Of a DNA stretch of 64,000 nt, positions 1 to 64,000 are shown piece by piece. Positions within the stretch are counted from its first letter, which is position 1. Every line of letters begins with the position of its first letter. Position numbers and translations under genes: made by a program. Source of the stretch: Tubulanus polymorphus (lineage: Eukaryota; Animalia; Nemertea); the NCBI RefSeq assembly GCF_964204645.1, contig NC_134036.1, forward strand, positions 5,176,600 through 5,240,599. Direction: 5' to 3'. The notes under the pieces are model-generated. The model ran no database searches. It was given only the letters and a program-made list of their open reading frames with translations, and was not told where the DNA came from.

Positions 1-239
1 AGTCTGCACCTTGGTACAGTTGCAGTTTTTTTTGTAATTATTGATTCGAATCTTGTTTCTACGTCTTCGAATGCGGGGTTTTCACTTCACCAAAATCAGA
101 AAGTTTTAAATACCGTCAAATCTTCCGTATTTGATTCTTAACGACAGTGATAGTGGTTCTGATAACTATCCGATTGATTTTCACGTTGAGACGCGCAGGA
201 GCAGCGAAAAAAACCATGTCTACAAATAATCAAAGTTCT

Positions 240-272
<33 letters not shown>

Positions 273-545
273 GACCGTAGTTTAACTCTGACGTTAATTC
301 TCATTTCATGTTTCTATTTTCTGAAAAAAGCGTTCAGTCTTAACGCTATAATCAATAATCTCATATTAACATTGAACGCTGATATGGGCAAAGATTCCAC
401 GGTGGCAAAGTTTGTGAATCAAGCTCAACATATAGTCAAAAAGATCGTAGCGTCTTGTAATTTTGTCATTTATTGCGCTACAAAGCGCCGCTTTCGAATT
501 CAGCCGAAATCCATATTATTTCGGATCCGTAATCGCCTAGGGTAA
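1..545 (+). pseudogene. Rhodopsin-family (class A) GPCR remnant, TM5-TM7 and C-tail, frameshifted
   Basis: ORF 147-545 has hydrophobic TM5 end (VIVVLITIRLIFTL), TM6-like LTLTLILISCFYFL and TM7-like SCNFVIYCATKRRFR. The upstream TM5 part (NLPYLIL, ~119-139) is in another frame; one extra base near 140 gives in-frame TGA at 132-134. Confidence 0.6.
242..271 (+). repeat. (CAG)10 microsatellite read as poly-Ser in the predicted third intracellular loop
   Basis: Direct count of the repeat; translated as a Ser run in ORF 147-545. Confidence 0.95.
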
Positions 546-1489
546 ACGATATTCACAATGTCACTATCTAAATCGACCGACTTGGTCAGAGCTGCGATGG
601 CAAAGAACTTGCGACCGGTCGAGAAGCTGTTAAACGATGCAACGATTTCAATCGGGCCGAACAGAAATCCCGACTTATGAAGCAACAGAAACCAGTAGAT
701 TGTTTACCGCTCTATTTTTAACACGGAGAGTCCTCATTACGCTTCGTTTATCTACATTTTCTAACGCTGATTTGTCAGTCGCACTTGAACACCCATTCGG
801 TGGTGGATTATAAAGATAAATTTCTTCACGTCGTGGGGAATCTTTTGGCGATTTTTCGGGAAAAAAAATTCCCAAAAAGTCCCGCCGCCTATCAGTGTTT
901 GGCCATTTCAACGACTGTAAGACAGGTCTAAAGCATGCGAGATGTGCAGTTGGAGCAGCCACCTTCGACAGGTTTTCTCTCAACCTGTGTACAAAGCCTG
1001 TCATGCTTTCTGTGAAATAAATTTGAACTTGAACTTGAACTAGTTCGCCCTCTAGCGGACAATTACGTCAGTAGGTCAGCCACGTCTCAGTTGGCCACAA
1101 CCATATTCATCGTCAAGTGCCACGCCACATGATGGGCAGCTTTTCCTCGAAAAATGAAATCATTTATTTGACGTCAACAACTCGAGAATTAAGAGCGGTA
1201 TATTCTTATTTATCTCCTCACCGCGTCAGTGCGCTTAACTCTTTGCTGCGACGTGGTCTTCTAACATTCGTTGATACGCTAATACTTGCAAAGCGAAGAA
1301 TTACCATTTTGGAAGCTTGAAACATTGGCTGTTGCTGTATGCAAACTGGAATTGTGTATTTCGTTAGGGCGTCCCTTACATCTCGTACCACACCTGCCGG
1401 CAACGAAACAGGAGGTCTCCATGACCTAACGACGACAGAGACTAAATTACCAAAACGACGATGATCCACATATTTATATTTTCAAGACG

Positions 1490-1495
1490 TTTATT
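1490..1495 (-). terminator. Polyadenylation signal of the secreted-peptide gene
   Basis: AATAAA on the minus strand about 100 nt downstream of the stop codon. Confidence 0.65.
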
Positions 1496-1597
1496 AGCAT
1501 CGAACTAGGTTAGCGTAACGCAATAATTAACATCAAACTGAAACATTGTAAAAAACAATTTCACGAATCGAATAATAAGCTATCGTAACGACTATCG

Positions 1598-2798
1598 TTA
1601 ATGGCATTCGTTATAGCATTTGTCGAGGGCCTCGCGGCAGGTCTGGCTGCAGGCGACGGCGTTCTGTCCGCCGTGGTGGCCGTTGACGCAGGCGGCTCCG
1701 CACTCGTAGCCGGTGTCCCAACACTTCTTCATGCACGTGATGAGCGACGCGTCCGTGGAGGCTCCCAACATCAACATAGCGATAAGTACGACGCAAATGA
1801 CCTGCGAAATAGCACGAATAAAGTCGAAATGTTTCGATTGAATTACAATTAGTTACTGTAATGATGTCTACATTGCCAGTGAATTCAACGAATCCTTGAA
1901 ATTATGATTAGTTACTAATGAGGACCTTCTCATTCTCATCAGTTCAGTGATTCAGTAAAATCATAATTCGCCTAATGACAAATTTTCATTTTCTCATTCT
2001 CGATGACTTCAGCAATTCAGCTAAATTGATTTGTTTTAAGGAATCAGTAGAATTATGATTAGTTACTAATGACGACCTTCTCATTCTCGATAACTTCAAC
2101 GATTCAGTAAAATTATGATTAGTTACTAATAACGACCTTCTCATTCTCGATAACTTCAACGATTGAGAAAAAATTGTGATTAGTTACTAATAACGATCTC
2201 GTTTTAAATGAATCCAATAATTCAGTAAAATTGTGGTTAATTTCAACGATTCATTAGAATTATGATTAATTACTAATGACGACCTTCTCATTCTCAATAA
2301 CTTCAACGAAACGTTGATTAATATATTACAAATCAACGAGTTCGAAAATCCAAGCATCGATGCAATAAACTCAATGTTGCGCCGGCAATGTCTGTGCGAC
2401 AGGTTGCACTGCATCAAATGTACCGACCTCTTTGAAATACTAATACGCGTCCAATGTCCGCTTTGACCCTTGTCTGACTTTATAAACTTAGTATTCGTAT
2501 AATTTCTGATTAGCATCCGAACGAGTTGCCAACCAAATAGGGTAAACTTCGATAATCGGAGTTAGTCGACTATAGTCGAACTAAGTGAAACAGAATGTCA
2601 GTTAGTCGGAACTATAGTCCGGCGATAGTTCGGAAATCAAGTTTATTCGGTTATTAGTTCGGACCACTAGTCGACTAGATACGAAAACCGAATTTGGCAT
2701 AGGCTGATTGCTGGTCCCAGTCCAAAACTATAGTGACCAGACACATTGAGCGCCGTACAAACAAACAAACAAACAAAAAACGGAGCAATTACCTTCAT
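1598..2798 (-). CDS. Small secreted 8-cysteine peptide precursor, 69 aa (toxin/defence-peptide-like helical hairpin)
   Basis: Exon 1 coding 2798-2793 (ATG AAG|gtaatt), intron 2792-1802, exon 2 1801-1598 (ttcgcag|GTC...CAT TAA). Product MKVICVVLIAMLMLGASTDA-SLITCMKKCWDTGYECGAACVNGHHGGQNAVACSQTCREALDKCYNECH. Hydrophobic signal peptide ending T-D-A, GC3-rich codons like the other exons here, upstream TATAAAT and downstream AATAAA. Confidence 0.9.
1850..2310 (+). repeat. Degenerate array of the 60-bp tandem repeat family, in the peptide-gene intron
   Basis: Units like ttcaacgattcagtaaaattatgattagttactaatgacgaccttctcattctc, same as 5930-6530 and 15585-16530. Confidence 0.9.
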
Positions 2799-2940
2799 TT
2801 TTGGGTGATTATGAGTGCGAATCTTCGACAGAAGTGGATAAGCTAAATACTCAGAAAAAAAAGAAATGTCATTATTATGAACACATAATCCAAGATAATT
2901 GCTAATGCGTAGTCAATCTAACGAACTAAAAAGCCCAACT

Positions 2941-2947
2941 ATTTATA
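2941..2947 (-). promoter_or_regulatory. TATA box of the secreted-peptide gene
   Basis: TATAAAT on the minus strand about 145 nt upstream of the ATG at 2798. Confidence 0.6.
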
Positions 2948-5277
2948 CAGCTGGTCTCAAAACGTTACAGAAGTGATGGATCTATAGCCGATCTTACGAT
3001 TTAGAGCTATCTGGTCATAGCTGCGCAACCTCGGCCTTGACAGTCGGAGTATCTTAACAAACCTGCATCGCGTCGCGCACTTACATGTGATTTGTGTGAA
3101 TTCGGCTCTGTGTCCTGACTTTACGAGGTCCAGTCGGGTGTTTTTATAGCGCTATCCGGGCCGATAGCGACCCACTTATCGGCGTCCGCTAATAGGCTAC
3201 GGTAATTAGCGATAACCGTAAAGTGACCGATTGATTGTAGCGAACGGGCTGCATTTGTTTCGTCAATAACAGTTTGCGCGTTTCCCATCACCCCGGGCGA
3301 ACAGGGTACTTTGGCTTCGGTGGTTGTTGGAGAGACCACGCAGAAACCAGGGGCATTTTGCACAGTCGTGTATCAGGCGGGCTTCGATCGTAAGACCGGT
3401 CTTAAGTTCTTAGATTACCGTAGAACTGAGGTGGAATTCGACCGGTCTTAAATGTTAGCCATGACTTCGCAAGTGTGGGTAAAAACTAGTTTAGAGTTGC
3501 CACCGTTTCTGTCTGGGTGCACGGGAGGCTTTAAGCCTATATGTACGGCGACTTCCTATTTCCCCGGATTTGAATCTCGGCCCAAGTATAAGGTTCCATC
3601 AGTAGGCCGACTGTGATTTTTTCCGGGGTACTCGTGAAACTTTGATGAATGTTGTCTTGTCGAAAAGTTTTGGGTAATATAAGTACTAAACAAATAAGAC
3701 TCCTAGGTGAAAAAAGACAACGAGGTCTCCGCTGTGATCTGGGATTCCACGTCAGGCAAGTGAGGATCCGCTTGGCGCGCTAGTGTGCAGTGGGACATTA
3801 GATTTTAAATTTTGTTGTGGAATCATTTTCCTATTTTGTTTTGTCTGTATGTATATATGTACATAATTCTGTTCACGTTTTGTAAATCTTTACATTTCGT
3901 ATTCTGCTTTCAATCTTGCCTCCACTTACCATTCTTATGGTTGGAGTGAAATGAATATCTTATCTTATCTAATCTTACACCGACGCCGGACTTCTTCTCT
4001 CGGATTCGATCGAAATCTACCATCCATATGATATCTCAAATTCAAAGAATCAGGAATGGAAAGCGTGTCCTTCCGTATGCAGATTTGACTATGGTAACGT
4101 TATAATATGTATAGTTTTTAGATTTCATTTTAAAAGATGCATCAGTTGGTAGACGATGAAACGTTGGTTTCCAAATAAAACTAACTGCCACATTCGGATT
4201 GTAAAGAATATGTATGCCTATAAATACGTAGAGTACATAACGAATTACCTATAACAACAATTCAACATATTTATTATCTATAATATCCATGAACAATTTC
4301 GAGGCACTCCTCGTATTCAATAAATCGTCGTATCAATACAGTACTACTGTTTTGTGCGCCATCTGGTGACAAAGCCGGCGCGCGAGCGCCTGGCTTCTGT
4401 AATACGATATAATTTATGGGGGTGATCGAAAAATTAATCGTTACTAATCGAATCGTTTGTTCGAAAACCGTCATCAAACAGCGTCAAACCTAATACGCGA
4501 CGTAATCGATACTTATACAGAGCGGTTATACGTAATTATGTTCATTTCGACGGTTTAAATTCTAGAAATATCGAGATTCTATTTCCTATATGCGACAATG
4601 TAGAGTTCTATTGATAATAATAGTCATAATAATAATCTAGAATTACGCCGTGTCGCGGTGACTATTAAACAGAAGTATATTTATATATGAGGACAACAGC
4701 TGCCGCAGCGCTACTGCATTAATACTGCTGAAAATACAGTTGAGTCGTTGAGCTTATAGACGGCTATAGAGACTGAACGAACGACAGGCTATATATGCAT
4801 GCGCGTTGTGAATATTGAAATTTATGCCGCCATATTAACCGAACGCGACGCTCTCGTCACAACTCATAAAGCTAGCTGCTTCTGTCGTAGCTGCTGCGTC
4901 GGTTGAACGAATTCTGCATACACGCGACTTATACGCGGTTTTTCGATTTTGAACATTTGAAAATTATATATAGCCCGCGTTTAACTATTCTATATAATCG
5001 CCCGCTGATGAGTCGACCGGGTCCTACGGATTACTGATATAACCAGTTGTACCAGTTGGCGCGCGACGGTCGGAAGGATACGAGGTACATATTTGCATTT
5101 TGTTTGATAATCACTAGCTAGCGGTAAGTCGGCGACTGAAAACGCGCGCTATATATATACAGGTATAATAAAACATCTGATTTTGATAACGTTGGGTAAT
5201 CGATTCCGTTTAATTATCGAATGCATTATCTCGTCGTGGTAAATTGTCTGTTCATTGTTCTGATAGGTAATCATGGT

Positions 5278-5346
5278 TTCAATTCAATTCTATGAGCCAT
5301 TTTCAAAAACAGTTTTTGAAAATGGCTCATAGAATTGAGTTGAAAC
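5278..5346. repeat. Near-perfect ~69-bp palindrome, probably a Penelope-like remnant
   Basis: tttcaattcaattctatgagccattttcaaaaac-a-gtttttgaaaatggctcatagaattgagttgaaa; followed by gaaacgtt and tgtgggtttttatc, as in the other Penelope-like ends in this window. Confidence 0.75.
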
Positions 5347-5929
5347 GTTAAGCTACCAGATAGTTTTTCTTTTTATTGTGGGTTTTTATCTACTATTGAT
5401 ATTGGACAACCACTTGTCTATGGAAACCAATCATAGAGATGATTATGCTAAAAACGTACTAACATGTATTGGCTTTTCGACTGAATTCTATGAGCAAATT
5501 TTAAAACTTACAGAATTGCGCCGAAGCGTCACTACTCACTTAGTTTTTTTTAGAATCGTTATTAGAACTCCTCTCTTAGTTTTTGAAAAAGGGTTTATAC
5601 GTTTGGGTCGAAACGTGGCTAGACTGTTTTTTAAGTTTTCTCCATGATTGCGGGTTGTTTCTTTTAATCAATTTACAGACAGTCTATGAAATATGTCTTA
5701 TATGTTTATGAAAAGCGACATTTTTTGTTCTCATTGCATATTGGGTTTTGACGCATCAATCACGTCTTGTCAATCATGATATGTATTGTAGACGGGATTG
5801 GTCTAATAATCGAACTTGATTTTATCAGTTTTATGGTAATCGCATGTTAAATTATTTAGTTTACTTTTTGACTGTTTACTGTTTATTACAATGGGAGTAA
5901 CTGACTGGAAGATGTTTTGTGTTGCAGTC

Positions 5930-6530
5930 ATTACGATAAGTTACTAATCATTCAGAATTTCTCATCCCCAATAACATCATCGATTTTAGTAATATTATGA
6001 TTAGTTACCAATGAAGACCTTTTCGTTCTCAACATCTTCAACGATTCAGTAAAATTACGGTTAGTTACTAATGACGACCTTCTCATTCTCAATAACTTCA
6101 ACAATTCAGTAAAATTGTGATAAGTTACTAATGACGACCTTCTCATTCTCAATAACTTCAACAATTCAGTAAAATTATGATTAGTTACTAATAACGATCT
6201 TCTCATTCTCAATAACTTCAACGATTCAGTCAAATTATGATTAGTTACTAATAACGACCTTCTCATTCTCAATAACTTCAACGATTCAGTCAAATTATGA
6301 TTAGTTACTAATAACGACCTTTTCATTCTCAATATCTTCATCTATTCAGAAAAATCATGATTGGTTACTAATAACGACCTTCTCATGTTCAATAACTTCA
6401 ACGATTGAGTGAAATTATACATAGTTACTTATGACGACCTTCTCATTCTAAAATGAATTGATCGATTCAGCAAAATTACGATTCGTTGCTAACAATTCAG
6501 AAAAATGTGATTAGCCACTAATTACAAAAC
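5930..6530 (+). repeat. 60-bp tandem repeat array, about 9-10 units
   Basis: Units align vertically in the 60-column layout; source of spurious ORF 5952-6341. Confidence 0.95.
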
Positions 6531-7118
6531 CTTTCTCATATGGGGTGATTAATTAGACGATCGATTCTGAATTATGCCGATTATAAAGCTTTCGAAAAAA
6601 ACTGGGCCTTGTCGCGCGCATTGAGAAGTATTGTCGGGCCGCTTGAAAGCGCGAGTTCACTACATGCAGCAATTGAATCGTCACGTGGCGCACCTGCGCG
6701 TATTATATAGGCATATGCCACTGCTACAGTCGTCAAAACACTGCGCGACCACTGCTGTTTCATTTCGAACAAAAACACTCTCGTCGACAACGAAACGTGA
6801 GAAGTACCGATCAACTGAAATAGAAAATAAAATAACGCGATCGTATTTCATGATTTCGATCGCCTAAGATAACAGTATATTTATGTATACGTCATATCGT
6901 AGTTGAAATTGAGATTATTTGATTTTTATTTTTGTTTAGAAATCTATCGGAGCGATACGAATTCGCAAAAAGGCTCGCTCATAACGATCTGGATAAAAAC
7001 GATCTCAGATTGTTCACACCAAGCAAAAAACCGCCGATGTAGTGCATATATAGATTTCGTGAGTAGATCCTTAGAATAGTATAGGATATTGAATATGTTT
7101 CAGTTGTCGACTAAAATA

Positions 7119-7261
7119 CTGGGGTCGGTTGCATAGTCATGGCTTTGACTTAAGACCAGTCTAAGATCAACTTGTTCTATAGCCACTCTAACAATTTTAG
7201 ACCAGTTTTAAGATTTAAGACCGCTTTTGGACTTAAGTCACGACTCTGCAACTGGCCCCAG
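7119..7261. mobile_element. Short MITE with GGGG...CCCC termini (Harbinger-like), copy 1
   Basis: Terminal inverted repeats ctggggtcggttgcatagtc / gactctgcaactggccccag; internal ttaagaccagt sub-repeats. Confidence 0.7.
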
Positions 7262-7633
7262 TTGCCTAGAGCACAAAAACAAAATCACTTAGATTTAAGA
7301 ATATCATTCAGATGCTAGGAAAGAATATCCAATTTCTTGAACGGACAGGCTCCGCTCAGCGGCTACCAGTCTATGTTTTTGGGCGAATCAGATGCGTTAC
7401 ATACATAGAGCAAATTTGCCGGCGAAGGACACAGCATTTCCGAGGGCGTAATATGTAGACGGGTGGCCACCGAGCGGCAACCTGTCCACCCAGAAGTCTT
7501 GAGCTATGTAATATAGACCAATGAAGGATCCGCGGTTAGGGTTTGTGTTGGCGTGAGCTTAGGCGGTAGGCAATCAAGCCCTGGCAAGCGAAGGTGAACT
7601 AGACTGGTCCCAAATCTAAGCAGCAGCTAACCC

Positions 7634-7775
7634 CTGGGGCTGGTTGCATAGTCATGGCTTATACTTAAGACCAGTCTAGGACCAACTTAGTTCTATAGCC
7701 AATCTAACAACTTAAGACCAGTCTAAAGATTTAAGACCACTTTTGGACTCAAGTCACGACTGTGCAACTGGCCTG
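7634..7775. mobile_element. Same MITE family, copy 2
   Basis: Highly similar to 7119-7261; looser relatives at ~3350-3480, ~25700-25820 and ~40610-40950. Confidence 0.7.
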
Positions 7776-9654
7776 AACGCTAAATGAAATCATATGAATC
7801 GGATGAATATGCGTGAAATCCCGTAGTGACGACGGAATGAAGGGTCGGAATTTTGAAAGGGGATTGACCCCTATATTGGAATAATGCTGAAACGAACGTT
7901 TCAATCTCGAATTGTATCAAATTATGTATTTAGTTGAGGGATAACACATTCATTCGAATTGAAAGATAGGTTATGCCGTTAATTAAGCGGCTAATCGTAT
8001 CACATTTGAAATTTGAATCAGGTTATGAGTAATTAACAAACCTGCGAACAACTAATTAGATCGTGAATAATTGGACGTTTTAGCTCGACACATGCTGAAA
8101 TCAATTATTCATTAATCAAATAGTAATACTAGAGGGGCGCGCAATTAGAATTTCAAATTATTTCATTCGATTTTTGTATTTTGAATCGAAAATCAAGTAA
8201 CCGGTATAATCAATATGATCATGGTAGCTAGGCCTAGTCCCTGCGTTTGATATTTCGGATGAACTTACGCAGAACTTGCTAGTCCTAATGCCTATGGTTG
8301 TTTTTCAAAAACTTCCACATTTCGATTATAATGGTAGAATAATTCTAGGTAGTGTGAATAATTCTTTCCATTGAGATGTATATCAAATTGCCAGGGACTG
8401 TTTGTGGATACAGTTAAGTTAAGCGAAGGTTTGGGAATTCATTTCGTGGCTTCGATCGAGAAAGAGCGCGTTTTCGTCTGATATAAAATTACGCCGAAAA
8501 AAAAACAGGGAAATCGACCTCGACCTATTCTTGTCACAGAGGCTTCTAAAACTGTAACTAATTTTTCCAAACCAACAAGGAAGGTACAGGCACGCTTTCA
8601 GAAACGCGTGACTGCCGATTCATTTGGAATAGTGTAAAGTTGATTTCGATAATTTACTATCATTAGTCGATGGCGACAACACTGTCGAAATGGGTCCAGC
8701 TTGCGTCCGAAACCGAGCGCATCGAAGCGCAATGAGCGCGATTAACGACTGTGAAACCATATAAAACCGCCACATGCATGGTCATCCTATAATCTAACAT
8801 CCTCGTCAGCAAACCCCGTGATAGTTCGGTTCGATTTTAATTGAAATATTGAAAGCACGATATACTGTTTTATTGATTTGACGATTGATTAACGTTGTTA
8901 GGTCCCATTTTAGAATAGAAGGAATTGAAGCGGTGCCAATTTCCGGGTAACTACTAGCGCGCCTGGTGGGTCCTCGCTTGCCACAAGCGGAATCCTCGCT
9001 TCCAACAGGGGCGTTGTCAGGTCCTCGCATCATAAACAAATTTCGTACTCATTTTTCCGCCTTAGCGGATTTTACTAGTTTGCGAGTTCACGAGTAAGCC
9101 CAACGCACGCGACGCGTGGAAACATGAAAACATGTTTCCTTGCGTTTCCTTGTGCGCTTACGAGGAACGAGAAACATGGCTTCGGAAACAATGTTTCTGG
9201 GATCCTGAGTTTCTATGTTTCCGTGTTTCCTGCATTGTGTGCTTTGGGCTTAATAAGACGTTATTAGGGCCATACACATGTTCAGCCGTTAGCGGCACGA
9301 ATTTTCGTTTATAATTAAATCGGGTTTTTAACGATCATTTATGGCGGACTCGGCGCGATCGTATATATTATTATACCCCGATGAGCGATCCGGGCAGAAT
9401 CTAATTAGGAAAAACTACGAACAGCGCGATTAAAATGTGGCCGGTATTCATTTTAAGCGCCGGCGTTTATGCGACGGATAATGATACGATAATATACTGG
9501 CAGATAGGCCGAGCGCCGCCGCTTCGCTGTGATAATGAACTATATGTAGGGATAATTAACTATTGCGAATCAAGCGCTCGAATTCTATTCGAATCTTATT
9601 GCAATTCTTTTGGAAAAACCTTCTATTATCGTGATAATGAACACGATGAAATAT

Positions 9655-9975
9655 TCACAGTAGTCTCGACGATACCGACCTACGCTAGCGAGTTCCCTGA
9701 TTCTCTACTCGGTGAAATATAAACAACAGTCCCGACGCTACCGAGTTCCCTGATTCTCAACTCGGTTGAATATCTGCAGCAGTCCCAACGCTACCGAGTT
9801 TCTCTATTGTCAACTAATTGCAATATCTACAGCAGTCCCGGGACTACGAAATTCCCCGATTCCTAACTCTGTGGAATATTTCCTGCACTCCCGACGCTAC
9901 CGAGTACCAGTCCCGAAGCAGCCGAGTTCCCTGATTTTCAACTCGGTGAAATATTAACAACAGTCCCGACGCTAA
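9655..9975 (+). repeat. ~53-bp degenerate tandem repeat
   Basis: Recurring cagtcccgacgctaccgagttccctgattctcaactcggtgaaatat, e.g. at 9728 and 9781. Confidence 0.85.
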
Positions 9976-11558
9976 AAATATTAGCCACACTAAACTATTA
10001 CAAGTAGAAAACGACCAAAAAAATATAAAAATGGACAAAATGATCTTGTAATATAGCTATTTCCAGAATCTCATTGTATTAAATTAGGCAGCCAGAAAAA
10101 TTCATCCCAATCAGTCGCTTGCCGGTTCAGACTGAATGGAAGATTGTTTGGATGAACCGGAACCGAATTTCCAATTATGTACTTCGATTTTAAAATATTC
10201 TGTTTACTCGACCGCCGATCACACATCTATATCTGTACTTCGATTTCCGATTTCAAAATCAAACCCCCTGTTTCGCTCCCGGCAGGTGTGGTGGGTCTGT
10301 AAGGGACACTCAATCGAAAAATCAAACAAAATTTACCAGCCAAATAAATAAATAATGGGGACAATCCCTATTTTAAGATCGAAAAATAGTAGCCGCACTT
10401 TACCGCGCATCCATTTAAACACTTAACATCTATCTATATTTGCCCGTTGGTGGAAACCACTACGAGCGCAGAATACGACTCGAAAAATAAACAACGTTCG
10501 CAACTGATCAAACCAAACATTTCAAAAACGAATATATAGGCCTGTATACGCGTGCAATGTGAAGGAGAAACATCTCCAGTACATTGATGACTACTAGGAA
10601 AAAATCAATGACCTCTTCATATTTTTCCGATGCCGACAGCTGCTGCGTCGTTTTTATTTTTGTACAGTCACGGGAATTGAAGTAAAATGTACAAGTAGTA
10701 TCGAATATAGTATCGATTTAAGTCGACAGATGGCGTTTTGCCACCCCACGCCGTTTCGTCCGCGGACTGTTATGGCGATAGGTTTGACTCGGGATAGTGC
10801 GATTGTGTGGCAGTTCGGGGATACGTCTAGAGGCAGGCGATGGTCTAGCGGAGTCGACAGTCCACATATTTCATCTCTTGCTAAATATTAACGAGGCTAG
10901 CGGAGACTCCTGGGAGATCCACGCGTCGCGTCTCCAGTTCGTTTTTGACCTCACAACGCTACTCCGGCGATTCAACTTGTGGCAAGTGAGGATCCACCAG
11001 GTGTCGCTAGTGTGCAGTAGCGAGTCACGATTATCATTTCATATAATCATCTTTATTTTTACTTTACAATTTCAGTTACATATAACGATTTAACAGTATT
11101 TTCTTTAAAAATTATACCTCGATTTTGACCAGGGCCGAAAAAATTGCATTTGATTGATGGGGCAGTTAACTGAAGTCGAAAACCAATTTCACGATTCTAC
11201 CTTAAAAAAGAAAACTCAGTTTATCCCTCGTATAGAAATACTTGTCAGTCTCAAGTGAAGGATTCTACATAAGATTGCTATTGCATATGACAAATGATTT
11301 TTGTTTTTCAAAAAGGGCGCTTTACCAAAATTCGAATCATATACGAACGGTCGTTACCAGGTATTTCCTTTTGTCTTACAGGCGAAAACAACCGCGCGCA
11401 TATAGTCCTGGAAATATCGTTTCGCAAACGTCGACCAGTATCAAAAAAGAAGAATACAAGCGTTAGACGAAGTAAGGGCTGAAAAAAAGAACACCTAAAA
11501 GAAAAGAAAGACACGGTGAAATTCATCAAAATATCCATCACGTCCTTCGATCCTAACC

Positions 11559-11631
11559 ATGGGCAACAGCGAGTCGACGTTGAGCTGTTTTCGGCGCGAA
11601 AAGTTGATTCACGAATTCAAAATATTTTACG
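11559..11631 (+). CDS. Alternative first coding exon 1a: MGNSESTLSCFRREKLIHEFKIFY(D)
   Basis: ATG at 11559; phase-1 donor G|gtaagt at 11631/11632; candidate UTR acceptor ttacag at 11381. Confidence 0.85.
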
Positions 11632-14600
11632 GTAAGTTTCTGATTATACCGAGTGAAAAAAAAAAACACTGAGGTCAATTTCGGAAATGGGTGGATTGCA
11701 TGAATTCAACTCCAGGACTGGTAAAAGTAGATCTCCAGGCTGACTACACAGCACGTATTCTTCCGCGAGTAGGGAGAATCGTTGATGAGCGAGGTAGAAT
11801 GTAAAATAGGTCGGCAATTCCCAAATCGTCGGAATTGTCGACAAGTAGTATAGGTCGACAGTTTGAAACCGGAAGACTCACTTCATTTAAAAGAAAACCC
11901 TCCACGATGGAACTATGTTGACCCATTATGGCCACCACACGTAGACGTAGTAATGATGATAATGATGTTATTATAAATATTGTGGTAAATACAATCAGGC
12001 CTATACGCGCGGTCGGCCGATATATCTTACTCATTACGATATAAATAGTATGCATACATATTATGTAGGCCTAAACGAAACTGAATCGTCCATTTTACAG
12101 ACACTCAGCGCGGCTATAGGCATTGCATCTCGCCTGCAAGATCGGGCTCATTTTCAGGCCCGCGTGCACGGTATTGTCTCGTTTAAATACACGCGTTTGG
12201 GACAGCGTACGACGCTTTCAAAACTCAACACCTTCGATTGACGCTTAGTCCAGTCGTATTCGACCCTTCGATGTTTGTTCGTTCGCGAACTATAAGGATA
12301 AGGATACAAATACCCGGCGATTGTTAAGTCGGACTACAGTTCGTGTATTTGGTAACTGTTATATTTCAAAATCAGAAAATCCGTTCATTAACGGTAGCCC
12401 TACGTATTTGTATCTTAGTGTATGCTCGCGCGTCGCGATTTGCGTACGAACGAAGCGAAATTTAAAAATTCGAAAATTAACGGTTATCTTAACGGGTGTG
12501 AGCTCGACGAATCGATCTCATACGAATCAATCGGGAAAAAAAACGAATACCAACATTTGAAGAAATAAAGAAAAAAAAACAGGATAAATAAGGCGACATT
12601 AATTATAGTTTCTGTTATCGCGGACGGTGTCATCGAGATATCGAGCATGGGCAATAGCAAATCGACGTTGGGTGTTTTTCGGCGCGATAAGTTGATCCAC
12701 GAATTCAGAACATTTTACGGTAAGTTTTTGAGATCCCTATAATGGAAGCGAATGATAGGAACTCCGAAACGGATAACAGCTCGCCGCCTAAATGTCTTAC
12801 AGTCGCGTGGATATGGATTGCACGCCGACTATTGCGCAACCATGACTCGACCGCACGATAGAATGATTTTGAGTGAATTGATTCATTTTAGTTATATTTC
12901 TTAATTTATGCACAAAGTAATATTGCACCGAATAATTATGAATACATTCAAATATGATCGTAAGGATGCTTGACGGAGATGCTCTGTCACGCACGTTACC
13001 AATTGTACCCCTAGTGGCCAGCGTAAAACCTTTCCTCTACGTGGATTCGAATCCTTAATGGCACATTCCTAACAGGGATTCCAATCCGATGGCATCGCGA
13101 GACTCAGCCACGTTCCTCCCTCGCAGGGACTTTGACCAGTCGGTATATCATAGCACGGTGGCGCAGTTTTTAAATCCTTACCCCAGTAGATCCATCTTCT
13201 AATAGCAGGGATCTGAAAACAAAGGATACTTTTAAACCGCTATAGCGTTCAAACAACCTGATGGTACATGTGCAATTCGGACCGTTCATTATTCGTCTTT
13301 CCAAACGTACTATCTATTTCTAAACCCGATAAACCATTATTCGGGATATATGTCGAATCATCAAATTACTTTGCGATTAAGCACGTACACGACGTATCGA
13401 CGCACTTTTGCGAAACTACATTAACCGCATTAGAACGACTCGTATCTCGAAATTAAACCGGTTAATCGCGCAGGGTCTAGACGCATTTAAACGCGAATCG
13501 TTATAACGGAATCTCTAGAAAAAGCGACATCTCGCAAACAAAGCGCAATTTCCTTTAAAAGCTCAAGGAAACATTCGCGCTTTTCTCTTGCGGTATCGTT
13601 GGATTTCGTATCTTATATAATTCAACGTATATAGCTTACGAGTACTCTTCTCCGAGATAGTACGAGCGTATTTTTATACGTCCGTTTTGACAACATGTCA
13701 TCGTCGTAATACGCGCGCCGGTACAAAAACAAACCGCGCATATATCCGCGGCACAGGTTCGGCTCTCGAACAGGTGGCTAAAATCGCACGCAGGTTTCGA
13801 CGCGCGCGGCCAACGAATCAAACCGTTGTTTATACGATAGCAAAATTGAAATCTTTCATATAAGCAGCGTTATGCGATAGTATATCGCGATAAAGGATTG
13901 TTAATTTTCACATATAGGCTTTGTTATCCGCGCCGAGTTGCCGCCTAAATACACGATCGGGCCTATTTCGGACCTGTCGGTTGTTTTGTTTACATCGCGT
14001 GCTGTCGGGACAGGGCTCGACGCGGCCTGGACTCGATATTTTGACTGAATGACTGACTGACCGACCGACACATTGTCAGATCACTAGCACCGAGTGTATT
14101 AGCTTGTTTACTATACAAACGCTATAGCTTGTAAGAAATATATTTGGCCGTCCTGGTTACACTTGGATTAACCCGGCTATCAAGGGATAAAAGTACTTTA
14201 CGGTAAAGTCGGACTATATTGAGATTGTGGATGTTTTAGTAACCGTTTACAGGTGAAAATTCCAATTCGGATTCGCGTGGATTTGTGCGTGTGTTAGAAA
14301 TTTCGATATTCGAAAATTCAAAATATAACCGTTATTCAACGTGCGCGTGATTGGATTTTTGAAAAAATATAGTCGACGCGCTATAGTGAAGTTTCGAGAG
14401 AAGAGAGGATATCCGAAATTAGAATAGTAATCGATATCCTCGATAGCGATGGGCGCTAAGTTAGCCAAGGCGTTCGAATCCGGCTCGGGACCGCAGCCGC
14501 TGAGCGCTTTCAGAAAACATAAACTAACGCACGATTACCATACGTTTTTCGGTAAGTATTCCTATTGACCTCAGTTGAAAGCTGGTTGATTCGCGGTAGA

Positions 14601-17600
14601 TATGGGTATGCGAGGGGACGGTTTTAAAGGTTTGGGTCGTTGATGAAATCGTCGTCTTATTTTTTTCGGGTTAGGGCAGGTAGGAGCAATCCCAGACTGA
14701 AACGCTTATCACTGTATTACTGTTCGTTTATGCTAAACAGGATATGAACTACAAACACCAGAAATCAGACATTTTATCAGCGCGCTTTCGCAAAATGGTC
14801 TCGCAAACATCACAAAATGGTCTCTTGAAGGGTGTTTTCAGCATTCTTAATCGAAGAGATCAACTACTAACACTGGACATTAGATATTTTATCGGCGCAC
14901 TTTACTACCTGCAGACATTTGGCTTGCTTTAGGCACGCTTTCAAAAAACTTATCGTCCACACATAACATGTCGTTCAGCATTTTTGAATGAAAATTGATT
15001 ACTAATTTCAGACATTAGACATTTTTATCAGTGCATTTTCAAAAACTGATCGTCCATGTCTTCATTTCATTTTCATTGTCCCACAAAAACATGTTTTGCA
15101 CAGAATATTCATTCATTCAATTCTAACAGTAGATGGCGTCGTGCCTTCACGCGTGTTTTGCATTTTTGCATTTAAATTTGTACTTACAAACACCGGACAT
15201 CAGACATTTTATCGGCAAACTTTCAAAAACTGGTCGTCCACGCTACACGTGCTTTCAGTGTGTCAACCGACACACTTTTGATTGAAATTCAAATTGAGAC
15301 ACCATAAATTAGACATTTATCAGTCTTTATACATCCAAGCGATCATGAACCATTGATTAATCTCCGAATGGTTTTGCGCTGCGGATTGACGCATGTATCA
15401 CACACAGAAATAGAGACAAATACCGTGAAATGGTAACGATTTATTTCGGAGAGCTTCCGAATTTATAAATCATCTCAACTTGTTTATTTTCTAGATCTGA
15501 ATAAAGATGGCGTTCTTGAATGGAAAGACTTCGAAACAGCTAGAACGGTATTATAACTAAAACTGTATCTTTACTGAGGTCGCCTCATTCTCGACTACTG
15601 CAACTTACTTTATGATTAGTAACTAACGACGACCTTCTCATTCTAAATAATTTCAACGATTCACTAGAATTATGATTAGTTACTAATGACGACCTTCTCA
15701 TTCTAAATAATTTCAACGATTCAGTATAATTATGATTAGTTACTAATGACGACCTTTTCATTCTCAATAACTTCAACGATTCGCTAAAATTATGATTAGT
15801 TACAAATGACGAAATTCTTATTCTCAATAATTTCAACTATTCAGTAAAATTATGATTATTTACTGATGACGACCTTCTCATTCTAAATAATTTCAACTAT
15901 TCAGTAAAATTATGATTAGTTACTAATGACGACCTTCTCTTTCTCAATAATTTCAACTATTCAGTAAAATTATGATTAGTTACTAATGACGACCTTGTCA
16001 TTCTCAATAATTTCAACGATTCACTAGAATTATGATTAGTTACTAATGACGACCTTCTCATTCTAAATAATTTCAACGATTCAGTATAATTATGATTAGT
16101 TACTAATGACGACCTTTTCATTCTCAATAACTTCAACGATTCGCTAAAATTATGATTAGTTACAAATGACGAAATTCTTATTCTCAATAATTTCAACTAT
16201 TCAGTAAAATTATGATTATTTACTGATGACGACCTTCTCATTCTAAATATTTTCAACTATTCAGTAAAATTATGATTAGTTACTAATGACGACCTTCTCT
16301 TTCTCAATAATTTCAACTATTCAGTAAAATTATGATTAGTTACTAATGACGACCTTCTCATTCTCAATAATTTCAACGATTCACTAAAATTATGATTAGT
16401 TACTAATGACGACCTTCTCATTCTCGATAACTTCAACGATTTAGTAAGATTAAGATTAGTAACTAATGACGACCTTCTCATTCTCAATAATTTCAACGAT
16501 TCACTATTTTATGATTTGTTACTAATGATGAGTTTTATTTTCTGTGCAGCATATTTGTCAATTGAGTAAATGGAAAGCGTGCGATGAACGTTACGATCGT
16601 ACTCAAAAACTGTTCATAAAAATCTGGGAGGCCCTGTCGACAATCGCCGACAAGAACTTCGACGGAAAAATATCCGAGGAGGAATGGGTAAGCGCTGGCC
16701 ATAATATAAGATCAGATTGAAATTTGAAATACAGTTAACTCTGTCTGTTACTGCGGTTAAATTGAGACATTCTACCCCGAGTTGGCGTCAAAAACTGAGC
16801 AAGAGTTTGCGAAATACAGTAGACTCAGTCTCTTACTGCGGTTAAGTTGAGACTGGTAAAATATTATACCGCAAGTTGGTGTCAAATACTGAGTTTGTGA
16901 AATACAGTAGATCTTACTGCCGGTGAAGTTGGGACAGATTCTAACCCGAGTTGGCGTCAAATACGGATCATGAGTTTGACGAATATAAGGCCTTACAGTC
17001 GACTCCTTCTTTTACCTGGCGGAGTTTGAAGTGAAACGATGGCGGGGTCGGTGCCAATAAACAGTTAACATTTGCTTGTTTTGCAGGTTGAAATGTGGGA
17101 GACGTACAACAGGAAAATGTACGAAGAACAAGAGAAGGCGAAAGCCGAAAAGCGGCAACCTGAAAACGTGCTACCAAAATGGCTCGACATGTACGTGGAG
17201 TACAAGTTCAGCCTGTACGATCGAACGGGTAAGAAGTGTTCGTCGTTTTGAGGTCGCTTCTAATCAGTCGGTGGCTACAGCGGCAAACGACGATTCCGTC
17301 CGTGGCATGCGAGGATCCGCCAGGCGCGCTAGCGGTTGTACTCGCCAATTCATACAGCCTCTGACGTAAATCGATAATCCTATGTAGACTCTCACCATAC
17401 AATGAGTGGAAAATTTCTATGATATATTTATTTGATTTGATCGAAGATATGCGTACTCTTGAGTCTATTAAGTCTAAGAATTAAATGGTGGCTGATTCGG
17501 GCCATGTTTAAAAAATAGAAATATGAAACGCGGTCTTCACTGATTCGGGTCACATGAAGTCTATCTTCAGGAATGCTGAAGTATGAATACTGAGTATATT

Positions 17601-19858
17601 CCTGAAGCTGACTTTTAGTTTATAGTCGAAACGTTGAGTAAACTACCAGTTCAAGTGAACATTTTCGGATTCTATTTTCTCGTCTTCATTGTGGGATTCT
17701 CGTTAAACTGCCCTAAAGGTTTTTGGCCAGTCAGCGGGACTCGCAGAACCCGCTTATCACGCCTCATCCCGCTGGCGGTGCCGCTTTCATGTCGCGGATA
17801 CGTACCTATTTTCCGTCTTCTGATTTCTTGTTATTTCTTTCTTTCTTTCGAAGGCGACGGCAAAATCGACATCGAGGAATTCGAATACGTGCTCGGCGAT
17901 TTCGGAGTGAAGAAACAAGAAGCGCGCACGGCGTTCACCATGTTTTCACAGGCAGGTTTACACGACGTATGTATCTCTGGTGTTAGTTTCTCTCTATATC
18001 CATTCGTATATCGATCGATCTCATCCAGAAACAAAATGGCCGCCTCCATAAATTTGCAAAAATCAATACTCGATCACCGTTGAAAGTCGAATCCGCGTTC
18101 GAATCTGAAACTATTGGACGGTTTTCGACCGACTGGTCAACGGTACCCGTAAAGGAGCCATTTATTTCTGGCGGAGACTTGACGCGAGTGTTTACCCGCA
18201 GCTCACGGCCACCGCTTCAAAGATTCGATGCGAAAGATATTATTAATTCGTTTGATTTTTTATAAATGTACGTTTATAGTTCAATTTCAAATGAAAATGT
18301 CTCCGCCGAACACGTGTGAAGTGTGGACGATCAGTTTTTGATAGTGCGCTGGTAAAACGTCTGATGTCAGGTGTTTATAGTTTTTATTTTCAACTGAAAA
18401 TGTCTCGGACGAAGTACGGAACATTCAAGTCCGGACGATCACTTTTTGAAAGTATGCTGGAAAGAATGTTTACTGTTATTTTCAATATACTGTCAGACTG
18501 AGTGTGGCGAACGAGTTTTTTTCATACTTTTTCATCTTTTATGCAATACACGATATAGCATGCTTGACTGCACTGCACGGAAACGTCCGGGGACATACAT
18601 GTAATATACAGTAATTTCATTAGAAATAACGATCCCAAATCGAAAATGAACACTGATTAAAAAAAAGGGAAAAATGCAAATCGACGATTCCACTTATGGC
18701 AAGCGAGGATCCGTCAGGTTCGCTAGTAGTTACCTCGCTCAATTTCTACTACATTCCACTGAAATCGGGCTAAACTTCTCACTTAAATGAGTCGATCAAT
18801 AACGAGATCTATACCAATCACTAAGTTAATCAAATTAATTTGAAAAAAAAATGAATTTAAAGTTTATTCGGTGGGCCCTGTGTGATGAATTATCAAATAA
18901 GATATTTCACGAAAATCAAGATCAAATAATTTTAGCTTCGGTTTTAGCCTAGCACATACAGCATGATTATCTACATGTTCATATTACTTTTTAATAGCTT
19001 TTTTTCTAGCTTCAAATATCTATCTATACTTTCACCATTCTATAATTAATGCATCTTTTTCGGTGATCCGCGTTTATTATCATTTTCTAAGTACGAATTT
19101 ATTTATTCATCATTTTTCATTTAAAAAAAAAATCGAAAATTCTAAGATTCGACATAGATTCTAGCGTCTTCTTTTATGATCTCGTTTCTTGAAATGTAAT
19201 CGTTTGAGAATGATTAATTCGCAATTGATAATTGGCGATGTAATGTGCCTCGAAAATACTGCCATCATTGATTTTTCTTGAACGAACGTCAATTTCAAAT
19301 GCGCACCAGGTTGAGGTAGGACGATCAATATAACAATTAGTTTTAAAAGAGTCCGTTCGCTCACGCTCGGAGAAAGAGTGATACGATTAGAACGCACTTT
19401 ATACAAATTTAAAACATTTAAAACAAAATCTATTAATCAAGAATTAAAATCATAATCCATATCTATTTGATAATGATAATGATAATATATTTTCTTGATA
19501 TAGCCGCATTTTCTACATAGTAATCTATGAACTTTACATAAAAAAAGAAAATTAAAAAATCGAAAATATATTTCTCAGTAAAATGCAAATCATCGAGATT
19601 ACTAAAGATATTCATCCAGATTAAAGTATTTATTAAGATTAAAATACACGATGCGTTTCGGACAAAGTTATAATTTGCATATGATTCTTTTTCAATTTTC
19701 AGAATAACGAACGCGTCATCGACTTCCCCACGTTCCGCAAACTGTGCGAAGAGTACTATACGTCGGACGATCCGAACGCCTTGGGTAACTTCATAACGGG
19801 GAAGCTGGACTTCAAAGTGGACGAAGACGGTGACGACGAAAAGGGAAAGAAAAAATAG
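11559..19858 (+). CDS. Calexcitin / sarcoplasmic calcium-binding protein-like EF-hand protein (219 or 229 aa depending on first exon)
   Basis: Shared exons 15495-15547, 16550-16687, 17087-17228, 17854-17951 (GC donor) and 19703-19858 join in frame to any of three first exons. EF loops DLNKDGVLEWKD, DKNFDGKISEEE, DRTGDGKIDIEE; fourth loop degenerate. LPKWLDMYV and GNFITGKL resemble calexcitin motifs. Confidence 0.92.
12647..12719 (+). CDS. Alternative first coding exon 1b: MGNSKSTLGVFRRDKLIHEFRTFY(D)
   Basis: Paralogous to exon 1a, same 73-nt length, phase-1 donor G|gtaagt. Confidence 0.85.
14449..14551 (+). CDS. Alternative first coding exon 1c: MGAKLAKAFESGSGPQPLSAFRKHKLTHDYHTFF(D)
   Basis: ATG at 14449; phase-1 donor G|gtaagt; LSxFRxxKLxH motif shared with 1a and 1b; candidate UTR acceptor ttacag at 14253. 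Confidence 0.88.
14743..15330 (+). repeat. Dispersed ~110-bp repeat family in short degenerate arrays
   Basis: Core aactacaaacacc...agacattttatcagcgcactttcaaaaactgatcgtccacac; also at 18265-18500 (-), 22760-23010 (-), 36320-36640 (+) and 37895-38440 (+). Confidence 0.8.
15585..16530 (+). repeat. 60-bp tandem array (~16 units) with a 360-bp higher-order duplication, filling an intron of the EF-hand gene
   Basis: Variant units at 15661, 15721, 15781, 15841 and 15901 recur at 16021, 16081, 16141, 16201 and 16261. Confidence 0.95.
16720..17035 (+). repeat. ~92-bp tandem repeat family
   Basis: gagtttgtgaaatacagtagactctgtctcttactgcggttaagttgag...; also at 37180-37625 and 47045-47230. Confidence 0.85.
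17555..17710 (+). mobile_element. Penelope-like terminus remnant with a degenerate hammerhead-like core
   Basis: ctgaagc-tgact...agtc-gaaacgtt, a short upstream inversion (cttcaggaat...attcctgaag) and tgtgggattctcgtta. Core is CUGAAGC rather than CUGANGA. Confidence 0.5.
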
Positions 19859-20294
19859 AAACGATTTTTTTTTATCGTTCAGCGATATCTTCGCCGAGTT
19901 ATTGTATACTAGAAAAAAAAGAATGTAAATCTCTTAGGTCACTGTTATTGTAAACAAGGATTTATTCGGTGGCTGGAACCGGCAACAAGTCGGGTATAGA
20001 TTTCTTATGAAAATTTCTAAATTTTTCTAAAAGTTTTTTTTTGTGTCTAAGAATGGGATTCGATTCCCTAATTGCGCCTGTGTTGATTTTCGAAAAGCCG
20101 GTTCGTAAAACGCAGGGCAAATTACTCTGTGCATAACCAGGGTAGTTTTGAATACACGCATGAATAGCGTTTCTGTCCCCTTCCCATCGAAAAGGGTCAG
20201 GCGCTTGTACCGTTTGTTTTCAGGGGATTAGAGCCTGAAATAGAGCATGGAAGGGCAGACACTTCCTTAACCATTCAAAATAGTAGTGGTTAGA

Positions 20295-20560
20295 TGCCCC
20301 TGATTGTCAAGAATAGTCTCTGAAATACGGTAAATAACTGCCCGCTGATTGCCGGGTACAATTCCTGAAAATGGTCTACTGTCTCTGATTGTCAGGAACA
20401 GTCTCTGAAAATGGTAATTGTTTTGTGATTGTCAGGAACAGTCTCTGAAATGATTTACTGTCTCCTGATTGTCAGGAACAGTCTCTGAAAATGGTTTGCA
20501 GTCCCCTGATTGTCAGGGACAGTCTCCGAAAATGGTCTAGTGACTTATGATTGTCAGGAG
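20295..20560 (+). repeat. ~40-bp tandem repeat downstream of the EF-hand CDS
   Basis: Units cctgattgtcaggaacagtctctgaaaatggt; relative at ~31810-31960. Confidence 0.85.
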
Positions 20561-22051
20561 TCATTTGTTTATCTTGTTCTAGTCACGCATCGTACTATAT
20601 CTACCGGTGTTGATGATGAAGCCAAAAAATAAACGCGCCATTATACTAACCATCGAAGTACCGGTAATAGTTTTTCGTCAAATTGTCCTATTTTCTTCTG
20701 TCCATAAGTTAACGGTTTCTTAGAACCCCATCGAATTTCGAAACGAAACTAAACGTAACATCCGTCGAGCTTCCACCCGTAAAATCAAAATTTCTACGTC
20801 CCCCAGCGTAAATCGAATAACGATAATCTATTAGAGAAAATAGTTCATAAATAGTCGATCAACTTTTGTATACAAAAATGTTAAATCGTTCTTGATAAAT
20901 CGATTACAATTCACAAATCACTTAGTAATTCAGAAAATCTTCGCGAATACGATAATTAATTGATTTATGAATATTACATGTTCCATAAGCCCTAAATTTT
21001 TATCGTAATCTTATAAATCATTATTATCATAATTTTAATGTTGTACGTTACGTTTTCATAACCATTCCGAATATGAATTATTTCGTCTTCATCTATACGT
21101 GTATAAGTAAATCGTTGTTGTAAACGTGTCATTCGAAAAAGAATCGATACTAAGCGTGGTATGTGTACATGTATTTAATGAGTGTAAAATCATAACGATA
21201 TCGTGTACAAATATATGAATAAGTATACATACAAATCTAGTTTTTTTTGGTGTTCTCCCGATGCGCTATTATTACGAACAGAAAATATACAAATATACCC
21301 AGCTTTACTCGGACAAACTGAGGCCGGCGCAGTCCGAATTAAGGATATGAACATTCTGATTCGGAGTCGGAAACTCGCCTTTCTTGTACGTAATTTTTTC
21401 CTGGCTTGAAATCGACGATACAAGTCATCAGTCGCGTTATTCTATCGCGTTTTTCTTTAAATCGTTATCTCGTAGCCGTTGATTTAATTTTCGAGTCTTA
21501 GTTTTCGGAAAAGTGTCGGAACTCCGACTTATTCAAAATCGGACTTTTTCTAAGTAGTGGGTTTTTTTTCTCACTGCCCACAGATCCGACTTACGCAAAG
21601 TTTGCATATTATATTCGTATAGGCCTTCTAGCGATTCAGAGTACGAATCAGGATATCAGACGTATATTTCGTACCATCTTATTACATTCCGAAATGGGCT
21701 GGGGTGTCATTGATTGGTCGAGATAAGGGTATATAAATGTATCTGTGCTTGGAGATGCCGTGCGCGTGTGAAAAGATTTGGTAATCTTTTCCATTGTAAG
21801 ATACAGCGAAATTCGCAGAAGTTGATGTAATATCCAAACGATGACTAACACTTAGTCAGACATTGAATCAGAAATAGCGTCTAAAAATAGAGAAACGACT
21901 AAACTAATGCGACGAATTAATTTGAATAAATGTATTCTTCATAATTAAAAGAAAATAAACAACTATCATTAGAACTGTTATCACCACACATGTATGTTGT
22001 GTAGACAGATACATATATTTCACAATTTAGTTTTTAAAGTGCATACTTTCA

Positions 22052-22444
22052 TTAGGCTAAACGATTTGATACCTTGTTTCTCCTTTTAGCTGAGATTAAT
22101 GCAGCTGTCAATTTGAGTGCCTGTACCAACCCTCTCAGAGACGATCACCTTTTCAACGACGAAGTCTGGGACAAACGCGTTTATTTCATAAATGGCATGT
22201 TTTGGGAAATGGCGAATGCCTGACGAACGTCTGAGCAGGGGTGTGTACAGACAGCAGGTTTGATAGCTGCATTGATGTTGACCCAGCCGGCCCCTTATCT
22301 ACATTACTTTATTTCAATCATCATCAGGCAAACCATAACAGACCCAGCTGCTATACGTATATAAACTGAGTAAAAACCTTATTGCAGTTTACAAAAGTGA
22401 CCCGGCCGATTAGGAGCATAACAAGGTATCCTTTCTTTGCCTCA
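22052..22444. mobile_element. MITE with GATACCTTGTTTCTCC subterminal inverted repeats, just downstream of the SPC25 stop
   Basis: ttaggctaaacgatttgataccttgtttctcc ... ggagcataacaaggtatcctttctttgcc; same family as 41481-41707. Confidence 0.6.
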
Positions 22445-22455
22445 TAACCGGGTTT

Positions 22456-25400
22456 TCAAAGTTTGTTTTCGGCGACCAAGAGTTTAAAACGTTTTCTCAT
22501 TTCGACGACGAATGATCGCAGGCTGTTCGTCGTGTTCAGCTTGTCGACCAGTTCCTCCAGACCTACGACCTCGGGACAGCAATCCGATACTATAAGCGAA
22601 TAGAGAATGAAATATTGTAGCGTTAAAAATAGAGCCTTATATAATAAACGGATGAACGAGCCGAACACTTTCGACCGAAATAAAATATCTCGGTCTGAAA
22701 CCTAAAAACCCCTATTCATATAGCGGCTAACAGTGTGAGAGCCTGGATTAAATTTTTGAACGTATGCTGTTAAAATGTTTCTGTAGTTAATTTTCAATTA
22801 AAGTATTCGACCCATGCGAAGTGTGGTAGATCGGCTTTTGAAAAGACCGCTAATAAATTGTCTAATGTCTGGTGTTTGTAGTTTATTTTCGTTCAAAAAT
22901 GTCTGGCCACGAGAAGTCCATTACAGAAGTGTGTACGGTCAGTTTTTGAAGGTGTGCTGATAAAATGTCTAATTTCTGATGTTTGTAATTCGGTTTCAAT
23001 TAAAACTGGTATGAGCATGCTGAAGAAAAACGTCGAAGATCAAAACTGTAAGCGTGGTAATGTATGCGCCGAATATCACGCGGAGGGAGTTCAGCAGGGT
23101 TCAACTGGCAACGGATTGATATTCGCGTGAACATGAAATTAAAGTTTTATTTCTCATTAGAAATAATATCCGACCGCATACCTTCGTAACTGTTTTCACC
23201 GGTCAGACGCACGGAGAAGCAGAATCGTTTGTCGGGCGCCTTCTCGTCGACGTTCACGAACGCGAACTGAAGTTTTTCCCCTGAAAGGAGAACGTAAACG
23301 ATTACTACATCTGTAATCATTAGCATCGCGCTGCAGTATCCGATAACGGCATCTAATACAACGGGAAGAGGACAGCGCAATAATCGTCAATAGAATTACC
23401 GCGGACCACAGGCTGCGCGCCGAATAACCAGCTGCAGGTCAAAGGGCAAACGTTTTTAGAAGACCCCGAAGTTCACGCGGCCAGGCAATTAGAACCCGTA
23501 TCAAAACGATGGTTCTTCGCAAAATCTTTTAACAGGGTTTTTGCAAGAACCTACTTGAGCAGGCTCTTCAAAAAGAAAAACCGTAAAAGCCTTCCTCCGC
23601 AGGGGCAAGGCGGAAGAACCATTTTGTTGTCGGAGTGCGTATGCGCTCAAAAACTGGGTTGAGTACCGTCCCTAGATAATGATAACACTCGTAGTTGATA
23701 TTTTCGTCTGTCCCCTATAATTAGCGAAAGAAAGGAAACGCTTACCCGCTGTTTTCTGGATATCTAAGCCGAGATATTCGCGGTAGCATTGAACGCCGAT
23801 TTGCAGCTCTTTCAGTATGGCTTCCGTACAATCGAGCTGAGTCGAACAAACTGTCGTTTGCAAATATTCGAAAAAAGAGAGAAAAAGAGTACAAAATCGA
23901 AATGAACGCATATATTCGGCGCGGGACAATTCCCTAATCTGAGATAAGTATCATTCAAGTAGAATGACCACGCTCAAACGTGGAGGATAGATGATATAAT
24001 AAAAACCAACTATATATGTACAGATTTTAAAGCTCACACTAGAGGTCTTATCATAGTAATGTCATCATAAATCTTTCGATTAGGCCTAAATGAATTATTG
24101 GTGTTAGAACTTTTGAATCTGTATACGAAGCGGGTTTTTATCATACCATAAGGATCACCCTTAAGGATCATGATGGCTGTTAGTCAACAGCCGAACCGTT
24201 GTGGTTTTGTTTTAGTGAATTACACTGTGTCCAGTGTACACGGATTAGAATGTCTCATTCGACTACTAGAAGAATGATCCTTATAAATGAAGAAATCCCA
24301 CACTTCGAATTAAATTATAGGATGGAATTTATTATTTTGAAACCACAACGAGTGTTTATAACACAACCACCAATAGTGTTGATTCGACAACTAATCATCC
24401 TTATGTATCACTGTAACTTACGTTGCGTTTGCGCGCTGGTCTCCTGTTCGGTGTCGATCAGTTCGTTGGCGAGCTGTTCTTTTTTCATCAACAACTGATC
24501 GGTCTCGCGTCGCACGGCGTCGATGCCCGACTTCAGATCCTCCAGACACTTCGACTTCGCCGTCAAGACTGCACAGCAGCGTCGAAAAATACCAGAGAAC
24601 TATCTCAAGTTTTGTGATGCAAATCGTATGGTAAGGTAAAGCATTTACAATTTTTCACCACTTTCGCTCGGGAAAGACTAGAAATCTTTCCCGGACATCC
24701 CGGCACCCGCCAGGGTTCTTACAGATAAGAGATTTCAAGATTTCCTGATATTTCCGTGATTTTCACTGACCCTTGGACAACAAAAATTCCCTGTTTAAGT
24801 AATACAAATTGTATTAAACATATACCCTCAGTCCTGGACTGTTTCTTAATACATGTATTAAGACTAGAGTTTCAAATTCCAAAAGTGTCGGAAAAATGAA
24901 TCCGGAATTCCTCCAAATTTTCCAGAGCCCTGATATGTTGAACATTTTCCGACATTTGCCTCCGACAAAGATGCATTTGGCCCGTGAGATATGAGGCCAG
25001 GGAAGCTGCCGTAGCCATATACACAGCTATTAGCGGAACCGGCTTAATACATCGAACTTCAAACCCGAAAATACATAGGCTTATTGTTCTTTTTAACCGA
25101 TATTCCATCATTAGAATTGACTTTTTTGAAGAAATTATCAATTTGTTACAACCGATAAATTGTTATTTAACTGAGGTTGTATCAACAAGGTTCCACTGTA
25201 TTGCCTTGGAGATTCAAATGATTACTCCAAAGTATTGTACGCTAACAATCGGTAGGCCTTAATGCATGAAATAATACACACTGTACCTTCTTTATGTTGC
25301 GTGGCTTTCTCCGAATACTGATTCAGACTGGCCTGTAGCGCGGCAAGATCCTCTGAAAATTTAAATGCACAGTCACAAATCAGGGACAGGTCCTATCACC

Positions 25401-26165
25401 AAACCCACCCCCCCCCCCTTATTTTTTGGCCAAGATAACTTTTCCACATTCTGGCTGGAGAAAGTTACACACTTGGATAATTATTGCCGGTCATTTTGTC
25501 CTCAACACAGTAGATCGCTCATAAAACACCCGATTTCTCAAAGGCCCAAAAAATCGAATATCCCGATTACAATAGACTCCTCCTGAATTGGTGGTTTTGA
25601 AAGCTAACTTTTATCCTTCACGCATAAACTCGGTTTCTAGTTCGGTAACCGCCTGATCGGGTGAAAACAAATCCCAACCGTACTGATTTAGGCATAGTCT
25701 ACTGGACCCAGTTCCACAGTTGTTAGTTAAGATTTGACTCTGAGGTTAAAACATTGAAAATGAACAAGTTTTTCAACTCAGAGTTAACTCTAACTCGGAA
25801 CTGCGGAACTGGATCCCGTACAACTACAAACTAGGCAACTGTTTCTCAAAACTGAAGGAGTTCCGCCGTTTAGAAAGAGTTTTCGAGGAATCGAGCTGTC
25901 GTCGTTAGCGAGCCCGGCGAAACGAACCTTTATTGCGGCGCATTCTCTCTTCGTGAGCTTGTTTCTCTTGTTCAAGTTGTCTAACGAATTCGGCTCCCTG
26001 CGTTTTTATGACGATCTCTCGAATATTCTGTAAATTCGTCGACATTTCCGCCGCCTCGCTCTCCAGGTCGACGACGCGATGAGTCTGTAGCTGCTGCAGC
26101 AGCTGCTGCGGGTCGCGCGCGTCGCCTTGCGCTAGTAACTGATCTGCAAGATCTTGGTCGCCCAT
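22456..26165 (-). CDS. SPC25: Kinetochore protein Spc25 (NDC80 complex), 262 aa
   Basis: Six coding exons 26165-25928, 25352-25287, 24568-24422, 23850-23746, 23280-23182, 22589-22456, all phase-1 GT-AG joins. Coiled-coil N-terminal half, then YLGLDIQKTAGEKLQFAFVNVDEKAPDKRFCFSVRL...YEVSDCCP...TNSLRSFVVEMRKRF, matching the Spc25 RWD domain. Probable non-coding exon ending at 26729. Confidence 0.93.
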
Positions 26166-26779
26166 ATCTAGTTGTTTTTCACCGACGGTTCTGAATATAA
26201 CAATTGGGAGAATCAGTACGTTTATTTGAAATTCATCGAAGTCACTCGTCGTAGCGGTTTAACTCGTTCAGAGCGTCTACACCGCAATGCGATGTATATT
26301 TCAATGATAGACATTGCTAAACACACTGCATTGCGATATATCAATGTAATCATTAATAATTTTTTAACCGTTTGAAATATGAATGGCAGCACCTGTCATG
26401 ACATAGAGCAGGCCTAAAACTAAGGCTAAGTGAAACATTAGTAACTAACAATACACCGCACTGCAGTGTAGATGCACAGTAGGTCGACTACAGGCTACAC
26501 TAGGATTGTGGAGTGATGGAGATCTCTGCGGAAACAACCACTGCTAGGTAGGACTGGGACTGGGTGAATAACTAACATGATGATGAAATTAAAATTATAA
26601 ATAACCATTTGGGGGTCGATAATATTAATAGTCGGTTCGGTGGCCTCTGAGCCTCGAATCTCTGGGTAAACAACCTTTTCCGATACGAACTATATAACCT
26701 TCCAACAATGCATAATGACATTAATTACCTGTCAATTCCGAAACGAGCCGTGATCGCTGGGAAAACGATCGAAACAATG

Positions 26780-27120
26780 TCAAAATTCCGGCCAAAATTT
26801 CGAAAATCTCCGCCGCTCGACGACCTTGAATCGATCGCGCTGTTCTATTCGTTGCGTCACGTCATAACCGCGTAATTAGTAAATCAGCATAATCAATAAA
26901 AATTTCCTTTCATGTTACCTTTTTATTAAACTTATTCTTCAGTATTCATTCTTAATCGAAATATATTTGTTCCGTTGATCAATAAACAATTCAATTAACT
27001 TGATTGTGACTCTGCTGACTGGCGTTGAATAACCAGGGACGCTGTGTATTTTACTTCCGGGTTACGTCGTTCGAAAAAACCTGAAAAATGACGGAAAATT
27101 GACGCTTTTTCCGGTAGAAA
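26780..27120. promoter_or_regulatory. Probable bidirectional promoter between SPC25 and DYM
   Basis: Divergent non-coding first-exon donors at 26729 (-) and ~27184 (+); contains tgcgtcacgtca (CRE-like) and acttccgg (ETS-like). Confidence 0.6.
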
Positions 27121-27655
27121 TACGTCAGAGATCGCGATAATAAAGATTACTGGATTCTCAGTGGATAGAGCTTTTATTTGATAGGTAATTAGGCCTGTTT
27201 TGAGGAGCCCTTTGCCACTGACATCCAGTTGGATCGGTGAAAAAACTGCCGACAAAATGTCACAAAATCTCGACTCGATCGACGATACGAACGAGCATCC
27301 GAGCCTAGCCCAAAAAGCCTGATGTCTATTTCAACTTGATTTGAGAGCACATCAGGTGGTTTAGCTCGGTCAGTTTTGATGGTATATACCTGATAAAAGT
27401 CGGCCTAAAAGTCTTATTAGGACCATAAATATAAAACACTTCTTTTTAGTTAGGTGTTAGGCCTTCTTAGAACCAGTTACTGTCTACTCTAGTGTCTGTC
27501 ACACCTACCTGCTCTTCGTGCGACGTTTTGGTCCGTAATTTCGTTAATAATCAGTTGATCTGTAAATATTATGCATCAATTTGTTCAGTAAGGAATTTGC
27601 ATTCAGAAATAAATCATGAACTGGCATAAATTTGTGTTACCATCTAGGCCCTATC

Positions 27656-27841
27656 AGCGATAGTTAACCTAGCATACGCTCGCGTAATGCTGAAAAACGG
27701 TTTTTATGGCCCGTCACGTGGCGCCACCTACTGTATTTTGATATGCTAATGAGCAGGTGATGACGTCACTGTAACGTTTCCGAGCGTCCGCGGAGCGGAT
27801 TTTTCAGCATTACACGAGCGTATGCTGAGTAAACTATCGCT
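27656..27841. mobile_element. Palindromic MITE-like element
   Basis: ~40-bp terminal inverted repeats agcgatagttaacctagcatacgctcgcgtaatgctgaaaaa / tttttcagcattacacgagcgtatgctgagtaaactatcgct. Confidence 0.75.
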
Positions 27842-28140
27842 CATAAATAAAAACGAAGACAACGTTAGTAAAAATTATTGTTTATTTCTGAATGAAAATT
27901 CCTCACCGAACAAATTGATGCGTAATAAAGGTAGATAAACCGATTATTAACGAATTTACGGACCAAAACATCGCACGGAGAGCAGGTGTGACAGACAGTA
28001 GTTAAATTAGTGCCGATCTCTAGAAGTGTATCCATGCACTTATAATAATAATGATGCCTCAGGCGTATACCCACCATTGGGTTTATGAAAAAAGTCTCGG
28101 CCCACTTGATCGTGAAAGTGTAACATAAGGTAAAAGGTAA

Positions 28141-29028
28141 AAGTAAACATAAGGTCTTTGCATCATAAATGAAGAAAAAGTAAACATAAGGTCTTTGCGT
28201 CATGAATGAAGAAAAAGAAAACATAAGGTCTTTGCATCATAAATGAAAAAAAAGTAAACATAAGGTCTTTGCATCATAAATGAAGAAAAAGTAAACATAA
28301 GGTCTTTGCATCATAAATGAAGAAAAAGTAAACATAAGGACTTTGCATCATAAATGAAGAAAAAGTAAACATAAGGTCTTAGCGTCATAAATGAGGAAAA
28401 AGTAAACATAAGGTCTTTGCATCATAAATGAAGAAAAAGTAAACATAAGGTCTTTGCATCATAAATGAAGAAAAAGTAAACATAAGGTCTTTGCATCATA
28501 AATGAAGAAAAAGTAAACATAAGGTCTTTGCATCATAAATGAAGAAAAAGTAAACATAAGGTCTTTGCATCATAAATGAAGAAAAAGTAAACATAAGGTC
28601 TTAGCGTCATAAATGAGGAAAAAGTAAACATAAGGTCTTTGCATCATAAATGAAGAAAAAGTAAACATAAGGTCTTTGCATCATAAATGAAGAAAAAGTA
28701 AACATAAGGTCTTTGCATCATAAATGAAGAAAAAGTAAACATAAGGTCTTTGCGTCATGAATGAAGAAAAAGAAAACATAAGGTCTTTGCATCATAAATG
28801 AAGAAAAAGTAAACATAAGGTCTTTGCATCATAAATGTAGAAAAAGTAAACATAAGGTCTTTGCATCATAAATGAAGAAAAAGTAAACATAAGGTCTTTG
28901 CATCATAAATGTAGAAAAAGTAAACATAAGGTCTTTGCATCATAAATGAAGAAAAAGTAAACATAAGGTCTTTGCATCATAAATGAAGAAAAATTAAATA
29001 TAAGGTCTTTGCGTCATAAATGAAGAAA
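28141..29028 (+). repeat. 37-bp minisatellite, ~24 near-identical copies, in the DYM 5'UTR intron
   Basis: Unit aaacataaggtctttgcatcataaatgaagaaaaagt; variant units recur at 222 bp (6 units) and 555 bp (15 units). Confidence 0.97.
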
Positions 29029-29103
29029 CATCTTTTCTGATTTCTATAGGCTTAGCGTATTTTTCAGGCGTTGTATTCGAAGCGAAAGAAAGTGATCGAG
29101 ATC

Positions 29104-32100
29104 ATGGGTGTTAACAGCAGCAGCATCAGCGAACTACAGGACAACGAATACCTGAAACGTTTGTGCGGCGTAGAATCGATTTGTCCAAACGACCCGTTCT
29201 GGAATCAGTTGCTGTCGTTCCAGTTTCAACCGCCGAATGATGTGTAAGTTTGAACACCGTGTCCCCTGTAACCTACCCTTGGTCACCTGCTTAAAATCAG
29301 TGTCAAGGTTATACCTAGAGCTATTCAAGGGTGGGGTCTACCCATCTTCACCCCCGTCAAGAGATTCGAACCCGCACAAGTAATGAAATCACGCGTCGTG
29401 AGGCCCGGGGGCTGGTGGAAGCGAGTTTGGGGAGCGATACCAGACCCCTGGCGAGGGAGGTTGGGGTATTCCGTATAAGATACGCATTATTTTTCATAGA
29501 AATCCATGATTTTCTGTTAGGTATTCAGATTTTAATAGTACCGTGACTACATACTACGATAGGCCTAATTATTGCTGAGACTAATTTTCGAATTGTTTTA
29601 TCTGGATCAGATCCAAGATACTAGTTCACTAATTACAGCTCTCAAAGTCTACTGATTATGAGAATGCCTGGAAAATGGAGATTTCAGGATTTGTGGCTTA
29701 AACATGACGATTACCGGGTATAAGTCCCGGAATGTCATGACACTACATGAGATTGGTGATAGACACTATCAACCTTGAAATAGCCCCTTCCCCCGCCCCC
29801 ACTATTCGAAAAGAGCTACCTCAGCGAATGGGCTATTGAGCACCCATCTATGTAACTCCATTCAAATATTGCCGAAAAATTCCTCAAAAACTGATTAAAT
29901 TTGTGACTGGTGTTTTGTTTATTCGTTTTCACCCTTAGATCCGACATGCGTTTGCTGGAAGAGTCGACAATGGGAATTTGCAAGAATTTCGCGATCAACA
30001 ACTGTCGCACGGGTAACTTCGGCTCGCTGGTGCGAGTGTTCCTGCGTCGCGCCGCCGAACTGAAAGCTTCCGCGCAAACTGAAGAGTAAGTCTTAAAAAA
30101 ACCCGATCAAACCTTGCGGCAATCGATGTTCGACGCGGTAGGCCTATATGTTCCAAAGAATGGGGAAATTCGAACAAACTTTGGAATCTTGAAATAATAA
30201 TTCCTAGTATGGAAATATTTGGGAATTCGTGAAATTTTTCTCATATGAGGGAAATGTTTGGGAAATTCATTCATAAATTTTGCGTATTGCATTTGTAGAG
30301 CTGCCAACTGTTTAGAAGTTGTTTTAGAAGTTGGCAGCGCTGCATTTGCCGGGTACAACTTTCTTCAGCGGTTTCCCTTGAAAATCACTGTCATCGACCA
30401 CTCACCATTGAAATGTTGACTGTAGTGTGATGATATATGTCCATTTTTATGAAGGCCCCATTTTCCATTTGAGAAAATGGAGAAGTCATCCGTGAAATAC
30501 TTTGGAAAAACTTTGAAATTTTTAAAACTCATCTAACTGTGGGAACCATCCACCCGGGGTTCATATTTCGTTTTCTCTTTCTCGTTTAGTAACGTGTTCG
30601 TCTGGCAAACGTACAACGCTTTGTTCATCATTCGCAACATTTGCAAATATTTCATCGAGAACCTGTCGGAGGAGGTGATACTCGACGAGTTCGAAACTAG
30701 ACCCAGTCAATTAGCGGCGCCTGCTAGTAATACGTCAGCTAACGCCGATGGTACGTGTATAATCCGCATATATAGAACTGTATATATCTGTGTATTAATA
30801 CGAAACTACTACGTACCAAATAGTGTCGCCGTGGAGAAGAATTGGGCGTTGAAATTCGGCATGGTAGTCGATCATTGCATTTCATCTTATTTGTCGAATT
30901 AAACACTCTAATCTTTGTATACAGTAGATGATACTGAAGAAAAACCACAATTCGAATTTTATATGAAATAGTTTATTGAAACGAAACTAGATAGTTTCGT
31001 TTCAATGGATTATTTCATGTTAAATTCGAATTACGGGACTTCTTCGATTATCAATAGTATGACCTGATGCAACAGCTGTAACCAGGTGTGAAAATATTCG
31101 TAGGCGGGCCAAGCGGCGGCGGCAGAATTTCAGCCAATCAGTGATCAGTGATTCTGATTATAGACTTTCACTGCATCGATACAGTTTTACAGTGCTACAC
31201 TACCCATGCAGTCACAATGGCCCGGTTAGTAGAGCACAAGACTTGTGCACCTGATGGATCAGAAGTTAGCGAGGAGCGAGGTCGATGGATCAAGTCCGGC
31301 TTAGCTATGTACATCGCGGGACTTTGCTATACATTCCTCTCTCTCTCATCGATTCAAACCTAATGGCATCGCGAGACTCTGCTTCTTCCCTTCCTCGCAG
31401 GGATTCGAACCTGATGGCATCGCGAGACTCTGCCACGTTCCTCCCTCGGAGGGATTCGAACCTGATGGCATCACGGATCTGGTCTATAGTTTCTAATCTT
31501 TGATTTTCTATTCTGATTGCTTAAACAGGCGCTGGCTCGGTGAAGTTGGTCGCAGATTCAGCCGAAGGTGACGAGGAAACTCTCGCCGACGAGTTCATGA
31601 GTTGTTTAATCGAATTATTGGTCGACGTTCCCGTCGTGTAAGTAGATCGTACCTTTAAAAAACTTCATCCTTAACCGGTTCGGTGTATATACACCTGCCT
31701 TGACGGCTAAAGAAACCCAAAACAGAGCAGTAACCGATAGTCAAAACTGATTCTTCTTATAGGCCTATTATGCTGTAACGAAAACTTCGTGAGGCATTAA
31801 CAAAATGCTTGTCAGTCCCGCAGGGCTGCCAACTGTCCCTGATTGTCAAGAGCAGTCCCTGAAAATGCCTCACTGCTATGCTGTTGAAACTTGCTGTCCC
31901 TGAAAATATTTTCAACGGTCCCGCTGCAAATGTGGCTATTTTCCTCACAGTATTCCTGAAAAATCATATTTCTGTCTGATGTTGCAGTAGTTGAAAAGTT
32001 TTCGGTCTCAAGTGAAAAATTCTACATTGAATTTATATCGGATATAACAATGACATTTTCCTGAAATGACACTTTCCCAAACTTTCTCGGGGGCTAACTG

Positions 32101-35100
32101 TCGCCTGTACCCCGCTATGTATGGCTCTGTTCACAACGGTGACGTGTGTCGCCATCTTTCAATAGAGATAATAACTGTTCGATATTTACAGGGATACATG
32201 ACAGTTTACTGTGTATTGAATTCTATCACCGCACTGCGAATAGGCGATCGATTATTTAGATTGTTTACGCTCGTGTCGACGATATTTTTATTTTTAGGGG
32301 GTTTACGTACAGTCTACACCTGGAATCGTTGAACACGTTGTTCGTGTTGTTGTCGCTGCAGATGTTCACCACTCAGCCGGCGTGCACGTCGACGCTATAT
32401 CGGTTCATCATGCAGGGAAAGTGGTAAGTGTAAGATCGACGCTGAGAAAAGTACTCGTCCCGTTTGTACGCGATAACCTTCCTTGGCAAAAATTTGAATC
32501 CTATAGGCCACAGTACGAAACCCCGCCTGAGTAGCCCATGTTCGCGATCAGATCGCCTGTTGTATAATCGCTGAAGCAAATTTCAGTTCTAAGTCCTATT
32601 TGCGTAAAGTAAAGTGGCCAATTTAGACCTCCTCACTCAATGATATACATGAACAGCGATGGATCCTGTAGTTTTCAAAGTGCGGAGTTCAGATGAAGAT
32701 AGAAGGCGCTTTCTATGTACATCAAACGGGGTATTTAGAAAATTGACAGCTGACCTAAGAATCTCGTTAACGGTACAAAATCGACGATAATGAATTACCG
32801 ATGATTTCATCCGATTTCAATAACGGTTTAAATAAAAACTATGATGATGTTATACAAAATTTGATTATAGCAACCTACTGAACCAACTCTCGCAATTCTC
32901 TCTCTCTCTTTACAGTTCGATTCACGCGTGTTTGTTGATGAAGACTTTGCTGCAGAATTACATCAAACAAGAGAAATGCCCCGAGCAATTGAGTAAACCC
33001 GGCGGTTCGAGCATGCTGTATAACGCTACAGTGGCCGTCGCCTGTAAGTACATTCCTTCATAAATCAGCGCAATGAATATAGCATATATGGGTAGGTCAA
33101 GGCTGGTGGTAGGAGCATTTGATACTTGATGCCAGGTTAGGGATCATTCATTTATTGGAATTTTTTTAGATTTTCCCTATACGTTTAGCATCGGATTACG
33201 CAATTGGGCCCAATCTTGCCCTCCCCTAATGCATGTGTAATAGATGAATGACCCCTTAAGACTTTGGTCGATAAAGAATTGAATAGAGCCTTCGTAACCC
33301 TTTCAGTACAGTGCTGGCCATTCCCCCTCCCCCTGTATTAGTGAACTGGAAATTTTGAGTAATTTAACTAAAACTCCTAAAAATAAACAGGAGGTAGCTG
33401 AAATACTGAGGACATAAATTTTTTGGGTGTTGGGATAAATGGCGTATCTGTATTATGAAATACAAAAAAAAAAATGAAAAGAAATGTGACTTCACCAAAT
33501 CATTTGAACTCTGGGGGTAGCCGCTTGAACAGTTAAGTGCATCTACACTGCAGTGCGGTGTATAAATCGGTGTTCTGCGGCCAATTGCCAATTATTGACA
33601 GGTTCTTCTGATATGCGGCGAATTTACTTCAATTTCTTCAAAAACACGGTGTTCAAAAAAAAGTCTAAGTTTATAAGCTTAAAAGTTACTAATTATCAAA
33701 ATTATTAAACCTTTCACTTCCAACGCCACTGGTGTTTGACTTTGCTAGTACACTGCATGACAGTGTATCGATGATATCAGTAATTATAGTTTTCATCTCT
33801 ATTGAAAGATGGAAGCACCTGTCAAACGGTGAAATATTAGTAACAAACGATATACTGCACCGCGTTGTAGACACACTATAGCAGGAAGGTGTTCCTTATA
33901 ATAAGGATGTCGCTACTGAGGGAGTTTAAACCGTATTACGTTCAGTGCTTTCAAGAATTGTATTCGATTTATTTCCTGCAGCCGGTCTGTGGACGGTGGT
34001 GACGTTAGGTCTGGCAAAAGGCCAAGAAGCGCCAAGCGAGGAGACGCCGGCGGCAGACGCGCCGCTGTTAGCCAATCAGAGCTTGTTATTGATGTTGATA
34101 TTGACGAATCACTGCACGAGCGGACAGTCGGTTCACAATCCGTACAGACAGGCGCTGTTCTCATTCACTAACTCACAAGGTAAGTTTTCTTTTTAAGTCA
34201 AACTAAAATTCTTTTGAAATTGTTACCCTGGGTTGACTCTGAAGTTTTTTGGATGCGGGCAATCTGAATTGCGGGAGCCACCCCTTTCTCCGGTGGGTGG
34301 CTATGGGTGAAGTTTTTCGATTATGGCATGAATGAATCCTAAATCATGACTATTGGAGCCAACTCCTCATGAAGTGGATTACCTTGTATTGACTTAGCCG
34401 TTTTGGATCTGGGCAATCAGAAAAAATCAGAGTTGCCCTTTCTCTAGTGGGTGACTCGGCGTGCACTTATTTTTTGCATGATTTGAACCGAAATCGTGGA
34501 ATTTGGAGCCATCCCTTTATGAATTGGATAACTCATTTGGTGCATCCCCATATCGAGGGATGACTCCTGGTGGACTTAGTTTTTAGCAGCCTATATTCCT
34601 GTCGTACAAACACTTTGAGATCGTCTACACTGCAGTGCGGTGTATAAATCGATGATAGACTTAGCTGGTACACCGCAGTGTGGTTTTACGTTTAAACTTT
34701 TCTACTTATTATCCTTATGGAAAGATGGCAGCACTGTCTGTTGTTAAACATTTGAAATATTAGTGACTAACGATGATACACCTTTAGGCGTATGCTCATT
34801 ATACTTTCAAAATTTTCAAATCATCTCCGTCACTTGGTTAGCGTCGGAAATGGTCAGCGCTGAAGCAGTTAACCCTTTCAGTGCTGTTGTAATTAATACA
34901 CTCACTCGAAAGTGCTTGAGATGAGTTGAAAATGTGAAAAAAAATTCCACACCAGTCGTTGAATAATGGGCATACCACTATAATGCCACGGTGTATTGTT
35001 ATTCCACTATGTTTAACAGGTGCTGCCATCTTTGAAAATTGATAAGAACTTATTACCTTGAACACCAATGCACCGCCACAGGTGAACTAGCAAAGTCCAT

Positions 35101-38100
35101 CACTGATTCATCATACTGTGCGGTGTAGACGCGCTGAACGGGTTTCGATCGCGTTTCACGTTTCCTGATTTTTCAGAGCAAGACAGTCAGACGTCGTCGG
35201 ACCCGACGGAAGCGGTGGCCACGTTTAAAATCGACTACTCGCAGCTGTACGACGCGATGTGCCAAACGCTGAAAGACGACCAGACGACGTTGCTGCTTTA
35301 TACTCTGTTACACCGCAACGCGCACGTCAAAGCGTTCATACTGTCGCGTACTAACGTCGACCAGCTGGTAAGTGAGAATTAGATTGCGCTAGACTCGAGT
35401 TAGATCTTTGAAAAAAAAATTTTGCTGGCTTGACAGGACGGAGTTCGGCGTTACTGTAGACTCGGCTCGAGTCTGATATTTTGATTTGAGAGTGATATCT
35501 GAGTTGTATCGTACAGTAGACTCTCAACAAGTCTGATCTTTTGACTCGAAAGCGATGTCTGTGAGTTGTATGGTACTGTATACTCCCAAGTCTGATCTAT
35601 TTACTTGAAAGTGATATCTGAGTTTGCTGGTACAGACCACTCTGTTCAAGTCGAATTTTTTGACTTCAGAGTGATATCTGAGCTGGATGATATCTGTTAG
35701 TTGGATAGTAGACTCCGCTCAAATCAGACTTTGTTTATCAGATCAAGTTTTGACTTGAAAGAGATGTCAGTGAGTTGGATAGTAAAGAAGACTTTGCTCA
35801 TGTTGGGCCTTTTTAGCCTGAATTCCTTTCAACTGACCAGTCCACCGATTGGAAATTCGGGTCTTATCATTTAGTGTTCTTAAGAAAACAGATTTCTATT
35901 TTCTATTGTTATTCCCCGGTAGGTGATGCCCGTTTTGAAGATCTTATATCACGCGCAGGAAAAGAATTCTCACCACATTTACATGGCGTTGATTATCATA
36001 CTAGTCCTTAGCGAAGACGAAGTTTTCAACAAAAGCATTCACGAAATGGTAAGTCGCGCGTCCCACACATATGCGAAATAGGTTTTAGTTTATAATCCTA
36101 AAGCATCGATGTATACAAGATCCAGTTCCGCAGTGGTGAGTTAACTCCGAATTACAATTCGGTGATTTTCGATGAGTTGACTATAAGTCTATGGAAATGG
36201 GTCCTTGCCGTCATCATTGTGCCCCGAGGAAAAGATTGTTTGCTTCCTCCGTGGATATACAGGTCTCCAGCCTGGATACAGCATCCCCTTAGATGTTTGT
36301 CATTCTTTATTCTTCTAATTTTTGATCGTCCACATTTACATGTGTTCAGGAATTCACCTTAATTGAAGAAATTTCTAATTGAAAATGTACTACAAACACC
36401 CGACCTTAGATGTTTTATCAGCGCACTTTCAAAAACTGATTGTCCACACTTGACATGTGTTCAGTGCTTCACCTGAGACATTTTTAATCGAGAATGAACT
36501 ACAGACATTTGAATTTTATCCGTTTATTTTCAAAAACTGATCGTCCACACTCAAATGTGTTCAGGACTTCACCTGTGACATTTTTGATTGAACATGAACT
36601 ACAAACACCGGAAGTTAGACTTCACCATGGCACTCGTTTTCAAGATGTCGATTTCGTTTTTTTTCAGCGTTTGAAGAATATAACGTGGTTTAAAGAGCGT
36701 CAGATTACGGAGATTACACTCGGAGGATTACTGATTCTCGTCGTAATACGTACTATACAATTCAACATGACCAGAATGAGGGTACGCAGCACGAATCATA
36801 TCTATCTCTTTGAAAATTTCACGCACTCATATCTATTGCAATCCATTGATGGAATCAACTTACTTCGAAAAGTTTCTAACACGCTTTGACATATTGTGTT
36901 GATATTGGGTTTGTGCATGTAATTGTGATTGACAAAAAATGTCATCCTAAAGTATATGCAATCGGGATTAAGATTATATTGTTTATATCTAATGGTCTTC
37001 TTTTATCTGTATTTTCTCTTTTCTAGGACAAGTACTTACACACGAATTGTTTGGCAGCGCTCGCGAACATGTCCAGTCAGTTCAAAGCTCTGCATCCGTA
37101 TGTCAGCCAAAGATTAATCAGGTATGACCGGAGCAATAAAAACAAAATTAAGTTTAGTTTGATATTCAATTGAAGAAAATCTACTGGATTCTGTCATGTA
37201 CTGCGGTTAAGTATGAACTGGTAAAATTCTACCACGAGTTGGTGTCAAATACTGAGTAAGAGTTTGTGAAATACAGTAGACTCTGTCTCTTACTGCGGTT
37301 AAGTTGAGGCCGGTAAAATTCTACCCCGAGTTGGTGTCGAATACTGAGTAAGAGTTTGTGAAATACAGTAGACTCTGTCTCTTACTGCGGTTTAGTTGAA
37401 GCCGGTAAAATTCTAGCGCAAATTAGTGCCCAATAATACTAAGTAAGAGTTTGGGAAATACAGTAGACTCTGTCTCTTACTGCGGTTAAGTTGAGGCCGG
37501 TAAAATTCTAGCGCAAATTAGTGCCCAATAATACTGAGTAAGAGTTTGTGAAATACAGTAGACTCTGTCTCTTACTGCGGTAAAGTTGAGGCCGGTAAAA
37601 TTCTACCTCGAGTTGGTATATGTTGAAATACAGCAAACTTCAACTGACCGAGACTCGATACTTCCTTTAGTAATAATCATCATTGTCGATTTTTCGATGG
37701 TTCGTAATTTTCGCTACGCATCTTCTCGATTTGCAGCCTATTTTCACAGCTGTGCAAGAAGCACACAAAACTGATCGAACAGATACAACACGCGGCGTCG
37801 CAGGAAACGCGCAGTGTCGAAAGCGGCTCCGAGACCGACCTCGAACAGGAACACGTAAGTGACACGCATGTTTATCGAACGACATTCGGTTCATGATCGT
37901 CTACACTTCGCATGTGTTCAGTATTTAACCTCAGACATTTTTGATTTGAAATGAACTACAAACACTATATATAGATTTCATTTGCACACTTTCGGAAACT
38001 GGTTGTTCACACTTCACATGTATTCAGAATTTCGCATTGAGATATTTTAACCCTTTCAATGCTGACTAATCAATACCCTATAGTGCTGGAGATAATTTGA

Positions 38101-40254
38101 AAATTTTGAAAAATTCCACCCTAGTGTGTTGAATAACGGGAATACCGCTATAGTGCGTCTACACCGAGGTGCGGTGTATCATTAGTTACTAACATTTCAC
38201 TAAGTTTGACAGGTGCTGCCATCTTTCAATAGAGATAAAAACTATTTACTAATTACATCAATACACCGCAATGCGGTGTGCTAGCAAAATCCATCACCGA
38301 TTCATACACCGCACTGCAGTGTAGATGCACTGAAAGGGTTAATCGGAAATGAACTACGGACACCAGATATTAGACATTTATCGGCGCGCTTTCAAGAACT
38401 GATCGTCCACAATTCACGCGTGTTCAGCGCATCATACGAGTTTTTAATTGAATTGAAAATGATTAATTAGCTCATCGTCAAAATTAGTGACTGTTTTACC
38501 CATTTCAACGGATGATACTTCATTTTTAATCGGTTTTTAATTCGGGCGGCTGCTGTTTTTTTTTCGTCCTCAGCTGCAGGATTTATCCGTGCTGGAAGAG
38601 GTGATTCGTATGGTGTTGGAGATCGTCAACTCGTGTTTAACTCATGCCCTGCATCACAATCCGAACCTCGTCTACACGCTGCTCTACAAGCGAGAGCTGT
38701 TCGCGTACTTCCGCACGCATCCGACCTTTCAAGACATCATCCAGAACATCGATACGGTGAGTTCCAGTTTTTAGCCCACTATATACATTCGCGGTGGAAT
38801 AGCACAGTCTCTCTAGTCACCGTAACTTAAGTCGTAAGCACCCGAAATGTTTCTAATATTTTAGTAAACGTTTAAGACATTTCTTCATTTATTGTGGGAT
38901 TTTGTTTTATCACGGATGTTGTGAGCTACAGCCGATTATTCAGCACAGGGTTCTTTCGAGTTTTGGAAAGTGTTGGAAAGTTTTGAAAAATTAGAATTTT
39001 TTATAAGGCCCTCGGAAAGCTATGGAAATTTTGTGGTGACAGTTTGTTAGGGGGTATAGAGAATTTATAACCTGGGTGTGGACAATCAAATTGCTCAACC
39101 CGTAAGAACCCGATAGCACGAATAATAGAATAGCATATACCGGCAACGGTATATTAGTAGCTATGCACATTTCGTAGCCATGATCAATTGCGAATTTGAA
39201 GCTCATGACATGCTTCATAATTATGGTCAGTTTCAAGTCATTGGTTTCTGTACATGTTCACTTGGGGGCGTTGAACGGGGGAATAATATGGTATTTTTGT
39301 ATATATTAGTACTTTTGCATATTCTGTAACAACAATCCGTATGGGACCCAGGCATATTTTGTAACCACGGTGAATTGCAAAATTATAGCTCATCGCTCGT
39401 GAATAATCATTGGGAAAAAAATACATGCGAAAATTCATGGAAATGTATGAATAATTGCGAGAAAAATGTCTCGAAATGTTTTGATTCCATCGTATGCCTT
39501 ATACCGTTGAGCTCAGAATTTATGCGCAATCTGTGAGAAAATTTCGTAAGAAATTTTATTCGATAATACGTCCAGATTTTGAGCAGTATTGTTATTTTAC
39601 CTAAGGCAGATAACTGTTGGAAAAATATGGAAAATCATGTGAAACCATATTTTATCTGGTGAACGATGCAATTGTTGAAAGAAGATTTTTAATTGTTCGT
39701 GGCTTTTTTCAGGTGCTCGCCTATTTCTCAAGTCGTTTAGAACAAACCGATTCGAATTTGTCCGTCGAACAGGTGCGCGACGTCATCGAACAGGGAATCC
39801 GTCAATTCAGCAAAACGAAACTAAAGGTACGATGTTTTAAAAAATGGATGTTAGCGCCCGAAACGAAAATGTACTCATAGAACGATAACCACACTCAAAC
39901 GTGGTGAACGGATAATAAGATAAAATCCCACTATTTACAGATTAAAAGAATTTAAAAACAAGAATTTATTTATTAAATCTAAAATATTTAAAAGACACGA
40001 CGTTTCGATCTCACCCTAGAGATCATCGTCAGGTGAAAATGTACTGGACACGTGTTCCTTTTTACGTTTTATTTCTACGCGATTATATCATTTTTCAGAA
40101 ATTCCCCGAGTTGAAGTTCAAGTACGTCGAAGAGGAGTCGCCCGAGGAGTTCTTCATACCGTACGTGTGGTCGTTGGTCTATCACTCGTCGCACCTTTAC
40201 TTCAATTCTTCGCGTATTCAACTGTTCACGCTGTCGACGACGACAGTCACTTGA
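29104..40254 (+). CDS. DYM: Dymeclin
   Basis: 15 coding exons: 29104-29243, 29939-30085, 30590-30750, 31529-31637, 32298-32423, 32916-33043, 33982-34179, 35177-35367, 35923-36048, 36668-36781, 37027-37121, 37737-37854, 38574-38756, 39713-39826, 40099-40254. Recognisable motifs NEYLKRL...[93 protein letters not shown]. Confidence 0.96.
30962..31019. repeat. Hairpin / inverted repeat in a DYM intron
   Basis: atgaaata...attgaaacgaaacta-ga-tagtttcgtttcaat...tatttcat. Confidence 0.7.
31345..31480 (-). mobile_element. SINE-like remnant with tandem ~51-bp units each carrying a Pol III B-box
   Basis: GGTTCGAATCCC on the minus strand in repeated gggattcgaacctgatggcatcgcgagactct; relative at ~13040-13135. 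Confidence 0.55.
34873..35142. mobile_element. piggyBac-like MITE, degenerate copy
   Basis: ttaa|ccctttcagtgctg start and collinear similarity to 38051-38338; fragments at ~26258-26480, 33530-33880 and 34620-34780. Confidence 0.7.
35390..35810 (+). repeat. ~60-62-bp degenerate tandem repeat in a DYM intron
   Basis: Recurring gtagactc...agtctgatcttttgacttgaaagtgatatctgagttg. Confidence 0.75.
37180..37625 (+). repeat. ~92-bp tandem repeat array, about 5 units
   Basis: agtttgtgaa at 37261 and 37353 gives a 92-bp period. Confidence 0.9.
38051..38338. mobile_element. piggyBac-like MITE (288 bp) with TTAA target-site duplication
   Basis: TTAA(38047-38050)|CCCTTTCAATGC ... GCACTGAAAGGG|TTAA(38339-38342). 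Confidence 0.85.
39878..40035 (-). mobile_element. Penelope-like terminal repeat fragment in the last DYM intron
   Basis: Hammerhead core followed on the minus strand by an AT-rich tract and gtgggattttatc...ccacgtttgagtgtggttatcgttcta; similar end at ~23960-24030. Confidence 0.65.
39996..40035 (-). ncRNA. Minimal type I hammerhead ribozyme motif
   Basis: Minus strand: cac CUGACGA u gaucuc-uagggu-gagauc GAAAC GUC gug; intact core, perfect 6-bp stem II, GUC site, 3-bp stem I. Confidence 0.75.
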
Positions 40255-41480
40255 TGTCGACCGTATTAACGGATTCCGGCCGCCGCAACGGAAATTAATT
40301 TCTTTAGAAAAAATCCGAAAAAAAATCTAAAAAAAACGAACTCTCGGACGAACAAATCTTTGTGACTATATATACATATATATGTGGCGAATGGCTATGT
40401 TCCCTATTCACCTGTATTTATGGGGAGGGTATTTCCCCGTGGACTATATTCTGGTAACAACTTCATTCCGATTTGGCAGGTTTTAAAGTCAAAGCTATTA
40501 CGGAGTGTTTCTCGATTGGCGTAGAGACCTATCGGTATGATAGGAAATGCGTTCTTGTTATCGGTGACGAGTTACCTCGTGGATTAGCCGATAGCCTTTA
40601 GCTGAATATCGAACCTGCACAGACTTACTGACTTGAGTTTGTTAGTTGTATTAGATATGAAGACTTAGTCTCAAAAGTTGTTAAATTCCCGTTAGATTGT
40701 CTAAGACTAGTCTTCAAATCGTATGAGCATGGTCGTTTTTAAGTGGTTAAGTTGGTGGTTAAGTTGGCTTTTCGACTTATATGGGCTTAGACTAGCCTTA
40801 AATTATTAAAATGGTTGGTCTTATGTTGTTCAATTGGCCGAAGAGTTAAGATGATCTTAAAGACTTGCCTTAAATCATAGGACTGGTCTTAAGTCGTTGG
40901 ATGAGGCTTGTGAACTAAGAACATCTGAGACTGGTCTTTAATCTGAGCTGTGTGCAGCTGACCCATATGTTTATGAAAAGCTACTCGAGGTATAAAGGAA
41001 AAGATTAATATCGTTTTAAAGAGATTCCAAGACAGGAGTGTCACAATCTGTTGTCGGTTTCGGTGCGTGCTTGCCTGAACGAATAACTATTCTTAAACTA
41101 GAACAAAAAAACGATATCGGCTAAAATTCTTAAGGGATATTCTGAAAATAGGTTTTCTTTAGGTACAAAGTGTCCAATGCGAAGCTATGCTAATGTAAAT
41201 AGATGACTATTCTCGATGAAGGGGTATTATAGACATTCAGTGTCTAAAAAGGTACAACGTTTCGCATTTTGGGCGTCGACAGGGGTAATCGATTACTTTA
41301 AAAACGGTGAACCTCTCCTAATTCGGACGAACTAACACCGGCGAAATCGGTCCTAGGTAGACGAAAGACCAGTTTAGAAAAGAGATCGGAAGAAAAGGTT
41401 GAATTTAAGTCGAAGAAAAAATTCATTTCAGCCCGAACTACTCCGCGTCGACCATATCTGAGTTAGGTCAGGTTTACCTT

Positions 41481-41707
41481 TAAGGCTAAACAAAAATGAT
41501 ACCTTGTTTCTCCGCAGCGGCCGGGTTATTTTTGTAAAATATGATAAAATTTGTAAACAGTTCATTTCTATAGCGGCCGAGTCTGTTACGGTAAACTTGA
41601 TCACGATTTTAAAAAAAGTTATGTATAGGGTAGATAGGCGGCCGGCCGGGTCAACTTTCAAGCTCAGCAGAGCGGAGAAACAAGGTATCAAATTTTTTTT
41701 AGCCTTA
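41481..41707. mobile_element. Tourist/Harbinger-like MITE
   Basis: TIRs taaggctaaa...tgataccttgtttctccgc / gcggagaaacaaggtatca...tttagcctta; GGC...GCC ends flanked by TAA/TTA. Confidence 0.7.
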
Positions 41708-44010
41708 CTTTAGCAGCATATGAATATAATACTTAAAAGGTTTGTGTTTACTTGCGTAGTAGAGGCTCGTATTAGATACTAGTCTAATAGGGTGCTTCCG
41801 CTCGGGCCATTTTGAGGCAGTACCACATTGTTGGACAGATTTTAATGTTCCTTATCCTAAAACCATTAGCGCGATTTATTGTCCATCTCCCATTTGCCGG
41901 AAAAATTAATGTTATATATTGTTAAAAAGGTGGCACACAGACAAACACAGTGTTACAGTTCAAGAAAATACGTCACTTTTAGGACACTTTTTATGCTGCC
42001 TTGAAAAATTGGACCTGCAGGACTGCGCCTCAAGTTGGCGCCTGGTATCTGGAAACATCCTTATTTGCCGGATAATGGTCTAATCTCGGAGTAGTCCGCA
42101 ACCATTACTCCAAGGTCTAATATCGATTCTCACACTAGCCGCTTGAACGTGTGTGGTCTTCACCCGTGGCTGTGCGTAGTTGGGTGGTATCGAAAAAGGT
42201 ACACAGATTCTTCCTCGCGCGACGCCTCAGAAATTTCTTTCGGTTTCGAGCACAGCTGGGATCATTCGCGGGCGCGACCGAGGAACCTTCGGCTTTCGGC
42301 GGGGAATTCGTACGCGTAGATAGTAGTCAAGGGCCTCTATTTAACGTAAAGCCCGTATAGAATATTTCCCCCCAATGTTAAAAGAACAAAACCGAACATC
42401 TTTAATTGTTAAGAATGCTTTCTTCGAATGACCTGGTGTTGTATACGATTCTATATGTTCGTGTATTTTTAATCGCCGTACATTATCATTTCCTATACAC
42501 GTGTGATTATTCCAAAACTATCTATGTCGGTGTGTAAATATAATGATAATTTATGCTAAATATATCGATCTATACGTGTAACGTTACTATAACTCGATAC
42601 GAGGACCTATTTGTAAAAAGGTGGAAAATATAACTCGGAATAATCGTCATTATCCGTTATATGTTTATTAGTCGATTCTTTTTTTAGGATCAACTGCGTT
42701 GACCCTTATAGAATGGTCCTGAGAGTAAGTTTCTGTTAGCTCTTGGTGGCACAAATTGTAACCACTGGATGTACACAGCTGATATTTTGTCAATAGGTGG
42801 AAAATAGATCGTGGAATTGAACTGACAGGTTTCGTCCATCAGCTCTAAGCCGTTTGGAAGTACTGGGAGAAAATGTGCAAAATTTCTATGTATTTTTTTC
42901 CAATTCTGCTAATCGATGCTTGACCTAGTTTTATGACATCACAGGGAAAGCCCTTTAGAAGGGCATCACTTGGAAATCCCTTTCGAAGAGCTTTCCCAGT
43001 GACATCATTAAGGAGAACTGTTCTACCATGTACTTGTGACTCATGGGGAAAACCCATTACCTTGTACATCAACCAAGTTGAACATTACATGCTTACTACA
43101 CAGAGCACAATCTGATGATTTCATCAGCTGTTTATAAGTAATTGCAAATCCAAGAACAAATCGATTTTGTGCTCAAAACTATGTACTCAGTTCGACCCAT
43201 GGTCCTTCATTTTCTTATTTTACCGAATTCTATGGGTATATATATGTTGCAAGGGCAACGCTGTATATGCGAGGAATTAGTTTGAAATTGAAATGGAATG
43301 AAATGAAATGGTCAACGAGCGCTTTTGATAATAGTCCTGTAATTTACAAGGTGCTATATTTACAATCCTATCCTACAATCCTATCCTATCATAGCCGCAT
43401 CGAGTGGTATACTGACGGACATCACGAAATATTAAAATTGACAATTAAAAAAACATCACAAAGTGGGTATAAATACATTAAACAATATTTGACAGGGACA
43501 ATTAAGATATATGTTATATTCAAAGAAAATGTCAAATTACAGCTATTTATACATATTCGCAATGAACCTCTGAAAGATAAAGTCAGTTTTTTAAAACCTA
43601 AACCGTCGCCTAGGTCTGTTTAGTTTCGCTTCGTTTTACAAAACATTCCTAATTTCAGGTTCGTAGAAAGTGAAAACGTTACAACGAAGAAATGAGTAAG
43701 ACAATTTGGTGATTTTGATTATCAAAATTGATGAATTCGATGATCAATTTCGTACCGGATATAACAAACTATCGGTTATAACGAACATATTTTCTGGTGA
43801 CGTGTAGTTCGCTGTAACGAGGTTCCACGCTGGGTATAGAAAAAACAAATAACGATACTGTATATTAATACACTATATAAGAACCAAACTATTCACTGAA
43901 AATTTCAACATATTCATTGTTAATTTCCTTCGTGTTCAATATCTTGTAATATTTTAGCTCGGATGGATTTTCGTTATAGTAACTTGTAAGGTTTCTTTAG
44001 TTAAGGTTCC

Positions 44011-45905
44011 AGTAGGATTAGGATTAGGATTAGGATTTTATTTACACTCCAACCATTTCTATGGTACATGGAGGGAGACTTATACAAAGTATACAATATT
44101 TACAATTAACGGAAAGTATAAACTTGTTTTGATAAAATATAACAAAGTTATTAACAATATATACATACACTATTTACAACATACTAATTATTGGAGGGAT
44201 CTATATACATCTTAGCCTTTTTTAATGAATTATGCAAGGTGGATTGTAGGATTTTTTAGAATACCAGTTGTGCGAATTTGTGGTGACATCTATCGGTTGA
44301 AATAGGAAGCTCGCTTCGTTAGCGCGCTCGCGTATGGCGGGTCGTTAGGCTTACGCGAGGTAACGGGCGATTGTCGGTAGATGAAACAAATGCTACGCAA
44401 TTCATTTCCGATGAAATATAATCTCGTTATTTCTAGTCGACCTCGCTAGCGTTTTATAAGGCATGAACATAAGAACACCTGTTAGGTTTGATTTCACGTA
44501 GGATTTATATAGATCAGGCTCCTTCTAATTAGCATTTCTAATCTTGACTAATAAGTGTAATTTTTGGCCCGCGATCTGGATGGCGATAACACGCTACCGG
44601 TGATGCGGGTACAGTCAGTACGGGTTATACGTGAAGAACTGGTTTTAATGGGTACGGTTATAGTTACGTGTTGCCCCCTTTTCCAATGTGATTCGTGGTG
44701 TTGTGACAGTTGATCGGCGCTCTCTAGTATAGGCTGGCTCATGCTCACGAGATAAGATAACTTCACTTGTCTCCACGACTGAAAACGATAGTATAAGTAG
44801 GCAATAACAATAGTAATAATAATTCTTAATTAATGTATATAAATTACCACCGTTCAATGCGCAGACGTGATTAAATCTTTAATTGTAACGAGAGAAACCC
44901 CTCAATGAATTCAGCCAAAACGAGAAACTTGAATAGAAGAGTATAATATTTGCGCAACGTTTCGGCTAAGGACTATTAGCCATCATCAGGCGTACTGAAC
45001 TACTATCACTTAGTACGCCTGATGATGGCTAATAGTTTTTAGCCGAAACGTGGGATTTCTCTCGTTATCATCTTACACGGATATTGTGTATCTTCTCGTC
45101 TCATCTTTAATTACATATTGAATTAAATACACATTTTGAGAGAAAATTAGTTAGTCTTTTCAGGGTATTCAAGTTATTGGTACTTAAAAGTTCACTATAT
45201 TTGAGTACATTGGGGTGTTTCCTATATCTTTCAGGTAGTAATTCTTGTCCGTTACGTTTATACTTTTGACACACAAAAATACAATGGAACTCGTCACCAA
45301 TTTCGTCCAGGTCACAGCTACACAGTATCCGGTCCCGACAAGCGAATACGAATACGAATATTTATTACACTCCAACCAATCCCATTGTATATGGAGGAAA
45401 AAACAGTTTTTGCAATTATTTACAAAAACAGTAGATAAAAGCACTTTGAAACATAACAAACGTTATTTACAAAATACAATTTACACACACTACCGGAGGG
45501 ATCTATATACATCTAGACTTAATTTGATAAATTTAGCACGTTTTTTAAGTTGGATTCGACGTATAGATGCGTGGTGCCATCTATTCGTTGAAATAGGAAG
45601 CTCGCTTCGTTAGCGCTCTCGCGTATGGCGGGTCGCGAGGCTTACGCGAGGTAACGGGCGATTGTCGTTAGATGAAACCAATGCGACGCAATTCTTTTCG
45701 AAATGAAATATAATCTCGTTATTTTTAGTCGACCTCGCTAGTTTTTTATAATGCAAACATAAGAATACCGGTTAGGTTCGATTTCACGTAGGATTTATAT
45801 AGATCAGGCTCGTGGAAATCTGCAGTCTCATCTTGGAAATAAGTCATTTTTTGGCCCGCGACCCAGACGGCGATAACGCGCTGCTGGTGATGCGGGTACA
45901 ATCGT
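44011..45905. repeat. Two diverged direct copies (~44011-44610 and ~45343-45905) of a composite repeat
   Basis: Shared blocks ttacactccaacca, ggagggatctatatacatct and ~300 bp starting gttgaaataggaagctcgcttcgttagcgc. Confidence 0.85.
44885..45102. mobile_element. Penelope-like insertion with an inverted pair of hammerhead cores and 10-bp flanking direct repeats
   Basis: Inverted arms 44957-44996 and 45012-45051, each CUGAUGA-u-ggcuaa...uuagcc-GAAACGU; ATCTTTAATT at 44875-44884 and 45103-45112. Confidence 0.75.
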
Positions 45906-48199
45906 CAAGGTCCACCGTCTGTAAAGAAAATCGTAAGCGACTTACGTCGTCCGGTAACGATTCTAAAAATACTGTAGCGGCCTTTCTACTTTGACGCGAT
46001 GTTAATAAAACATTCTTCTGAATTCACGGACGGTATGCTTGGAAAGCCGGGCCCGGGTTCCGAAGGGCACAATGATAATCGCGAACGGGCACTAAACTAA
46101 ATACGAAGGGCAGCCCAACGTACGCGGCGTGCGCTCCATGAAAAGGGGTCCAAGGAAATATTGGTGTTCTCAAAGGCGAGAATATTCGTTGGCTGTCATG
46201 CGGGAATAACTCCTATTTCTTAACAAAATGAAAAGAAGAAATCTTAAAAAATAATTGAGGCACCTTGAAGAATTTATGGGGAGGGGGTGATTAGTTTCCC
46301 TGCATCCGCCCTTGAAATTCATTTTAGATCTTGATACAATTTGGCCATTTGAATGGTGAATTTATCAGCTCAATACTAACCACACGAGCTACCCGCCGGC
46401 GACAACCTCAACCGTAGATAAAAGTAAGTCTTCGGTGACCTCGTTACGCGCGCCTATTTGTTCGGCGTATAGCCGCAAAATAATTCGTTTAATCCAGTCC
46501 TTATAACGCAATCGTCGTATATTCGACGCAGAAAATCTACGGACATATTATACGGGTCAATCTTCTTCATCTCTCCGACAAAATGGACATACACCTAAGC
46601 TCGACACGTGGGAATTATTTAAGGAGCAAAAATATGACTGTAGACAGTACGATATACTGGGGATATTTCGTCGTGAAAAAGGAGCAGCGCAAATAATGAA
46701 CGTAGTCTAACGTCTCGGGGTGAGTTCAAATAGTTTTATTATAGACTTTCCTTATCTCTTCGTGTACCATCCGCGGAGTCTCATACCATTGTTAAAACTT
46801 GCTAAGTATCGCTTGGAAAATAGACATCTATAAGTACGAAGTCAGATATGTATTTCATGAACACGATATCGGGCGTATATGTTTGCACGTACTGCGTGTC
46901 TGTTATTATATTTCTTAAATTTTGGAAATATCCATATCTAGGATTTTGATTCGTTTGAACTGATGATAGGGTAGGAATCTTTAGCCGGCGCAATTAGAAA
47001 TATCTCAAGCATATCGGGTACATGCCGAATAAAAGTCTGAGGCCTCTGCGGTGAATTTTAGACTGGTAAAATTCTACTCCGAGCTGGTGTCAAATACGGA
47101 GTAAGAGTTTGTGAAAGGCAGTAGACTGTGTCTCTTCTTGCGTGAAAGTTGAGATTAGTAAAATTCTAACCCGAGTTAGTGTAAAATACCGAGTAAAGAG
47201 AGTTTGCGATACAGTACACGCAGTGTCTTAATCGGTGAACTAGATCTCCATCTATCTCAACATTCACGAACTTGAATAAATTGCTTAATTGAATAGTTTG
47301 CATCAAATATCCGTCGCATACCTCGACACGTTACGCGGGTGTCTTAGATCACTTTGGGGATTCTATGTGACTTGATATTGGACGCATATAAGCATAATAT
47401 TATTCTACTGTAGTTCATTTATGTTTTTCAATATCTGGAAATAATCGAAAACGTAGCTACAGTTATAATCATAGATATATGAAATTGCAGGAAAATATTG
47501 CAATCAAAAATAGTAATCAAAAATAATTCTTTCCAGTCAATCAATATAGACGTTTTTTGTCAAGTATGATTCATAAATCATAATTGTTTCGATGAACAAT
47601 TAAATCCGTCGCTCAAATTTCCCCCAAGGAATTGGACGAGATAATAATTTCTTTCCGGCAATTTTTCGTAAACACGGAAGCGTCCTGAGGACGCGAGAAT
47701 TTCTTTTCTGATTTATGAAGAAAGATTCAGGCATTTCTCGATGATATTCATCTCGTCGATAAATTAATGGGAAAAATAATTTCAATTACTAAATCTAATT
47801 CTGACAAGTTATATCTTATTAAAAAGTACATGAATCCTTTTTCTTAATTCATAAATAAGAAAAACAAATTCTCTCATGTCCCCAGGACTTTATTGACGAC
47901 TTACAATAAGTCGATATAAAGATGGCGACTTTTTTGAAATAGTGAAAGGGAAAAAATAATTTTGATAGTTAAATCGATTTTCTGACGAGTCATATCTTAC
48001 CAAAATGACCTGAATCTATTTTTCTTAATTCATAAATCGGTAAAAAAACAATTTTCCTCATTTCCCAGGACGCTTCCGTACAATACAATATAGACAATAA
48101 TGCTCAATATAAACGCAGTGCCCATTTACGCGAATACGAAGAACTCGAAATTTCTTGTTTGAGAAAGCGAGAACTTCTTATATTCTTTGTTTATATTTA

Positions 48200-50820
48200 G
48201 CAATTACTGCAACTAATTTTACTTATACTTCTACGAAATGATTCATGAAAAGGATATTAACCATTGTTTGTAAATAACAGAAATATTAGATATCCGATCA
48301 AACACAAATTATATTCAGAATATTTAAAGAAAACCTTAAGATAGAAGTTGAGCAAAGGTCGCCATTTCGTTTCTTTCCTTATTTCAAACAGAATTGATCG
48401 TACTCCCTGGGCTATTATCCTGCAGTTTATATTGTTAATTGCTAGGCCGCCCTGTCGCAAGGGTTTACAGATAATTTCTGCCCTAACATGGTGTTTTCCA
48501 TATGACCAAAGAAAATCATTAATTTGGTTCTGTATCTTTTCCATGTAGGTGTTAGGTATTGGATATATCTCTGACACATACCATAGTAGGAAGAATAGAA
48601 TTTATAACTACGCGCTTTCCTTTGTAGGAAAGTTTTGTCTGACGCCATTGGTTTAATATGATTGATACTATGCTGGCTTTTCGTTTCCAGTTCAGCTTAG
48701 CTATGTCATCATGTCCAAAATACATGCCGTATATTTTTATATGTTTGTTCGGCCATGTAAGATTGTAAGGACTGTCAGTTCTATTTTTGGAGGCACCTAT
48801 CGATAAACATGCCGTTTATTGGTGGTCCACTTTAGCACCGGAAGCTTTTTCATAATCAGATAAAAAACATTGAATAATTCCTCAATTGATTTCATGCTGG
48901 TTAAAGTTAAGGTATTGCCATCAGCAAACTGTTTCATTTTACAAATACTGCCATCCGGTAACTTAATTCCTTTAATCTCAGCGTTACGTCTGATTTTTAT
49001 TGATTAAGTTTCAGCGATGATGACGTATAGCAACGCGCTCATCGGGCATCCCTGTCTAACTCCCCGTTCGAGGGAAAAAGGGGCTGTTAGGAATCAGTTA
49101 CTTTTGATTTGCGATTTAGGGTCAATATAGCACATTTTAATGTATTTGATCATATTTTCACCGAATCCGAATGCTTCAAGGGATTTAAACATAAAGGACC
49201 AGTCGACCCGATCAAAGGCCTTCATCTGGTCGATGGCTTTTAAAAATGCCTCAATATTTTCATCTTCTGTGTATTGAATTATATATCGAATTATATGCAA
49301 TTATCATGGATCCGCCTGCCATTTACGTTGCATGTTTGATCAGGGTCAATTATATCTGTCATTACCTTGATTAACCTGTTTGTTAGAGTTTTAGTTATTA
49401 TTTTATAATCATAACATAGTAAGTTGATTGGTCTCCAGTTTTCTAGGCACGTATTTTGGTTTATACATTCACACACTACTTGATGAAAGTCATATTGTAG
49501 GACATTCCAGAATTTCCTATAAAAGTTAATCGATATTCCGTCAATACCGGGCGACTAATCTAATTTAAACGATTTTAGAGAGTCAGTTAGTTCTTTAAGC
49601 GTAATAGGTCCATCAATCATTCCTGGGTTTTGAACTTGAGGTAGGTTTTCTAAAAAAAACGTCTGTTTGAAGTGGTCTGTTTGTTCTTTGGTGTACAATT
49701 TCTTATAGAAGTTAACTTTGACATCCATTATCTTTAAGTTCATTTTTTTCATTATACAGCGCATTTACATAGATAATCTTTCTTTTCCTTTTCTATAAGT
49801 TGGCGAATAATTTCGATGTTTTTTTCTCCTTCCTCTCTGCACTCAATTTTGGATCGTATTATTTTCCCTTTTGTTTTATTATCATCAATTTGTTTAAATA
49901 TGGTTTTAATATTCTTCAATCTATTTAAGTCGTAGTCCTGACCCTTACTTGCCCGACTCTCTAAAACATATAATTCGTTTTCGAGTTTACGCTTTAGTTC
50001 GTTCCTAGATCTAGAAGTGTCGCATGCAAATTTAATAGTTTTAGATTTAATAAGCTTTTATCATAATTATTATCATAAACTCCTTTGTGCCTTTGCCACT
50101 TATTCCAAGTGTCCGAAATCATGTCACCATTATTTTCATTATTAAGCAAATCATTGTTCAAATGCCAGAACCCCTTGCCGCGTTGAGGTTGGTTTGTGTG
50201 TTATGTCATTGACTTGTGGTCTGAGTGTATCGAGTTCAGGTGTTTTAATGTTTCTACATCATTTGTGACAGATTGAAAAACGTAAAATCTACCAATTCGT
50301 GTTATGGTTATCGTATTGTTGACCTTTGTTATTCTAGTAAACCCTTGTTTCAGGCGATTTAGTGACCCGAATGGATCTTCCAACCAATACGAATTGCACA
50401 ATTGTCCGATCTGTTCGGTGCCAATAGTTATTCTAGGGTTTGAATGAACCGATTGTCGATCTAGGGAATAGTTTTCGATGCAATTGAAATCTCCCCGACA
50501 ATTAATTTTGCGTTCTCGGATTTTTTGATAATCTTTGGTAAAGATTGAAAGAATTCCTTTCTTTTTTTCCTTATTCGGGGCATATATATTCAAGATTTTA
50601 AATTTTTCATTTCCAATGAATAAATTTGCTGAAATAGCGCGTGCTTGTGTATCTTTAGTATAGCTCGTCAGTTTAAAATCGATTTTCGCCTATAGCGACT
50701 CCGTTAACACGATTGGCATTATTATTCGTTATGATTTCAAAGTCGTTCATCAGAATTTAAAACAAACCTATTTGCCTCTTCGTCACTCTTAATATGCGTT
50801 TCTTGTAACAAAAAAAAACT
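48200..50820 (-). mobile_element. Decayed Tx1/L1-clade non-LTR retrotransposon ORF2 (APE endonuclease + reverse transcriptase)
   Basis: Motifs spread across frames: LQETH (~50800), NIYAPN, GDFN, SDH, GKGFWHLN, NWRPINLLCYDYKIITKTLTNRL, IDQMKAFDRVDW, GVRQGCPMSALLY, QFADG, GGLAI; multiple stops and frameshifts. Confidence 0.92.
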
Positions 50821-51618
50821 GTTAATTAGACCTGATAGTTGATAGTTGTAGCCCGGCTCTTATTTCTAGACATATCGGCCCCACTCCGCGCGGTTGCGCC
50901 ACCGCGCGGGTTTTACGCGAAGCAGCAGAACACAAACATGGCCACTCTCTCAATTTTCAATGATAGAAATCGTGTGTGCATTTCAATTATTTCGGCTGTT
51001 AGGGTTTTAAGGCACAATATCAGTTGATGATGTGATATGGCGATGTTAATTAATGATAATTCCGCAATGAAGCTAGTCACGAACGGTGCCGATTGAGTGT
51101 ACAGCTGCCAAAAACACTGAAATGTGCGTAGTTGCGTAACTATTTGCAGTGAATTGCAGACGAAACATGAAGCCTTAACGGCCGTTTAAAAGAAAATTAT
51201 ACCAATCGCAATTGTAAAATAAAAATGAGATAGAACCTAAGTTAAAATTCTGGCCATTTCTAAAATGTTATTACTAATTTTTAGTCAGTGCCGAACGTTT
51301 AGTTTTCCAACAATAATGAGGGGTGGTAGGTAGTCATGCAATTCAAGTCTTCATTTATTACACGTTACTTCCGTGTTGTTGAAAATCTCGCGAGTCCTGG
51401 ACCAAACCCTGGCCACAAATGCACACAGATCACACTACACTACCCATTACACACTCCAGTACCCACAGCTTTCATATATCCATCCAAATATTTAGAGTGT
51501 CTTTCTTCCTGGATACATGTATATACATTTTAGATATTGACTCTAAATCGGTGTTTCAAATAATATTGAATCCAAATTCAATATTGAAAAATTGAAGTTG
51601 ACACCTCGTGCTGCTGCA

Positions 51619-54600
51619 CTATTTATCTTTATGATTTTGGCTGCGTTTAATTTTTGCTCGTATGGATTTCATATCGATAGTCAGTATTGTGTAAAGAAGG
51701 GGATTGAGGGACGAGTTGATCGGTAAGAAAAGAACCGCCAGCCAAGCCGCCACTTGATTCGGTATTTCTACCCGCAATACCGCGCAAAACTGAACGGTTA
51801 TTATCGGCAGCCAGCAAAATAAATTACAAAGATTTATTACCAAACTCCTGCGTGCTAAAATCAGTTCTGTAGGGTCGATTCTTCCCGAACCGGACCTGCT
51901 TCCAGATACGAGTCTGTACATTTGAACATAAGTCGCCATTATCGTAGCGAGTACAAAGGAGTTGGATAATGAAAAAATAGCGAATGAATATTGCCAGGCG
52001 TTGACATCGATTGAAATTAAATTCATCGGTAAACAAACTCCGGTCGTACCGTAAAAATTGCTTCCGAAGTATTGAAATGGTGTAAGAGGTAGTAATACAA
52101 TAACACACAAGACAATCCAACATGTGCAACAAATAATGCACACATATCTTAGAGATGTAATCGGGCTTCCAGAAAATGGATTCACGATATTTGAGAACCT
52201 ATGACGCGTCATGATGAGCAAAAATAATAATGAACCTTCACAAGAAATAGTTACCACTACTCCAGCAAGTCGACAGAATCCACTGTTCGTCCATGATTCC
52301 GAATTCAGAAAGTAGATACCTTTATAAGTATGATCGGCTCCAGCGATCAGAAACAAATACATAGACATCATAAAATCACACACAGCAATATTAATGATGA
52401 TGATGTCTGAAGATTGATTTGAGGAGGAAAATCGAATTCCTCTAACGCGAAGAGAAATGACAATTCCGTTAGCCAGGAAACTGAATGAAGCGATGACCCA
52501 AATGATAGCTCTGAGGGCTGTGTTACCCATCAGATCAGAACAGGAGGAAAATTGATCAGCTTCGGGGAGGCACCGGTCAACGTTCGGAGCCATGCAGCAA
52601 AATTTGTAAGCGTCAGACATTAAAGAGACTAACGATGTCAGATTGTCGAAAACATTTCTGTCGACAGAAATAACTTTGTAGTTGTTGGTTATATCAAGAA
52701 TTTCAAGTGAAGTTAATCCAGAAAATGCGTATCGTGAAATATGATGAATTCTGTTGCCGCTGATATTCAGCGATTGTAATGTAGATAAACCCCTAAACAC
52801 ATTCCTACCAAGTGTGAGCAACATAAGTTCGCGAAGGTCAAGAACGTTTAGTGACTTCAAATCTGAGAATGTATCGCCATCTAAATCACGTAATGGATTT
52901 TCAGTAATCAATAGCACTTTCAAACTATACAGACCAGTGAATGTATTTGGTGATAATGATGTTATGTTGTTATATCTCAGGTCTAATGTATGTAGATTAT
53001 GCAGGTTTGTGAACGAGTTTGGTAATATATAAGACAATTCATTAGAGGAGATATTGAGCATGCGCAAATAGACATATGGAAACAATGTCGATATGTCCAA
53101 GATAATTTTGTTATTTGACAAAATTAAAACTCTAGTTGATGCCGAGAAAAGACCAGTAATATTTGTTAAACCAGTATTGATACAATCAACCAAATGACCT
53201 TGACACTTACAAGCTCGAGGACACGTGACGTTACAGAAAGCCTCGTCATCAATTGTGTGCTTACAATTTATGACACCATCGCAAACTTCAGTTTGTGGAA
53301 TACAACGATTTTCCTGACCACATTTAAACATTCCTGGACATAATAATGTCTCGCAGTTTTGTTCATCTTCTGAATTAGGACAATCTGATTGACCATCGCA
53401 CACCTGTCTGATTGGTATACAGTACGATGCTGGACATTTTGCAGTACCAGCTGGACATTCAAATTCTTCACATCTCAATACGTGTTCAAGATTTCTACAA
53501 ACTGGGAAACCATTTGTCATTCTTTCTAGAATACATATGTGACGTCTTGAATAACAATGAGGAGAATTGAAAGAACATCTTTGTTTATCAGGTTTTGCAC
53601 AGAGATTTGTGAAGTTAGTTGTACAGTAGTTTTCATCATTGCAATGAACCTCGGGATTCACTGTAATATTAGTAGTTGTTACTAATTCATCTTCTTCAAG
53701 GCTTCCACTACAATCCACGACACCATCCTGATACAACTGCCAACTGACACACTCTCCACTATTACACAGGAACCCCTGACACAGTTCAGTAGTGCATCCC
53801 ATTTCATCAGAGCCGTCGTTACAATTCGTGAATCCATCACATTTGTTAGACCTACTGATACATTGACCACTTTTACAGCGAAATTGTTCGGACAAACACG
53901 GGGGATGAATACACGAGTTCTCATCAGAAATATCCTCACAATCCTGTATGAAATCACAGAAACCACTTATTGATATCAACTGACCATCATCGCATTGAAA
54001 CTGACTGTGTAAATATATACCCGTACAATTAAATTCATCTTCACCGTGTCGACAGTCGTGTCTGGAATCACATACGCGATGGTCGCTGATACATCTTTGA
54101 TCGTTACATTTAAACTGCCACGATTTACAACCGCTTATGGAAGATAACTCTTCATCAGTTACATTATATGAACACAAAACAGAATGCACTCTATCTGTTT
54201 GATTATTCCAGGGTATCAATACCCAATTAACCGTATGATTATAAGTGATCTCATTCCTGGTAACAAATGGTTTTATTATCTTCCATTGGTTCTCGGAACC
54301 ATTCGTTAATATGGTGCCATATTGATGCTGATAATGAATTCCGGAAATCAACGTTTCAGCGTGTATCTTTTCCTGCATTATACCTATTTCACCACGGATT
54401 CCTTGACACATTTTTCTTGCTTTCCCAATATCTAAACTGCGGTTTTCGTTCCATTCTGTCAGTATCTGGTAACAATGCCCATCTATACTAAGCCAACCTA
54501 TTGTACAAGTTGCATTTATTGCATTACCTTTAAGGATGGGTTGTTTACTAGTTTGAGATGTAGCAGTTTTTGTTGAATTTCTCTCTCTTCCAGTAATATT

Positions 54601-57600
54601 TTTAGTGAAATCGATTCTTTCTGTTTCACAAATGAATCTCGTGTGAACCTCTTTGAGTTCGCAAGGGAATCGAACCCAGTTCGCCGATCCTCGTGGATTA
54701 TTCAGTAACATCGCCGTACACAGCATATTGACATCATTTATCGGTTGGTTTCTGAGAGGAGATATCAATCCTTGAATAACTTCTGGTATCGTATCGTTAT
54801 TTGTAGTTTTATACCACTCTGTGTAGCTCAATGGTTTTCCATCAGTCCACGTGTAATGACCAGTCCCAGGCTGAAAAGGTAAGTAAGCTCAGTCATTTAT
54901 CAATGCGTCCAATGCACAGTTACTGTTGTGACCTTTAATATACAGTACTCTACCTGCAGTTTTAATCCAATCATCATTATGAGCGCTTTCTGTGAATACG
55001 CCTCATTGACCAGGGGATATGTAGCGAATAATGTTTTTATAGAGATCATTTCCTGTTTCGAGTTGATACTGAGTAGATGTCCCGCGTACTTCTGTCTACA
55101 GTACAATTCAGCATTCTCCCAATTCAGACGTTTATCTCCGATATATTTTACGCATGAAATTCTTGAATCTAGAAATCCTGATTTACAGACATTTTCAAAC
55201 TGTTTTATCGGTTGCTGCTCCTCTAAAATGTATTGTATCTTGAATGTGGGTACTTGGTTTATCATCTCAAACCAGATCCGTGGTATCGCCATTAAAGTGT
55301 AAAATGTGATTCCCGGTTCAGCAAACCTATCGCATAGTTTGAATACGTGTCGGCCTGGTACTTGAGACCAATATATCGTTTGGATGAACGTGATGGAATC
55401 CAGTGCGAATGAGGGTCCTTTGATGCACGACGTCTTGTCTATAGTTTTGACAACGATTCGGTAAAACAGAATTCGGGTTTTTTCCAAACGAAACTGGATA
55501 TGGTATTTCAATAAAATATACGAATTTCCAGCGGATGCAGGGTAATTCGGCGACTGAATGATTCCACAGTCACCTTCAACTTCCTTCCTCAAAATTGGAT
55601 TGTTAGGGTGTGTTATTGTTTGGCACATACGCCGCAATTCAACTATGAACGGGGCACTCCCGAAAGAATTAGCGCTTCTAGAAGTTACGGTGTGCAGTAA
55701 GAAACTGTTATTGAGACGCTGAATACTGAGACGCATTCGGGCTCTACACTGTCTGACAATAAATCTGTTATCACGCGTGCATCCGCCGATCTCAAATTCG
55801 CGCCGTGATAATATCTGAATGCTATGTAACGGTACTCCGCGATTTTCGGGTGTAATCCAGAAACAGTGTGACGTCTGCACTGTCACCTGGCGTTCCCCTT
55901 CCCGTAGTATGTAACCGTCACAGTCAGTCGGGCGTAATTTTAGAATTCCGCTGCCCGTTTGCCTCTTTCGGCTGTTATAAACATAGGCTACTACGATGAC
56001 CGGTCCTCCTGATGTAATCATACCGATGGTTCTACGTCTATAACTCCATGAATCGGGACAATACGGACCGTATCGTCTAGCGGTGAAATTACCACCGTCG
56101 TATATGTAATATCCTGTATTGTCACAATTCACAGACACCAACAATAATTTCACCTCGCTGTCATCGACTTCAACTTTCCATTTGAATGCAAACAGGCGAA
56201 CACGATAATCCAACAGTCCCGAGTACATCATCGAGAAGAACAGCGTGGACATATCAATCGGTCTGTCCTTCTAAATATACAAAATACATGGATCAAGATA
56301 AATTTATCTAATCAATTAAGATGTCGGCTGAACGCTTCTTTCGCTGACTTTGAATCGCAGAGCATCCATGATTTGATACTTACTAAGGGTTTCTCGATGC
56401 GTATTTTCGACATCAAATGTTGCCTCATTCTATAGTTTATTCTTACGTCCAATGTTGTGATGTTCGGTCTCGTTAGGACGCACAGTACGACGAGAAATCC
56501 GTCAGATTTGACACTCAGTGATTTCAGGAAGTTGTTCCCGAGTAAAATATCAGTTCCTACAACGCGCAACGCTTCAAGTTTATATACACCGATGACGTCA
56601 CCGGATATGACGAGATTATATGTCCAGTTGAAGAGGACGTACTGTAACACCTGCACTGTGATAGACCAGCAGTGTAAGTGTTTTGATCGAGTTATTACGT
56701 GTAAACTGTTGTCATCGGGAATGAGCACTCCCGACTCGTTATTAGAGATCTGAATCAACGGATTAGAGACGTTCCAATCTGATATTTGGTACCTCTGAAT
56801 TAGAAGTGTAGTTGTTGTCTGGCGCGTACTTGGTGCAGAAATCAATGCCTTGTTTGTTTTGGTATAAAACGATGACGGCTGTTGTCCACTTTGTTCACCT
56901 AGAAGCGCTATCGGTTCACTGCTGGTGTTCCAGCCGTCATAGATTCGAAAACTCGTCGCTGCAACAGCGCCATAAATGAGCCTGAGATCTAAGTCTACGA
57001 ATGTGAAATTCATCCCGAAACCATCTCGGATGCCTTTCCATTCAAAGAACAATTGACATCGGTAATAAAGCGACATCGCGAATTTGTATCCGGTGGATGC
57101 CTTTATTTCATTCACTCGAGCTCTCGATCTCCAGCATTTGCGACTAGTATTCAGTTGCCCTCGTTCATAACGATACATGATATAAGCCCGACTACCGCGC
57201 GCACCATCGACGTTACTCCTAAACATCAACGAGATCGAATCGTCACGGCGGATTTCATGTTTTCCATCACCGCAGAATCTGTTATCGGACTCGTAGACGA
57301 GAAGGTAGTTATCACTACAGAATATTGACGGCTCGATATCGTGGTACATTTGGACGTGAAAAGTTCCCGGTAAAGAACTGTTGATGAACCAACGACATTC
57401 AACACCGCGCGTTAACGAAGGGTAATTCGGTGAAACGATGTAGCCGGACGTAGAATCTAGCGGGTACCACGTGTTGTTACAAGACGAACTTACCGTCACA
57501 GACGATTCCTCGATAGAGTCTGCGCGATCAGCGCGCGCGATGCGAACTTGACGGACGATCAGCGACGCTATAAACAGCGCTCTCAGCCGCTGCTCCATAC

Positions 57601-57610
57601 CGAACAACAT
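51619..57610 (-). CDS. GRL101-like (type C LGR) GPCR with CUB, C-type lectin, LDLa and LRR ectodomain, copy 1, ~1931 aa
   Basis: Exons 57610-56384 (KPL|gtaagt), 56270-54954 (ttag|KDRP...LKLQ|gtagag), 54870-51619 (ttttcag|PGTGHYTWTDGKP); introns 113 and 83 nt, both phase 0. CUB motifs (GYIVSPNYP, GIIQSPNYP), C-lectin (WENAELYC...HLLSINS...IGL...WTDG), ~7 LDLa modules, LRRs, hinge FCC...FSSCSDLM, 7TM with CWLP and NPLLY. Start codon uncertain. Confidence 0.9.
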
Positions 57611-60455
57611 CACTGCGACAGAATGAACGAAATTTCACGGAATCGTTTATTGGTCGCATCACGATCCGATTTCATCCAATCGGAAAATTCCCTCCGCCGA
57701 GTCGAAAATGTTTTGAATTAGACCGAAACGTAAAAAATAATAACGCAACAGAATAAATAAATTCAGGATTTTGGCAGTTATTCTGCACTTACATTGTTCG
57801 TTCATTACTATATGGTAAGAGTTCAAATAATCATTTAACCTCATACACTAAAAATCCCGAGTTTTACCCGAGCAAAATATGAATTATTTCCGATTCGATA
57901 AGTATTCTTTCAACATCATATACATATCATCAAATCGATTTCGTTCACGTATATCGCGGATTAATCTAAAAATAAAGACCACCGATATAAGACTAAAATG
58001 AGAATTTCTAATCAATATTGAATCTAGAACCTGATCGAAACCGTTGTTGATTTCATTCATGTTTAGAATACGAAATGTGAATCAACTGAATTTTATTGAA
58101 CATGGACCTCTGATATGAGACTAGTCGAGTATCGTAGAGGCCGCAAATTATCAGAACAGTCTATAGATATAAACGCCGACAATTCTACATGGTCAGAATA
58201 TTGTACGTTGAAGATTTCGCGTTGGAAAATACATATCCGTTCGAATTAGAATATCTGCATAGTTGATATTTTGTAGAGAATTCTATGCATTGCTTACGTG
58301 ATTAAAACAAGAAGAAAACTAGTTTTTGGAAATTGAATATTTTCCATCGACGAAATCAACGCATTTCACTAGATTCAAAGATAAAGGTGATAGGGCATAG
58401 CTTCGCCAGTATTTGAAATATGTTGCATATCTCAGCGTTTTATGGAAATCGAATCCAACCGAATAGAGACAGATATTGCAGCGTATCTATTGCAATGCAT
58501 ATTGCAGCAAGCCGCGTATATGAAATGCCTGGGAGCAGTTACTGTAAAAACGGTCGAAACATTTCTGTGCACGACAGCGGTTTTCAGTATATATCATGTA
58601 TATGTATCGATCAAATATATTCACGCTGATTTCGTGCGGCTCTTTAGAGAAACCAGCGAATAGTCCTATTGAATGAAGTAGACCCGAATCAGAATTTGTT
58701 ACCTTTCTGTGAATAGTCGATATCGTGTTTGTATCATGAAAGACCTTTCGGGATAGCTAAAACGATAATCCCCTGGTCGCGTGGAATTCGGTCGTGACCT
58801 TTCGATTTGATTCGATAAAATCTTATTTTCGTTTTGTTTCTAGGAGGAAAACCTTCGTGCGTCTTGTGTCAAAGTTTGATTAATGTGCCATTAGATTCGT
58901 AATTGCGTTCAGATGAAGACGAGCTTATTTGTTGGTAGAAAAAATTAGAATGTGCTATGTGTGGGGGTAGTACGAACTATAGGCCTTGTTTATGGGGTAC
59001 AAACTCGTGCAGCCTGTAGGTAAATAGATTGTGGTATACAATATTGACCTACAACGTGTTTGGTTAGACGCGAGCTTCATTGGCGAGATACAATTAAAAA
59101 CACCCGTGGTAACTTAAACCACAAGGAAATCTTAATGAGAAGGGACAAGAAAAGACAAATAAACGAATATTTTTTGGGGGTAGCAGCCAAGCCTCATTGA
59201 AGTGTAAGAAAACTCTATGAACGCACGAGAAACAAATTGTATCGTCACAATTATCTAGCTTGTGATGTACTGGTGCATTTTTTTGCTGGTTGCTGTTTAG
59301 CTAGCAAACACAAAATACCGAAATATAAGTGGAAACTTGATTGTCTGTGCATTCTTCCAAACAGTTTTTAAAGATTATCTGATCGAAAAATTGCGAAGGA
59401 CGATTTCATCATAAATGTTATTTAGTTAATATAGTTTCCCGAATCAAATTGCAATTTCCGATTAGGTCAACTATCGTGATATCATTTAGAAGTGACACGT
59501 TCCCCCAGTGCGCATATACGAAATAAGCTATACGTGAGTGTGCGATATCTAGTCAGACTGTTGTTGTACATTCATGAGGCGGGTTGTAACTGTTAATTCG
59601 GTAGGATGCACAACGTATTTGTGAAAGTTGAAATCATATTCGACTTTTTAAATTTATAAATGTACACGTCGCATATTCATTTAAAGTATTATCCGATTGT
59701 TATTCGATTAAAGCTAAATTTCGCGGGTTTCTTTGCTTAACGCAATTAAAATGCTAAATGATTTGTTGGACTTAATCGGTTCCGATGTCACCGAGGATTT
59801 TCCAAGGATTCTTTTGCGATTCTTCTTCGGATTTTGTGACATAACGGAAAGAAGCTGAAAAGTCTAATGAATAGTTCATCGACATTTTTCAGTGAGTTAG
59901 TTATATCGAAAAACATTGGAAATATAGTTATAAATCATAGGTTTAGTAAATGGCAGGAAATATTCCTTATTTGCATTTTATCGGTGAATAACAAATTCGT
60001 AAAAAATCGCGAAAAGAAATTATAATCAAAAGTAAATCTTTTGTTTGATTTTCCTTTAACTTCCGAGCATCTGTCATTTATCATAATTGTTCCGGTGTTA
60101 CTTACTGAGTCGCTGAAAATTCACCGACATAATATCTAGGCGTATTATTATTAATCAAAACAATTTAAGTACAGGAGCAGTCTGATTTCAAAAATGATGA
60201 CTTCTACGCACTAATAAGCAATATTGTAACCAGTGTTATAGAGATTACTAAAAGAAAGTGGTTTTTGCTGACGCGGCCTTATATTTCAATTTATGTGATT
60301 GCGTCGCCATCGATATTCAAGATATATTAGCAAAATATCAATAAAATTCTTACAGATTGTAAGGATAAGGTATAAGTGATAAGTGGGTTTTCATACGCTT
60401 TTACATAAAATATCCCAACTAGAAAATGAAATTGAAACATTGAAATATGACAATT

Positions 60456-63400
60456 TCATTTGTCTGTTCGATGTTGACTGTGTTTAATTTTTGCTCGAAC
60501 GGATTTCATATCGATGGTCAGTATTGTGTAAAGAAGGGGATTGAGGGACGAGTTGATCGGTAAGAAAAGAACCGCCAGCCAAGCCGCCACCTGATTCGGT
60601 ATTTCTACCCGTAATACCGCGCAAAACTGAACGATAATTAACGGTAGCCAGCAAAATAAATTACAAAGATTTATCACCAAACTCCGACGTGCCAAAACCA
60701 GTTCTGTAGGGTCAAATCTACCCGAACCAGATCTGCTTCCAGATACGAGTCTGTACATTTGCGCATAGGTTGCCATTATCGTAGCGAGTATGAATGTGTT
60801 GGATAATGAATAAATAACAAATGAATATTGCCAGGCATTGACATCGATTGAAATCAAATTCATAGGTAAACAAACTCCGGTTGTGCCGTAGAAATTGTCC
60901 CCAAAGTAAGGGATAGGTGTAAGAGGAAGCAAAGCAATAGCAAACAAAACAATCCAACATGTGCAACAAATAATGCACACATACCTCGGAGATTTAATGG
61001 GGTTTCTAGAAAATGGATCAACGATATTTGAGAATCTATGACGTGTCATTATGAGCAAAAACATTAATGATCCTTCACAAGAAATAGATACCACGACTCC
61101 AGCAAGACGGCAAAACGAACTGTCCGTCCATGATTCCGAATTGAGAAAGTAAATACCTTTAAAAACATAATCAGCTCCAGCGATCAGAAACAAATATATA
61201 GACATCATAAAATCACACACAGCGACATTAATGATGATGACGTCTGAAGATGGATTTGAAGGGGATAATCGAATCGCTGGAATGCGAAGAGAAATGACAA
61301 TTCCGTTAGCGATGAAACTGAATGAAGCTATGACCCATATGATAGCTCTGAGGGCTGTGTTGCCCATCAGATCAGAACAGGAGGAAAATTGATCAGCTTT
61401 GGGAAGGCATCGGTCAACATTCGGAGCCATGCAGCAAAATTTGTAAGCATCAGACTTTAAGGAGACTAATGATGTCAGATTGATGAAAACATTTCTATCG
61501 ACATAAATGACTTTGTAGTTGTCGGTTATATCCAGGACTTTTAGTGAAGTTAATCCAGAAAATGCGTATCGTGAAATATGATTGATTCTGTTACTGCTGA
61601 TATTCAACGACTGTAATGTAGATAAACCCCTGAACACATTCCTACCGAGCACTAACAACCTAAGTCCGTGAAAGTCGAGAATTTTTAATGACTCCAAATC
61701 TTTGAAGGTATCATCCTCTAGATGACGTAGTGGATTTTCAGTTATTAACAACTCCTTCAAGTTATACAAACCGGTGAATGTATCTGTAGATAATGATGTT
61801 ATGTTGTTATATGTAAGATCTAATGTATGTAGATTATGCAGGTTTGAGAAAGAGTTTGGTAAAATATCAGACAATTCATTGGAGGATATGTTGAGCATTT
61901 GCATGTAAATGTATGGAAAGAATGTCGCCATGTCCAGGATAATTTCGTTATTTGACAAAATCAATACTCGAGTTGATGCCGAGAAAAGGCCGGCAATATT
62001 TGTTAAACCAGAGTGTCCACAATCAATAAAATAACCCTGACAGTTACAGCCTCGAGGACACGTGGTGCTACAGAAAGCCTCGTCATCAATTGTATGCTTG
62101 CAATTCATGACACCATCGCAAACTTCAGTTTGAGGAATACAACGATTTTCCTGACCACATTTAAACATTCCCGGACATGAAAATCTCTCGCAGTTAAGTT
62201 CATCTTCTGAATTAGGACAATCTGAATGACCATCGCACACCTGTCTGATCGGTATACAGTACGATGCAGGACATTTTACAGTACCAGCTGGACATTCAAA
62301 TTCTTCACATCTCAATACGTGCTCAAGATTTCGACAAACTGGGAAACCATTCGTCATTCTCTCTAAAATACATCTGTTTCGTCTTGAATAACAATGAGGA
62401 GAATTGAAAGAACATCTTTGTTCATCAGATTCTGTACAGAGATTTGTGAAGTTAGTCGTACAGTTGTTTTCATCGTTGCACTGAACAGTAGGATTTACTG
62501 TAACGTTAGTAGTTGTTACTAATTCATCTTCTTCAAGGCTTCCACTACAATCCACGACACCATCCCGATACAAGTGAGAACTGATGCAATCTCCGCTGTT
62601 ACACAAGAACCCCTGACACAGTTGAGCAGGACATCCCATTTCATCAGAGCCGTCTTCACAATTAGTGAATCCATCACATCTGTTGGATACGCTGATACAT
62701 TGTCCACTGTTGCAGCGAAATTGCTTGGACAAACACGGGGGATGAATACAAGAGTTCTCATCAGAACTATCCACACAATCCTGTATGAAATCACAGAATC
62801 CACTGATTGATATAACGTGACCATCATTGCATTGAAACTGACTGTGTAAATTTATATCCGTACAATTAAGTTCATCGTCACCGTGTTGACAGTCGTGTTT
62901 AGTGTCACATACGCGATGGTCACTGATACATCTTTGATCGTTACATTTAAACTGCCACGATTTACAACCGCTTATAGAAGCTAACTCTTCATCAGTTACA
63001 TTGTATGAACACAAAACAGAATGCACTGTATCTGATTGATTATGCCAGGCTATCAATGCCCAATTAACTGATTGGTTATATGTTATTTCATTCCTGGTAA
63101 CAATTGGTTTTATTGTTCTCCAAAGGTTCCTAGAATCCTTACTTAGAATAGCGCCATATTGGTGCTGATATTGAAATCTGCTAATCAACTTTCCAACGTG
63201 ACTCAGATCCTGCATCTTCCCCATTCCACCACGGATGCTTTGACACATTTTTCTTGCACTTTTTACATCTGAGCTTTGATGTTTGTTCCAATCGGTCAAT
63301 ATCTGATAACATTTTCCAGCTATACCTAGCCAACCTATAATACAAGTTGAATTCATTAAAGAATTATTTAAAATGTGTGGTTTATTAGCTCGGAGTGTCT

Positions 63401-64000
63401 CATTATTTGTTGAATTGCTTTCTATTCCAGTTATATTTTTATTGATGTCGATTCTTTCTGTTTCGCAAATGAAACTCGTGTGAACCTCTTCGATTTCGCA
63501 GGGGAATCGAACCCAGTTCGCTGATCCTCGTGGATTATTCAGTATCATCGCTGTACACGGCATATTGACGTCGTTTATCGGTTGTTTCCTGAGAGGAGAT
63601 ATCAATCCTTGCATAACTTCTGGTATCGTGTCGTTATTTGTAGGTTCATACCACTCTGTGTAGCTCATTGGTTTTCCATCAGTCCACGTGTAATGACCAG
63701 TCCCAGGCTGAAAAGTTAACTACAGTCATTTAGCAATGTGTACAATTCACATTTACTGCGGTATGGCCTAAAATGAAATACTACCTGCAGTTTTAATCCA
63801 ATCATCATCATGAGCGCCTTCTGTGAATACGCTTCGTAGATCAGAGGTTTCATAGCGAATAACCTTTTAATGTTAATCACTTCCTGTTCTGAGTTGATAC
63901 TGAGTAGATGTCCCGCGTACTTCTGTTTACAATACAATTCAGCATTCTCCCAATTCAGTCGTCTATCTGTGATGTATTTTACGCATGAAATTCCCGAATC
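60456..64000 (-). CDS. GRL101-like GPCR, tandem copy 2 (5' part outside the window)
   Basis: Last exon 63707-60456, 77-nt intron 63784-63708, preceding exon from 63785 to the window edge; collinear with copy 1, same-length last exon and same intron position. Confidence 0.92.

Follow-up and report, generated by a model that had tools for sequence, protein, structure and literature searches.

Tandem paralogous 5′ exons that are each spliced to one shared set of constant exons are known from the clustered protocadherins and UGT1A. Within the EF-hand proteins, calexcitin is a classic, poorly understood calcium sensor related to learning, and it is said to move to membranes. It binds calcium, and K+ channels or the ryanodine receptor have been proposed as its targets (PMC13042319). 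In KChIP1–4, the constant 3′ exons encode the EF-hand core, and alternative promoters or 5′ exons generate variable N-termini, on which N-myristoylation, S-palmitoylation, or another membrane motif determines localization (PMC3973911). This variable exon set is the closest known counterpart of the gene analyzed here, a calexcitin-2-like gene of the nemertean Tubulanus polymorphus. In both, the EF-hand core lies on constant 3′ exons behind variable N-termini of the acylation type. However, the KChIPs belong to the NCS family and the nemertean gene to a different EF-hand family, SCP/calexcitin. Furthermore, the variable exons of the KChIPs are mutually unrelated and lie ahead of the core, whereas those of the nemertean gene are tandem paralogues, all of the myristoylation type, each of which carries a structural helix of EF-hand 1. 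The protocadherin and UGT1A clusters share with the nemertean gene the tandem paralogous 5′ exons on a common body, but their variable exons are numerous and large and have individually proven promoters, whereas the nemertean cluster has only three to six very short exons with putative promoters. The arrangement represents no new principle, as an EF-hand core with variable, acylated N-termini is already known from the KChIPs, and the nemertean isoforms are already present in RefSeq.

Among relatives, squid calexcitin (Doryteuthis pealeii; PDB 2CCM, 4NDB), sarcoplasmic calcium-binding protein (SCP), and juvenile hormone diol kinase (JHDK) have the same fold, with canonical EF-hands 1–3 and a degenerate EF-hand 4. 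Compared with squid calexcitin, the nemertean gene has a Met-Gly tail before the EF-hand 1 helix, and the exon encoding it has been multiplied three to six times. The crystallized squid protein is treated as soluble, yet isoform X2 of Octopus calexcitin-1 begins with MGNETSS. The calexcitin-2-like genes of molluscs (Crassostrea, Pecten, Haliotis, Littorina, and Pomacea) are orthologous, share the MG exon, and have N-terminal isoform diversity of their own; in the oyster, long and short forms both occur in many transcriptome assemblies. In molluscs, however, there is one MG exon, and an upstream in-frame “Met-Cys…” exon either places the Gly inside the protein or bypasses the MG exon, whereas the diversity in nemerteans arises from duplicated MG exons.

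Structure of the locus and its isoforms

The window, i.e., the whole 64-kb stretch of T. polymorphus DNA that was analyzed, contains the features listed in Table 1. Direct reading of the sequence confirmed the core of the initial annotation: three Met-Gly ATG exons, all ending in phase 1 at the donor G/GTAAGT, fit a single acceptor (ttttctag/AT), at which the Asp codon is completed and followed by LNKDGVLEWKDFETART, and only one set of exons 2–6 lies downstream. With tblastn, neither a fourth start-exon copy nor a second copy of exon 3, 4, or 6 was detected in the 64-kb window, and in a genome search, the calexcitin-2-like gene of T. polymorphus was found at this locus only. Each start codon has A at −3 and G at +4, and is preceded by an in-frame stop codon, which excludes a longer N-terminus.

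Table 1. Features of the calexcitin-2-like gene, in window coordinates (a slash within a sequence marks an exon border).
Feature	Position	Strand	Description
Probable 5′-UTR part of exon 1a	11382..11558	+	Putative; behind the strong acceptor tttccttttgtcttacag/GCG; in-frame TGA at 11517
Start exon 1a, coding part	11559..11631	+	73 nt, MGNSESTLSCFRREKLIHEFKIFY + G; phase 1; N-terminus of RefSeq X3, X5
Start exon 1b, coding part	12647..12719	+	73 nt, MGNSKSTLGVFRRDKLIHEFRTFY + G; phase 1; N-terminus of RefSeq X4
Start exon 1c, coding part	14449..14551	+	103 nt, MGAKLAKAFESGSGPQPLSAFRKHKLTHDYHTFF + G; phase 1; N-terminus of RefSeq X1, X2
Shared exon 2	15495..15547	+	Completes Asp25; EF-hand 1 loop and exiting helix (DLNKDGVLEWKDFETART); in 5/5 RefSeq isoforms
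Exon 3	16550..16687	+	EF-hand 2 (DKNFDGKISEEE); JHDK 6kth E 4e-5, calexcitin 4ndc E 3e-4
Exon 4	17087..17228	+	Linker helix and start of EF-hand 3; phase 1 end
Exon 5	17854..17966	+	EF-hand 3 loop (DRTGDGKIDIEE); two donors
Exon 6	19703..19858	+	Degenerate EF-hand 4, C-terminus, stop codon

The initial annotation named prior documentation, with conservation in annotated orthologues, as a finding that would speak against it, and such documentation exists. RefSeq lists the T. polymorphus gene as “calexcitin-2-like” with isoforms X1–X5 (accessions XP_074661250 to XP_074661257), and its orthologue in Lineus longissimus with isoforms X1–X6; a three-start-exon arrangement in nemerteans was not described in the papers searched. 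Isoforms X1–X5 combine the three N-termini with two alternative donors of exon 5, at 17951 (CAG/GCAGGT, a GC donor) or 17966 (GAC/GTATGT), of which the latter adds the five residues AGLHD. All five RefSeq proteins correspond to the exon translations joined at exactly the junctions read from the DNA, and the database proteins matching these translations, rather than newly joined exons, were used for alignment and folding. We infer the use of each start exon, as well as the acylation and targeting of its product, and the splicing rests on the RefSeq models and on conservation.

We also compared the start exons with each other. All three are related beyond chance: with tblastn in the 64-kb window, 1a and 1b matched with E = 7e-10, and 1c matched 1a or 1b with E values of 4e-4 to 1e-3. 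The identity of 1a and 1b was 85–86% within the exon (z = 7.7) and 51–54% in the 200-nt flanks, the level of shuffled sequences; the proportions of nonsynonymous and synonymous differences were pN 0.12 and pS 0.29. The confinement of the similarity to the exon, together with these values, indicates that both copies have been maintained. Core-facing positions of the EF-hand 1 helix are retained across the start exons (F-R-R/K-x-K-L/I … E/D-F/Y … F-Y/F), and the tail, some other helix positions, and the helix residues beside the loop vary.

In L. longissimus, six tandem MGN first exons, all in phase 1 with G/GTRAG donors, precede one shared exon 2. Because this cluster uses the same phase-1 junction, the cassette is conserved among nemerteans. 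Exon 1c of Tubulanus and its Lineus counterpart closest to exon 2 are each other's best match, agreeing at 10 of 17 positions, and the tails of both are long. When homologues of the Tubulanus protein were searched for a second time, no further nemertean or transcriptome-derived entries were returned.

As side observations, intron 2 of the Tubulanus gene holds a 60-bp tandem array, and to avoid it read mapping was limited to 11300–15605, short of 15610. Contigs from three sequencing runs over this mapped interval behave as genomic DNA, running through the donors. Among the available sequencing runs, none identified as RNA covered the locus, and the one possible RNA run gave no contig in the interval.

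Protein fold and the Met-Gly start

The full-length RefSeq protein groups with calexcitin-2-like proteins. Its AlphaFold model (pLDDT 88) had calexcitin (4ndb_A) as the best PDB match in Foldseek (E = 7e-14, TM 0.94, rmsd 1.4 Å, about 33% identity), followed by JHDK (6kth/7pjd) and then amphioxus SCP (2sas). In the sequence, the loops of EF-hands 1–3 are canonical (DLNKDGVLEWKD, DKNFDGKISEEE, and DRTGDGKIDIEE), and the fourth site, SQ[AGLHD]NNERVIDFPTF, is degenerate, being without the ligand pattern. A Pfam scan of the single exons gave only a sub-threshold EF-hand_5 match, since such pieces are too short. In the model, residues 1–9 form a flexible or disordered tail, residues 10–24 are the helix that enters EF-hand 1, and the loop Asp is residue 25; this bears out the earlier reading that each start exon encodes an N-terminal tail and the entering helix up to the loop Asp.

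The initial annotation contrasted the Met-Gly starts with a family usually considered soluble and assigned the myristoylation consensus to 1a and 1b. Gly2 is no oddity in this family: the aligned start column is Met-Gly in 48 of 56 relatives, with Gly2 in molluscs, an annelid (Owenia), nemerteans, a centipede, and ticks, as well as in an Octopus calexcitin-1 isoform. The consensus extends to 1c, which also fits, with Ala6 and Lys7: GNSEST (1a), GNSKST (1b), and GAKLAK (1c), all with Gly2, match the permissive PROSITE pattern PS00008 (G-{EDRKHPFYW}-x(2)-[STAGCN]-{P}). This pattern fits 44 of the 56 relatives and, permissive as it is, all nine nemertean start exons (three of Tubulanus and six of Lineus). 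Based on the Met-Gly column and the fit of the nine exons, the predicted myristoylation is probably ancestral to the calexcitin-2-like subfamily and not special to the Tubulanus gene. No link between calexcitin and myristoylation was found in the literature searched, and a myristoyl switch in the nemertean protein is speculation. As for the proposed palmitoylation of 1a, Cys10 is indeed present, but its position at the start of the helix is atypical for dual acylation; the Lineus variants with Cys5 or Cys6 (forms X4 and X2) are better candidates.

Start-exon use and alternative explanations

We consider it likely that this is a single calexcitin-2-like gene in which three paralogous start exons serve one constant body, that their Met-Gly starts are myristoylated, and that the isoforms differ in anchoring or partners. 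The palaeonemertean gene encodes a calexcitin/SCP fold in which three EF-hands are canonical and the fourth is degenerate. The start exons would be used one at a time, each phase-1 donor being joined to the acceptor at 15495, to give three N-terminal proteoforms with an identical body. Each would supply a flexible Met-Gly tail and the entering helix of EF-hand 1, with myristate most likely added after removal of Met. The second signal beside the myristate may differ: acidic residues and Cys10 in 1a, Lys5 in 1b, and Lys4 and Lys7 plus a spacer of 10 residues in 1c. In this way, each isoform of one calcium sensor would probably have its own membrane anchoring or its own choice of partners.

The claim that isoforms arise by promoter choice had to be qualified for 1a. 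The acceptor at 11381/11382, 177 nt upstream of the 1a ATG, has a polypyrimidine score of 0.74, equal to that of the constitutive acceptors of the gene, and four RefSeq accessions carry the same 1a protein. For these two reasons, 1a probably often lies internally, preceded by non-coding 5′ exons, and is possibly no true first exon. The same evidence speaks for a broader alternative, in which all start exons are mutually exclusive internal exons and splicing selects among them behind a shared upstream promoter and 5′ exon. A precedent exists in the single MG exon of molluscs, for which an internal position has been demonstrated in the long “MC…” isoforms. However, no acceptor comparable to that of 1a was found in the 600 nt ahead of 1b or of 1c, where the candidates (ttaattatag and cctcgatag) are weak and without a good pyrimidine tract. 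We therefore regard this alternative as unlikely for the cluster as a whole; the most likely picture is mixed, with 1a often internal and 1b and 1c as true first exons. In that case, 1b and 1c would probably have their own promoters, and 1a would probably also be reached from non-coding exons further upstream. A TAACNGTTA palindrome located 120–290 nt upstream of 1b and 1c was considered as a promoter motif and dropped: its count in the window was reached in 9 of 100 shuffles and was not significant, and it was not found near the Lineus start exons.

Homology to known proteins can lead gene predictors to propose start exons, so that one or two of the copies could be unused relic duplicates and the isoforms annotation artefacts. 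This is very improbable, given that an ATG, an uninterrupted frame, phase 1, and the identical donor GTAAGT have been kept in all three copies, that 1a and 1b are similar only within the exon, with saturated flanks, and that the distant nemertean Lineus has the same cassette in six copies. A different reading accepts the three exons and disputes the lipid: Met-Gly might serve the context of the start codon or stabilize the N-terminus, and the isoforms would differ only in the EF-hand 1 helix and hence in calcium affinity. A GGN codon after ATG provides the favored G at +4, the loop-adjacent helix residues do differ between the start exons, and PS00008 is permissive. Yet a G at +4 does not require Gly, which is nevertheless present in 48 of the 56 relatives, and 44 of them also satisfy pattern positions 3, 6, and 7. 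Moreover, EF-hand proteins with proven myristoylation, such as recoverin and calcineurin B, begin with MGNSKS or MGNE-type sequences. We judge this reading to be quite improbable.

A Met-Gly start of the acylation type has been conserved across the protostome relatives of calexcitin, and the exon has been multiplied in ribbon worms, so that the nemertean cluster offers a concrete, testable handle on how the calexcitin family reaches membranes. It is conceivable, although we hold this only tentatively, that nemerteans turned an ancestral myristoylated start exon into a variable-exon cluster with an acylation code, which would route one sensor to different membranes or partners by cell type. In this code, myristate would be paired with a Cys, a Lys, or a long spacer; Tubulanus has three exons of the cluster and Lineus six. 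If this were true, the near-universal Gly2 in protostome relatives would imply that the association of calexcitin with membranes, channels, and the ryanodine receptor is based on a lipid anchor. At least a proximal long and a distal short exon type would also predate the split of the two lineages.

Start exons and common body of the calexcitin-2-like gene

Direct reading of the sequence and exon-by-exon tblastn across the whole window identified exactly three Met-Gly start exons (1a, 1b, and 1c), with E values of 7e-10 for 1a/1b and 4e-4 to 1e-3 for either of these against 1c. In each, the frame is open up to a G followed by GTAAGT, and therefore all three end in phase 1. The acceptor at 15495 (ttttctag/AT) finishes an Asp codon, and the following DLNKDGVLEWKDFETART forms a canonical EF-hand loop. 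Around every ATG, position −3 is A and position +4 is G; each ATG is preceded by an in-frame stop, and no earlier in-frame ATG was found 5' of the three starts. Exons 3, 4, and 6 occur once each in the window, and this calexcitin-like gene was the sole locus returned when the complete genome was searched in six frames. The coordinates of the initial annotation were right wherever they matter, as was its description of three start exons served by one acceptor and one downstream exon set.

Exons of the Tubulanus gene (window positions) and of the Lineus longissimus locus (L001, OU343005.1)
Feature	Position	Strand	Remark
Start exon 1a	11559-11631	+	opens ATG GGC
Start exon 1b	12647-12719	+	opens ATG GGC
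Start exon 1c	14449-14551	+	opens ATG GGC
Exon 3	16550-16687
Exon 4	17087-17228
Exon 5	17854-17951 or 17854-17966
Exon 6	19703-19858
L001 MGN start exons	10001, 15506, 17018, 18754, 20568, 22528		six in tandem
L001 common exon 2	27998		single; 3' of all six MGN exons

The spliced products in this analysis are RefSeq database proteins. One of these (P0070, "calexcitin-2-like isoform X2 [Tubulanus polymorphus]", 229 residues) equals translated 1c plus exons 2–6, and its 90% cluster contains five RefSeq isoforms: X1 and X2 start with 1c, X3 (four accessions) and X5 with 1a, and X4 with 1b. The insert AGLHD is present in X1, X3, and X4 and absent from X2 and X5, being added by a GT donor of exon 5 (GAC/GTATGT, 17966) and left out by a GC donor 15 nt away (CAG/GCAGGT, 17951). 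This gain or loss falls in the degenerate fourth EF-hand.

Exon 3 alone matched juvenile hormone diol kinase (JHDK; PDB 6kth, E 4e-5) and calexcitin (4ndc, E 3e-4). Exon 3 was also the query of an exhaustive HMMER search that yielded full-length relatives; one of these, used as the next query, retrieved 47 "calexcitin-2-like" proteins, including P0070. X5 was modelled with AlphaFold together with 56 relatives (mean pLDDT 88); residues 1–9 are disordered in the model, and a helix (10–24) runs into loop Asp25. Its top structural match was squid calexcitin (4ndb; TM 0.94, rmsd 1.4 Å), followed by silkworm JHDK and then amphioxus sarcoplasmic calcium-binding protein (SCP). As in calexcitin, the loops of EF-hands 1–3 are canonical and EF-hand 4 is degenerate.

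Use and conservation of the start exons

The 1a/1b identity is 85% within the exon (z 7.7) versus 51–54% in the 200-nt flanks, which is the level of shuffled sequence, so that the likeness ends at the exon borders; the differences are fewer at non-synonymous (0.12) than at synonymous (0.29) sites. Because of this confinement, the intact ATG, frame, phase, and donor of all three exons, and a similar cassette in Lineus longissimus, there is good indirect evidence that 1a, 1b, and 1c are all functional. No RNA run covering the locus was found: the one candidate gave no contig there, and the other runs are genomic.

The choice among them had been attributed to promoters. An acceptor (tttccttttgtcttacag/GCG, exon start 11382) as strong as the constitutive acceptors of the gene lies 177 nt 5' of the 1a ATG, and no comparably strong acceptor was found 5' of 1b or 1c. 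Because this acceptor precedes 1a alone and the 1a protein has four RefSeq accessions, we suggest that non-coding 5' exons often precede 1a and make it internal, and that 1b and 1c are more likely to be true first exons. A palindrome (TAACNGTTA) 5' of 1b and 1c was considered as a common promoter element and rejected, being not significant and absent from Lineus.

In the distant nemertean L. longissimus, the RefSeq isoforms X1–X6 of the orthologue differ solely in the start exon. The six exons span 12.7 kb (10001-22687), and all six end in phase 1 at G/GTRAG donors. Exon 1c has its reciprocal best match, at 10 of 17 core positions, in the Lineus exon closest to exon 2, both being long-tailed, and 1a and 1b are as similar to several distal Lineus exons as to each other; these likenesses, over only 17 positions, hint that at least two start-exon types predate the Tubulanus/Lineus split. 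The arrangement is not undocumented, since isoforms of both nemerteans are already in RefSeq; we judge the cassette to be real, conserved, and modestly interesting.

Molluscs have a single MG exon. In long molluscan isoforms, an in-frame upstream "Met-Cys..." exon buries the Gly, or the MG exon is skipped; in oyster, both forms are present in many transcriptome assemblies. Six long isoforms of gastropod or bivalve orthologues (P0133, P0136, P0138, P0120, P0099, and P0048) all start with Met-Cys (MCLVNLF, MCFEWIY, MCFGLGQ, MCWDFLK, MCLGNCC, and MCLEFLR), and this conserved Cys2 could be an alternative S-acylation site in place of the buried Gly.

The N-terminal glycine and putative acylation

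Among 56 aligned relatives, 48 have Met-Gly in the start column, including molluscs, an annelid (Owenia), a centipede, and an Octopus calexcitin-1 isoform (MGNETSS), and 44 satisfy the PROSITE myristoylation pattern PS00008, as do all nine nemertean start exons. From these counts, the Gly2 motif is ancestral to the calexcitin-2-like subfamily and not peculiar to the Tubulanus gene. The view of a usually soluble family fits the crystallised squid form only. Exons 1a and 1b have the myristoylation consensus, and 1c (GAKLAK) also fits PS00008.

The residues adjoining the Gly are acidic with Cys10 in 1a, include Lys5 in 1b, and comprise Lys4, Lys7, and a spacer in 1c. Lineus X4 and X2 have Cys5 and Cys6, respectively (start exons MGNNCSS and MGNTQCG), and seem better candidates than 1a for putative dual acylation. 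Other acylated proteins follow a myristate-plus-palmitate versus myristate-plus-basic logic, which the nemertean variants may echo.

The closest mechanism is that of the KChIPs, in which the EF-hand core is encoded by constant exons and the N-terminus varies with the promoter and 5' exon used; these N-termini are myristoylated, palmitoylated, or transmembrane and determine localisation (PMC3973911). However, KChIPs belong to the NCS family and the nemertean gene to SCP/calexcitin, and the nemertean variants come from tandem paralogous exons, which are all of the myristoylation type and each include a structural helix of EF-hand 1. No tie of calexcitin to myristoylation or to a start-exon cassette was found in the literature searched, in which calexcitin papers are few. 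For the question of how sensors of the calexcitin type get to membranes, the cassette offers a testable lead.

Repeats and duplications in the window

A 60-bp minisatellite occupies 15610-16528 (15.3 copies, intron 2 of the calexcitin-like gene) and, ~9 kb upstream, 5959-6492 (8.9 copies), with shorter matches near 2065-2304. High-copy interspersed repeats lie in the introns between start exons (14612-15331, 13028-13171, and 11732-12019), where contigs of genomic DNA have depths in the thousands, up to ~39,000 (baseline ~40), and many joints connect internal sub-repeats. Further satellites are found at 28139-29028 (37-bp unit, 24 copies, 95% identity) and 37199-37617 (95-bp unit, 4.5 copies). 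A direct duplication (51621-55169 versus 60458-64000, spacing ~8.83 kb; 300 nt at 91% and 220 nt at 86% identity) may represent tandem duplication of a gene or of an exon block that continues past the window end.

Follow-up and report, generated by a model that had tools for sequence, protein, structure and literature searches.

A predicted GRL101-type LGR with CUB and C-type lectin-like modules, encoded by a tandemly duplicated gene in Tubulanus polymorphus

Introduction

On the minus strand of a 64,000-nt stretch of Tubulanus polymorphus DNA (hereafter the window, meaning the whole stretch that was analysed), three long open reading frames lie next to each other. Do they form one receptor gene, to which receptor class would it belong, and what might such a receptor sense? 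An earlier note on this DNA had joined them into a GRL101-like receptor with CUB and C-type lectin modules and suggested that the fusion might be novel, subject to a search, as similar ones may exist in other invertebrates.

Results

Gene model

Joined via two GT..AG introns, the three frames gave 1931 codons with no internal stops (5796 nt of open coding sequence), while both introns, of 113 and 83 nt, contain in-frame stops; the proposed joining by two short phase-0 introns was thus upheld as a gene model. At this base composition, frames of 409 and 439 codons would stay free of stops by chance with probabilities of about 4e-11 and 7e-12, respectively. The predicted gene is laid out as follows.

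51619..57610, minus strand: predicted three-exon gene for a 1931-aa type C2 LGR, three long frames joined
56384..57610, minus strand: exon 1, aa 1-409, 409 open codons with a Pfam CUB match
56271..56383, minus strand: intron 1, 113 nt, GTAAGT..TTTAG, phase 0, other ends fit too
54954..56270, minus strand: exon 2, aa 410-848, 439 open codons, colinear with a Macrostomum model (P0040) from aa 584
54871..54953, minus strand: intron 2, 83 nt, phase 0, within the C-type lectin domain
51619..54870, minus strand: exon 3, aa 849-1931, 1083 codons and stop

Intron 1 has 14 frame-keeping GT/AG pairs and intron 2 has 13, so the borders of intron 1 are not fixed to a single choice; donor 56447 and acceptor 56267 also fit. 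Of the two predicted junctions, junction 2 is well supported. Exon 2 closes with a Pfam match to the N-terminal half of Lectin_C, and joining the exons completes the domain, raising the C-type lectin (CTL) score to 47.0 bits compared with 26.2 and 10.4 for the separate parts, as expected for one lectin domain split by an intron. Moreover, the position of intron 2 is repeated in a tandem paralog, and the junction is crossed by database relatives, including a T. polymorphus protein (P0001).

The LDLa-LRR-7TM core and class assignment

The C-terminal part of the predicted protein comprises four blocks.

53230..54132, minus strand: LDLa array, 4 + 1 atypical + 2 (Pfam and own profile)
52615..53223, minus strand: LRRNT and about 7 leucine-rich repeats (Pfam LRR_8 x5, E 2e-42)
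52519..52614, minus strand: short type C hinge of about 30 aa, aligning to RXFP1 without a long gap or loop
51700..52518, minus strand: rhodopsin-class 7TM with ECL2 CLPM, R3.50, W6.48 and NPxxY (Pfam 7tm_1)

The 7tm_1 match is near full-length (positions 2-260 of 260, E 3e-20). Among PDB entries, human RXFP1 (7tmw) was the best match with 252 bits and E 1e-73, ahead of LGR4 (153), LHCGR (121) and FSHR (112); TSHR was also matched. The ECL2 C-phi-P-phi motif, as defined in the accessible part of bioRxiv 10.1101/2022.01.22.477343, is kept as CLPM at residues 1794-1797, and the RXFP1 switch residues given there (I396/S397, L402/L403 and F564/L566) map to F1622/S1623, L1628/M1629 and L1795/M1797.

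The receptor combines a 7TM region, LRRs, a hinge and the ECL2 motif, as LGRs do, and has LDLa modules ahead of the LRRs and a short hinge, as in type C. Type C2, or GRL101-type, LGRs are defined by more than one LDLa (PMC8660763 section 4.4). Here six canonical modules and one atypical module were detected, in agreement with the approximately seven counted before. This differs from the single N-terminal LDLa of type C1 relaxin receptors (RXFP1/2, LGR3/4) and from the 12 LDLa and single copy of canonical GRL101 orthologs. The LRR-hinge-7TM reading of the earlier note and its GRL101-like placement stand. A GRL101/type C assignment is supported by the Pfam domains and by RXFP1 as the best solved relative, and the LDLa count places the receptor in type C2.

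Membership of the adhesion GPCRs, the class of the amphioxus CUB/lectin/LDLa GPCRs in PMC2246102, was rejected: that class has a secretin-like 7TM with a GAIN/GPS domain, and Pfam gave no GPS or 7tm_2 match at E up to 1. For a 7TM tree, 30 regions were extracted and 22 distinct ones used, leaving out pieces shorter than 220 aa from P0011, P0071, P0074 and part of P0067. This 22-row tree, built without Lymnaea GRL101 or type C1 sequences, leaves the deep forks open and could not show a single origin for the CUB-bearing receptors; the branch of our receptor is long (1.49).

The N-terminal array

Ahead of the core, the following modules were distinguished.

57530..57610, minus strand: signal-peptide-like N-terminus, hydrophobic core aa 9-19, 9-residue hydropathy peak 2.93
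57146..57481, minus strand: CUB domain 1, aa 44-155 (hhalign 41, shuffle maximum 16)
56762..57136, minus strand: CUB-like module 2, aa 159-283, marginal (hhalign 17.3, maximum of 60 shuffles 16.0)
56384..56743, minus strand: module 3, aa 290-409, no CUB score, aligning with the corresponding unlabelled amphioxus module
55920..56270, minus strand: CUB-like module 4, aa 410-526 (7.3 bits, best of 200 shuffles 4.3; hhalign 28)
55608..55919, minus strand: module 5, aa 527-630, cysteine-bearing, unassigned, also present in Macrostomum
55203..55592, minus strand: CUB-like module 6, aa 636-765 (hhalign 22.5 against 16; 3.1 bits, 1 of 200 shuffles higher)
54619..55187, minus strand: C-type lectin-like domain, aa 771-932, spanning junction 2
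54160..54513, minus strand: second degenerate lectin-like module, aa 968-1085, from a family profile

The putative signal peptide would be cut near aa 27. Pfam matched a CUB domain at aa 51-132 (E 2e-5), and module 2, which diverges between copies, aligns with amphioxus CUB1. Thus, the several CUB-like domains claimed earlier came to four modules (one strong, two moderate and one marginal), whereas modules 3 and 5, of about 110 aa each, gave no CUB score; module 3 is possibly a degenerate CUB. AlphaFold2 gave no usable fold for these exons, with pLDDT of 30.3 for exon 1 alone and 31.6 for exon 2 with a 6-row alignment. In the ESM Atlas, the neighbours of exon 1 were CUB-type (0.90-0.93), at a recognition of 2155 that falls short of the useful level, and those of exon 2 were CUB plus lectin clusters (0.90); both were taken as leads only.

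The proposed second lectin-like module was significant as a family profile against the CTL profile (probability 94%, E 1e-7, over 38 columns only), but as a single sequence it had no significant CTL match. Calcium-dependent carbohydrate-binding C-type lectins carry EPN or QPD plus WND. In the first lectin-like domain these are replaced by QPI at 890 and WVR at 913, so that it departs from this pattern, and WND is absent from all 11 family-alignment rows that cover the site; the accessible part of PMC5379193 names the EPN/QPD motifs of sugar-binding C-type lectins. Since both motifs are missing, the putative ligand is more likely a protein or glycoprotein than a sugar bound in the classical calcium-dependent way.

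Tandem paralog, copies and selection

A second copy, absent from the earlier note, lies nearby.

60456..64000, minus strand: tandem paralog, 81% aa identity, cut by the window end, with an intron at 63708-63784

The two copies are 81% identical over 1087 aa. Their overall dN/dS is 0.28 and the gene is under purifying selection, with values of 0.04 for the hinge, 0.19 for the 7TM, 0.23 for the LRRs, 0.29 for both the CTL and the LDLa array, 0.41 for the second lectin-like module and 0.96 for the linker.

In seven chosen exon bins, summed DNA contig depth (run X1), which is not a copy number, reached 2-156 times the intergenic median and peaked on exon 1. A 1.6-kb stretch made up of exon 1 and its flank was covered by 763 contigs, many matching both sides of a divergent block. 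As depth is far greater on exons than on flanks, it suggests many paralogs with divergent patches. Two divergent contigs had 14 of 15 changed codons non-synonymous and no stops among the 40 of 143 differences listed; these being a selected subset, the excess does not test for positive selection, and relaxed constraint would fit it too. Exon 2 has lost 1 nt in one contig, and part of the copies may therefore be defective.

Discussion

Proposed function and rival readings

We tentatively read the gene as an orphan GRL101-type receptor, tandem-duplicated and likely one of many copies, and as a diversified sensor whose targets would be large non-self molecules; we give this reading a probability of roughly 0.4. 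The signs of family expansion favour a putative role in pattern recognition or chemosensing, as the earlier note had proposed. By analogy with RXFP1, the LRRs and hinge would bar the ECL2 loop (CLPM) from the orthosteric pocket. Once the ectodomain had bound a large non-self ligand, the ECL2 tethered agonist would be freed and the 7TM would activate a G protein. Given the expansion and the divergence in patches, ligand specificity may reside in the distal CUB and lectin-like modules, which may vary between copies.

We modestly favour immune-type surveillance over chemosensing. According to the accessible part of PMC12297450, the schistosome-resistance region of Biomphalaria sudanica holds 12 clustered GRL101-like genes that carry a CTL; against this, the top variants reported there fall outside the GRL101 genes, in a neighbouring Zn-RING-IAP gene. 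For type C2 receptors, PMC8660763 (section 4.4) states that function has been determined in no case.

Perhaps, though we consider it doubtful, the family consists instead of exteroceptive chemoreceptors that detect macromolecules from prey, mates or trails and are expressed in sensory cells of the head or epidermis. Apple snails have 29-132 tandem GRL101 genes, many of them highly expressed in cephalic tentacles and labial palps (PMC6573481), a pattern that also fits chemosensing. The sensory tentacles of starfish are enriched for a GRL101-like gene (PMC6267866), class A GPCR expansions are very large in nemerteans (PMC11886862), and the window has a weak chemoreceptor-like fragment elsewhere. 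However, arrays of 1600 residues of CUB, CTL and LDLa modules would generally suit large particles or proteins better than odorants, and the nearest published architecture is linked to parasite resistance (PMC12297450).

It is unlikely that the protein is an endocrine receptor whose ligand is insulin/IGF-like or a lipoprotein, with the extra modules as accessories. In favour of this stand RXFP1 as the best solved relative, the neuroendocrine LGR101 of lobster (PMC7600227) and the IGF receptor role proposed for GRL101 in the accessible part of bioRxiv 10.1101/2021.04.15.440029. Yet the gene of that hypothesis is single-copy and has 12 LDLa, while the present receptor has 7 LDLa, a long 7TM branch and at least two tandem copies with signs of many more; a conserved hormone would need no diversified family.

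It is slightly less probable still that exon 1 forms a small gene of its own for a secreted CUB protein and that the receptor begins in exon 2 or another upstream exon. Several frame-keeping options exist at junction 1, and exon 1 counts against our model when compared with the Macrostomum-type profile (22.0, not significant, as shuffles reach 23.6). It also had no database match: none of 5571 candidates was matched in a protein search against longer proteins, which is weak evidence. Contig depth over intron 1 is not distinguishable from that at the neighbouring exon ends and lends the junction no support. On the other side, the frames are only 113 nt apart with no AATAAA between them, no hydrophobic segment at the start of exon 2 rises above threshold, and relatives carry CUB domains and the 7TM on one chain. 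The alignment to amphioxus P0039 (aa 200-526, E 3e-7) spans aa 409/410 gap-free on one diagonal, and the GT and AG of intron 1 show no change in another copy among the 40 of 143 differences listed. Junction 1 is thus predicted to be real from this one alignment and the splice signals.

That the gene is a duplicate in decay, or a mosaic assembled from collapsed repeats, is very improbable: many near-identical copies make mis-assembly possible, all overlying contigs differ from the window letter at several sites and one copy has a frameshift, but the 5796 nt of open coding, the dN/dS of 0.28 and the intact switch motifs all speak against it.

Comparison with known systems

As a sequence design, the CUB-CTL-LDLa-LRR-7TM order is not new, since single models from the flatworm Macrostomum, the amphioxus Branchiostoma and the crinoid Antedon share it, as do four further proteins. 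The fusion is therefore less novel than suggested, and the CTL-LDLa-LRR-7TM part is already published for Biomphalaria (PMC12297450, accessible part). The architecture is widespread, but the CUB-bearing form is uncharacterised: we found no description of a CUB-bearing GRL101-type receptor in the literature.

The Macrostomum lignano model BOX15_Mlig009194g2 (P0040, 2163 aa, unstudied) shares the CUBs, CTL, second lectin-like module, LDLa, LRR and 7TM, even to an atypical fifth LDLa unit, and aligns continuously over aa 584-1926 (28% identity, E 4e-157); it differs in that its first two CUBs are canonical, and the 7TM tree keeps both proteins ungrouped. Branchiostoma GRL101-like models (P0039, P0049 and P0050) and Antedon P0073 have a CUB array, CTL, 7 LDLa, LRR and 7TM on one chain, with 6 extra LDLa, SRCR and a C-terminal kinase-like stretch in amphioxus and an extra EGF and a further CTL in Antedon. 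The closest protein is T. polymorphus LOC141911221 (P0001, 689 aa), with 69-74% identity in the LDLa and 7TM blocks and a 100/100 clade. In this short automatic model the CUB part is missing, as are blocks that read as open frame in our gene, and it is likely incomplete.

The SudRes2 GRL101-like receptors of B. sudanica, so far as the accessible part of PMC12297450 describes them, have CTL, LDLa, LRR and 7TM in the same order, form a tandem cluster and have few or no introns, several with a gene length three times the protein length. They differ in their annotated size (857-1168 aa) and in having no CUB term in their annotation; all 7 CUB-superfamily rows of its Supplementary Data 7 are other genes. 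Lymnaea GRL101 and type C2 LGRs share multiple LDLa, LRRs, a short hinge, a relaxin-receptor-like 7TM and orphan status. As described in the accessible parts of PMC7600227 and bioRxiv 10.1101/2021.04.15.440029, GRL101 has 12 LDLa and no CUB or CTL, and the latter gives it as single-copy in ambulacrarians; our receptor has 6+1 LDLa and about 1090 additional N-terminal residues.

More speculatively, these receptors may belong to a subfamily of sensor LGRs that spans the Bilateria and is undescribed. Its members would share a fixed CTL-7xLDLa-LRR-7TM core and carry exchangeable CUB-rich tips; in the present genome they would number tens or hundreds of copies with hypervariable CUB patches and make up a GPCR-based diversified non-self repertoire. 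If so, the published single-ORF receptors of the snail resistance locus may represent no more than the final exon of genes of this kind. The present gene places the lectin-bearing form, which has been called unique to Biomphalaria, within a wider CUB-array design, which occurs in protostomes and deuterostomes and is apparently much expanded in T. polymorphus. This bears on the conflicting roles proposed for orphan type C2 LGRs, namely IGF receptor, chemosensor and parasite-resistance factor.

Human RXFP1 differs in having one LDLa, more LRRs and a known peptide ligand, and its E3.49 and D6.44 are replaced here by H and N, so basal control may differ. Its hinge and ECL2 switch residues are kept, and an ectodomain-deleted or chimeric receptor should thus signal, which would make the tips of the paralogs screenable for ligands.

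Gene model of the receptor

Three long open frames were detected by ORF scan at the receptor locus (51619..57610):

57634-56312, minus strand: long open frame 1
56270-54900, minus strand: long open frame 2
54888-51619, minus strand: long open frame 3

The earlier note had joined them through two short introns, with junctions at 56384/56270 (junction 1) and 54954/54870 (junction 2), and this was borne out: the resulting exons (1227, 1317 and 3252 nt) encode a single 1931-aa product with zero internal stops, and the introns (113 and 83 nt) are both GT..AG and both contain in-frame stops. The chance probabilities of the two upstream open frames are ~4e-11 and ~7e-12. As 14 and 13 frame-keeping GT/AG pairs are available for the two junctions, frame alone fixes neither. 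The gene model is real and intact-looking, the receptor being a variant of an orphan type already known, and we give a probability of about 0.83 to the gene being one type C2-like (GRL101-type) LGR with a CUB-lectin ectodomain.

Good support for junction 2 comes from sequence comparison. The C-type lectin (CTL) domain that it was said to split scored 47.0 bits when joined, versus 26.2 for the exon 2 part and 10.4 for the exon 3 part, with colinear positions in a profile built from 91 lectin domains of unrelated multi-lectin proteins. A tandem paralog is interrupted at this same codon by an intron of 77 nt, which is 70% identical to intron 2, whereas its 216-nt flanks are 86% and 93% identical. 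The alignment to the Tubulanus polymorphus model LOC141911221 crosses this junction (aa 841-889, E 1e-9), and a Macrostomum lignano protein (BOX15_Mlig009194g2) spans it within a single alignment from aa 584 to 1926.

Junction 1 is less secure. An amphioxus protein (P0039) aligns with aa 200-526 (E 3e-7), gap-free at 409/410, and the match of an amphioxus profile, on one diagonal throughout, was weak in exon 1 (E 0.01) and good in exon 2 (E 2e-6). On the other hand, exon 1 showed zero matches among 5571 longer candidate proteins, and with a two-sequence Macrostomum-type profile it did not beat 30 shuffles. It is quite unlikely that exon 1 is a separate gene.

Domain organization

The N-terminus has a short hydrophobic stretch followed by about six modules of 110 residues, four of which scored CUB-like, in line with the several CUB-like domains first proposed. 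Using a CUB profile seeded from relatives of the receptor family itself, they gave 12.3 (aa 45-139), 7.3 (439-518), 3.1 (636-707) and -3.5 bits (200-268), where the best of 200 shuffles reached 4.3; profile-profile scores were 41, 28, 22.5 and 17.3, respectively, whereas 60 shuffles reached no more than 16.0. The next domain is:

aa 771-932, minus strand: CTL domain

It carries QPI and WVR at the places of EPN/QPD and WND in sugar-binding lectins, and WND was present in none of the aligned relatives' CTL domains. A low-constraint linker follows, and then the second, degenerate lectin-like module of the earlier note, which as a family profile matches the CTL profile (probability 94%), with the match limited to its N-terminal 38 columns. 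The LDLa array runs as four LDLa, one atypical unit and two LDLa; thus, six of the roughly seven LDLa claimed were retained and the other unit is atypical. This fifth unit is common to all 7 full-length relatives tested by alignment. In the C-terminal part, the expected LRRs (about seven) lead through a short hinge to the 7TM, which is complete.

Relatives

The closest protein match was the automatic Tubulanus model mentioned above (689 aa), whose start lies inside the lectin domain and which skips blocks that are open in both window copies; it is likely mis-predicted. With an LRR-7TM query, restricted to proteins >939 aa, 7tm_1 was found in 14 of the best 120 of 134 matches, LDLa in 6 of these 14, and CUB too in 5 of the 6; the 91-domain profile detected a CTL domain in all five, one being from the crinoid Antedon. 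The exon 2 query gave 26 matches, of which 15 were scanned for domains: Macrostomum P0017 and amphioxus P0039 proved to be LDLa-LRR-7TM receptors containing a lectin domain, and a further two combined CUB and lectin domains, lacked a 7TM and are likely fragmentary.

In the 7TM tree, the two window copies and the Tubulanus model formed a clade (100/100) on a long branch. The tree resolved this clade and not the deeper order, and a single origin of the CUB-bearing receptors is at most suggested by the shared core.

In two Branchiostoma proteins (P0039 and P0050) the 7TM is followed by a kinase-like stretch with a partial Pkinase match (E 1e-10 to 3e-10), an unusual tail for a GPCR. A single Saccostrea model (P0062) holds two LRR-7TM units and may represent two fused tandem genes.

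Tandem copy and expansion

The paralog lies 2.85 kb upstream of the receptor:

60456-64000, minus strand: tandem paralog, 81% identical, cut by the window end

Between the two copies, dN/dS was 0.28 (1155 codons). It was lowest in the hinge (0.04) and 7TM (0.19), and the two highest values were 0.96 for the linker and 0.41 for the second lectin-like module; divergence is concentrated at aa 933-1085.

DNA-like contig sets with the same species label were also compared, of which X1 contributes 3153 contigs over 13 kb. Summed X1 depth in seven exon bins, which does not equal copy number, exceeded the intergenic median 2- to 156-fold (112 and 156 in exon 1); this excess is read here as a sign of many paralogs also bearing the CUB exon. 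Exon 1 has blocks (roughly aa 150-220 and 235-275) that many contigs fail to match although they match on both sides. Changed codons were non-synonymous in 14 of 15 cases with 0 stops, in a tool-selected set that does not amount to a test of selection (25 of the 40 differences shown, 143 found; the 15 omitted are 5 rows at 56121-56144 and 10 rows of one contig whose indels compensate each other). Similarly, 26 genic rows of 40 shown (544 found), again tool-selected and no test of selection, held 14 non-synonymous versus 3 synonymous changes in the ectodomain, and 3 versus 4 in the 7TM. Most exonic indels among the shown rows (3 nt; +1/-1; totals of 12 nt and 3 nt) preserve the frame. An exception is an X1 contig, at a depth of 50 of 79, in which a single missing base at 55602 frameshifts exon 2; it represents a broken paralog or allele. 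That the window copy itself is decaying or mis-assembled is highly improbable. The receptor appears expanded in this lineage.

Just downstream of the stop codon, summed contig depth reaches tens of thousands (51000-51560), indicating a high-copy repeat. Other features in the window were:

48257-50689, minus strand: broken non-LTR retrotransposon-like remnant, split among several short frames (49294-49554 matches RVT_1, E 3.6e-5)
135-545, plus strand: fragment similar to the C-terminal half of a 7TM protein of chemoreceptor type (weak Pfam matches to Sru/Srw, E 0.04-0.06)
17619-18083, plus strand: frame with an EF-hand-like stretch (Pfam, E 0.07), probably an exon from the gene of a calcium-binding protein

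Putative mechanism and role

RXFP1 was the best match among solved structures, and residues equivalent to its switch are L1795/M1797, L1628/M1629 and F1622/S1623. By this equivalence, ectodomain binding would release a tethered agonist, as in RXFP1. Because the expansion involves variable distal modules, varied external ligands are favoured over one hormone. An immune-type surveillance role is a tentative reading that falls somewhat short of even odds. Chemosensing is less probable. For apple snails, PMC6573481 reports expanded GRL101 genes with sensory expression. An endocrine ligand is unlikely.

Comparison with known receptors

Type C2 LGRs have by definition more than one LDLa, and no function has been determined for them (PMC8660763 section 4.4; PMC11863921; PMC4079206). 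The earlier note had asked for a novelty search. The design itself is not new: databases already contain it from three or more other phyla, though with its CUB array it seems undescribed so far. No description of the CUB-bearing form was found in the literature searched, with subscription journals mostly outside its scope, and the sole paper found with both "GRL101" and "CUB domain" was PMC7217437, with one mention each. Genome papers on sea urchins, amphioxus and flatworms may list the architecture in their supplements. In Biomphalaria, CTL-LDLa-LRR-7TM receptors have been published, and their authors called the CTL unique (PMC12297450). In its Supplementary Data 7, CUB is given for other genes only, and the GRL101 ORFs are mostly single frames of 1090-1168 aa, close to the length of exon 3 in the present gene; these models may lack CUB exons that lie upstream and went unrecognized.
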